This document shows positions 1 through 64,000 of a stretch of DNA of 64,000 nt, piece after piece. Where the stretch lies: positions 1 to 64,000 of the forward strand of contig UYFQ01000263.1 of the NCBI GenBank assembly GCA_900617105.1, read 5' to 3'. Below the pieces are notes generated by a model that saw only the letters and a program-made list of their open reading frames with translations, searched no databases and was not told the origin of the DNA. Position 1 is the first letter of the stretch; every line of letters starts with the position of its first letter. The position numbers and the translations under genes were made by a program. This DNA is from Hydrurus foetidus (Eukaryota).

Positions 1-1910
1 CTCTTACTTTCAAGAGCAGATGGTAACGGCGGTCCTCTATGGCCTTATCTATCATTGTTGCGAGATGTATCTCGACGATTGTATAGTATATGGCAAGGGT
101 GAAGCAGAGTTTTCTACAAACTTGAAGAAAGTCTTAGAAAAATTCAGACTTAAGGGTCTTCGACTCAAAGCAAAGAAATGCCGCTTTGGTTTACCTCGTA
201 TTGAATACGTTGGCAGAGTGGTTGACAAAGAAGGTTTATCCATGTCAAAAGAAAAAATAGAAACAGTACTTAACTTCTCTATACCTAAGAACTTAACACT
301 GTTAAGATCATTCTTAGGACTGGCGAACTATTTTCGGCAGTTTTTACCGATCATTCTACTTTGGTTAAACCAATGCAAGATATGATAGATCATTCTGCAC
401 CGAAACGTTCGGCCGTTGTATGGACTCAAGCGAGTACCAGCAGCTTTCACGACACACAGATTGCTATATCTCGTTGTCCATTAATGTACTTCATTGATGA
501 CAATAAACTGGATATCCGATTATATACAGACGCGTCTGATTTTGGAATCGGCGGGGTTCATTTCCAGGTGGTTGATACCATTTGGCAACCGATAGCTTTC
601 ATAAGCAAATCATTGACACCAACACAAATACGGTGGTCAACTATACAGAAAGAAGCGTACGCTATATTCTACTGTTGTACACATCTCGATTATTTAATCA
701 GAGATCGTACATTCACAATCTATACGGATCATTTAAATATCACGTATATGAAACAGAACCCTACCTCAATGGTAGCAAGATGGTTCATTGCAATACAAGA
801 ACTTCATTTCACGGTTGTCTTCGTACCTGGCACGTCAAATGCCTTAGCCGACGCATTGTCGCGATTATGTCCTAACTTCACAGAAATTGCATTACCGTTA
901 CGGATAACGGAATTGGAATTACTTCCAACTTCGTCGTCCTCGGTCACTGTGTCTGCTTTGACGGCTATTGACCCAGCGTCAGACGATCAATTAGAATACA
1001 TCCAAATGTGCCACAATGCGTTTGTTGGTCACAATGGTGTAGATCGTACCCTTACTCGGTTGTTCAGTCTACAACAAGTTTGGAAAAACATGAAACAACA
1101 TGTACGTACGTTCATACAGAACTGTCCGTGTTGTCAAAAGCTGAGCGCAAAAGATCCTAAGATCAATGCGTCTCACTTTGCAACGTCGAATTATGCTATC
1201 TTCGATACGCTGAATATTGACTATATTGGTCCATTCCCAGACAAAGGTTATATCCTTGTCATTATCGACACGTTCACACGATGGATGGAACTGTTCTGGT
1301 GTGCAAATGCGGACGCAAAATCAGCGGCCGACTACATACTCTCGCATTTTGGCCGTTTCGGCTCGCCAAATATGATACGATCGGATCGAGGATCCCATTT
1401 CGCAAACGATTTAATAAAAGATTTTTTAGATCTTTGTGGTACGCCACATAATTTAACCCTCGCATACTCAAAAGAGGAAAATGCGATTGTTGAGAGAGTC
1501 AACAAAGAGGTAAATAGACACCTACGAGGTCTTGTTTTTGATAAACAGACCCTAGAGGGATATGCTAAGTCAATCCCGTTTGTGCAACGCATCATTAGCA
1601 GTTCAGTTAATAGACGCACTAAAGTTGCGCCCGCACATTTACTGTTCGGAAACAAGCTTGACTTGAATCGTGGTATTTTGACACCACACTTAAGTGTGTG
1701 GAGTTTGTAGTGAAAAAGGTTCTTAACCACTCAGGTGACAAAAAGAAACCAACGACAATGTCATTCCAAGTCAAATGGCTTAATTATGATGACACTCATA
1801 ATTCATGGGAGCCGTGGAAGAACCTACGACTTAGTGAAGCACTCCATGAATACTTGAGGGACAATAAATTAAAGCATTTTATCCCCAAGAATCTTGAGGC
1901 ATCAGTCTAA
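1..1910 (+). pseudogene. pol: Ty3/Gypsy chromovirus pol, family A (3' part: RT, RNase H, integrase, chromodomain), disrupted
   Basis: RT YLDD; RNase H YTDASD/QKEAYA/TDH/ADALSR; integrase H..H..CPCC, IDY, RSDRG, ENAIVE; chromodomain FQVKWLNY..NSWEP. Frameshift near 360. A ~360-bp deletion at ~1698 removes the WHGPY region present in the copy at 10280-10637. Confidence 0.93.
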
Positions 1911-2242
1911 GAAGACTGATCTCGAACGTATTATCTTTTGAAGATTTTTCCTAATTTTCCCTCTATGGAGGTTTCATGGTTTTAGTCAGTAAAAATCTGA
2001 CATAATTACGTATCGAGGCCTCGGACACATGTACTTACGTACTCGGCACCACTTTTTCTCGTCGACCGACCCACCACAGTTTACATTTTGTGTATATTTT
2101 TATTATACTTTTCGTTTATTTTTCGTATATATTTTTATTTGCTTCCCATTCCTTTCTGTAGTTATTATTAGTTATTATATTATTAAACGTGGTGGTCGCG
2201 TCATAGTTAGATTTCTTCAAAAAAAGAGATAAGTGGTGGAAA

Positions 2243-2449
2243 TGTGGTCGTACCGGGTATACCGGGCCTACGGGCCGTACCGAACCTCGTCACGATCCAC
2301 CCGATCCTTCCGCCTACAGTGCACATACATCTCTAGCACTACTAGCTAGCTAGCTGCAGCCTACTTCCAGAAGTTGACCTAGCTTCTAGCATAGCCTGTA
2401 ACTAACTACCACCTACTCGTCTTTCGATCTCTTCTCTATCTGGACTCTA
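2243..2449 (+). repeat. 3' LTR of Gypsy family A, preceded by polypurine tract
   Basis: Starts TGTGGTCG right after AAAAAAAGAGATAAGTGGTGGAAA. Matches the array LTRs and the LTR at 61212-61418. The terminal ACA is degenerate here. Confidence 0.85.
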
Positions 2450-2647
2450 CCCCCTGAAGTTCTCGTCAATTTCCTTTTGAAATAGATGAAACCATTCCAA
2501 TCCTCCTTTTCCTACTACTCCACTCCATACCTACCTGTCTTCACAAAAGTTTAACCTATCCTTCCTCTCTCTAAAACCACCGCGTCCGAGTTCCGTCGGG
2601 GTCCCTTCAATAATCTATCGACCATAATCGTAGCGAAGACGAAGACA

Positions 2648-3702
2648 ATGGAGGCTCAAGATATCCCAGACAAATCAGCCTCCACAATAGTTCCCTCGGC
2701 CTACCAAGCACACCTGTGCTTAGCATTCGCAAGGCTCGAAATGCTGATGAGAAAATCAAGGCCGATATCATCGCCAGAAGCAAAGCCACCATGGCCAGAC
2801 AAGCTATAAAGGCCTCAGCCACCGCCACCGCCACCCGCATTCCTGACGAGATTGCAGCCCGCAAATCCGAACGCTCTTCGGAACGCAAGATGCTCAAACA
2901 GCAACAGACGCAGCGACTGAAGAAGACTCGGCAATGATTGCATATGTCCTGGCAGCAACGGACGAAGATGAGAAAAGAGGGCGTGAGCTCTGTGCTCGAT
3001 CTCGTCAGTGCTCTATTACCTCAGTAGCCAAAACCATCGATGTGGAGGAAAGCCCAAAAGGCAGACCAAAACGAAGAAGAGGAGGCAATGAGAAAGACAA
3101 GCAATCGGAGGAAGAAGACATCCACGACGATCTAAAGTCAATCGAGAGTGAGCTCGTCCCGGTGAGAAAATCATCTCGAACGACGAGAATCCAAACCTTT
3201 ATGGAGGTGGACTTGGAGTCGGGAGAGGAAGAAGGGGACGAGGGCTACAACGACAACGACGATAACGACGACGACGACGACAACGTCAAAGACGCTGAGT
3301 CAATTTCTGATAATGACAATCAATCGTCAGACGAGTCAGTCGAGTCAGCTTCCCCTAACAAGCGCAAGACTAAGTCTCCGCCAAAGCAGATAAAAAAGAT
3401 TTCCACAAGGAAGAAGATCACAGTGTCATCAAGGACAAAGAAGTCTGGGCAGCCTAAATCTGCTACAGCAAAAGAGTCTAAGGAAGATGTTGATAAAAGA
3501 CCAACCCTACTCCTAAGTCTAAACCAGAGACATCTACGGCTACAAGCATCGAGTTAAAAATTAAAACAACAGAGTCAGCACGCAGACGCATGGTAGAGGA
3601 TGACATCAACAATGAGCAGAGTGATACCTCAGTCTTATCAGACGAAAATTACCAGCAACAACGTACACTCATCAACATGAATGAGGTATTCATGCTCAAT
3701 GC
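2648..3702 (+). pseudogene. Degenerate low-complexity basic/acidic ORF fragments, possibly a TE ORF N-terminus, interrupted by the LTR array
   Basis: ORFs 2716-2937 and 2934-3557 are K/R/D/E/S-rich with frameshifts; no recognisable domain. Confidence 0.3.
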
Positions 3703-6700
3703 TGTAGTCCGGATGGAGGAGGAGGTCGACAGACGAGTAGGTGGTAGTTAGTTACAGGCTATGCTAGAAGCTAGGTCAACTTCTGGAAGTAGGCTGCAGC
3801 TAGCTAGCTAGTAGTGCTAGAGATGTATGTGTACTGTAGGCGGAAGGATCGGGTGGATCGTGACGAGGTTCGGTACGGCCCGTAGGGCGGTATACCCCCT
3901 ACGACCACATTTCCACCACTTATCTTTTTTTTTGAAGAAATCTAACTATGACGCGACCACCACGTTTAATAATATAATAACTAACTACAGAAAGGAATGG
4001 AATGAAGAAAAATATATACGAAAAATAAACGAAAAGTATAATAAAACATATACAAAATGTAAACTGTGGTGGGTCGGTCGAAAAAGTGGTGCCTAGTACG
4101 TAAGTACATGTGTCCGAGGCCTCGATACGTAATTATGTCAGATTTTTACTGACTAAAACCATAGAACCTCCATAGAGGGAAAATTAGGAAAAATCTTCAA
4201 AAGATAATACGTTCGAGATCAGTCTTCTTAGACTGATGCCTCAAGATTCTTGGGGATAAAATGCTTCATTTTATTGTCTCTGTAGTCCGGATAGAGAAGA
4301 GATCGAAAGACGAGTAGGTGGTAGTTAGTTACAGGCTATGCTAGAAGCTAGGTTAACTTCTGAGAGTAGGCTGCAGCTAGCTAGCTAGTAGTGCTAGAGA
4401 TGTATGTGTACTGTAGGCGGAAGGATCGTGTGGATCGTGACGAGGTTCGGTACGGCCCGTAGGCCCGGTATACCCGGTACGACCACATTTCCACCACTTA
4501 TCTCTTTTTTTGAAGAAATCTAACTATGACGCGACCACCACGTTTAATAATATAATAACTAATAATAACTACAGAAAGGAATGGGAAGCAAATAAAAATA
4601 TATACGAAAAATAAACGAAAAGTATAATAAAAATATACACAAAATGTAAACTGTGGTGGGTCGGTCGACGAGAAAAAGTGGTGCCTAGTACGTAAGTACA
4701 TGTGTCCGAGGCCTCGATACGTAATTATGTCAGATTTTTACTGACTAAAACCATGAAACCTCCATAGAGGGAAAATTAGGAAAAATCTTCAAAAGATAAT
4801 ACGTTCGAGATCAGTCTTCTTAGACTGATGCCTCAAGATTCTTGGGGATAAAATGCTTCATTTTATTGTCTCTGTAGTCCGGATAGAGAAGAGATCGAAA
4901 GACGAGTAGGTGGTAGTTAGTTACAGGCTATGCTAGAAGCTAGGTTAACTTCTGAGAGTAGGCTGCAGCTAGCTAGCTAGTAGTGCTAGAGATGTATGTG
5001 TACTGTAGGCGGAAGGATCGTGTGGATCGTGACGAGGTTCGGTACGGCCCGTAGGCCCGGTATACCCGGTACGACCACATTTCCACCACTTATCTCTTTT
5101 TTTGAAGAAATCTAACTATGACGCGACCACCACGTTTAATAATATAATAACTAATAATAACTACAGAAAGGAATGGAAAGAAAAATATATACGAAAAATA
5201 AACGAAAAGTATAATAAAACTATATACAAAATGTAAACTGTGGTGGGTCGGTCGACGAGAAAAAGTGCTGCCTAGTACGTAAGTACATGTGTCCGAGGCC
5301 TCGATACGTAATTATGTCAGATTTTTACTGACTAAAACCATGAAACCTCCATAGAGGGAAAATTAGGAAAAATCTTCAAAAGATAATACGTTCGAGATCA
5401 GTCTTCTTAGACTGATGCCTCAAGATTCTTGGGGATAAAATGCTTCATTTCATTGTCTCTGTAGTCCGGATGGAGGAGGAGGTCGACAGACGAGTAGGTG
5501 GTAGTTAGTTGCAGGCTATGCTAGAAGCTAGGTCAACTTCTGGAAGTAGGCTGCAGCTAGCTAGCTAGTAGTGCTAGAGATGTATGTGCACTGTAGGCGG
5601 AAGGATCGTGTGGATCGTGACGAGGTTCGGTACGGCCCGTAGGCCCGGTATACCCGGTACGACCACATTTCCACCACTTATCTCTTTTTTTGAAGAAATC
5701 TAACTATGACGCGACCACCACGTTTAATAATATAATAACTAATAATAACTACAGAAAGGAATGGGAAGCAAATAAAAATATATACGAAAAATAAACGAAA
5801 AGTATAATAAAAATATACACAAAATGTAAACTGTGGTGGGTCGGTCGACGAGAAAAAGTGGTGCCTAGTACGTAAGTACATGTGTCCGAGGCCTCGATAC
5901 GTAATTATGTCAGATTTTTACTGACTAAAACCATAGAACCTCCATAGAGGGAAAATTAGGAAAAATCTTCAAAAGATAATACGTTCGAGATCAGTCTTCT
6001 TAGACTGATGCCTCAAGATTCTTGGGGATAAAATGCTTCATTTTATTGTCTCTGTAGTCCGGATAGAGAAGAGATCGAAAGACGAGTAGGTGGTAGTTAG
6101 TTACAGGCTATGCTAGAAGCTAGGTTAACTTCTGAGAGTAGGCTGCAGCTAGCTAGCTAGTCGTGCTAGAGATGTATGTGTACTGTAGGCGGAAGGATCG
6201 TGTGGATCGTGACGAGGTTCGGTACGGCCCGTAGGCCCGGTATACCCGGTACGACCACATTTCCACCACTTATCTCTTTTTTTGAAGAAATCTAACTATG
6301 ACGCGACCACCACGTTTAATAATATAATAACTAATAATAACTACAGAAAGGAATGGAAAGAAAAATTTATACGAAAAATAAACGAAAAGTATAATAAAAC
6401 TATATACAAAATGTAAACTGTGGTGGGTCGGTCGACGAGAAAAAGTGCTGCCTAGTACGTAAGTACATGTGCCCGAGGCCTCGATACGTAATTATGTCAG
6501 ATTTTTACTGACTAAAACCATGAAACCTCCATAGAGGGAAAATTAGGAAAAATCTTCAAAAGATAATACGTTCGAGATCAGTCTTCTTAGACTGATGCCT
6601 CAAGATTCTTGGGGATAAAATGCTTCATTTTGTTGTCTCTGTAGTCCGGATGGAGAAGAGATCGACAGACGAGTAGGTGGTAGTTAGTTACAGGCTATGC

Positions 6701-9700
6701 TAGAAGCTAGGTCAACTTCTGGAAGTAGGCTGCAGCTAGCTAGCTAGTAGTGCTAGAGATGTATGTGTACTGTAGGCGGAAGGATCGGGTGGATCGTGAC
6801 GAGGTTCGGTACGGCCCGTAGGCCCGGTATACCCGGTACGACCACATTTCCACCACTTATCTCTTTTTTTGAAGAAATCTAACTATGACGCGACCACCAC
6901 GTTTAATAATATAATAACTAATAATAACTACAGAAAAGAATGGAAAGAAAAATATATACGAAAAATAAACGAAAAGTATAATAAAGATATATACAAAATG
7001 TAAACTGTGGTGGGTCGGTCGACGAGAAAAAGTGCTGCCTAGTACGTAAGTACATGTGTCCGAGGCCTCGATACGTAATTATGTCAGATTTTTACTGACT
7101 AAAACCATGAAACCTCCATAGAGGGAAAATTAGGAAAAATCTTCAAAAGATAATACGTTCGAGATCAGTCTTCTTAGACTGATGCCTCAAGATTCTTGGG
7201 GATAAAATGCTTCATTTTGTTGTCTCTGTAGTCCGGATGGAGAAGAGATCGAAAGACGAGTAGGTGGTAGTTAGTTACAGGCTATGCTAGAAGCTAGGTC
7301 AACTTCTGGAAGTAGGCTGCAGCTAGCTAGCTAGTAGTGCTAGAGATGTATGTGTACTGTAGGCGGAAGGATCGGGTGGATCGTGACGAGGTTCGGTACG
7401 GCCCGTAGGCCCGGTATACCCGGTACGACCACATTTCCACCACTTATCTCTTTTTTTGAAGAAATCTAACTATGACGCGACCACCACGTTTAATAATATA
7501 ATAACTAATAATAACTACAGAAAGGAATGGAAAGAAAAATTTATACGAAAAATAAACGAAAAGTATAATAAAACTATATACAAAATGTAAACTGTGGTGG
7601 GTCGGTCGACGAGAAAAAGTGCTGCCTAGTACGTAAGTACATGTGTCCGAGGCCTCGATACGTAATTATGTCAGATTTTTACTGACTAAAACCATGAAAC
7701 CTCCATAGAGGGAAAATTAGGAAAAATCTTCAAAAGATAATACGTTCGAGATCAGTCTTCTTAGACTGATGCCTCAAGATTCTTGGGGATAAAATGCTTC
7801 ATTTCATTGTCTCTGTAGTCCGGATGGAGGAGGAGGTCGACAGACGAGTAGGTGGTAGTTAGTTACAGGCTATGCTAGAAGCTAGGTCAACTTCTGGAAG
7901 TAGGCTGCAGCTAGCTAGCTAGTAGTGCTAGAGATGTATGTGCACTGTAGGCGGAAGGATCGGGTGGATCGTGACGAGGTTCGGTACGGCCCGTAGGCCC
8001 GGTATACCCGGTACGACCACATTTCCACCACTTATCTCTTTTTTTGAAGAAATCTAACTATGACGCGACCACCACGTTTAATAATATAATAACTAATAAT
8101 AACTACAGAAAGGAATGGAAAGAAAAATATATACGAAAAATAAACGAAAAGTATAATAAAACTATATACAAAATGTAAACTGTGGTGGGTCGGTCGACGA
8201 GAAAAAGTGCTGCCTAGTACGTAAGTACATGTGTCCGAGGCCTCGATACGTAATTATGTCAGATTTTTACTGACTAAAACCATGAAACCTCCATAGAGGG
8301 AAAATTAGGAAAAATCTTCAAAAGATAATACGTTCGAGATCAGTCTTCTTAGACTGATGCCTCAAGATTCTTGGGGATAAAATGCTTCATTTTGTTGTCT
8401 CTGTAGTCCGGATGGAGAAGAGATCGACAGACGAGTAGGTGGTAGTTAGTTACAGGCTATGCTAGAAGCTAGGTCAACTTCTGGAAGTAGGCTGCAGCTA
8501 GCTAGCTAGTAGTGCTAGAGATGTATGTGTACTGTAGGCGGAAGGATCGGGTGGATCGTGACGAGGTTCGGTACGGCCCGTAGGCCCGGTATACCCGGTA
8601 CGACCACATTTCCACCACTTATCTCTTTTTTTGAAGAAATCTAACTATGACGCGACCACCACGTTTAATAATATAATAACTAATAATAACTACAGAAAGG
8701 AATGGAAAGAAAAATATATACGAAAAATAAACGAAAAGTATAATAAAGATATATACAAAATGTAAACTGTGGTGGGTCGGTCGACGAGAAAAAGTGCTGC
8801 CTAGTACGTAAGTACATGTGTCCGAGGCCTCGATACGTAATTATGTCAGATTTTTACTGACTAAAACCATGAAACCTCCATAGAGGGAAAATTAGGAAAA
8901 ATCTTCAAAAGATAATACGTTCGAGATCAGTCTTCTTAGACTGATGCCTCAAGATTCTTGGGGATAAAATGCTTCATTTTGTTGTCTCTGTAGTCCGGAT
9001 GGAGAAGAGATCGAAAGACGAGTAGGTGGTAGTTAGTTACAGGCTATGCTAGAAGCTAGGTCAACTTCTGGAAGTAGGCTGCAGCTAGCTAGCTAGTAGT
9101 GCTAGAGATGTATGTGTACTGTAGGCGGAAGGATCGGGTGGATCGTGACGAGGTCCGGTACGGCCCGTAGGCCCGGTATACCCGGTACGACCACATTTCC
9201 CCCACTTATCTCTTTTTTGAAGAAATCTAATCTATGACGCGACCACCACGTTTAATAATATAATAACTAATAATAACTACAGAAAGGAATGGAAAGAAAA
9301 ATTTATACGAAAAATAAACGAAAAGTATAATAAAAATATATACAAAATGTAAACTGTGGTGGGTCGGTCGACGAGAAAAAGTGGTGCCTAGTACGTAAGT
9401 ACATGTGTCCGAGGCCTCGATACGTAATTATGTCAGATTTTTACTGACTAAAACCATAAAACCTCCATAGAGGGAAAATTAGGAAAAATCTTCAAAAGAT
9501 AATACGTTCGAGATCAGTCTTCTTAGACTGATGCCTCAAGATTCTTGGGGATAAAATGCTTCATTTCATTGTCTCTGTAGTCCGGATGGAGGAGGAGGTC
9601 GACAGACGAGTAGGTGGTAGTTAGTTACAGGCTATGCTAGAAGCTAGGTCAACTTCTGGAAGTAGGCTGCAGCTAGCTAGCTAGTAGTGCTAGAGATGTA

Positions 9701-10103
9701 TGTGCACTGTAGGCGGAAGGATCGGGTGGATCGTGACGAGGTTCGGTACGGCCCGTAGGCCCGGTATACCCGGTACGACCACATTTCCACCACTTATCTC
9801 TTTTTTTGAAGAAATCTAACTATGACGCGACCACCACGTTTAATAATATAATAACTAATAATAACTACAGAAAGGAATGGAAAGAAAAATATATACGAAA
9901 AATAAACGAAAAGTATAATAAAACTATATACAAAATGTAAACTGTGGTGGGTCGGTCGACGAGAAAAAGTGCTGCCTAGTACGTAAGTACATGTGTCCGA
10001 GGCCTCGATACGTAATTATGTCAGATTTTTACTGACTAAAACCATGAAACCTCCATAGAGGGAAAATTAGGAAAAATCTTCAAAAGATAATACGTTCGAG
10101 ATC
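3703..10103 (-). repeat. Tandem array of 11 units (~580-593 bp), each pol tail + 3' UTR + PPT + complete LTR of Gypsy family A
   Basis: TGTAGTCCGGA (reverse-complement LTR end) recurs at 3703, 4281, 4873, 5460, 6053, 6640, 7227, 7814, 8402, 8989, 9576. Each unit is the reverse complement of ~1860-2449. Confidence 0.95.
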
Positions 10104-10740
10104 CTTTAATTTATTGTCCCTCAAGTATTCATGGAGTGCTTCACTAAGCCGTAGGTTTTTCCACGGCTCCCATGAATTATGAGTGTCATCATAATTAAGC
10201 CATTTGACTTGGAATGACATTGTCGTTGGTTTCTTTTTGTCACCTGAGTGGTTAAGAACCTTTTTCACTACAAACTCCATGTGGTTACAACGAGCAGTGT
10301 CAGCAGGTACATCGACCTCTGAATCATAAATAATTTTTTTTAAATTCTTAATATGCACACTTCGTTCCTTGTGTGTAACAAGGTTTGCGAGGATATACTC
10401 GGATCCTTTGTAGGAGATAACACGGTACGGGCCATGCCACGTAGTGTGTAACTGAGTTGGCGGTCGATCCGTGTAACGACATAAAAAATATATCCCTATA
10501 GGGAACACTGTCGCACACTTAGCCGATGCCGCGTGTTTAGCGTCTGCTGACATTAAAGCTTGAATAGCTGAATCGAGGACCTTGTCCTGAACGCTGATCA
10601 AGTCCTCAATGTTTGTTGATCTAGAATGTATATTCACACTTAAGTGTGGTGTCAAAATACCACGATTCAAGTCAAGCTTGTTTCCGAACAGTAAATGTGC
10701 GGGAGCAACTTTAGTGCGTCTATTAACTGAACTGTTAATG
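10080..10740 (-). pseudogene. pol: Gypsy family A pol 3' fragment (integrase C-terminus + chromodomain), 5'-truncated
   Basis: WHGPYRVI motif and a chromodomain identical to ORF 1698-1910; continuous with the array. Confidence 0.9.
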
Positions 10741-11514
10741 ACACTCGGATCTCACCACCTTCACTACTGCTGCTATACCGATGCGAGCTGACGCTCGGAA
10801 GATCCAACGAGTCAATAAACGAACGGCTGAAGTTGAGAGGATGAAGAGCGACTTGAAGAAACCTACAGCTTTTCACGTCAACAGCAAAAAAGACTGAAAA
10901 GTCATGAACAATCAAGTTCTATTGACTCAGACGACTGCAGCTATCAAGAAGAGGAACAGCGTAAGACAGCATTAAGAAAGTAATGTGTTGTTCTACGGTA
11001 TCTGCAATTGAATATTAATTCTTTGACATGTTCATTCCCAAAGAGATTTGAAGAGCTGAAGTTCTTGCTGAATATGGAGACCGATCCCATCAAGAAGCAG
11101 AAGCGTATGGACGAAATGGGGACGAAGACGCTATTGGAAGTTATCAATCTCTGTGATACATGCAAATAAGGAGGAGGATGGTCCCGATGATAGCCGGGAC
11201 AGAGATAACAGAGACGACAATCAAGATGAGGAGGATGACAGACGCGAGACCTCGGATTCAGGAGACGATACAGTCTATGAGAAGTAGGACGACGATACTC
11301 AAGTTTCAAGGGAGGGGAACGTAATGAGGAGAGGATCTGCTAAATCCTATGAGGATTCCAACCATCTGAATGTATCCGTCATCAGCAACTCCAGTCATGT
11401 GAGAAGCATGCGACCCCAAGAGGAGGACAATCCAATCAAAAGATCTCTGTCAAGTACTTCTAGTCAAGTCAGTCAAAGTAGAACTTTTTTTACTTCTACT
11501 CAAATTTTGCTTTA

Positions 11515-13110
11515 GAGGATAGCCAACTTAACCGTTCCATCACTAGCTCCTCTAGCCAAGTCCAACAGAGCCGAAGAAGAGATGGAGATGAGGAAGAAGA
11601 CAGCCAACTTAACCGTTCCATCACTAGCTCCTCTAGTCAAGTCCAACAGAGCCGAAGAAGAGATGGAGATGAGGAAGAAGACAGCCAACTTAACCGTTCC
11701 ATCACTAGCTCCTCTAGCCAATTCCAACAGAGCAGAAGAAGAGATGGAGATGAGGAAGAAGACAGCCAACTTAACCGTTCCATCACTAGCTCCTCTAGCC
11801 AAGTCCAACAGAGCAGAAGAAGAGATGGAGATGAGGAAGAAGACAGCCAACTTAACCGTTCCATCACTAGCTCCTCTAGCCAAGTCCAACAGAGCAGAAG
11901 AAGAGATGGAGATGAGGAAGAAGACAGCCAACTTAACCGTTCCATCACTAGCTCCTCTAGCCAAGTCCAACAGAGCAGAAGAAGAGATGGAGATGAGGAA
12001 GAAGACAGCCAACTTAACCGTTCCATCACTAGCTCCTCTAGCCAAGTCCAACAGAGCCGAAGAAGAGATGGAGATGAGGAAGAAGACAGCCAACTTAACC
12101 GTTCCATCACTAGCTCCTCTAGCCAAGTCCAACATAGCCGAAGAAGAGATGGAGATGAGGAAGAAGACAGCCAACTTAACCGTTCCATCACTAGCACCTC
12201 TAGCCAAGTCCAACAGAGCCGAAGAAGAGATGGAGATGAGGAAGAAGACAGCCAACTTAACCGTTCCATCACTAGCTCCTCTAGCCAAGTCCAACAGAGC
12301 CGAAGAAGAGATGGAGATGAGGAAGAAGACAGCCAACTTAACCGTTCCATCACTAGCTCCTCTAGCCAAGTCCAACAGAGCCGAAGAAGAGATGGAGATG
12401 AGGAAGAAGACAGCCAACTTAACCGTTCCATCACTAGCTCCTCTAGCCAAGTCCAACAGAGCCGAAGAAGAGATGGAGATGAGGAAGAAGACAGCCAACT
12501 TAACCGTTCCATCACTAGCTCCTCTAGCCAAGTCCAACAGAGCCGAAGAAGAGATGGAGATGAGGAAGAAGACAGCCAACTTAACTGTTCCATCACTAGC
12601 TCCTCTAGCCAAGTCCAACAGAGCCGAAGAAGAGATGGAGATGAGGAAGAAGACAGCCAACTTAACCGTTCCATCACTAGCTCCTCTAGCCAAGTCCAAC
12701 AGAGCCGAAGAAGAGATGGAGATGAGGAAGAAGACAGCCAACTTAACCGTTCCATCACTAGCTCCTCTAGCCAAGTCCAACAGAGCCGAAGAAGAGATGG
12801 AGATGAGGAAGAAGACAGCCAACTTAACCGTTCCATCACTAGCTCCTCTAGCCAAGTCCAACAGAGCAGAAGAAGAGATGGAGATGAGGAAGAAGACAGC
12901 CAACTTAACTGTTCCATCACTAGCTCCTCTAGCCAAGTCCAACAGAGCCGAAGAAGAGATGGAGATGAGGAAGAAGACAGCCAACTTAACTGTTCCATCA
13001 CTAGCTCCTCTAGCCAAGTCCAACAGAGCCGAAGAAGAGATGGAGATGAGGAAGAAGACAGCCAACTTAACCGTTCCATCACTAGCTCCTCTAGCCAAGT
13101 CCAAAAGAGC
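11515..13110 (+). repeat. 81-bp minisatellite, ~19.5 copies
   Basis: Unit AGCCAACTTAACCGTTCCATCACTAGCTCCTCTAGCCAAGTCCAACAGAGCCGAAGAAGAGATGGAGATGAGGAAGAAGAC. Confidence 0.97.
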
Positions 13111-13641
13111 AAGAAGAAGTCTAGAGTCTACGAAGACGAAAGCCAAACATCTCTTACCAGCAACATCACTCAAGAGAAGGAGAAATAAAAGAATTATTCC
13201 AGATGAAAAATCCAACCCTACACCTACACTGTCCGATGAGACCACTCAACCACTGGAGACCAGAAGACAATCTGTCATTAACCAACAACCCATCACATCA
13301 CAGAGTAAGGATATTCAAGATAGTCAACTATTCACCATCTAAGAACGTCTTGATGAATCTTCAAGTGACGCTGCAGATAGGATCATGGCAGGGACTCTAT
13401 CAGAACTTCTAATATTCAGGAAAATGGCTCTTTTTAATCTGCCTCAAGAGGAAAACATCATAACAGAGGATTCTCACCTAGCCAACATAGAATAAGACAT
13501 ATGCTCACCGATATTGCCCCAGAAATTATCGAATAGGTCCCCTTTTCTCACCCGAAATATTGTACAGGGTACTCATCGCAGCGTTACACGATCACAAGAA
13601 TCTGCTACCAAGACGAAGATGAAGGGATTGACTGATGCAGA

Positions 13642-14861
13642 CTTAAAAGTTGTCTGAATATCTAAAGTTGTCTAAACTATATCTTCATCAGCATGATTAC
13701 CATCCATACCAATATAATTCACAACCTCTTCCCATTTTACATATAAATCGTCAAAATGCAATAAAATGTTGTGTAATATGCAACAGCAGTAAAATATGTT
13801 ATCAATATTATCTTTGTTATGATAATAAGTAGGTAACTTAAGACAATGGAATCTACCTTTTAAGACACCAAAGACACACTCCACATCATTTCTAACCGTT
13901 TCTGCCCATTCACTCCAAAGTATATCCTTAGGTAGAGCGGAATGTTTTAGGGGACACTGTAAGCATCTCCATTAGTGGTATCCACCATCAACCAATAACC
14001 AAGCACCTTGTTCCTCGTACTCTTCCCCATTCAATCTTCTCATTTTATACTTCACATCCCTATATTTAACTCCATCATGGATATCACTCACATGACCATC
14101 GAATCGTACTATTGTTCTGTCACTTCTAGTACCAGGGGAACCATGAGTGACAGATGTAATTTTAGAGGTCTGATCACAGGTAAGTTCATAAGATAGAGTC
14201 GGAAATCCTTCTTTTCCTTTGTGTAGAACACGATCATCACTTGAATACCTTTCCCACTTGATGTGAACACAGTCGGTACTACCTATGCATCCCGGAAATC
14301 CAAGCCTATCATAAACAGCCATTGTTTTCTGAATCTCTTCAGGTATCTCCGGAGGATTGCAAACTTATTACACCACGTATGAAAAAATACTCTGTTGACC
14401 TCTGCACTTATGTAAGAAAGTTCCTCTATTCTGTCAATGCAGTACCCTCTACCAAGAACACATAGTACTTCCAGAGGTTTAATTTCTAAAGGTGTACACT
14501 TTTGACCGACAGCATCATTTTTTCACTTAACCATGCAGTAGCTCTGGTCATCTCAACTAATTTTTCGAATAATGGGAAAGGTACCCTAAACAGTCTGCAA
14601 AATAGAACGCCTCCCTTGCTATCTGTAGGATCTTTGTTTTGAGGATGAACTAACATTTGGCCCCAGCATGACATTTCATAAGGTGGACGACCTTCCCATC
14701 TCCTTGTCCTAAAATTTGGTTCATTTCTCTTTTTCACTTGGATTTCTTCCAGAACTTTCTTCATCCTCTTCCAAACGTGCTTTCTTTCTTCTCACAAAGG
14801 AAGACATACGTTGACCAACATTACCTCCCATCAAATCATCCATCTCGTCGTCGGAATCCAT
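13642..14861 (-). pseudogene. PIF/Harbinger DDE transposase pseudogene (copy 1, has N-terminus, 3'-truncated)
   Basis: GFPGCIGSTDCVHI, LLVDGGY and VECVFGVLKGRF motifs of HARBI1/DDE_Tnp_4-type nucleases; in-frame stop and frameshifts. Confidence 0.88.
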
Positions 14862-15104
14862 CACAAATATAATGATTTGCGGGAATACATCATTGAAGAT
14901 TGTGACAAGCAGTAACCGTTCGGGTGGTCCAAGTTTATATATTCGAGGAAATTATATTTCGTGTGATCACCATAAGGTCAGTTATAAAAAAAAATCAGAA
15001 ATAAAATTGTATTCCTCATAAGGGTAATACCGATTAGTCGCCCAAAAAATGTTTAGGACTACAGAAAGGGGAAACCGTAATGCTAAGAAATAGTTTTGTC
15101 TGCA

Positions 15105-16078
15105 AGAATAGAGGAACTTTCTTACATAAGTGCAGAGGTCAACAGAGTATTTTTTCATACGTGGTGTAATAAGTTTGCCCACAAATACTTCCACCGGAGA
15201 CACCTGAAGAGATTCAGAAAACAATGGCTGTTTATGATAGGCTTGGATTTCCGGGATGCATAGGTAGTACCGACTGTGTTCACATCAAGTGGGAAAGGTA
15301 TTCAAGTGATGATCGTGTTCTACACAAAGGAAAAGAAGGATTTCCGGCTCTATCTTATGAACTTACCTGTGATCAGACCTCTAAAATTACATCTGTCACT
15401 CATGGTTCCCCTGGTACTAGAAGTGACAGAACAATAGTACGATTCGATGGTCATGTGAGTGATATCCATGATGGAGTTAAATATAGGGATGTGAAGTATA
15501 AAATGAGAAGATTGAATGGGGAAGAGTACGAGGAACAAGGTGCTTGGTTATTGGTTGATGGTGGATACCACTAATGGAGATGCTTACAGTGTCCCCTAAA
15601 ACATTCCGCTCTACCTAAGGATATACTTTGAAGTGAATGGGCAGAGACGGTTAGAAATGATGTGGAGTGTGTCTTTGGTGTCTTAAAAGGTGGATTCTAT
15701 TGTCTTAAGTTACCTACTTATTATCATGACAAAGATAATATTGATAACATATTTTACTGCTGTTGCATATTACACAACATTTTATTGCATTTTGACGATT
15801 TATATGTAAAATGGGAAGAGGTTGTGAATTATATTGGTATGGATGGTAATCATGCTGATGAAGATATAGTTATATTCAGACAACTTTTAAGTCGAGTACC
15901 TTTCTTAACACCAGTTACTGATTATACTCTAAGAGGGGCAGTAGCTGTCGAGGACCGTTTTAGAATAGTTCATGGATCTAGTGATTCCGAATTTGAATCT
16001 TCTTATCGTGTATTGCAAAAACAACTCTTTGAACATTATGTGTGGAAGTATCAAAATATACTTAAATTCAATGGCTAA
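15105..16078 (+). pseudogene. PIF/Harbinger DDE transposase pseudogene (copy 2, 5'-truncated, has C-terminus)
   Basis: Inverted copy of 13642-14432 with the same TAA after DGGYH. Confidence 0.88.
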
Positions 16079-16319
16079 AAAAGAAAAAATAATTTTTTAA
16101 CCTTACATGGCCTATTAAATAATAGTACACCATTTGTTTGATTTAATTTGTTTTTTAATTAAGTACAAGTTTTTTCGATGAAAAGTTTTAAAGTTTGCCA
16201 GCGTTATCGCTGTAAATAGAGGGATTTAATCATACAATGCAACATCAACGGACTTTTAAAAAGTAATGATATGTCAAAACGAAAATATGTGATGATAGTA
16301 GGAGTGAGAAATTAGATAT

Positions 16320-19300
16320 TTATTTCCTCCATTTATTAGATTTCTGGAATGAAGCAAATATATCCATAGCCTCCTCCTCTGCATCAGTCAATCCCTTCAT
16401 CTTCGTCTTGGTAGCAGATTCTTGTGATCGTGTAACGCTGCGATGAGTACCCTGTACAATATTTCGGGTGAGAAAAGGGGACCTATTCGATAATTTCTGG
16501 GGCAATATCGGTGAGCATATGTCTTATTCTATGTTGGCTAGGTGAGAATCCTCTGTTATGATGTTTTCCTCTTGAGGCAGATTAAAAAGAGCCATTTTCC
16601 TGAATATTAGAAGTTCTGATAGAGTCCCTGCCATGATCCTATCTGCAGCGTCACTTGAAGATTCATCAAGACGTTCTTAGATGGTGAATAGTTGACTATC
16701 TTGAATATCCTTACTCTGTGATGTGATGGGTTGTTGGTTAATGACAGATTGTCTTCTGGTCTCCAGTGGTTGAGTGGTCTCATCGGACAGTGTAGGTGTA
16801 GGGTTGGATTTTTCATCTGGAATAATTCTTTTATTTCTCCTTCTCTTGAGTGATGTTGCTGGTAAGAGATGTTTGGCTTTCGTCTTCGTAGACTCTAGAC
16901 TTCTTCTTGCTCTTTTGGACTTGGCTAGAGGAGCTAGTGATGGAACGGTTAAGTTGGCTGTCTTCTTCCTCATCTCCATCTCTTCTTCGGCTCTGTTGGA
17001 CTTGGCTAGAGGAGCTAGTGATGGAACAGTTAAGTTGGCTGTCTTCTTCCTCATCTCCATCTCTTCTTCGGCTCTGTTGGACTTGGCTAGAGGAGCTAGT
17101 GATGGAACAGTTAAGTTGGCTGTCTTCTTCCTCATCTCCATCTCTTCTTCTGCTCTGTTGGACTTGGCTAGAGGAGCTAGTGATGGAACGGTTAAGTTGG
17201 CTGTCTTCTTCCTCATCTCCATCTCTTCTTCTGCTCTGTTTGACTTGGCTAGAGGAGCTAGTGATGGAACGGTTAAGTTGGCTGTCTTCTTCCTCATCTC
17301 CATCTCTTCTTCGGCTCTGTTGGACTTGGCTAGAGGAGCTAGTGATGGAACGGTTAAGTTGGCTGTCTTCTTCCTCATCTCCATCTCTTCTTCGGCTCTG
17401 TTGGACTTGGCTAGAGGAGCTAGTGATGGAACAGTTAAGTTGGCTGTCTTCTTCCTCATCTCCATCTCTTCTTCTGCTCTGTTGGACTTGGCTAGAGGAG
17501 CTAGTGATGGAACGGTTAAGTTGGCTGTCTTCTTCCTCATCTCCATCTCTTCTTCTGCTCTGTTGGACTTGGCTAGAGGAGCTAGTGATGGAACGGTTAA
17601 GTTGGCTGTCTTCTTCCTCATCTCCATCTCTTCTTCGGCTCTGTTGGACTTGGCTAGAGGAGCTAGTGATGGAACGGTTAAGTTGGCTGTCTTCTTCCTC
17701 ATCTCCATCTCTTCTTCGGCTCTGTTGGACTTGGCTAGAGGAGCTAGTGATGGAACGGTTAAGTTGGCTGTCTTCTTCCTCATCTCCATCTCTTCTTCGG
17801 CTCTGTTGGACTTGGCTAGAGGAGCTAGTGATGGAACGGTTAAGTTGGCTGTCTTCTTCCTCATCTCCATCTCTTCTTCGGCTCTGTTGGACTTGGCTAG
17901 AGGAGCTAGTGATGGAACGGTTAAGTTGGCTGTCTTCTTCCTCATCTCCATCTCTTCTTCTGCTCTGTTGGACTTGGCTAGAGGAGCTAGTGATGGAACG
18001 GTTAAGTTGGCTGTCTTCTTCCTCATCTCCATCTCTTCTTCGGCTCTGTTGGACTTGGCTGGAGGAGCTAGTGATGGAACGGTTAAGTTGGCTGTCTTCT
18101 TCCTCATCTCCATCTCTTCTTCTGCTCTGTTGGACTTGGCTAGAGGAGCTAGTGATGGAACGGTTAAGTTGGCTGTCTTCTTCCTCATCTCCATCTCTTC
18201 TTCGGCTCTGTTGGACTTGGCTAGAGGAGCTAGTGATGGAACGGTCAAGTTGGCTGTCTTCTTCCTCATCTCCATCTCTTCTTCGGCTCTGTTGGACTTG
18301 GCTAGAGGAGCTAGTGATGGAACGGTTAAGTTGGCTGTCTTCTTCCTCATCTCCATCTCTTCTTCGGCTCTGTTGGACTTGGCTAGAGGAGCTAGTGATG
18401 GAACAGTTAAGTTGGCTGTCTTCTTCCTCATCTCCATCTCTTCTTCGGCTCTGTTGGACTTGGCTAGAGGAGCTAGTGATGGAACGGTTAAGTTGGCTGT
18501 CTTCTTCCTCATCTCCATCTCTTCTTCTGCTCTGTTGGACTTGGCTGGAGGAGCTAGTGATGGAACGGTTGTTGGCTGTCTTCTTCCTCATCTCCATCTC
18601 TTCTTCTGCTCTGTTGGACTTGGCTAGAGGAGCTAGTGATGGAACGGTTAAGTTGGCTGTCTTCTTCCTCATCTCCATCTCTTCTTCTGCTCTGTTGGAC
18701 TTGGCTAGAGGAGCTAGTGATGGAACGGTTAAGTTGGCTGTCTTCTTCCTCATCTCCATCTCTTCTTCTGCTCTGTTGGACTTGGCTAGAGGAGCTAGTG
18801 ATGGAACGGTTAAGTTGGCTGTCTTCTTCCTCATCTCCATCTCTTCTTCGGCTCTGTTGGACTTGGCTAGAGGAGCTAGTGATGGAACGGTTAAGTTGGC
18901 TGTCTTCTTCCTCATCTCCATCTCTTCTTCTGCTCTGTTGGACTTGGCTAGAGGTGCTAGTGATGGAACGGTTAAGTTGGCTGTCTTCTTCCTCATCTCC
19001 ATCTCTTCTTCTGCTCTGTTGGACTTGGCTAGAGGAGCTAGTGATGGAACGGTTAAGTTGGCTGTCTTCTTCCTCATCTCCATCTCTTCTTCGGCTCTGT
19101 TGGACTTGGCTAGAGGAGCTAGTGATGGAACGGTTAGGTTGGCTGTCTTCTTCCTCATCTCCATCTCTTCTTCGGCTCTGTTGGACTTGGCTAGAGGAGC
19201 TAGTGATGGAACGGTTAAGTTGGCTGTCTTCTTCCTCATCTCCATCTCTTCTTCTGCTCTGTTTGACTTGGCTAGAGGAGCTAGTGATGGAACGGTTAAG

Positions 19301-22130
19301 TTGGCTGTCTTCTTCCTCATCTCCATCTCTTCTTCTGCTCTGTTGGACTTGGCTGGAGGAGCTAGTGATGGAACGGTCAGGTTGGCTGTCTTCTTCCTCA
19401 TCTCCATCTCTTCTTCTGCTCTGTTGGACTTGGCTAGAGGAGCTAGTGATGGAACGGTTAGGTTGGCTGTCTTCTTCCTCATCTCCATCTCTTCTTCGGC
19501 TCTGTTGGACTTGGCTGGAGGAGCTAGTGATGGAACGGTTAAGTTGGCTGTCTTCTTCCTCATCTCCATCTCTTCTTCGGCTCTGTTGGACTTGGCTAGA
19601 GGAGCTAGTGATGGAACGGTTAAGTTGGCTGTCTTCTTCCTCATCTCCATCTCTTCTTCGGCTCTGTTTGACTTGGCTAGAGGAGCTAGTGATGGAACGG
19701 TTAAGTTGGCTGTCTTCTTCCTCATCTCCATCTCTTCTTCTGCTCTGTTGGACTTGGCTAGAGGAGCTAGTGATGGAACAGTTAAGTTGGCTGTCTTCTT
19801 CCTCATCTCCATCTCTTCTTCGGCTCTGTTGGACTTGGCTAGAGGAGCTAGTGATGGAACGGTTAAGTTGGCTGTCTTCTTCCTCATCTCCATCTCTTCT
19901 TCTGCTCTGTTTGACTTGGCTAGAGGAGCTAGTGATGGAACAGTTAAGTTGGCTGTCTTCTTCCTCATCTCCATCTCTTCTTCTGCTCTGTTGGACTTGG
20001 CTAGAGGAGCTAGTGATGGAACGGTTAAGTTGGCTGTCTTCTTCCTCATCTCCATCTCTTCTTCTGCTCTGTTGGACTTGGCTAGAGGAGCTAGTGATGG
20101 AACGGTTAAGTTGGCTGTCTTCTTCCTCATCTCCATCTCTTCTTCGGCTCTGTTGGACTTGGCTGGAGGAGCTAGTGATGGAACAGTTAAGTTGGCTGTC
20201 TTCTTCCTCATCTCCATCTCTTCTTCTGCTCTGTTGGACTTGGCTGGAGGAGCTAGTGATGGAACGGTTAAGTTGGCTGTCTTCTTCCTCATCTCCATCT
20301 CTTCTTCTGCTCTGTTGGACTTGGCTAGAGGAGCTAGTGATGGAACGGTTAAGTTGGCTGTCTTCTTCCTCATCTCCATCTCTTCTTCTGCTCTGTTGGA
20401 CTTGGCTAGAGGAGCTAGTGATGGAACGGTTAAGTTGGCTGTCTTCTTCCTCATCTCCATCTCTTCTTCTGCTCTGTTGGACTTGGCTAGAGGAGCTAGT
20501 GATGGAACGGTTAAGTTGGCTGTCTTCTTCCTCATCTCCATCTCTTCTTCTGCTCTGTTGGACTTGGCTAGAGGAGCTAGTGATGGAACGGTTAAGTTGG
20601 CTGTCTTCTTCCTCATCTCCATCTCTTCTTCGGCTCTGTTGGACTTGGCTAGAGGAGCTAGTGATGGAACGGTTAAGTTGGCTGTCTTCTTCCTCATCTC
20701 CATCTCTTCTTCGGCTCTGTTGGACTTGGCTAGAGGAGCTAGTGATGGAACGGTTAAGTTGGCTGTCTTCTTCCTCATCTCCATCTCTTCTTCTGCTCTG
20801 TTGGACTTGGCTAGAGGAGCTAGTGATGGAACGGTTAAGTTGGCTGTCTTCTTCCTCATCTCCATCTCTTCTTCTGCTCTGTTGGACTTGGCTAGAGGAG
20901 CTAGTGATGGAACGGTTAAGTTGGCTGTCTTCTTCCTCATCTCCATCTCTTCTTCGGCTCTGTTGGACTTGGCTAGAGGAGCTAGTGATGGAACGGTTAA
21001 GTTGGCTGTCTTCTTCCTCATCTCCATCTCTTCTTCGGCTATGTTGGACTTGGCTAGAGGAGCTAGTGATGGAACGGTTAAGTTGGCTGTCTTCTTCCTC
21101 ATCTCCATCTCTTCTTCTGCTCTGTTGGACTTGGCTAGAGGAGCTAGTGATGGAACGGTTAAGTTGGCTGTCTTCTTCCTCATCTCCATCTCTTCTTCTG
21201 CTCTGTTGGACTTGGCTAGAGGAGCTAGTGATGGAACGGTTAAGTTGGCTGTCTTCTTCCTCATCTCCATCTCTTCTTCTGCTCTGTTGGACTTGGCTAG
21301 AGGAGCTAGTGATGGAACGGTTAAGTTGGCTGTCTTCTTCCTCATCTCCATCTCTTCTTCTGCTCTGTTGGACTTGGCTAGAGGAGCTAGTGATGGAACA
21401 GTTAAGTTGGCTGTCTTCTTCCTCATCTCCATCTCTTCTTCTGCTCTGTTGGACTTGGCTAGAGGAGCTAGTGATGGAACGGTTAAGTTGGCTGTCTTCT
21501 TCCTCATCTCCATCTCTTCTTCGGCTCTGTTGGACTTGGCTAGAGGAGCTAGTGATGGAACGGTTAAGTTGGCTGTCTTCTTCCTCATCTCCATCTCTTC
21601 TTCGGCTCTGTTGGACTTGGCTAGAGGAGCTAGTGATGGAACAGTTAAGTTGGCTATCCTCTAAAGCAAAATTTGAGTAGAAGTAAAAAAAGTTCTACTT
21701 TGACTGACTTGACTAGAAGTACTTGACAGAGATCTTTTGATTGGATTGTCCTCCTCTTGGGGTCGCATGCTTCTCACATGACTGGAGTTGCTGATGACGG
21801 ATACATTCAGATGGTTGGAATCCTCATAGGATTTAGCAGATCCTCTCCTCATTACGTTCCCCTCCCTTGAAACTTGAGTATCGTCGTCCTACTTCTCATA
21901 GACTGTATCGTCTCCTGAATCCGAGGTCTCGCGTCTGTCATCCTCCTCATCTTGATTGTCGTCTCTGTTATCTCTATTATCTCTATTATCTCTCTTGTCG
22001 GCTGGTTAATTGAGACATCATGGCCTCATCAATTTGCTGGGAGTTCATTTCATGATTGGGAATAGCCAAACCAGCACGATAGAAGAGCTCATTCTGTCTT
22101 AATTTGATTTCATGAAGAAATACTGAGCTT
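16320..22130 (-). pseudogene. Degenerate acidic/Ser-rich gene convergent with the Harbinger transposase, containing the 81-bp array; possibly the element's second ORF
   Basis: Coding-like fragments on both sides of the array (16320-16505, 21661-21852); candidate intron acceptor (pyrimidine run + TTTAG) just before the array. No Myb/SANT domain recognised. Confidence 0.35.
16910..21661 (-). repeat. 81-bp minisatellite, ~58.5 copies
   Basis: Reverse complement of the 11515-13110 unit; one 2-bp deletion at ~18570. Confidence 0.97.
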
Positions 22131-23417
22131 TGAGGCATTTTTGGCTATATTTATCCTCAATGGTTTTTTTATGTTTCCAGCGACATTTTTTGTTTGGTCG
22201 TTTTTTAGCTGCATAAGGCCACGTCGCCACGAAAAATCAAAAAAAAGGCTCCAAAAAGTGTAATCCGATGGCGGCATGAGGAACGGCCTAAATCGGTGAG
22301 ACAAAGTTGCGCCAAATATCACAAAAAAGAAAAACTCAAATATTCGATTAGTCTTTGGTTTGTCAGCAGAGTAGGTGGTCGTTCTGTCATTAATATTAAC
22401 TGAAAGTGACGACTTCCTGCTTCCAATGTTCACCTTTGAGAAAAATGTTTCGGTTGCTTTGCTGTCCGTCGAGTGGTTTTACTCCAAGCGTCAAATTATT
22501 CTTTAAAGAAGATTGAATTCTGCAGTTACGACGAAATTGTGTGAATTAAATGGAGTTGGGTTAAAGTCAGAATGATCACATTCAACGGTGTTGGTGCTGG
22601 TCTCAATCTCGAACCTTCGAAATCAAAATACTTCGAATGATTCCTTTGAATGATTTGCAGCTTGAACCAAAATTCCTTCGTAAGTGCTCCGGAAGATTTT
22701 ACCTTCGAAGGGAAAATGATTTGAACGATTCCCAGAGGTGAGCAGTCGTGCGGTGAAAGTATTCGAGTGATTTCAGCAGTGAGACCATTCGAAGGCAAAA
22801 GCATTTGCGAATGATTTCCGTGATTTTGTATTCCGGGGGAAATCGTTTGAAAATTATTTGTATAAACACGGTTTTACCATTTACTGTTCACCTTCATGCG
22901 AAAACCGTACGAAGGGATTTATTTTTTATTTGCCTTCGTTCTACCTGTGCAAATTTGTATTTGTGATTTGTCTCTCACAAGGAATGGCCCATTGTTAGGG
23001 TCTGACCGATCCGACGTCCCCGCTTTTCCAACGTTTTAGTATGGAAGACCAAAATCAGTTCTTTTTTTCCGATTTTTGAACTTTCCTCGCAAACCAATTT
23101 CAATTTTAGACATTGCATCATCCGACTCTTAACGAGATACATCCAAAACGATACAAAAAAGCGAAAACTTATATGCGGATTAGACTTTTATTTTATTTTG
23201 GGTCCTTCCAAATGTCCATATCATGCTATAGTCAGCGAAAAAGAACGATTTTGAAAGAGCCATTAAATTGACAGAAAGTGGTTTTAATCACTGTAATGGC
23301 ACTAGATGATCGACACACATACAAAACAGTGATAAAAATTAATATTTTGCATGTGTGTTGTGTGTAGCATGAAAATGGGTCCGACGTTTTGGGGCTCTGA
23401 TGAGAGGTCGGTCCTAG

Positions 23418-23591
23418 TGGAGTAAAAATTACGAATTACAAAACAGGAATTTTTTCGATTTCTGTTTTGTCAGGTACAAAACAGGGTGAGAAAGACAAAA
23501 TTCGGCGTGAATTTTGTCTTTTACACTGTTTTGTACCTGACAAAACAGAAATCGAAAAAATTCTTGTTTTGTAATTTGTAATTTTTTACCA
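23418..23591. mobile_element. Foldback MITE-like hairpin 1
   Basis: Near-perfect palindrome centred ~23505, flanked by CTAG on both sides. Confidence 0.7.
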
Positions 23592-23595
23592 CTAG

Positions 23596-23987
23596 GACCG
23601 TTTGCATGATCAGGTTCCCCACACTTCACCTAAACCGATCCCAAACCGTGAAGATTCAAGGTACATTTACCTCGGCCAATTCAACTCCGTTTCGGGAGAG
23701 AAGTACCGATTCTTGCTCGTGAAACCCTGGTCTATACGGCTAGATAAAAATTCCGTGAAAAAAATAATTTTCCAAACTGTGAAAAATAATTTTCGGTTCG
23801 ATTTTATTTTTTCACAGTTTAGAAAATTATTTTTTTCACTGAATTTTTATCTAGCCGTATAGACCAGGTTCTCACGAGCAAGAATCGGTACTTTTCTCCG
23901 GAAACGGAGTTGAATTGGCCGAGATAAATGTACCATGAATCTTCAAACTCTGGGATAAAATTGGGGATCCTGACCATGCAAACGGTC
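23596..23987. mobile_element. Foldback MITE-like hairpin 2
   Basis: GACCGTTTGCATG...CATGCAAACGGTC; palindrome centred ~23797, flanked by CTAG. Confidence 0.7.
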
Positions 23988-24928
23988 CTAGGACCGACCT
24001 GATTTCGTCGTTGGATGGTAATTATTGTTTATGCAAATAGGATGAAATCGGAGCAAATATTGATGAAATCGGAGCAAATTATTTTAGCTTCTTTTTTGAA
24101 TCAATTTGAATTATGTTGAACCAAATTTTCGGTGATTTCGATCAAAAAAACCTCAACAATTTTTTGGGTCAAACTTCACCAATTTTTGGTGCAAATAAAT
24201 ACGAAAAAAAAGCAAAATTTCGATTGCAAATTAGTGGGCTTTTGACACAAATTATGGGACTTTGGGTTCAAATAAGCATCGAATTTGTTCAATTAAGATT
24301 CCAACAGTTGAGAGTGCTCGATTATTTTGGCATCCATGGAACGGTATTTCGTAACGTACCCGCGTTAAAACAACTTCTTCAAATGACATTGAATCCACTC
24401 ACAGTTACATTTCTGTCTACCAACAAATGTCAGTCAACAGTTGGGCTGCTGACCTCGTTGACATCACGATCATATCCGGAGGACACACTTCACCAGGTTC
24501 AGTTGTAAAAAGTCGTTTTGGTTGCAAACTCTTTTTTCCTCAAAACCTTGTTCAAAGAGAGCATTGATCATCTTGGTAAACACTCTTTCTCTCCGACTTA
24601 GCTGTTTTCCTCTGGCAGGAAGTGCCACAAGACGACGAACAATGGCACTTAGAAATTAGCTCTCATTGGGAAGGTTTGTAAAAGACGAAAATTGAACGAA
24701 GTGTCTGTCGGGTCCTGCGAAAGTTTTGTCGACTATTTAGAAGCGAATCTTTATGAATATTGCGTCGCTGTAGCTGCAATTTTGCGCTCGATGTGATGAC
24801 ACTTCTTCTGAATTTTTGTTTAATTTCAATCACCCAAAAGCGCTATAAATCGAATTTTCCTAAACTATTTTACTTACTGAACTGAATGAACTCTGTCGGG
24901 CTGTATTTGTGCTGCATGAATCTACCTT

Positions 24929-25136
24929 TGTGGTCGGGCAAATGGAGAATGGGGGGCGAGAGGAGGTAGGCTTAGTTACAGGAGTCTAGGCTAGAAGCTA
25001 GTTAACTTCTAAGTGGACGCTGCAGATGGCTACGACGATACTACAGCCTAACTGTAGTGTACAGTAGTAGTACCCGGTAGGATCCGGTAGAGTCGGTACC
25101 CGGTAGGATCGGGACCCTGGACCCAGTACTATCACA
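24929..25136 (-). mobile_element. Solo LTR related to Gypsy family A
   Basis: TG...CA, 208 bp, 4-bp TSD CCTT on both sides; shares TTAGTTACAGG..GCTAGAAGCTAG..TTAACTTCT with the array LTRs. Confidence 0.85.
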
Positions 25137-25530
25137 CCTTCCACTTAAGATTCAGGTGTTTTCCTGCGGACCTTATCCTTCAGACACTTACATAATTTAA
25201 ATGTGCAATTTTCCTTAGGTCTGCGATGAATGCAGGCTCGAACGAGAGCTCGAATGAATCAATTCAAATAGCGAGACAACAAAAATTGTTGTCCCCTACG
25301 CAATCGGTGTTATGGGTGAATTTCGCTTTGTACATGGCTTTTCATAGGGCTAGGAGTTCAGGAAAACTTAGAGCAGCCGGGGAAAAATTATTTTAGGTTA
25401 TACTACCTTTCAGGGACTACTTTAACAGTCAAAGTTTAGTGAAATTGCTCACAAAAAATGAAAAAAAGTAATCAAATTTCCTGGGGGAGGAGTGAAGGTA
25501 AAAAATTTATTGTATCACTGTATGAATCAT

Positions 25531-26590
25531 TTAAGTATTAAAAGTAATGATAAGTAATCTGTTAATATTTGAATGATAAAGAATTAATGTGAACTCATCA
25601 TAATCGGAAATTTTCTTGCCTACAATAAGTGTAGGATAGCCATGCATGTTGGTTTTGTGCGTCCCATCTGCTTGTAGGCACGTGCGAAGGTCTTGTGTCA
25701 AAGACTCCGTCCCGTGGAGTAAGAGACGATAGCTCGAGATAACGACGATGAATCGTGGCTTCAAGGCTACGGAAGTATCCTAAAGTTGTAGTTCATATAT
25801 ATTTATGACACTCTCTTGTAAAGAACAATCATGCAAATCCTTATCTTACCAGTAAGTAATCAAGAACGAAAGGAATAGTTTATGTTTCATCTTTCTCTAG
25901 GTCGACAGTTGCAGAACAATGCCTCTCGCACCATTCCTTTAAGTGATGAGGCATCGGGTTGAACATACAGCCATTCTTTTTCTTGAAGGCTTGAATGAAG
26001 TTCTTCAACTTGGGCAATTGAGGGTCCAGAGGAAAGTTCTTCAGAGAGTCATCAGTAAGCTGAGACCTCTTCGAGCGGAGCAGGCTGATGATCTGGCGAG
26101 CAGACCTTCTGCCCAATCCAAAAGCCTCCTCAACGATCAGCTTCTGCTCGCCAGTGAGACCGCGGTGGTCGTCCTCCAAACCAATGTCATTGCCATGACT
26201 GTGGACCCCATTGAAATACGAATAGAATTGGCAAGTAGAATCTATTTGTCTGTACTTTTAAAAAAATTTACAGCCCTTGCTCCTGCAGACGTAGATCTGG
26301 GAGTTTGCACCGGATGAACCCCTTTTTGAATAGTCACTTTCAATGGCATCGCGAGTCACCGCTTTAAACGTCATGAATAATTCATGACTTTTTGTAATCG
26401 GATCAATATATTCCTCCAATTGCAAACCATTTCCACGGTACTTTCTGTTCGATTCAGCAACTGTCCCATTTTGCTCATCGGCACTGTCATCATCGTCACC
26501 GCTCTCGGAGGTGGGTAGTGGAGAAGCAACCCTTTCCTCGAAACCAGTTTCGTCTTCATAGATCATTTCAACCATCGTGATTTGAAGCAA
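25531..26590 (-). pseudogene. MULE/Mutator-type transposase remnant
   Basis: LQADGTHKTNMHGYPTLIVG resembles the first-Asp motif of the MULE domain; upstream YVCRSKGC zinc-finger-like segment; fragmented and truncated. Confidence 0.7.
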
Positions 26591-26889
26591 CTTGATGAGG
26601 TTAAGTTATATATAACCTCAATATGATACCAGACTATCAAAGTTTGCACATGGATGCAACGATTTCAGTCTGGGGACCATTCTATCTCAACCAGCTCTTC
26701 CATGAATTCAGCCGACTAATTTCCACTCATTTGTGGCAATTTACCATAAAATTGATACCATTTTCGGATGAGGAAATTTTGAATCATTTGACAACAGATC
26801 AGATGGAAAAAACCGAAATTTGATGCGAAAATTGACGGATTTTTATTTGACATTATTCGTTAATATTTGCTCCAATTTAATCCAAATTA

Positions 26890-28759
26890 TGGCGTGCCAA
26901 AGGTGTTTTTATTATTTTCACCTTTTCCCGAGGATCCCGTACTTTACTTTCTCCGCTCCTACCCTCGCATCTCCGAACTCCAAACCATCGTACTCCTCTC
27001 AACTCATAGCACTGTAGAAAATGCAGCTTCACTCCAGTTGGAAAAGTGAATCAGCAGTTCCTCAAGATGCCTATCATAGCAGCTATAGCCGCTACTACTA
27101 CCTTTGGAAATTTTCATCACGAGAGAAATCAAGCATCCCGAAGACTCATGAAAACAGGAGATTTCACCATCTCCAAACCATACAGAGTATCTGCGACAGC
27201 AGGTAAGACTCTTCTAACGCTTGATTCTTGCTTGAACATGCACAAAAATCTAGCTACTGAACTTTAATACGCCAAAGGCTGACGCCAAATGTTCCATTCC
27301 ACCGAAAATTTTTGATGCCATTTTTGTCTAAAAAATAGTTCCTCTCTATTTTGCAACTGAGCCGCTCAATTCACACGAAATTCTGAGGGAAGTAGCAAAG
27401 TATATCTGTCATGATGCTTGCAAATTCTTAGCGTCTCATGTATTATGTGGCATTTGCTGTTATAGTTACAAGCGTTCAAAAACATCACCTCAATATCACC
27501 ATCAATTTTGCAAATATCTCGCGGATTATTACTCTGCTGATAGAATAGAATATTGTGATCATTACATTACACACTGAATAGAATATCTTGAAGATTTCGC
27601 AGTAGAGCATAACAAATTGTAATTAAAGCATTATTATCCTGAGAAAAGTGCTCTTTCATGGACAGCTTTTGAAACTCCTGACTGCTTCTGCAAAATGCCG
27701 CTTGTGAAACGGCGGTTCAAAGAACCAGTCTAGCTTTTCTTGAGGCTTGAGTGCAAGGGGCAATGGGCTTTTATCTCCTTGGACAATTCTGGGTCAGCAG
27801 CACGCTAAGCACAGAGAAATTGCTGATGTTTCTCTAGTAAATAGGCAGAGATGAAATAGCTCCGGTTGCAACATCCTTTGAACAACTTCAAATAAGTGCA
27901 CTGCTACCAGCGCTAGGAAACAATTTTATAATTCAGTTTCGCTGACAGCATTCTGCAGAAGCATATAGAAGATTCAAAAGCTGTCCATGAAAAAGCACTT
28001 TTCTCAGGATAATAATGCTTTTAATTACAATTTGTTATGCTCTACTTCGAAATCTTCAAGATATTCTATTCAGTGTGTAATGTAATGATCACAATATTCT
28101 ATTCTATCAGCAGAGTAATAATCCGCGAGATATTTGCAAAATTGATGGTGATATTGAGGTGATGTTTTTGAACGCTTGTAACTATAACAGCAAATGCCAC
28201 ATAATACATGAGACGCTAAGAATTTGCAAGCATCATGACAGATATACTTTGCTACTTCCCTCAGAATTTCGTGTGAATTGAGCGGCTCAGTTGCAAAATA
28301 GAGAGGAACTATTTTTTTAGACAAAAATGGCATCAAAAATTTTCGGTGGAATGGAACATTTGGCGTCAGCCTTTGGCGTATTAAAGTTCAGTAGCTAGAT
28401 TTTTGTGCATGTTCAAGCAAGAATCAAGCGTTAGAAGAGTCTTACCTGCTGTCGCAGATACTCTGTATGGTTTGGAGATGGTGAAATCTCCTGTTTTCAT
28501 GAGTCTTCGGGATGCTTGATTTCTCTCGTGATGAAAATTTCCAAAGGTAGTAGTAGCGGCTATAGCTGCTATGATAGGCATCTTGAGGAACTGCTGATTC
28601 ACTTTTCCAACTGGAGTGAAGCTGCATTTTCTACAGTGCTATGAGTTGAGAGGAGTATGATGGTTTGGAGTTTGGAGATGCGAGGGTAGGAGCGGAGAAA
28701 GAAAAGTACGGGATCCTCGGGAAAACGGTGAAAATAATAAAAACACCTTTGGCACGCCA
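26890..28759. mobile_element. Foldback element with ~800-bp inverted arms and TA TSD
   Basis: TA|TGGCGTGCCAAA...TTTGGCACGCCA|TA; arms ~26890-27690 and ~27955-28759. Confidence 0.85.
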
Positions 28760-28893
28760 TACAAATAGCCCAGTCGATAATTATAATACTTTCGTCGTTT
28801 TGGGATTTTGAAACGTCGGATCGTTCAGACCCTACCCATTGTCATCTAGATTGATTGAGGAACCTTCTCACATTCAAAAGATTCTCGGCCACT

Positions 28894-29559
28894 ATGAACT
28901 CACTTGCGCTGATAACTGCAGCTCTCCTTCTATCGTCGGGTATCAGTGAGCCGGTTACTTGCGGCTCAGTAATTAAACTCATTCACAAAGAAACAGGACA
29001 TCATCTTCACAGTCATCCTATTGCATGGGGCAGCGGGAGCGGTCAGCAATCAGTGACAACAACTGGGTCAAACAATGACGCTGGATCAATGTGGATCGTC
29101 AAAGAATCAAGCTCCTCATCAGATGTATGCGAAGTTGGCACACCCGTGAGATGTGGTGACACCATACGGCTTGAACACTCATCAACTGGAAAAAATCTTC
29201 ATTCACATCTATTCAAAGCACCTCTATCCGGCAATCAGGAGGTGTCTGGATTTGGTGGCGAGGTCAATCTCGTAGGTGATTCAGGAGATAACTGGAAAGT
29301 TATATGTGACTCAGGCGACTCCTATTGGACTCGCGGGTCGCCCGTCTCCTTATCTCATAGTGACACGAGCAAATATCTGTTTTCATCTGGCACAGCGAAG
29401 TTCACCGCATCTAATTGCGGATCAGGTTGCCCAATTATGGGGCAAAACGAAGTGTCCGCTGGAGGCAAAAAGAGTATCAAGACTCGTTGGGAGACTGGTC
29501 AAGGTGTTTATTTCCCCCCGAAAGAAAACGCCTCAGACAAAATTGACGATGAGCTTTGA
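28894..29559 (+). CDS. SDF2: Stromal cell-derived factor 2-like ER protein (MIR domains), 221 aa, intronless
   Basis: Signal peptide; VTCGSVIKL, HLHSH..WGSGSGQQSVT, CGDTIRLEH..TGKNLHSH, PLSGNQEVS, GDSGDNW motifs; C-terminal DDEL. Confidence 0.93.
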   Translation: MNSLALITAALLLSSGISEPVTCGSVIKLIHKETGHHLHSHPIAWGSGSGQQSVTTTGSNNDAGSMWIVKESSSSSDVCEVGTPVRCGDTIRLEHSSTGKNLHSHLFKAPLSGNQEVSGFGGEVNLVGDSGDNWKVICDSGDSYWTRGSPVSLSHSDTSKYLFSSGTAKFTASNCGSGCPIMGQNEVSAGGKKSIKTRWETGQGVYFPPKENASDKIDDEL

Positions 29560-29824
29560 ATTGTGCTCACGGAGTCTCAGACTGACATTTGTGGCTCACA
29601 ATGACAAACTGTGAACACTCAAAACGGCTTATTCCCCTGTGGGCCCCTACATTGATGACATTAGATAAATATCACAAAATGAAGAAAGCTGGTTCAACGA
29701 AACGCCGGTGTCAACGCGAAATGGGACGAAATCTGCTTCTTCGAAATATTTCAGAATGTTTCCTTTACTTACGTGCTTAGAACACTGCCTACACGACATC
29801 GTGTGGCTGCATAAACACAATAAT

Positions 29825-30774
29825 TTATGACCCCTCAGTTTCACCACTAGATTTTGGAATTCTCCTCAACCCACTGCCATCGAGATAAGCAACACCGGAT
29901 CCTATGGTCGTCACTGCCGTGATCCACCACAAGGGTTCGACGAAAATCTCGGAGGGCAAATCGAAAGCAAAGTTCCCGAGCGACGTTGTTAGGAGGAGAA
30001 ACTGGCAGCAAGTATTCAGTTTGCTCAAGTCGCTTGGAACGATCTCAAATGTGGCGGTGTGTTTCGCATCAAAAAAAGGTGCGCCAACAGGTTTTTCCTT
30101 GAATCTCATCGCGAAAGCCGCTGACACGATTACAACATCACGGCCGATGATGATGGAAGCAAGAGGAAGAGGAAATAGACCTTTAACTGCTAATCCAACG
30201 ACTAGGGACCCGATCAGTACCTTGTCCGCCAACGGGTCAAGACAGGCCCCGAGGGCTGTCTGTTGGTTGTATCTCCTTGCAATATACCCGTCTAACCAGT
30301 CGGAAAACCCAAATAAAATGCAGCCACCAAGCGCTATTCCCTTCATATCGTAGGCTACAGCATAGGCAAGACCAGGTGAGGCAATTATCCTGTCCTTGTA
30401 ACATGGCATGAACAGAGATATTAACACGAGTGGAGTCAAGTTGCAGCAAACCTACAGGATCACCACGAACATTGTGTAAACGACTGAATACATCTGTGAT
30501 GTATTACGATCGAAATCTTCTAATTTCATAGAACGCCTGGATCTTGCGACAGAGAGCTAGAAAAGCAGTCATACCTGGATAGTGTGATCACATTTGGTAC
30601 CGTGAACAGTTCTCTGTTATCAAGGAACGATAGAGCCGATCTGCTTTTGCTGAACATCCTGACTGCTTCGAAAGCAGTGTGGGATTGTGATGGCGTTTTC
30701 GATGAGAGTGACCTCGATATCATGCTGGAAATCCTCATCATGGCTTTACTATTTTTCAGAGGCGTCTGATACAC
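29825..30774 (-). CDS. CDP-alcohol phosphatidyltransferase, likely mitochondrial cardiolipin synthase; exons 30774-30575 and 30389-29825
   Basis: [27 protein letters not shown] signature. GT-AG intron 30574-30390 restores [15 protein letters not shown]-rich presequence-like N-terminus; start codon uncertain. Confidence 0.88.
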
Positions 30775-33162
30775 TTCATGCGATTGTGGATAAGCTAGTC
30801 GAAAAGTGGTCGTCGTTCCGTGTTAATGTGCAATTCCTCCACTAATATTTTGTCATGACGGCTCTGTGCGGAATGATTATCAGCACTCTGTAACCTGTGC
30901 TCTGTTTTTAATGATATGATCCTTCTGCTCGATGCTCCATAACTTGCTCAAAGCTCACAGCTCGACAGCTCGAGCTATACCTCCATAATATAGCATTTAT
31001 GAGGGAGTGACCCTGAAAGTGTCGGAATTGGCCGTAAAACTGAAGCGAATATAAGATTTGGTTACTGTACTATTATAGCAAGGGGGTATGGGAGCGAACA
31101 ACCAGGCCAACATTCCAGGCCAAAATGCCAGGCCAAAAGTTTAGTTCGCGATTAATGCACGATCTTACTCCCAACTCTCCTCTCTCCACTCGGGTACTCT
31201 CCTCTCGGCTCCCAACACTATAAAATATTCTTTGCCGTAGCGGTAGGGACCAAAGTTATCGGCCAATCGCTTCTAGCGTCGATATTTTGGAAGGGATGTC
31301 ATTGTCCTTGATTACTGGTTGCATTTTGGCACTGGCGAGGAAATGGGACATGTAGGTTCGCATCTTCGAATGGAATTCAGTATATTACTATTCTGATTTC
31401 CCCATTCACTTGCTGCTGCATAGGTGAGCAGTCCCGGTTGATTTGATCTTTGACAGGGACTCAATTGAGAGACGGAACGTTGCAGACTTTGTTTCCTATC
31501 GAAGATGCTGATAAGGCGGACATACATGCATGTGGGGATGTGCTGATAGTTGCACGTGATTCTCTACGTGCGCATCATTCAATTCATCTTTTTCTGCCAC
31601 TTTGGTTAGTCTCCCTAACTGAGTCGTCAACATGTAGCGTAGACCTGTCTTCCAAATCACGACGTCACTTCCAGCAACGTCAAACGATACTATTGTGCTA
31701 CTCCGGTTTTATTCAAAACAATATGAACCATGTTATTATTTACTGAAACCGCATTTCATTGAAAACAGTTGTGAATATCCGCATTGCAATTCAACCACAA
31801 CCCCTTTCTCTCAATTACACATACATTCTCTCTCTCACACTTATTGTCGATTACGTTCCCACCAATGATACATTCTCTAGCTGTCCCACTCACATGTGCA
31901 CTCGCTTTCCTTAGCTGTGCAATCTCGCTCTCTATTTGTTTACTTGTTCCTTCTTGTGTCTTCATCAGAGAAGAGGAATCTTTTTACTGAATGAATTTTT
32001 AGTTCAAAAGTTTAATGTAAAAAATTTAAAGAGAGAGACACTGTGGGACAGTTATATCTAGTTCTAATGTGGCAGATACAGAGAATATTGCTCATTCATT
32101 ATTCATGAAGAAGAGAAGTTGATGTCAGTAGATAAGTGAGGAGAAGGACATGCGATGAATTACCCCCGGAAGGTACCTACGTACTCCTCTAGTAGGGTTA
32201 CTTCATACGTATATGCCCTGATCAGCTCTACCGCATATGAAAAAGAGTTATCTGCCTCGACCAGTCGTATCTGCCCACCTAATATTGTGCTACGAGTAAA
32301 AAAGAAAATTGAAGAGTAGTCAGAGTCATCGAAGTTATTTTAATGTGCGCAGTTATTTAATATGAGAGTTAGGTTGCAGTTCGCAACTAATCACTCAGCA
32401 TTCGTAATCGACAGTGTTCCACCTGAATGTCAACAATTCCCTAGTTGACTGCAATGACGTAGTAGACATTATTGATTACTAATCACCTGCACCCGACAGG
32501 TTTGACCTTTCCGGCAATGACTTCGGCTGCGAATATTAGCTGATGTTCTCAACCCACAACCAACTCCGTGGACGGCTGTACTTAAGAACAGGTGGTTCCG
32601 TCTGCCGATGGTATTTGCCTATGATAGTAGCACGCGAGATCCAAGAAGAAAGGAAAGCAGTAAGAATTAGTCTGTTGAATTCGATTCGAAGATGGGAACT
32701 TACATGCTCCGTTTCCTCGTCAGTGCCGAAACGCAATCAATTATCGAGGAAGCTGCCTGCGGAAGTCGCGCTCTTCTGTGACCCACCTGCTCAAGGTGCC
32801 ATCTCCGCAGAATTCACATCGCTTCTGGCGAGATAATCGATGCTAAAGGTGAATTAAGAGTAGACCCTATCAGCGGTAATGACATCCCTTCCAAAATATC
32901 GACGCTGGAAGCGATTGGCCGATAACTTTGGTCCCTACCGCTACGGCAAAGAATATTTTATAGTGTTGGGAGCCGAGAGGAGAGTACCCGAGTGTAGGCT
33001 AGAGCGAACCTGGCCTTCGACTTTTAGAAAGCTGGCCTCAGATTTGAGTCTAGGTATAGGAAGGGAGGAAACAACGGAAAGTAGAGAAAAACCGTTTTTT
33101 ATTTTTAGAACCGTATAGCTGCATGAAAAAAAAAATATTTGACATGAAAAAGAGCACAATTT

Positions 33163-35585
33163 TCAGTCCTGTACCAATGCACCATCGTCAATTTTATTAT
33201 GCTGTAACATTACAGAACACTCAGTGTAGTCTTCTAGCGACCGTCTCATCTGACCAACGGAAAAAGTATTTTTTAGTATGGAGAATACTCGCTCGGCACC
33301 AGCAGATGATGGAGTAAGGGTGAAGCAGTAACGAGCAAATTTTGCCAGATTAGGTAACCTAGCAAAGCGGTCTCCCCAAAATGTTGCACAACGATCCATC
33401 TGAAATTTGTAGACTCCTTCATCATCGGTCCTACGGAAATCCAAAACTTCACGTTTGTAACTGATTAGCTCCTGTACCATACTTTCAATCTCAGGGTTGT
33501 GGAATCTATTGAGCTTAACCACCGCAGTCCTGAAATCATTCGCAAAATTAGGAACTTGGAAATTGTCTCTCATCCATATTGGGTTCGCATATCTGCAAGT
33601 CTTATAAATCTCCAAATCATCACGGAGCTTTCCCATTATAGTGTCATTGAAGTACTTCACACCGCCATGAACACTCAGCTTTGCTTTCTCTATGATGTGT
33701 TCGGTGAGAGTATCTGCACTCATGCCCTCATATAGGACGTTGTCGCCGAGTAGAGTCGTCACACAGTCATCGATTACATCGGACATTCCAGGAAATGAGA
33801 GATCGTCATAGTTATCATTCAGCCAGTCACTGCACTTGATGATCGTATCATAGGCCAACAAAGCACAGCACTTATCACCCTCAAGATTGTATGTTGCTTC
33901 GATCATATTCTTTCCCACTATACCAACAACTCCAAGCTCAAATTTCAGGAAAGCACGTGAGACGTCATTCGCCATGGTCTCTCTTAATCGTTGTATCCGC
34001 GCTCCTTTCTCCATGTCACCATCGCCATCAGCAGTGGCACAGAATGTTGCAACATCCTCGAAATTTTCCATCAGAAAGATGAGCAGCTCCAGTTCGGCCC
34101 ACCATCTTGTATTTCCTGGTGGTTTCCAGCATTTTTGAAAGACATTAAACCTGCTCATTGTATCATTAAGAGTAAATTTGAGACATGTATCGCATCAAGT
34201 AGTTTTTGTGGTTTTATTACCAGTGTGCTGCAGCTTTGTTGTTCCCTCCATGGGCATTGCACAGAGCGCACAAATCCTCCTTAAACACTTTTGCGTTTCT
34301 CGCCTTCATATGCTCGCCAACATGAGTGACAGTATGAGAGAGGCAGTGAAGGTTGGCTGATCCTTTGAAGAGGGACTGTAGTGCAACCATACTCAACTCA
34401 TTCGCTGAAGCTCGGTCTTTTTGAAAGGCCATGATACCACCATGCTCCACAATTCGATCTCCCATTGTAGACCCATACTTGACATTATAACTTACTAATA
34501 CCGTATTAATCGCATTGGATATTTGTTCGTTATCTTTGCAACTCTGGTACTTACCCAGATGCACAAGCTCTTGAACTACACTGAAGTCGAGTGTAACGAA
34601 TCTTAAGATGATCGCTAAAACTTCATCGACGCGTGTTGAGCCGTCAAAAATAACCGTGTAGCCGCTACCACGCTTCAAACTTTTCTTAATTCGTTCGATT
34701 TCGAATTGATGGATTGGAGGTATGTATGAACGCAGATGAGATGAATGAGTTAAAGAGAGCCCCGCACGCTTCTCCAGAAAAGGACGCATATCATCCGCCT
34801 AACCGTAATTTGAACGGCGTGAAACCGTGAAAGGGTGAAGGATACATTCGGTATTTCCATTCATCTCGTACCTTCGAAATCTCAACTCCACTCAGCATAA
34901 GCATGCGAACAGTTTCCATCCTGAAAAAGTCTGTGTTCTCAGTCAACGTGCGTCCCTCATTATCGGGGTTTCCTAGGCGCCATTTTTTCAACGATGAGGA
35001 CAGGACAATTTCCTCAGCGACGTTTTGTCCATCCTTCTCAATATTCCTCTTGTGTAGAGCCGAATCCATATGGCTTTGACAGTTGCTCTTGTTGGGATTC
35101 ACTACCTTCAAGCAGACCCTACACCAAAGTCGTATCAGCCCGTCGACTTGTTTTGTAACCAGAAGCCCCATGTTCTTCTTGTCGCTGATTCTCAGTTGTA
35201 TCTCCATTTTACTCTGGCCTCCTGTCTTCTCTACTCTGTTTGAAGCAACTAGAGTTTTGCTCTCCCGTTCTCTTGATCTCACCGACATATCAGGTACGTG
35301 AGTCTCTTCAATGGAAGTTAAAACGATACTTCCAACTCGCGTTGACTTCTTCTTCAGGATGGCTGTTCCGCCAAAAGTTGGTGGGCCTTTACGCTTGCCG
35401 CTTTGTGTTTCAACATCTTCTGACTCCTCATTCACATCGCTCTGATCGGAATTCTCATTCTCCTCGATTCTCTGTGGCATCGAGTTTGAAAGATCAGTAT
35501 CATCTTCCTGACGGACGATCTGTTCTCCAGAAGATTGCCGCGGTGCCACGAAGTACGAAGATATCGTGGTTTTTCGGGTGCTCAT
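33163..35585 (-). CDS. hAT transposase, ~759 aa; exons 35585-34872, 34798-34221, 34150-33163
   Basis: Two GT-AG introns (73 and 70 bp) join three ORFs in frame. Zinc finger CRVC..H..H, IFDGST, QKDRAS, CLSH, TRW and SSAGAERVFS dimerisation-region motif. Confidence 0.88.
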
Positions 35586-35814
35586 TGCAGGATGTTTGCT
35601 ATTTTCTGCCTATCTGGATGTGACGTCGACAATCGACAGTCGACAGCAGCGTTTGAAATGTGTTGAGTCTACTGTTCAGTTTTGAAATCTGCACTGACAG
35701 CTTGAATGTGTTGTGCGCGTTGCGCGGCGTGCGTACAGAATACAGAAAATCAAAGGAATTTTCGTTACATACAATGAGAACAAAACAGTACCCAAGAAGT
35801 TCATAGCTCAAGAG

Positions 35815-36200
35815 ATTATTCCCAATTGAATGCTACGCGATCATAATCGCAGTGTAGAGTGACTGCGTTATGGTGTAATTTTATCTCTCCTCCGTCCTCA
35901 ATAGGATGAGACAAGTATACGGCAGAAGTATCACTGTTTTAGACACAACAGCGTATGAGGGGAGTGGAAGAAATAATTCCCAATTGAATGATACGCGATT
36001 ATAATCGCAGTGTACAGTGATTGCATTATGGTGTAAGCTTATACGCCCCACCGTCCTCAATAGGATGAGACCAGTATACAATATACGGCAGAAGAATCGC
36101 TGAGCCAGACAAGACGCTTTATAAAGCTGGAAGTATAAGAGATAATTTCCAATGAAATGCTACGCGATTATAATCGCAGCGTAAGGAAGTCATTTTATGG
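35815..36200. repeat. Three degenerate ~160-bp repeats upstream of the hAT transposase
   Basis: ATTCCCAATTGAATG(C/A)TACGCGAT(C/T)ATAATCGCAG recurs near 35818, 35976 and 36145. Confidence 0.65.
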
Positions 36201-39136
36201 TGTCAGGTCATGAGTCACGAAGTGGAGATGAAGTTAGATGGTAGAGCAGTTGCTACATATGCGCGCGCGATATCGATTTGTTCGACCGTGATGCTGATCG
36301 CGTGAGAACAGTAGCGGAGTTGCAATGTCATTGGGCCCGTTTCCAATTATAACTATCGCGATTACAATCACGTTGTATCGTTTCTGCTACAGTCCTAGAT
36401 CTGGGAGTCAATCTAAATATTCCCGCCATGCTTCTTTGGGAATCGGTCTGAGATCGCTGCGATCGAGTCGCGAAGGACGTAGGCAATGAAGTTTCAGATA
36501 TCCTATACCATGGGAGTCCCAATTCCAACGTCGAATGCCCTATCAGAAGCTGCGTTGATGTTGCCGATGACCGGCAATCCTGTTTCACAATGTCGGCTAC
36601 CGCAAAAAGTGATCCAGTTGGATTTCTTGGCATAGAGGATATCATTTCCGCGCGAGAAAAATGTCGTAGGGAGAGGAAGAGATCCTTGACAACTTTCCCA
36701 GCGAAGATGACGTGCTTTATGCTACGTGGATGTCGATCAGTGTTGAAGAGGTGTTGGTGATTGTTAAGCTTCGATGGACGGCAACGATTTCGATTCGAAC
36801 GATCTGAGATCCTGAAAGCCGAAAGTGAACATGAAAGTGTCAACGTCACCTTCTGGGGACATGAAGAAAATCAGAAGTTTTTTTACCGGAATACCTGGGG
36901 GTTCTAGATATGGGGGGTCTATATGGGGGGGTCTATATGAGGTGGGGGGTCGATGGTCGATGGTCGATGGTGACTGAGGGTCCAGAATCCAGGAACCATC
37001 TCTCTTCTCTCTCTCACTTCAACATTCTGTATATCGTATTTTATTGCATTTTTGAGTTCCTCATGATCGAAGGTAACTTTCCCCAAAGTTTGGACCACTA
37101 AATCTTCTGGGAACCCCAAAATTTAGGGGACGTTTCACTTCGCTGGCCTCAGCGATCGCCTGGCCACCTAAAACTGGCCCGGGGCCAGTGAGGCCAGGTT
37201 CGCTCAAGCCTACCCGAGTGGAGAGAGGAGAGTTGGGAGTAAGATCGTGCATTAATCGCGAACTAAACTTTTGGCCTGGCATTTTGGCCTGGAATGTTGG
37301 CCTGGTTGTTCGCTCCCAGGGGGTATTAAAAGGAGAGGGGGCGGATCTCGCTCTCAGGCCACCGGAAAAAATTCTCACATGCCCCTCACTCAACATCCAA
37401 CTACCAGCAGTAGCTCAGTCATTGATATCACCGTGGAGCCCCTCAGTCATACGTACACTGCAGGAAAACTGCAGCAGCTGCTGGGACGATGTAAGTTTCT
37501 CTCCATTGATCATGACCTGCGTCGTGATTTGGCAGTGATACTTTGAATGCACGCTACATCTTTTGCCTGCAATTGATCGAGGGCACAGAGCGTTTTTGAT
37601 AATCAACTTTCCGCCATGAAATCTGTGATGCTTCGGCAGATTAATCTCCTTTGCTTCACGATATCACTCCCGAAATTTCACAGATTTAATCTGGAAATTG
37701 AAGTTTATACGATCATATTCCACTTACTGTCACCATTCTCTGAAGCTCTACCTCATCCATTGACTAAATACCAATTACTGCCCCCGACAGGAACGTCCTC
37801 TCGTCGCAACAATGCTGGCAGTGACGATGCTGCGCCAAATTGGACTCCCGTTGCCTTAAATTGAGGCTTGAACTGGGCTACGGGCTCGAATCGATGGCCA
37901 CCGATATATCGGGACTATTACGTTTGGAAGGTGCCGCCGTCACCGAGTCTTCCCAAATCTCGGATACATCGACACTTTATAATAGTCCTTCCTTTATTCT
38001 GACTAAACTCTCTGCAGGGCTTCGTCTCGCTGGGATTTTACCGCCGAGGTTGCGTTGCTCAAGAAAAGACGTATTTTAGATAGATAGGCATTTTTTACTT
38101 ACAGCATGTTTTAAATCATGTAAATTAAAGAACATTTCACTTGAGAAGTCTCTCAAGCAAATGCGCATGAGATTTGCCTTTGGAGAGGACAGCCTCGCTC
38201 AAAAATTGACTCTATGCTGGGATTTTTGTCCGTAAATTTTGGAAGATGAAACAGCCATTATCTCCATAACAACTCATCTGCAACGGCCCCCAAATGGTGC
38301 AGTCGTTTCATACTCCTAACTCATGGCATATTCTGCCTGTCAGTGGAATTCAAACTAATTTTCAGTAGCATTGGTCAGGTCTCGTTTTTGACTGAAAATA
38401 TGATATCTGCGATTTTGCAACCTCCACACTCGTGGAGCTCATCACTGTGTTTCCTCGATGCCAAATTTTCTGCCTTTCCTTGAAGAACCGGCGCAATACA
38501 AAAATTGAGCGAACTTTGATGGTCAGACTAGTATATAAGGATCATTAATGCATGGTGAGTCACGACCTAGTGTTATAGTTTCCACTATGTGTATATCACA
38601 CGTACATACGCACGTTGCTCACAACCACAAGTTTTTCATTCCAGTTTTCTGTTTCTGATTCTTAGATTGCTTCAACTCGTGATGCACTCGTTGCCTGTCA
38701 ATCTCACTCACTTTTCATCGCTTTAAAACTTTAACTGAAACACCTATACCGATACGGCTTCTCTTAGCCATCTCCGCTATTCTGGACTGACTTTCTTGTC
38801 AGCTAAAAGATCTTCGTCTCCTGCTTTCTTGCAGAACGAATCACCGCTTTTCGTCACTTCACGACGTGCAACCGGCATAAAAGTACTTTTCTCATTCACG
38901 CACTTCGCGCAATCGAAAGATGCTTTCCTCGGAAAGTTATTCAGTATCTTATCTCATAGAGGCCTCGACCAATTTGCACAATTACTCTACTCTGAGAAGA
39001 TTCGGACATAAAGCTACGCAAGCTCCGAAGAAGCAAGAGTCAAGAAGTTTTTGTGTAAGTCTTTGTTTCCAATCTGAAACTTCCGTCTACAGCCGATCTA
39101 CGAATTCTCTTCTCCTATACTCTGGCTAGAAATTCC

Positions 39137-42100
39137 ATGTCGCTAGAAGATTCTACCAACTCTAAGGATAACAACCCAGCAGTGGATAGTCAACTAGACA
39201 TGATGCTCATGTTCAAACAGTTCATGAAGTCAAGCCAAGAAGACAGAATCCGCAACTCAAATGAGTTTACAGAGCTCCGATCAGCGATAGCCTTGATATC
39301 CAGAGGATCCCCGCAGATTTCACTCGATTCACCAATTCCAGATCGAGCCAATGCCAATAGAAGATCTTCAATGTTCTTCGGCAGTCCGTTACCAAAGGAA
39401 CGCGAATCGACGACGAAAACGCAAATACAAGTACTGCAAGCTGACATCATCTACGATAAAGAATTGAAAGTCAGCTCACTGGAAGGACTGCAGTATCTTG
39501 CAAAGCAGCTACAACTCTTTACCTCCAAGTATCCTGGTCGCGAAGTCAGGACTGCACATATGGTTGCCTTCTCGCTGCGCCCTCACGTTATTGCTTCATG
39601 GAACTCTTACTGCTTCAAGGAATCTCAAATCGCGGGATTGGAAGTAAAAGAAATTATGGTTGAGGACTGGTTATCCCTATCCAATGGTCAAGTTCAAGAA
39701 ATCCTCGTTGAGTCTGCTCGACCTCGGACGCGAGAACTCTATTCTCGCGAGCTCGTACTCTTCCTTGGCAAAGGCATTCCCCAGACTCCGACAATCAACC
39801 CTGAAAACTTTTCGTCCACGTTCTATGCGCCTCTGATGAAATCCCTCAATGACCTCCTCCATCTCCACGATTTGCTATCTGAAGAGACAAGCAATCACAG
39901 CAACAACAAATCCAAAATGCCTGTTCCGGGATATGGAACTCGTGATAGCCCTGGCCAGACTCAACTCTGGATCATATCACTCAGCAATCAAAAGGAAGCT
40001 GTTCTTCAATGGCTCGGCAAAGATGAGCTATCCAAGCACAAGACCCTAGCTCCCGCAGTCAAGTTTATTCGCTCTAAACTCATGGAAGGTCGTCTAAACA
40101 GCGAGGCTCGGCAAGACTTTGATTCCAAGCTCACACCCATTCGCTATGAAGACATCAGACATATGCAAGGAGAATCAAACACAAGGCAACAGACGAACTT
40201 CAGTTCGAAGCCACAGAGCAAGCAACACAACAAGATGCCTTTCTCAAGAGACCATCGTCCACTTGATCATTTCTCTGCCATTCATTCCGCTGCACCAGAT
40301 TCTTCATATCGTACCAGCTGTGAAGACGACAACTACTTTGATTCCAATGAAGATGGTGACAACACGATCTACGATGAAGACAACAACGACTTCACCGATG
40401 ACCTCGAGTATTCAACCATCTACAAAACGCCGACAAACTTTCAACACGACAATGAGCTATCCGCACTAGAGAATCTATCTTCCCGCAGTGCAATTGCAAG
40501 TACATTTCGCGGTTACTGTAGCGAGCTGTTCGTCTTTGGTTCTTGCCACCGTCGGGACTCAGGATGTACATTAGATCACACTTCATCTGGACAAGAGAAA
40601 TGCATACACTCCTTCAATCTACTCGCGAAGAGAGACCTGACTCAGCATGGACAACTTCCGGCATTCAGCAACGCTACCACACTATGGTCGTTGGTGACCA
40701 AAGGACGGTGGACGAGGACGATGGACGAGGACGGAGGCGAAAAACGAAGATGGGGGAGGTGGAAGAGTATTCTTATAGTTTACAGCGAGAAACAAGCAGT
40801 AGTATCTACAGTGATGTGTACTCGCGTGGAAACGAAAAGAAAAGAAAACTGTACCGGACTTTGGGTCCGTTCTAGAATCTACAGTACAGGTATAGTATAC
40901 AGTCACAGTGTATCCGTACATGCAGTACAGATACAGTGAGGCTACACTACCCCTTCTTCCCTTTTCTTTTCCAATGAACTCTACTAATATTTGTATGAGA
41001 GTGGGAAAGAAAGACGAAACAAAACACATTTTGAAAAAAAAAAATGAGAAACTTCGAAAACGATGATGTCAGACTCTTACTGACTAAATTCCTCCAAAAA
41101 AAGAATATAAAAAAATAGGAGGTAAATTCTTCATGAATAACGTTTCGAGTGAAGAAATCAACGGTGTTGTTTATTGATTAGTTTTGTCAAATTATTTTGA
41201 CGCAAGTAATCATGAAGTTTATCAACATCACGAAGATTGGAGTAAGGCTCCCAAGTGTTTTTATCAGAAGGGTAATTTAACCATTTGACTAAAAACTCAA
41301 TCTTGGAGCGTTGATGAGGTCCACGGTGATCAACGATGTCTTCTACGAAGTATTCCATATGGTCACGACGCGCGACATCAACAGGATTTGTAATCGCTGG
41401 ATCATACAGAAACGGTTTCATGGCAGATACATGATATACCGCTGTTTTTTGTGTGATCAAATCGTATAGAGTGTAACGAGAATTTTCGCCACTGACGACT
41501 TTTAATGGACCTCTCCAATGCGTATGAAGACGTGTTGGAGGTGATCCATCGCGATAATGTACAAGAACATATGAGTCGCGAGGGTACTCAATATGCTGAG
41601 AGATCTGAGATTGGTTTTGATGAAGTAAATCTGTACGAAGAAGTTCTTTGGCCGAAGCTTTGAGAAGACTATCTTGTATTTTTAATAGATTGCTCATACG
41701 TGCCGACAAAGGTTTGTCATTAATAACAAGTCTCTCAGATGGAGGAAGAAATATTCCTCTGTCTAATTTGAGTATATTGCCGAAAAGCAATTGAGATGCA
41801 GAGATTTTAAACGATCACTGTGATTAGAATTTAAAATTCGTTGCACAAATGGTAGTGATGTTGAATAATCATCAAGCGTTACGTTATCGTAAGTTAAAGC
41901 ACGAAGGTGTCTATTAACTTCTTTATTCATGCGTTCAACAATGGCGTTTTCTTCTTTAGAATAAGCTAACGTTAAACAGTGTTGAGTGCCAATAAGAGTT
42001 AGAAACTCTTTGATAACTTCGGCAATGAAGTGTGGCCCATTATCAGAACGGAGTTGGAGAGGTGCGCCGAAACGACCGAAATGTTGCAAAAGGCATTGAG

Positions 42101-45100
42101 CAGTCGAAAGTGCCGAAGCATCTTTAGTATGAAACAGCTCAACCCACCTTGTGAACGTATCGATAATTACGAGTACGTACCCCCGTCTGGAAACGGTCCT
42201 ACGAAGTCTATGTTAAGGCATTCCATAGGTGTGTAAGTAGAAGTCGAAAAGCCGTGAGCATGAATTGGGATCTTTAACATGCTCATCTTTTGACAACACG
42301 AACAGTGATCTATGAACCACCTGACATGCTGTCGTTGAAACTGCCACACCTTGTTGTTGTCTTTGAGACGCTTTAAAGTGCGCTCAAGACCAAAGTGACC
42401 AACTTGTGAATTGTGTACATTACTTATAGTATTGTATTGTTCACGAGTCAGTTTGAATTTTTCAATAATATTGGCAGACATGATTGTCTCAAGTGAATAT
42501 TCTTGAGGATGGTCAATCATGTTGTTACGACAGAGTCGAGACATCGAATCGGCTATGTCATTGTTAACACCAGAAATGAATTCAATTTTAAATGAGAATT
42601 CTGATAAAGCCATAAGCCAACGAACAATCATTGGATTTGAATGATTTTTAATGTATAACAAGTTACGATGATCGGTGCGTAAAGTAAACATCCGATCACG
42701 TAATAGCGATTTTAAATACGTGCACGCAAAGAAAATAGCATATGCTTCTTTCTGTATAACTGCCCACCTAAGTTGAGCTTTGTTAAGCGATTTACTAACA
42801 AATGCTACGGGCGTCTCTTTTCCGTCAACTAACTGAAAAGATAAGCACCTACACCGTAATCCGATGCATCAGTGTGCAAGTAAATCGGATCGGTGTCACT
42901 TAAAAGTGCATTGTCGTGCATTTTGCAGTTTCAGATTTAATTAACTCAAATGCTGAGTCAGCTTCTGGTGTCCAAACTATTTTTTAGATTTATTATAATC
43001 AACAAGCAACTGGTGTAACGGATATAGTACACTTGAAGCATTTTTGATAAAATCGTGAAAATAGTTTACCAAACCTAAAAACTTTTAAGTTGTTTAGATA
43101 TATCTGGTTTTGGAAAATCTAAAACTTGCCGTATTTTTTCTTGTGACATTTTTAGTCCTTCAGCAGAAAGGACTTTGCCAACATAATCAATTTCGGAATA
43201 GCCAAGATAACATTTATTTGGTTTAAGAAATATTTTATGTTGTCGAAAGCGTTGAAAAACAAGACGGAGTCTAAAAAGTAATTCGTCAGTGTCTTTGCCG
43301 AAAACATTGCAATCATCAATGTACATTTCGCATATAGTGTAAATCAATCCAGCTAATACAACAGTTGCCATGGTCTGTTGAAAGTAAGAAGGAGCTCGTT
43401 TAGGCCCAAAGGGCAGACGAGTGAATTGATACACGCCACAGAAAAGTATGAATGCAGTGTATGCGCGTGCTGCCAGTGTAAGCGGTGCTTGATGATATCC
43501 TTGAGTGAGATCAAGTGTAGCGAATACTTTAGCTTTATGAGCACCAATTCGACGTAACATTTCATTTATGTTAGGAATGGGCCATGATGCATCTTCGGTA
43601 CAATCATTAAGATTTCGATAATCTATACACATGCGTTTGGTTCCGTCAGACTTTGGAACCATAAGCACTTGGCTGTAATAAGCCGCATTTGATTTCTCGA
43701 TAATCCCTTGCTCTTCAAGTTTCGCGAGTTGACGTATAATGTCAGCTTGATTTGCAGTGGATTGTGGTCGAGGAGGTGTTCTATTACGGGAGACTTTCCA
43801 TTTTACGTCATCCACGTTAAGTTCAAACGGTGGGATATCAGCAGGGCTAGCCGGAAGCTCACTGCTAAATATATCCCTAAATTCGTTACATAGTAAACGG
43901 AGTTTATTTTTCTGATCTTCATCACCTGCTATGTGTATTAGCGAGAGTGAATCTGTATCAAGAAATTCATTAATCCATGGTGAAAAGGAGTCATTTAATG
44001 AATCATCAATTTCATCTTCATCAGGCGGCACAACTCCAAATAGTTGTTCCGACTCTTGAATTAACGAAGCTAGTATGACATGTGTTTGGGTGACTGCCGG
44101 ATCTTTCATTTGGGTTAATGAAAGATCTTTTGGGGTTCCTTTAGAGGTTTGCAAAGTCTCTTCGGGCTGACAGCCACATGTTATGACCACATCTTCAGAA
44201 GTCGAGACTCCCTTTATTGGGGTTGGTCGCGATGAAGTGCTTGATTTTATTTGATCTGGGAAAATCGAGAATAGATCTAAATCTCGTATAATTTTTCTTC
44301 CCACTATTAGATCAATTTGTGTTTGTTCTAAAACATAAGCCGTGATTTGGAAAGAAGAATAATTATTTAAATCAGGGCAAAAATAAGAAAGTTTTAAGTC
44401 GATGGTTTCAGAAATTTCATAGCAATGATTATCTAAACCACTACAAACTTTACACGCTGTCTTAGAAGATTTAGAAACATGTTGTGTTAAGTTAAGATTA
44501 TTTATAACACGCCTAGCTATAAAATTGCTGGCGATCGATCCCGTATCCAATAGAGTGAAGACTCTATTTTTCTCTTCCAGCGAAGTTTGCTGAGAAATAT
44601 GAGAAATAAAGAAGGGGATTAGATGTTTATCCGATGAAACGGAAGGGTTGTCAATTGACGACATATTAAGGTTGTAAACGTAGTCACCTTTTTGTTTCTT
44701 CGCGACACGAGTAGTGTCTGCTGACGAGGCAGCGGTCTTAGAAGACGCAGAAGAAGAGGAGGAAGCGGAAGAAGAAGATGTTCCGTACGCGTTTGGAATG
44801 AACGTCGCTTTGGGATCGATCTTCAAAAGATCTTTGCCTCCTTCCGACTGAAGGAAAGGTTTCTCGGTACTGTTAAAGTACGGAGAAGAGCCGAATCGAC
44901 AAGTGGCTACTAAGTGGCCAAGTCTCCCACAGCCGGTACAGTGGGGTTTGTCAGATTGCTCAGGCTTCTCGTCCTCTCGTTGCCGTTTTTAATTCGTGGC
45001 TCTTGAGGAGGACGGTTAGAGTTTTTGATTTGGCGAGAATGATCGCCATAAGTCGGGTGGACGTCTACAAACCGTAAAGCATCAATTGCTTCTCGTAGCT

Positions 45101-46538
45101 TTCTTAGTTGCGCACGCCACACGAATCGAAAATCATCGACCGTGATAAGACGTGGCGTTCTATCGAGAGTGCGGTACAAAACTGACCTCCAATTAATGGG
45201 TTCAGCTGGCAACTTATCAATAAGAATTTTAGTTGCTGTTAACTGCATGGCAGCTGACACCTCAGGGAATGCATCGACAATATCAGCTAAAAGCTGGTCT
45301 GTCTTTTCTTCCACTGATGGGTTCTTCAGGTCAAATTGAATTTGAATCTGAGTAATGGATTCAATGAATCCTAGTTTATCCGTTCTGGACGTCGCAGTTG
45401 CAGGAATTGCCAAATTCAATTCTCTACAAAAATTCTGATTAGTCCAGTTTCTCCAGTTGTTACAACTGTCTCGACGATCAGGGTCGGTTGCAAATCGAAG
45501 TTGCAAAAGGGTTTTAAAAGATTGGAAGTTGCTGTGATGAACGACATCAACTGGCCGAAACGGCGTTCCATTCGAGAGGAGAACCTCTGAAACTCTTTGA
45601 ACCTCTTGCCAAGACGGCTTGGCGCTCAACTTAGGAGCTTTCTCACCAACTTGCACGTACTGAGTTGGTGGTGCCAAAGCACGTTGATTAGCAGATCTAT
45701 CGACCGAAGTCGACGTGATCTCAGCCGAAGCTGGTGTCGCAGCCGAAGCTGGTATCGCAGCCGAAGCTGGTGAAAGAGATAAAGCAGACAACGCAGAAAT
45801 GACAGGCACATCAATAGCAGACACGACCGCAGGCCCCGACGTCGGCTGAGACGCCGGCGCAGACAGGTCTCCGGCGGGGTCCTGAATCGCAGGTGATCCA
45901 GGAGACTCTATGTCTTGGACATTGCGCTGCGTATGTTTGAGATACGCCTTCCGTGCTGCGACGGCGACAGCGCGCGGCTGAGCTCGTCTTAAGATGGCGC
46001 TGTTGTTGTCGGTGGTGTTGATGGTTGCCTTAGCGTTGGTGGTTGCCTTAGCCGAGGCTTTGGCACGGATGCGGCGAATTGCCATGATCCGAAAAATTTC
46101 CCGAGAAAAGATGGATGAGCTGAAGAAAGAATTTTGGTCGTAGGAACCAAATATCGATATTATGGTCGTTGGTGACCAAAGGACGGTGGACGAGGACGAT
46201 GGACGAGGACGGAGGCGAAAAACGAAGATGGGGGAGGTGGAAGAGTATTCTTATAGTTTACAGCGAGAAACAAGCAGTAGTATCTACAGTGATGTGTACT
46301 CGCGTGGAAACGAAAAGAAAAGAAAACTGTACCGGACTTTGGGTCCGTTCTAGAATCTACAGTACAGGTATAGTATACAGTCACGGTGTATCCGTACATG
46401 CAGTACAGATACAGTGAGGCTACAACACCAGAACGATCAGGATCATTTAAACCATCATTTCCTACCTCTCGCCAGGATAGCCGAATTCCGAAACCTTACG
46501 TATCCAATCAAGGCATGCGCTCACTCAAGAACAAGTAG
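39137..46538 (+). CDS. gag: Family C Gag (39137-40682 + 46429-46538, ~551 aa once the family B insertion is removed)
   Basis: First ORF after the 5' LTR. Removing the insertion and one TSD restores the frame (..NATTPERSG..KNK-TAG). The last ~85 aa of track ORF 39137-40939 are LTR read-through. Confidence 0.82.
40683..46424 (-). mobile_element. Full-length Ty3/Gypsy chromovirus, family B, nested in family C gag
   Basis: 264-bp LTRs 40683-40946 and 46161-46424 (1 difference seen), element-sense TG..TA ends, 4-bp TSD ACAC, PPT at ~40947-40972. Confidence 0.95.
41158..46085 (-). pseudogene. gag-pol: Family B gag-pol with several frameshifts
   Basis: CCHC knuckle CTGCGRLGHLVATC (~44940-44899) in frame with pol; protease LLDTGS; RT YIDD; RNase H TDH/ADSMSR; integrase IDF/RSDNG/ENAIVE; chromodomain FLVKWLNY..NTWEP. 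Confidence 0.9.
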
Positions 46539-49500
46539 GAGTTTGCAGGACCTTCTCTCACTGCAATGCAAGGAGAAGATCATCCTGCCGACAACCCCAA
46601 CATATTTGACCCAGACAATACCATATCGACGGCTCTCATTGCTCAACTAGCGTCTACAATCTCAGTTGATCCAAAAGACCTGTGCCACCCGTTTATTCGG
46701 CCAGGAACAATACGTAGTCCCGACGGATCCTCTACAATTGTTTTCGATAAAGGTCTACTCGACACTGGCGCCCAAGGCAGCAACTTCATTTCAGAAGACC
46801 TGTACTCGCGTCTGCCGGCCATCATTACCAATTTATCGAGACCCATCGATCGTGTTGTTCGACTAGGAGACGCACGACACCTCTTCATACAACTTGAGGT
46901 ACCACTAAATGTCTCCATTACGGACTTCAATGGACAAGACCATGAACACACTCTATGGTACATTGTCCTTAAAGAACTTAGCCATGACATCATCATAGGA
47001 CTTGTTGATCTCATCGGCCCTTTCTACACTCTATTCGAAAACTCAGTTGCCACATCGCGCCATATCGCCAAGTCTCGTGATCTCGGTAGTCACCTATCCG
47101 CCTTGACAACGACAATTATGACCTTAGCAACCAACGATCCAACTGACTATATGATGCAGCAAACTTCTGAGGCAATCAAGTTGGAACACACTGTCTACAA
47201 GGATCGGAAACGTTCAATCCAATCCAGCGTGAATACAACTGTTTCTCTCCTTGCTCTACAAGATGGCTCAACAGTTGAAACACTCCATCATCCTTTGCAC
47301 GGCAACGTCTATGCTGACGAACGGATGGAAACAAGATACGACATCTTGACCTCACAATTATGCACCCCAACCCCAGGTCTTGTCATGACACCGTGGTCCA
47401 ATCCGATTGATGCACTCGCTCCCGAGGAACTCGATACGCCTGACCCTACCAGTTTCCCGGATGACATACTCGGATATCTCGCTATGACTCCTGAAAGTGC
47501 ACGCGCAATTTACCGCGTCGATCTCGAGACCCATATCACAACTGAAATGCGAGAGGCTTGCCCGCATATAGTAGACCTACTGACATCAGAACTAGCATAC
47601 GATGTGTTCGTACCGAGCACCTGGACTGGCATACGCATGGATCCATATCATCTCGATACCAAACCCGGCCTTCCAGATCATATCAAAGCACATGCTCGAC
47701 CAGTACGTGAAGCACTCTTTGAAGATGCTAGGACAGAATTCAATAGAATGCGGACATATTTCTACGAGAAGTCAACGTCACCAATTGCTTCGCCGCTAGT
47801 AATTGCTCCCAAAGCCACAGCCCCTTTCATTCGTATCTGTGGCGACTACCGTCCAATTAATCCTTACGTGAGCATCCCACAAGAACCGATACCTCATGTG
47901 CAGCAATCACTCGCCAAAGCTGCTGGATGGAATGTATTCGTTGATCTAGACATGACTAACTCGTTCCATCAAATTCCAATCGACATTGCCAGCTCTAATC
48001 TCCTATCAGTATCTACACCGTGGGGCTTATTCAGACCAAAATTTTTGCCAGAGGGTGTCGGACCTGCGTCAGGCATACTGCAGTCAGTAGTACGCCGAGT
48101 ATTTTCTGACTTCGAACAGTGGATCATCGTAATCTTCGACAACTTTCTGATTCTGGCGTCCGACTATGCAGACGCTGCAGACAAGCTGGAGAAAGTGCTC
48201 ATCCGTTGTCAATTGCATCGGCTCGTACTCAAGATGAAAAAATCATGGATCGGCACCGCTGTAGTCACATTCTTTGGCTACGAAGTGAGACCCGGATCTT
48301 GGAGTCTCTCCAACAGCCGTAAAGAGGCAATATCCAATATGATCTTCCCAGCAAACCAGAAGCAAATGCAAAGCTTCCTAGGTGCCGCCAACTTCTTTCA
48401 CACTCATATCCCCAATTACGCACAGTGGGCATCGTGCTTGTATGAATGCACTACAGCATCGTTTGATTGGAACCCCTCGACATGGACCAAAGACTACAAA
48501 GATCTCTTCGCTATCTTCAAAACCGCGATAACAAATTCTGCAACACTCTACTTCCCGGACTACTCTCTTCCATGGATCATTCGCTCAGACTCTTCGGATT
48601 ACGCAGTCGGTGCAGTCCTGTTCCAGGAGTTCACGGACACGTCAGACAATGTTATTCATCAGCCAATAGCATTTGCATCACACAAGTACTCAGGCGCCGC
48701 CATCAATTGGGACACGTTCAAACAAGAGGCTTACGCTCTCTACTTTGCAGTGACACAGTTCTCATACTACTTACGTGGCAAACCGTTCGTCATCGAGACC
48801 GATCACCGCAACCTAGTTTGGATAGAATCGAGTTTAGTTCCTATTGTTATTCGCTGGCGAGTACTGTTGCAGAGCTACGTATTCGATATCAAACACATAC
48901 CTGGCAAGCAGAACATGGTCGCCGACTGGCTGTCGCGAATGTACCCTATACCCGTTCCAGTTCTCACAGCTATCACAGACTACCCACCTTTAAGCGAAAT
49001 GTTCGCTGCTGTCCACGGCAATCGCTCCCTGCATCACGGTGCAAAGCGTACGTACACTAAGTTGTGTTCCCGCTACCCTGGTCATGGCATTCCGATACGT
49101 GTTATACAAGACCTTGTATTTGAGTGTCCAATATGTCAGAAAGATCGCATACCTTTACAGCCCATCCCTCACGCTGAAGCACGACAAACACTGATGCATC
49201 ATGCTCGCACTATCGGAATGGATCACGTCACAGTGACACCCGCTGATGAGGATGGCTATATCGGACTCCTGCTTGTAGTTGAACTTGACACGAAGTTCCC
49301 CCAAGCATATCCTGTCAGAGACTACGGTGCACTCACTGTCGCCACCGTGCTATTCAAGCACTATTGTACGTTCGGTACATACAACGCTATCATATCTGAT
49401 CCTGGCAGTGCCTTCACTGCAACAGTCGTGCAACATCTCAACACATGGTTCGGCATACCGCATCATATCTCTGTAGTCGGACGACATGAGTCAAACGGAA

Positions 49501-50342
49501 CGGAACATGTCAATGCTCTATTCATCGGCCACCTCCGTCGACTCGTCCACGATCAACGGATGACTAACCGCTGGGCCTCGGACACAATACTCCCCCTTAT
49601 CAATCATGCCATGTCGACGATGCCAAATTCCGAAATCGCTGGCTATTCACCGCATGATCTCAAATTTGGAACAGTCGATAAGCAGCACTTCCGGTTACCG
49701 ACAGCTCTGCCTCCTGGAAATTCATACGCGGAATTCATCAATACATTGAATGAGAATTTGTCAACAATACGTGCCATTACAAGCCAATATCAACTCGAAC
49801 TACGTACCAGGCGACAACTTGAGAATCCTGCTGCCAGTCAAAAGCTGTATCAAGCCGGTGATCTCATACTGTGGAATCCGAGAGAACATTCGAAGTCCTT
49901 CAGGTCGTCAAAACTAGCTCCAAAATTACTGGGACCCTTCGTTGTGTTGACTCAGAAGAAGAACGATGTTACGTGTGAGCATATGCAATCAAAAGAAATT
50001 CGTGTGTTTCACGCATCTCGCATCTCTCCCTACATTGGTTCACACACATCAGCAGCAGATGCTAGTCTACTGGATTCAGAGGAATATATTGTCGAGTCAA
50101 TAACAGCACATCGAGGATCATGGACATCACTTACCTCACTCGAGTTCCTTGTACACTGGCTTGGATATCCAACCGAAGACGACACTTCGGAACCATACCG
50201 CAATCTTCGTCATCTTGATGCCCTCCACGAGTACCTGCGAAAAAATAATAAAGAGAATATAATACCAAATATCCACCGGAACTTCTCCGCGATGTACACT
50301 GATCGTGGCCAGGTATCACAAACTGCTGACCGCTCATTGTAA
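46539..50342 (+). CDS. pol: Family C Pol (protease, RT, RNase H, integrase, chromodomain), uninterrupted
   Basis: 1258-aa ORF from 46566, open back to the gag TAG. LLDTGA; DLDMTNSFHQI; IFDN in place of YxDD; RSDSSD/KQEAYA/TDH/ADWLSR; H..H..CPIC, GMDH, ISDPG, NGTE; FLVHWLGY chromodomain. Confidence 0.93.
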   Translation, partial: EFAGPSLTAMQGEDHPADNPNIFDPDNTISTALIAQLASTISVDPKDLCHPFIRPGTIRSPDGSSTIVFDKGLLDTGAQGSNFISEDLYSRLPAIITNLSRPIDRVVRLGDARHLFIQLEVPLNVSITDFNGQDHEHTLWYIVLKELSHDIIIGLVDLIGPFYTLFENSVATSRHIAKSRDLGSHLSALTTTIMTLATNDPTDYMMQQTSEAIKLEHTVYKDRKRSIQSSVNTTVSLLALQDGSTVETLHHPLHGNVYADERMETRYDILTSQLCTPTPGLVMTPWSNPIDALAPEELDTPDPTSFPDDILGYLAMTPESARAIYRVDLETHITTEMREACPHIVDLLTSELAYDVFVPSTWTGIRMDPYHLDTKPGLPDHIKAHARPVREALFEDARTEFNRMRTYFYEKSTSPIASPLVIAPKATAPFIRICGDYRPINPYVSIPQEPIPHVQQSLAKAAGWNVFVDLDMTNSFHQIPIDIASSNLLSVSTPWGLFRPKFLPEGVGPASGILQSVVRRVFSDFEQWIIVIFDNFLILASDYADAADKLEKVLIRCQLHRLVLKMKKSWIGTAVVTFFGYEVRPGSWSLSNSRKEAISNMIFPANQKQMQSFLGAANFFHTHIPNYAQWASCLYECTTASFDWNPSTWTKDYKDLFAIFKTAITNSATLYFPDYSLPWIIRSDSSDYAVGAVLFQEFTDTSDNVIHQPIAFASHKYSGAAINWDTFKQEAYALYFAVTQFSYYLRGKPFVIETDHRNLVWIESSLVPIVIRWRVLLQSYVFDIKHIPGKQNMVADWLSRMYPIPVPVLTAITDYPPLSEMFAAVHGNRSLHHGAKRTYTKLCSRYPGHGIPIRVIQDLVFECPICQKDRIPLQPIPHAEARQTLMHHARTIGMDHVTVTPADEDGYIGLLLVVELDTKFPQAYPVRDYGALTVATVLFKHYCTFGTYNAIISDPGSAFTATVVQHLNTWFGIPHHISVVGRHESNGTEHVNALFIGHLRRLVHDQRMTNRWASDTILPLINHAMSTMPNSEIAGYSPHDLKFGTVDKQHFRLPTALPPGNSYAEFINTLNENLSTIRAITSQYQLELRTRRQLENPAASQKLYQAGDLILWNPREHSKSFRSSKLAPKLLGPFVVLTQKKNDVTCEHMQSKEIRVFHASRISPYIGSHTSAADASLLDSEEYIVESITAHRGSWTSLTSLEFLVHWLGYPTEDDTSEPYRNLRHLDALHEYLRKNNKENIIPNIHRNFSAMYTDRGQVSQTADRSL

Positions 50343-50414
50343 CATGGTACGAGACCACTATGTGAGGACGTCCTTAGAAAGTGGGTAACCCCTGCAAAAA
50401 CAACTATTTAAAAA

Positions 50415-51095
50415 TTATTTCCCCAAAGGGATCGAACCCGAGGGGGGAGTCGAACCCGGAGGTTGAGATGCCTTCTTCCACCCCTTCTTGTACAAATCAA
50501 AGAAGAAACAATACGTCAAATCAGCCATTTTATCTGCCAAGTTCTCCACAGTAAATTCAACACTACCAGCAGTACACGCATTGTCAAATAATCTCACTCC
50601 GTTTTCATCACTACGTATACTGACTGCGTGATCATGCCTGCTGTACCCTGTCGCTTTCTTGCTATAAGTCTCCACTTTGTCCTCCACGCCTTCCGCTTTC
50701 CCTATCCTCTTTAACAAAGCTTTGTGTTCTGCGTTCTTCAACTTTGATTTGCCGAACAAAATGTATATACCCTTGTTCGCCAGCACTGTCTTGATCAATG
50801 ATTTCACGCACCAGCACCTGTCTTTGTCCACTCTGCCTATCACCCTACGGAACTCGAACTTCAACTTCCTGCCCAACTTCCTATTCTGTAAACACACATG
50901 CTTCAAAAAATTCAACGCGTCATGCGATGATGCTCCGTAATGTAGTTTGCTTGTGACATCGACAGCAATTGAATTCTTGTACACATCACCAGCATCACCA
51001 CCCAATCGAATCCAATCCTGCTTTTCGCTCGACAATGGCATTACCATTGCTGCTGCCAGGCATAAATTCTTTGACGACCTGAAGTCGTCTGTCAT
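50415..51095 (-). CDS. Antisense accessory ORF in family C, putative papain-like (C39-like) cysteine peptidase fold
   Basis: 226-aa ORF between pol and the 3' LTR with ordered motifs NLCLAAAM, YGASSHDAL, DHAVSI, RLFDN. Confidence 0.55.
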   Translation of the reverse strand: MTDDFRSSKNLCLAAAMVMPLSSEKQDWIRLGGDAGDVYKNSIAVDVTSKLHYGASSHDALNFLKHVCLQNRKLGRKLKFEFRRVIGRVDKDRCWCVKSLIKTVLANKGIYILFGKSKLKNAEHKALLKRIGKAEGVEDKVETYSKKATGYSRHDHAVSIRSDENGVRLFDNACTAGSVEFTVENLADKMADLTYCFFFDLYKKGWKKASQPPGSTPPSGSIPLGK

Positions 51096-51280
51096 GTTCT
51101 ATACTTGTGTTGTGCTTGTCATGTAGTATATATCGTGCACCATCACACAGCCATCAATTTATCAATGGTTATCACGGCGGCACCATCAATTTAAAAAAAA
51201 ATCTTTCAGAGCCACACATGCCACCACACGACATGAGTGCATCCCGGTTTCGCTTTTCCTCACATTTACCTTGTGTACAC

Positions 51281-51356
51281 GGCTCAGTGGTAGAGCGCCC
51301 ACTTTTCCGCCCCTTTTTGGCGCGCCAAGAGGTCTGCGGTTCAAACCCAGCTTTTT
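51281..51356 (+). promoter_or_regulatory. tRNA-derived A-box/B-box element (not an intact tRNA)
   Basis: D-arm GCTC-AGTGGTA-GAGC, B box GGTTCAAACCC at 51338-51348, then TTTTT; no acceptor or anticodon stem. Confidence 0.6.
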
Positions 51357-51984
51357 CATCCACCTATCGTTTTCGCACTTACTGCACTATGTAGCTTCTT
51401 TAGCGGTACATTTCTTCATGCGAACTCTCAGAGATGTAGCAGAAGACTTTTTGTTTATTTATTTGACATCCAAAATTAGACATTTCACCTGGAGAGGGGT
51501 GGTGTTATAGTTTCCACTATGTATATATCACACGTACATACGCACGTTGCTCACAACCACAAGTTTTTCATTCCAGTTTTCTGTTTCTGATTCTTAGATT
51601 GCTTCAACTCGTGATGCACTCGTTGCCTGTCAATCTCACTCACTTTTCATCGCTTTAAAACTTTAACTGAAACACCTATACCGATACGGCTTCTCTTAGC
51701 CATCTCCGCTATTCTGGACTGACTTTCTTGTCAGCTAGAAGATCTTCGTCTCCTGCTTTCTTGCAGAACGAATCACCGCTTTTCGTCACTTCACGACGTG
51801 CAACCGGCATACTAGCCTAGCAACTCCAAGATGGGCCAAGGGACCTTACGGGGTAAAAAATGGAAAACGAAACGGGCGACGGGTAGTTCAATTTTTCGAA
51901 AATTGAGTGAGGGGCATGTGAGAATTTTTTCCGGTGGCCTGAGTGCGAGATCCGCCTCCTCTCCTTTTAATACCCCCTTGATTA

Positions 51985-54900
51985 TAGCGTGCCAAACGAT
52001 TCAAAAAGAAATCTCCCCCTGGGATCTAAAAAATCCCCCCGGGATTTCCGTCTTCGAGAATATTCTAATTTCTTGGTCCCCTACGGTGGCGTTTTTTTCT
52101 GACATTAAAAAAAATGTTTTACGGAAATCATTTTGTCACTGAAAACATCAAAAGTCAAAAATTCGCTCGATACTACTGCAGCGCAAGCACAATAGAAGTC
52201 AATAAAAAGCAAATCTGAATCAGCCATTGTTCTTGGCAGGGTTTACTAGGCCAATATCAAGAAGAGTCTGGTGTCTTCAGTGAATCTAGGTTCGCAAAAA
52301 TTGGCCGTTTCAAGCGCTTCCAAATGCATATTTCAGCATCAGCCTGCGACGCTCTAGTGGGGATTTTTGATGAAATAGCACCTCATAACCTACATGACAT
52401 CATATGAATCAAAATCCCCAGCAACGGCAGTATCTGGAAGGTCAAAATATCGATCATGAAAAAATTGAAATTCCGGGACAGAGGGGAAAAAATGCTGCTG
52501 ATTTTGAATGCTACTTCCAATTCAGACTGTAGGGTAAATCTTGTCTACCGGATTCAGAAATAGTGCTCAAAAGCTCCGTAAGTGGAAAATTGGTTGTGTT
52601 CTTTAATTGTGTAGTGAGACGCACTGCAACCATTTCGTCGAGGTGAAGGGGGCGTTCCGGGCCTTTTAAAAACTGAAAACTGTAGTTTTCTGCGTGTAAT
52701 GAGAACCGTATTAATGGAAGAATTGTAGAAATCAACCTTTAAACATCAAACACACATTTAAAAAACTATTCTTCCTTGTCTGACAAATGCTCTTAACTAA
52801 TCTCGACGTTCTGAATCGAATGCATGATTCAGATTTTTGTGATTCGATCAGCAAAAAAAGTTGTGACAGGGTCCCAAAACACCGTAGGGGACCAAGAATT
52901 TCTGAAAACTTCGAATTTGAAACCGTCAGGAAATCAAATGCTATCTGGGCACTGGGCGGCGGAGTATGGGATAATTTTTTTAACATAGACTCAACCGGTT
53001 GGTTGGGGGTCTGTATATTAACAGTGTGTGTGATGTGTGAGTAAGAGGTGATTATCCTACCAAAGCGATTAAGTATATGTTAAGAATAATGACATTGGGG
53101 AACTCCTAAATAACTGGACTCATAAATGTAGTTTATGAGAAGGTTCATTAATATGGCATGTCACCGAATGAAGTAAATTTGAGTAACTAATTTTGATGTA
53201 ATAAAATTCATTCCAATTAATAAGTTTAAATTTTTGGAATGAAATATATTGACTTGTGTTGTTGACTAGGTTGTGGTTCTTAATTTTTACGACAAATATT
53301 GGATATTGAGGACTCATAAAAGTAGTTGCAGAGCTATTATTTTCAACTGAGTTGAGTTCTAGGTCCAAAAATAACCTGTAAATTATGTTTGTATACGGAT
53401 AACTTGGCTTCCATGCCTTTAGGCTAAATTAGAGAACAAAATTGGTTACTTTAGCGAGACAGAAATTTTTATTTTGAAAAGTCTCTGAATTATTAAAATG
53501 TCTCTCGTAAATAGAGAAGACCTTGGACTTAATTCCAAACTTGGGGATCTTGTACCTTAATTAATTAAAAAAACCAAAAAAGAAAGAAACGAAACCGTCG
53601 AGAAATCTTGAAGTGGACTTCGAAGATATTCAGCATACCTCTCAACTAATGTCTGCGCATGCACTACTTCACAGATTAAAGTACACTACTGAATTTTGCA
53701 TGGTGACGTCTTGAGTTGCAGTTAGGTTGAGAGATTATCGAAGGAGGACACACTGACGGGTGAGTGGCTGTGGTTGATTTGTCTAGAAGATGATTCGAGA
53801 TTTGCGCAGGCAACATTTACAAATTTGCCACTTACTGAATTAATTATTTGCGCCTAAAAACAGTCAAGATAAAAGAAGACCAAAGATTGTGGACATCTTG
53901 CCGAGGGTCGTGGAAACTGTCATTGAGTGAACTTGAGGAAGGTAAATTTTGTAAAGCATCTTTGTTTAAGGTCCAATGTTTCAAAATTGAAGCATGCTTT
54001 ATGGTGCCGATACGAAAAGTGCAATTTTATATGATATGGATGATGCAAGTTTTTATTGACCTGAAAATAAAATTTATTTACGTGCGTAAAGTAAATATGT
54101 AGAAAATAATTATTTTGTAGATGAAGCTTTTATATTACTGCATTTGTGGGAAGAGAACTCATAATATAAAAAATCAGTACCAAAACGTAGGATTGGTATT
54201 GTTATGTAGTTTTTTATGACTGTTGTTTTGCATGGGGTCAGTTGTGTTTATTTGAGGAATGTATATTAAATTTTCATTCGGAGCGTCTCAATTAAATGCT
54301 GTGTAAATTATTTTGATTACCAGTGATTAATATAAAGTCATACATCAATTAATGTTGAGTTTGTAATCATATGTTACAGGATATTTTAAGTGATGTATTA
54401 AGAAAGAAAAGGAAAATGGACGAAGTATGAGAATACTTGCCAAGGTGTGTAAGTAAATTTATCTTTTATCAATAATGTTATAATGCCTAAGTGTCCTAGG
54501 TTTGATAAACATAGTGTAATATAATTATACCTATTATTTATGTTTGCGTTATTGTTTTGCATGGGGTCAGTTGTGTTTATTTGAGGAATGTATATAATAT
54601 TTGTAATGTACTGCAATATGTAGTAGCTTAATATGATGACTTAGCATCTAATTAATATCAAATTACCATCTAATTTATAGAAGTATAATCTAAAGTGTGA
54701 AAAATCACCATCTAATATTGATTTTTTTTTATTTTTTTTGCAGAATTGAAATTAAATGCTGTGTAAATTATTTTGATTACCAGTGATTAATATAAAGTCA
54801 TACATCAATTAATGTTGAATTTGTAATCATATGTTACAGGATATTTTAAGTGATGTCTTCAGAAAGAAAAGGAAAATGGACGAAGTATGAGAATACTTGC

Positions 54901-56738
54901 CAAGGTGTGTAAGTCATTTTATCTTTTATCAATAATGTTATAATGCCTAAGTGTCCTAGGTTTGATAAACATAGTGTAATATAATTATACCTATTATTTA
55001 TGTTTTCGTTATTGTTTTGCATGGGGTCAGTTGTGTTTATTTGAGGAATGTATATAATATTTGTAATGTACTGCAATATGTAGTAGCTTAATATGATGAC
55101 TTAGCATCTAATTAATATCAAATTACCATCTAATTTATAGAAGTATAATCTAAAGTGTGATAAATCACCATCTAATATTGATTTTTTTTAATAGCATAAT
55201 TGAAATTAAATGCTGTGTAAATTATTTTGATTACCAGTGATTAATATAAAGTCATACATCAATTAATGTTGAATTTGTAATCATATGTTAGAGGATATTT
55301 TAAGTGATGTATTAAGAAAGAAAAGGAAAATGGACGAAGTATGAGAATACTTGCCAAGGTGTGTAAGTAAATTTATCTTTTATCAATAATGTTATAATGC
55401 CTAAGTGTCCTAGGTTTGATAAACATAGTGTAATATAATTATACCTATTATTTATGTTTTCGTTATTGTTTTGCATGGGGTCAGTTGTGTTTATTTGAGG
55501 AATGTATATAATATTTGTAATGTACTGCAATATGTAGTAGCTTAATATGATGACTTAGCATCTAATTAATATCAAATTACCATCTAATTTATAGAAGTAT
55601 AATCTAAAGTGTGAAAAATCACCAACTAATATTGATTTTTTTTTAATGATTTTTTTAGCAGAATTGAAATTAAATGCTATGTAAATTATTTTGATTACCA
55701 GTGATTAATATAAAGTCATACATCAATTAATGTTGAGTTTGTAATCATATGTTACAGGATATTTTAAGTGATGTATTAAGAAAGAAAAGGAAAATGGACG
55801 AAGTATGAGAATACTTGCCAAGGTGTGTAAGTAAATTTATCTTTTATCAATAATGTTATAATGCCTAAGTGTCCTAGGTTTGATAAACATAGTGTAATAT
55901 AATTATACCTATTATTTATGTTTTCGTTATTGTTTTGCATGGGGTCAGTTGTGTTTATTTGAGGAATGTATATAATATTTGTAATGTACTGCAATATGTA
56001 GTAGCTTAATATGATGACTTAGCATCTAATTAATATCAAATTACCATCTAAATTATAGAGGTATAATCTAAAGTGTGATAAATCATTGGATGGATTTGCA
56101 GGTCAGGATGGATAAAGCAGATTGCTTCCTTTCTATTTTGAATTCTGCAAATACGTCAAAATATGGAAACGACAAATTAGATAGATAAAATTTTAACTAT
56201 TGTTACCCTGATGTAAAAATCAAAAAAAAAATTCTCTCGATCATCAAACCTGAAACTTTTGGCTTTGATATCTCATCACCAGTCACTTTAGACTTCGTGA
56301 AGAGTCGCTTTCTCTCACTAAGTTGAAGAGCGTCATGACTGACCACATTTTCCTTTGGTAGAATTTGGAGTCCTTACATAAGAACTTCTACCGCTACTAT
56401 GACGTGTTCATTGATGTTGTGACCGCAAAAATCACACATCATGAATTCACTGTCGTTCTGGAATCGCTGACAGTTCTTGGCGCAGTGGCCAACCCTAACG
56501 CATTTGCCATGACGAAAGTCGTTCATTTTTCTATGAAATGTGAGGGAACGTTGATATCTCAGATGTAGTAATTAGCGTGACACTTTGTTCATGGTTACAG
56601 TATTGTTCAAGAAGAAGTCTAGGCAGAGCGGGTTCTCAAAGTGGGGCCTAGAAATTGGAAAATTCTCGAAGACGGAAATCCCGGGGAGTTTTTTTAAATC
56701 CCAGGGGGAGATTTCTTTTTGAATCGTTTGGCACGCCA
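51985..56738. mobile_element. Non-autonomous TIR element with TA TSD (Tc1/mariner-type ends)
   Basis: ~95-bp TIRs T(A/G)GCGTGCCAAACGATTCAAAAAGAAATCTCCCCCTGGGA..; TA on both sides. Confidence 0.82.
54291..56085. repeat. AT-rich ~460-bp tandem repeat, ~4 copies
   Basis: ATTAAATGCT(G/A)TGTAAATTATTTTG recurs near 54291, 54751, 55205 and 55669. Confidence 0.92.
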
Positions 56739-56746
56739 TAACTATA

Positions 56747-59700
56747 CCGTCGCCGTCCCTTTGTTTGCGGATTTCCCGTGACATAGGACTCCTTTCTGTC
56801 CGATTTTCAGTTATTTGTAAATATCGAACAGCTATCATTCCGAGATATCAATATAAATGAGTTGACAACCGTGTTGCAAAGTGGCCAGAGTTTCTAACAT
56901 GTGCATAAGGGTTCTCTGCAGTACTGAAGTATCAAATTGGAATGGTGAAAATCGATTGAGAAATCTCTGAAAACGTGATACCTATCAATATTTGTCATGA
57001 TGATGTTTAGGACTATATAATGAGATATCCTACTGCTGTAGCCAACTTCTAAGATGACAGAAGGTTTCGTTTGTATATCTACTCTGACATTCGCGAATGT
57101 GCCGCAGGTCAGCATGCTCGCATCAATTAAAAATATAAATTTCTAACTATTATATCCAATTGATGCAGATGACATCTCTTGCGGACGAGTTGTGCGCATA
57201 TTCGGTCGCCATTGAGCTAATTTGTCGTCCTAGTCTGCCCTTGAACTACCAGTGGTCGATTGATGCTCTGACAGCACAGCTGCGGACCAACGATTTTGAT
57301 GGAGATCATAATTTTCGATTCGATGCATTGGCTTTGCATCAAGGCTTGTTCATGTTCAGGAAAACAGTCTAGCAACTAGGTTGCACCATTGTCAGTATGA
57401 ACGTTAAAGGAGTAATGAGAATGGAAGCTTTCATGGACTTGGCAGCAAGGAGCAGGGGAGCAGACATTATTTTCTTGACAGAAAACTCGAATGCACTAAA
57501 ATCACGTGACTTTTTAGTTACAGAGGTGAGCAAGTTGGCTAGTAGACTTCTCAGTAAAACTATCAAAGTTTCATCAAAATACACATCAATAAGCGAGATT
57601 TATGGTGTGTTGTGGCTAAATCAGCTCCGCGACAGTGAAAAAGTAAATGTATCACTGAAGCGTAGAAAAAAAGGTGAAGAGATTGGTGATAGGCAGATGG
57701 GAAAATATGGAAAGGAAGTATATGAGTATGTGTTAACAAAAATCTGTGCAGCAGATGAATCACCGACAATGTACATCAATGCAGCAGCTAAAGAATCTGC
57801 ATTTAGAAGTACTGGTGCTTTAGAGGACGTGCGTTGCAACATCTTCAATGAGGATGACAACGACGGCTCTGTAACTGAGGCACAGATTTTCAGTCATCCT
57901 GCAGTGCGAGAAGTTTTTCGAAAGTTCCCTAACAAGAATGTAACATTTAAATTGCATCAGGTACAATTGGTTATAGCGCTATTTGATGCAGTTGGTACAG
58001 CTCGTAATGACTTAGAGGGTGAGAAATACCATGCTAACAATGTTGTGACTGGCACACACACGAAGGAAATTCTCGTGAAGCATGCAAGATACTCTGAGCT
58101 AGTCGTAAAATCAATTATAAGATGAGTATTGAAAAGGGATGTTGTGAGAAAAATATCGGGCAGAAAAATTTCTGTAGAGTTCGAGGCCGATGTCTGGGGT
58201 AATTTGATGATAAGTGAATTTGAGAAAACAAATGTAAGTTGCATCAAATTTTATTTACATGCAGTGCATCATCAAAGCCCTTTTAGGCAATGTATTCTTT
58301 TCTGTGAGAGTGTCGTGAATTAAGGCATGGTATGCATATATCTATCATAACATAAACCTAAGACGTACGTACGTCTCGTAACGTACATGCGTACATCTCG
58401 GCAGGTCGGAGGCACTATAACAGACGTTCCGCGCATTCCTGTGAGCGTCGCGTACACATATGCGATAATTGAACATGCTGCTATTAAGGTTCAAGCAAGT
58501 GATAGATGGATTAATGACGAAAAAATGAAACCCCTTCAGTTCAGTTCACATTGGGTGAGAAAGTTCCTGAAAAGAGCTAACATGAGAAGACGTAAAATAA
58601 CTACTGATGACAAAAATGTGCCATGAGATGAAGAAATAAGAAGAATAATGGAAATCGGTCAAAAAATGTACAAAGACTTTGGACACAATAAAGATACAAC
58701 AATAAATATGGATGAGACGGCTTTTACTTACGCGATAGGCCCGGAATACATGTACTGTCCACCAGACCAACAACGCGCCCAAAACATTGGTATCCCAAAT
58801 ATTCCTATTATTCCTACGGATAAACATTTTGATTCCTACGGATAAAGACAGTTGTTGCGGTAAGTGGTAATGGTCTGTTTTTGCCTCTATTTGTCATAAT
58901 TAAGCACTCAGTAAGCTCAGAAGAGAGGCCGGATCAGTCAGGAATGAGAGTCATTAGAGATCTCCATAGTAAGAACAAGGGATTTGGTGTTGACGATGGT
59001 TGGGATCTCATTAAATGGACAAAAGATTTGACAATAAAAGGTGTTACAAATACTCATGCGTGTTACTATATCATTAACAATGTTACAGGCAATGTCATAA
59101 CAAGTCAGTACAAAGCATGGAATGACTCAATTAGAATGATAATTAAGCCATTAAAAGAGAAGTTAGGAAAGCTGATGATATGGTTTGATAGTTGTGGGTG
59201 CCATAAGACAGCAATAGTAGATGAGGCAATTATAGAGTTAGGTGTACAGATAGCATGTTTACCCCCCAATATGACGGGCATTTTACAAGTGTTAGATTTG
59301 GTTGTTAATGGACCACTAAAAGCACACACAAGAAATCTCAGAGGAGCTAGGATAGTGGAAAGTTTTCAAAAATTCGTAAAGGAATACAAAGAGGAGTCAG
59401 CAAAAGATGTACATGAACGTGCGTTGCCTGTTTTCCAACCTCTTAAACCCTAAATGCTCCAAGGTATTCAGGATCTGTTTGATCTAATAGCTGGTGGATT
59501 CACAGAACAAAAAATTGTTGATGGGGTTAAAAGGTCATTTGTGAGTACGGGATGCGTTCCAATTGATGAATCAGATGTGTCGGAACCAATATTTAAACAG
59601 TACTCAAAACACAATGTATGTGGAACAATGAAAATCATACCCTCTGGAACTTCTGAATCTTGCAGTAGCATTGACAGTAGCATTGATCCTGCTGATATTG

Positions 59701-61202
59701 CATTAAACGAATTAACAGGAGAAATACCAGGGCTCAATGTTATGTTAGAGTATGACAGTGCCATGTTAGCATATGATCATGAGATTACAGAGGCAATGAA
59801 CTTTATCGCTAATTTGTGATTCCATTTTGATTCGGAAAAAATAATGTGTCTTAAGAATAATAATTAGTTACATGTGATAAAGCATTCAAATTTTATTGAG
59901 AGATTTTTCTTACGACACATATCTGTAAATGCACACTTCTGCAGATTACGAGATTGAATTAGCAATGTAGATGACTATCGTGAAAGAGGGATATCAGGTT
60001 GTGGTTGAATTCTGCATCATTATTACTCAATATGACAACATTCAGTGCATAACCATTTCGGGCGTGTGAAGTGTCACCATCACACAAACAGCAGTCAAAG
60101 GTTACAGAGTGCAGCATATTTGATGCAGTAAGAAAATCTATCATGGGAGCTAGCTTAGCTGCCCACTCCCTCCGTAGATGTCCTATGTGCTCTCCAGGCT
60201 CATAATCTCCTTTGTTGCTGCCCTTCTTGTTGTCAGGTGCTACCACTTGAATACAGTTTGGATCTGATAAAATAGCATATTAAGTCACAGGATGAGTTCA
60301 CAACTTAAACGTCGACTGATCTACGATGACATTAATAACAAGAAAAGTGATAAAAGGCATTCTATTGAAGGATGAACACTTCTAAATGCGCAGATGTTCA
60401 GTCGAGAGGCAGGGAGGAATAGAAATGCTCTATCATATTGAGGTATAGACAGGGGAGAATACTACTGCACATTACAGCGATGTTTTCAAATTCTACGAGT
60501 AAGAAATATACAGAAAATTTGAGCAGCAATTCGCCTCGTTCACCATCAGTGTTGAAATGTCAGATTCAATCAGCGATGAAAAGTTATAGCACTATCATAT
60601 GAAAAAATTCTCCCCGCCAAAAAAATCTCCGCAGTGAAATTCACTACTGCTAATCATGCGGATTGTGCATGTTCCGCTTCAGCCGGCAAATTGAGCCTTT
60701 CCTCACTTTGGTTCCTTCGTCCAGAAAAAAGAGTCCAGTGGCTCGGCAGTTGAAGTCGAGTATTCGCAGCATGGCTGTAATGTGAGATAATAGGTCAGAA
60801 GTCATCTCTAAAATCAACCAGACCTCGTGGCCTGCGGCACATTTCAAATTCGTTTCCATGTACAAATCATGAGATCAATCCGTCTAAGAAATGACGTTAT
60901 CATGATCTACTGAGAATTTGCTGAGCTCCAAACGTACCGTGTCGAAAACGATGACGACTTCTTTCGAAACTTCCAGCGATGCAGTCAGGTCTCAGACGGA
61001 TAAAACCTTCGACGGAATTGATGCAGATATCAACAGCGACAAAACTCTCTACCCAGAATTGCAGAGTGAGCTTTTTTGATAATGTTGTGGTGCTGTGACT
61101 GCAAAAGCCTCATAATGGAGAATATACTTATCTTCGGACAAAAAGGAGTCCTATGTCACGGGTATACACTCGACCCCTCCGCAAACAAAGGGACGGCGAC
61201 GG
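56747..61202 (+). mobile_element. pogo-like Tc1/mariner DNA transposon
   Basis: TIR CCGTCGCCGTCCCTTTGTTTGCGGA..CCCGTGACATAGGACTCCTTT at both ends; TA on the left, TG on the right. Confidence 0.85.
57397..59819 (+). pseudogene. pogo/DDE_1-type transposase pseudogene
   Basis: FSSHWVRKFLKR (CENP-B-type HTH end), INMDETAF, WFDSCGCH, LPPNMTGILQVLDLVVNGPLK; stops near 58624 and 59451, frameshift near 58810-58845. Confidence 0.85.
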
Positions 61203-61211
61203 TGCGTGTTG

Positions 61212-64000
61212 TGTGGTCGTACCGGGTATACCGGGCCTACGGGCCGTACCGGACCTTGTCACGATCCACCCGATCCTTCCGCCTACAGTACACATACAGC
61301 CCTACCACGACTAGCTAGCTAGCTGCAGCCTACTCGTAGAAGTTACCTAGCTTCTAGCATAGTCTGTAACCTAAGCACAACCCGCTCTCTTACCCATCTT
61401 CTTCCCATCAGGACTACAATAGCGCTATTCGTCCAACCTTTCTTCTACTACTTCTCAGTCCATCTACTTGTCCTCAACTTTTAGATAAGACTTCTGAGCG
61501 ATCTATTGTCCGCCACGGCCGACTTCTTTTGCAGCTTTGAGCTCAGAGAACTTTAGTTTAAGTTAGAGAAAGTCAGCATACCTGCTTTCTTGGAATCCCT
61601 AAGCTTGGGCTCTTCCATTCTTTAAGTTTCCGGTCGAAGTCGAAAGATCCTTCCCGAGATTCATTAAAGACCTGCTCCGACGGTAGTTTGAATCACGGAT
61701 TCATCACCGCTGACATAAGATTAGTCAAGAGACGTCTTTTTGTCGCTGAAAAGCAGCAGCTCATACCTTTAAAGGTACTCAAATTTTCTACCACTCAAAA
61801 TTTGGCTCTTACGCCATTGGACTTTTCAGTTCAAGAGTTGGTTAGAATTCTCTAACGCGTTGTTACTGACGTTACAGTACCCGTTAGCGAACAAGGCAAA
61901 CCCCTTGCAAAATTTTTTGACAACGGGGGATTGATCTCTGCTGTGTTTAAGCGAGATACATATCTAGTAACGATATGTCCGCCGCACCTCCATCTCCACC
62001 ACCTCTTGATGAGGAGGAGATTGCTCGTCTCGCAGCGTTGGCTGCCCTCAATGAGACTATTCCAACAAACAGCTCATTGTTTGGTAACAGCTCGCTGACG
62101 ATGCAACTCCAGAGTGAGGTATTCGTGCTCAGACACAACTTCATTGATGAAGCTGATGCCATTGAGTTCTACGAACAGGCTCAACGCAATCCCAACATGA
62201 AGTTGACGGACTGTATGCAGAAGCAGGCAATCGAACTATTGAACTTCAAAATCTTAGTCGACCCTGAATTCAACATCATTGACCGTCGACAACGTCATGA
62301 TTGGTTCACCATATTATCGGTGACTCAGGTAGCCACTCTAGTAGTGAAGTACTTCTGCCCAAACGGTTTGGGGGAGTGTACTTTGGCAGAGAGTTTCAGC
62401 CAGATTCCCTTCCACTACCAGATCGCTAATCACGATCATGAGAATGCCACATTCATTCGTTACAATGAACTTGTGAGCAACTATGAGAGGTCCAAGGGCC
62501 CTCTGACTATGACTCAGCATGCTGAGCTTATTCAGATCTTGGAGAAGCGCCTAGCTAAGGGTAGTCAAATTCAACAAGACTACCTGAGAGCGAAAGCTGC
62601 TGACACCTCACCACCCAACACGGGGACATGGTTGAAGACTATGCTACGCATTGGTCAGGTTCTGGCTGAGGCTAGGTCGATGACGAACCTCATCAAGAGC
62701 TACGGCAACCCGGAGGTAGTGTACTCGTTCCCTTCATCGGCTATTCCGCCTGAGGTTGGTAAAAAGAGACAAGCAGAGCAAGTGTTAAGGCACCCTCACC
62801 TACTCCATCCGGGACGTCTAAGTCACTTACAGCGACTGTGCGTACAACAGGCTCGTACATTCCGACTCAGCACGGACTCGCTGTCCGTGCGTCGACGGAA
62901 GTGCCGTTCGTACCGAACTTGCTAGCGTGCCGTTCGTGCGGGTCTAAGTCGCACATGTTGATTGACTGTCCCATCCTGTATTACTCCGACTCCAATACAG
63001 ACCATTCGGCTGATTGGGAGGATTCTACATTGGGTATGGCTTGGGCAGCGGTAGGGTTTGCAGAATGGCAACAACATCTCGTACTCCCCGGATACGAAGA
63101 TCGCGTTCTGCTACTCCCTAAGGGTTCTAAACCCTACTTGATGTCTAACGACAACAAGCGCCCCAAAACAGCCATGGTGGCGGTAACAACCCCAATGCCT
63201 CTGGTGGTTCAGATCGTTCCAACCAGGGACAAGGGGGTATAACCAAAACCAGGGAACCAAGGTAACCAGGGAGGTGGTTACCATGGCAACCATGGAGGGG
63301 GTAGAGGTAAGCAGAGGGGAGGATACAACCCCAATGCAAACCAAAACCAGGGTCGTGGATCCGGTGGCAGGGGAAACAAATACAACCCCCCACAGGGAAA
63401 CAACCCTCCCTCCTCTTCCAGTTCAGGTCAGGATCAAGGTAAGAACCTTTATTCTGATGACGTGGCTGCTGTCTTTGACAATGATACCCATAATCTGATG
63501 GATAGTCATGTTGAAGAACAGCCACATGTAACTATTCGTGAAGAATTTTTGCATAATCCATCTGTCCTTCCTTCTCATCACCTCAACGTAACTGTTATCG
63601 TGCAGGATAAGGATAGGACTGGCCCAGCAAGCGAGCTGCGTGCCGTTGGAAGAGCCGTGCTGGACACCGCGAACTACTCGGAGGATTTTATTTCTTTTAA
63701 TATGTTAGAAAAATTAAATGCCACTCACCTTTGTTACCCCGCTCCTACAGCTATCACTGTTTGTAGCGGCCTCGATGGTCAATGTTATGTAAATAACGAA
63801 ATTTGCGATTTAAAAATCCTTTTTCATTCTTACGATGGCGAATGCCAGAGCATCAGCTTACCCATGAGGGTTAATAGAAAAACCGAAATTGAAATTTTGT
63901 TTAGCCGTAAGACGGTAAATAAGTATGATTTTTGGTCTTTGACTCCGTTTGCTTTCGGCATATCGCCAGAACTTAGCGCGGAGAACAAAAAGAAAAGCGA
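61212..64000 (+). mobile_element. 5' part of a Gypsy element related to family A (LTR 61212-61418, gag, protease), cut by the window end
   Basis: TG..CA LTR similar to 2243-2449; gag ORFs 61975-62925 and 62838-63242 with CRSCGSKSHMLIDC knuckle; G/N/Q-rich linker; protease-like VLDTANYSEDFIS at ~63657. Confidence 0.87.

Follow-up and report, generated by a model that had tools for sequence, protein, structure and literature searches.

A perfect, covarying 12-nt palindrome as candidate primer site at the 5' LTR of chromodomain Gypsy elements

Retroelements and repeats of the window

The window analysed here is the 64,000-nt stretch at the start of contig UYFQ01000263.1 of Hydrurus foetidus, and its LTR retrotransposons belong to sets designated A, B and C. 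The family C element (38571-51811, forward strand), delimited by self-alignment and inspection of its ends, has 309-nt LTRs with TG..TA termini and a 4-bp target duplication, CTAG. Its 5' LTR (38571-38879) directly follows one copy of the duplication (38567-38570), and its 3' LTR (51503-51811) is preceded by a polypurine tract and followed by CTAG. The internal region holds a gag-like ORF (39137-40682), with 57% identity to the N-terminal part of P0043 and a 3' end broken by insertion of a family B element, and pol (46539-50342), a 1267-aa open frame comprising a protease-like motif, RT, RNase H, integrase and chromodomain, in which the RT carries IFDN instead of YxDD. The family B element lies on the reverse strand (46424-40683), nested within C's gag and separating it from pol. 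It has a 264-nt 5' LTR with TG..TA ends (46161-46424), a gag-pol region with RT, RNase H, integrase and chromodomain that runs through several frames in this copy (41158-46085), a 3' LTR (40683-40946) and a 4-bp target duplication (40679-40682 and 46425-46428). On the forward strand near the end of the window, an A-related element begins with a 207-nt, TG..CA 5' LTR (61212-61418), the end of which was set by homology to family-A LTR copies (85-89% identity); its gag and the start of its pol (61975-64000) are cut by the window end, and its 3' LTR lies beyond. A solo A-like LTR (24929-25136, reverse strand) with TG..CA termini and a 4-bp duplication, AAGG, directly after its CA supports both the LTR end and the duplication length.

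The features that identify Gypsy elements were all found: an LTR pair, a target duplication, a polypurine tract, and gag followed by PR-RT-RNase H-IN. A PF00385 chromodomain follows the integrase in C, B and family A, RNase H acidic motifs were found in C and family A, and the best match of the window elements among solved structures was Ty3 Gag-Pol (E 1.4e-43).

The remainder of the window is rich in repeats. A tandem array on the reverse strand (3702-10279) repeats a family-A 3' end (the end of pol, the 3' UTR, the polypurine tract and the LTR) 11 times, in units of about 587 bp. The region 11201-21975 holds tandem repeats, among them an array with an 81-bp unit in about 60 copies (16.6-21.7 kb), and inverted repeats of 100% identity enclose them (11201-11399 with 21777-21975, and 13420-13641 with 16378-16599). 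Another tandem repeat, whose period is about 460 bp (54290-56085), lies within a stretch of 26% G+C. We also noted a host cardiolipin-synthase-like gene (29825-30451, reverse strand), whose nearest relative bearing an organism name is from Mallomonas (56% identity) and which falls within a tight group at 53-78%, a hAT transposase fragment (33163-34194, reverse strand) and a DDE_1 transposase fragment (58833-59453, forward strand); the window contains no tRNA gene. This one gene with its one named relative, together with matching runs from freshwater, sediment and glaciers, makes a chrysophyte host likely.

Four public runs were compared with the window as assembled contigs, which drop rare variants. 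The empty site of B, a joint of 40678 to 46425 with four letters fitting both sides, occurs in the contigs of three of the four runs; the nesting of B in C is polymorphic, with a B-free C allele in these three. Contigs end at 38879 in two runs, and loose contig ends fall at 46161 in two. Since the LTR ends are fixed by the 4-bp duplications, the empty-site joint and these contig ends, they are independent of the palindromes described below. B was far commoner than C in the four runs, and contigs of one run, possibly of RNA, cover parts of B and C, with transcript ends and strand not readable from them.

On the last A of each 5' LTR begins a perfect palindrome of exactly 12 nt, at 38879-38890 in C (forward strand), 46150-46161 in B (reverse strand) and 61418-61429 in the A-related element (forward strand), as the first-pass annotation of this DNA had recorded; we regard these as candidate primer sites. 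That annotation had also found none at 3' LTRs, which holds for B and C and extends to the 11 family-A LTR ends of the tandem array and to the solo LTR. It had put the probability of chance at about 1/4096 per site; the window contains 52 centres of perfect palindromes of at least 12 nt, which gives a higher rate of about 1 in 1200 per site, and even at this rate three palindromes at three fixed sites are not due to chance.

A lineage-wide and covarying feature

Relatives of the window elements were found through their proteins, and about thirty of them, from environmental DNA, carry the palindrome. Among the 89 loci fetched, 48 fell in the clades of B or C, and 28 of these had a visible gag start; together with the three window elements they provided 31 leaders for a blind test, the 20 clade loci with no visible gag start being left out. 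The rule was taken from the window: a perfect 12-nt palindrome starting with A after a pyrimidine, no more than 600 nt above the gag ATG. The 600-nt count was used because at 300 nt the A-related element scored through another, chance palindrome in its leader, and the gag starts of L013, L030 and L044 were chosen by eye after palindromes had been listed. The first-pass annotation had proposed looking for enrichment in relatives, and the palindrome was present in 29 of the 31 clade leaders, against 1.3 expected from dinucleotide shuffles of the 600-nt windows, and in none of the 15 leaders of control Gypsy elements. These relatives cannot be taken as independent of one another; their RT-RNase H identities span 86% down to 31%. 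The two misses represent one element, L006 and its truncated copy L007; L006 has its site on the far side of the contig's circular join, about 760 nt upstream, directly after a TG..CA LTR that follows a polypurine tract. A palindrome at position 6972 of L072 was rejected for want of LTR context. Viral-contig scans queried with C alone or A alone returned no relatives, and an Atlas search with the RT of B returned generic RT clusters only. A scan of prokaryote genomes yielded three C-clade pieces, none with a 5' end; these (L002-L004) encode parts of pol, come from short contigs in three bacterial metagenome bins and are probably eukaryotic contamination.

For comparison of the sites themselves we compiled a table of 34, which includes palindromes of neighbouring elements at three loci with no visible gag start (L040, L041 and L047) that were counted only here. 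The rows of this table were selected as palindromes, so that their 100% pairing is by construction and they show variety of pair types, not enrichment. The 34 sites comprise 16 distinct 12-mers, all perfect and A-T-rich. Pair 1:12 is always A-T, and the other five of the six pairs, including the central one, change on both sides, which are the compensatory changes for which a search had been suggested; pairs 5:8 and 6:7 each occur in all four Watson-Crick types, and the outer four pairs show the strongest sequence conservation. The central tetramer is itself palindromic in all 16 distinct sequences and takes 11 different forms. Paired changes separate even close relatives, as in two elements with RTs 86% identical and GTAC and CTAG cores, and two sites on a single contig have CGCG and CTAG cores. 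No intermediate was found between such symmetric double changes of close relatives, and no G-U-type variant among the 34 sites. Letters change and symmetry stays, which bears out the proposal that self-complementarity itself is kept.

The register is fixed in all 34 sites: position 1 is A, and position -1 is C or T (19 and 15 sites, respectively), so that many LTRs end in TA. The base immediately after the site is C in 16 of 34 and may mark the position of a cut. Constancy of length, register and AA..TT ends had been claimed for the window; it holds there, and among relatives the register persists whereas sites may start with AG or AT and 11 of the 34 extend to at least 14 nt. Within family B, contigs of the four runs show no variant at or above 1% inside the site, and both flanks vary. 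We conclude that the 12-nt palindrome is a real, lineage-wide and covarying feature.

The first-pass annotation had counted three families; A and B share one clade and C belongs to another, so the window holds two deep clades, with RT-RNase H identity of about 31% between them. In a 32-row tree both clades are fully supported, and a branch with support of 99/97 splits them from 11 other Gypsy rows, including L008. This tree is unrooted and was built with no named Tf1, sushi or other reference elements; its rows are those of a 67-row quick tree after removal of the half-filled ones, the near copies and the two longest controls. Such a topology allows a single origin of the palindrome in both clades.

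Two further traits of clade C came to light in its pol sequences. FDN (in one case YDN) replaces YxDD in 29 of 30 rows, in long open frames, one row being unmatched by the pattern; judged from these translations, the clade-C enzyme is a natural second-Asp-to-Asn RT. The corresponding mutant of Ty1 is reported to polymerise but to be unable to transpose. In addition, five of the 120 clade-C pols listed (P0076, P0078, P0083, P0089 and P0094) contain PF03372, an exonuclease-endonuclease-phosphatase domain that is unusual in an LTR element; in the one pol inspected it is N-terminal.

Known primer types and pairing capacity

To our knowledge, priming of LTR reverse transcription has only two established ways, by a host tRNA (whole or cut) and by fold-back of the Tf1 type. 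The palindrome stands where a TGG-starting tRNA site would be expected, as had been noted for the window: none of the 34 sites starts with TGG, whereas a TGG site lies within 8 nt in all 25 control loci with an LTR pair among L050-L089, L059 and L079 being two controls with such sites. In family B a TGG is found beyond the palindrome, 11 nt from the LTR and inside a hairpin of its own. No other primer site was visible at the LTR end, and the 34-site table shows no polypyrimidine tract of the Skipper type. No copy of the 12-mers had been seen inside the LTRs, in keeping with our search of the upstream 385 nt or fewer for a Tf1-type complement: across 33 sites the mean longest match in the LTR was 5.85, against 5.81 in shuffles, with a maximum of 8, and a Tf1-type partner was rejected. 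The LTR of the control L008, with a match of 9 against 5.5 in shuffles, does contain a complement like that of Tf1. A downstream second arm of the kind known as CHSeq2 in GalEa elements was rejected likewise, the longest downstream complement being 4.5 in both real and shuffled sequence.

The self-complementarity of the sites was also examined energetically. Homodimers of the 12-mers are predicted at -6.2 to -14.9 kcal/mol at 37 C, where the bare 12-mer does not fold (hairpin energy 0); the A-U-rich homodimers are weak, at -6 to -7 kcal/mol in four of the 16 sequences. Flanking sequence adds pairing, giving -8.8 against -6.5 +/- 0.6 kcal/mol in flank-swapped controls (the relatives not being independent), through a helix of 3-5 bp in which the leader pairs with the U5 end and one to three bases bulge out on the U5 side. 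At offset +2 this helix occurs in 11 of 32 cases, against 3.7 with swapped flanks, a count to which the same non-independence applies; it is missing in the family C element of the window and in several relatives. In some elements the flanks extend the hairpin to between -3 and -7.5 kcal/mol.

The nearest published counterpart is GalEa, a fungal Copia group in which the last A of the 5' LTR belongs to a 10-nt palindrome that stands at the place of a tRNA site, its mechanism being described as unknown (PMC5445492; cited in PMC6934838); the text of PMC5445492 proposes it as the equivalent of a primer site. The first-pass annotation knew of nothing like its observation; this does not stand, a palindrome in the same register having been published, with no mechanism, for GalEa (PMC5445492). 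Both share a palindrome with the LTR's final A at the primer position, no tRNA site and no complement in U5, as far as the text of that article describes them (PMC5445492). However, GalEa elements are Copia with 10 nt and two sequences in 85% of families, whereas ours are Gypsy with 12 nt and 16 sequences; the same text gives them 5-bp duplications and, at 12-41 bp downstream, the second arm CHSeq2 (PMC5445492), whereas 4-bp duplications and no arm are found here. The Copia order of GalEa also places integrase before RT, unlike the Gypsy order of the window elements.

Elements of the Tf1 type self-prime from the 5' end of their transcript, as described in the texts of PMC6317226, PMC4600332 and bioRxiv 2022.12.06.519325. 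Tf1, Tf2 and Tj1, the Tf1-sushi group and Tcn1 resemble the window elements, on the published descriptions, in being chromodomain Gypsy elements with a tRNA-independent primer site at the LTR end and U5/leader duplexes. The element's own RNA is the primer there and is the proposed primer here. In the descriptions available for Tf1, however, a non-palindromic site pairs in cis with the transcript 5' end, whereas no LTR complement exists here, and the carriers of the palindrome group apart from the Tf1-like control L008 in the unrooted tree. Skipper of Dictyostelia, compared by its description, is likewise a protist chromovirus with neither TGG nor LTR complement; it has a degenerate polypyrimidine tract instead, for which its authors proposed a novel form of self-priming, and the string "palindrom" occurs 0 times in the main text of the article (PMC5006619). 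By membership the feature is neither of the Tf1 type nor of GalEa; its proposed action would be that of a self-priming element, and GalEa is its positional precedent. Our literature search, which covered article texts and few subscription journals, brought up no description of a palindromic primer site in Gypsy elements; the per-element primer sites in the supplements of PMC5445492 and PMC6317226 may bear on this point.

Models of priming and their significance

With moderate confidence we favour a reading in which two co-packaged genomic RNAs pair through the palindrome and one of them is cut to prime the other in trans. The two genomes would form an antiparallel RNA:RNA duplex of 12 bp, often lengthened by the short U5/leader helix with its one to three bulged bases, and the RNase H of the element would cut one of the strands, either at position 12 or beside it. 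Tf1 RNase H cuts an RNA duplex, giving an 11-nt primer. The new 3'-OH, paired at the terminal A of the LTR or one base inside it, would then start synthesis into the partner's U5. Plus-strand strong-stop DNA would copy the palindrome of the primer, and progeny would receive the site once directly and once inverted, so that second-strand transfer would need a site that is self-complementary in DNA also. Such a demand for symmetry at the DNA level would purge G-U variants, and repair would convert a site with one mismatch into a different palindrome that is again perfect. We prefer pairing of two RNAs because the site stands where minus-strand synthesis has to begin while no TGG, LTR complement or downstream arm offers another primer, because the centre is palindromic and because the 12-mer does not fold alone. 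Against trans priming stand the weakness of the A-U-rich homodimers, the lack of the flanking helix in C of the window and in several relatives, and the length of the primer (R-U5-palindrome), which would need a plus-strand stop or a second cut. A long inverted repeat centred on the site, the expected read-through product, was found in no locus, and the single-mismatch "flip" variants that trans priming predicts did not appear at or above 1% in the family B contigs, which drop rare variants.

The first-pass annotation had offered either pairing of two RNAs or fold-back of one, and it is the first part that is favoured. Priming in cis would have the RNA cut after position 12, a 4-bp stem and 4-nt loop then setting the 3'-OH at the U5 end; this gives the same geometry with a single molecule, and both the conservation of the outer four pairs and the hairpins stabilised by their flanks are what it would lead one to expect. 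The would-be loop, however, is palindromic in every distinct sequence and in each of its 11 forms, the lone 12-mer stays unfolded at 37 C, and a cut in cis would part the 5' end of the template from the genome, all of which makes fold-back very unlikely. An unlikely but weightier candidate is a signal for dimerisation, packaging or second-strand transfer, the primer being a protein, a short prematurely ended transcript of the element or some other RNA. It accounts for perfect symmetry with a free centre just as well, the U5/leader helix would display the palindrome like a kissing loop, and Donnart et al. draw that comparison for GalEa in the text of PMC5445492. Short palindromes also join two RNAs in the particle in retroviruses, at their dimer-initiation sites, and in Ty3, where dimers in the initiation complex form through 12-nt palindromes in tRNAiMet according to the text of PMC5371799. 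But these palindromes, as described, lie beside a tRNA primer, neither replacing it nor abutting the LTR end; retroviral dimer sites are separate from and additional to the primer site (PMC5445492, in its text), whereas here the register to the last A of the LTR is invariant and no other primer site is visible.

We give still less credence to the idea that a fragment of a host tRNA, cut in the anticodon loop or halved as in Copia, Ty5 and Helenus, or another small host RNA acts as primer, the symmetry being incidental. Anticodon-loop priming without a TGG is established for several Copia lineages, in the accounts of PMC10886601 and PMC6317226, and the former describes it for Copia and Helenus. 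The same account confines truncated-tRNA priming to Copia lineages (PMC10886601), and each of the 16 palindromes, with their symmetric double changes, would need a matching host RNA. Equally improbable is a role in DNA alone, in which the palindrome would form a cruciform or hairpin that serves strand transfer, the processing of ends or the formation of circles, or would bind a dimeric protein. The lack of G-U-type variants suggests a demand at the DNA level, and the nuclease-fold PF03372 domain of some clade-C pols would fit such a role. Yet that domain is missing from most carriers, a perfect palindrome of 12 bp is generally too short to form a cruciform that is stable, a dimeric protein would have no need of a centre that is symmetric but free in sequence, and minus-strand priming would be left unexplained.

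That a perfectly covarying palindrome occupies this position in both deep Gypsy clades is an indication of priming in trans, which would link dimerisation to initiation. We give an even chance to a broader proposal, that LTR retrotransposons have a third mode of starting, in which a pair of genomes is used and one is sacrificed, with neither tRNA nor fold-back in cis, and that this mode is old, common among microbial eukaryotes, self-correcting and, in GalEa, an independent acquisition of Copia. It would be old because it is shared by two clades whose RT-RNase H identity is about 31%, and self-correcting because template and primer would each contribute the site to every progeny DNA, the primer in inverted form. 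Priming by hairpins has been suggested to predate priming by tRNA (PMC3601003).

For annotation, the combination of TG..YA ends, a 4-bp duplication and a 12-nt palindrome provides a signature of LTR ends, and tools that require TG..CA and a tRNA site would miss such elements. The finding bears on the priming of the many elements recorded with no primer site detected and on the palindrome of GalEa, and it makes the question testable. If confirmed, priming in trans would be a third mode of priming.
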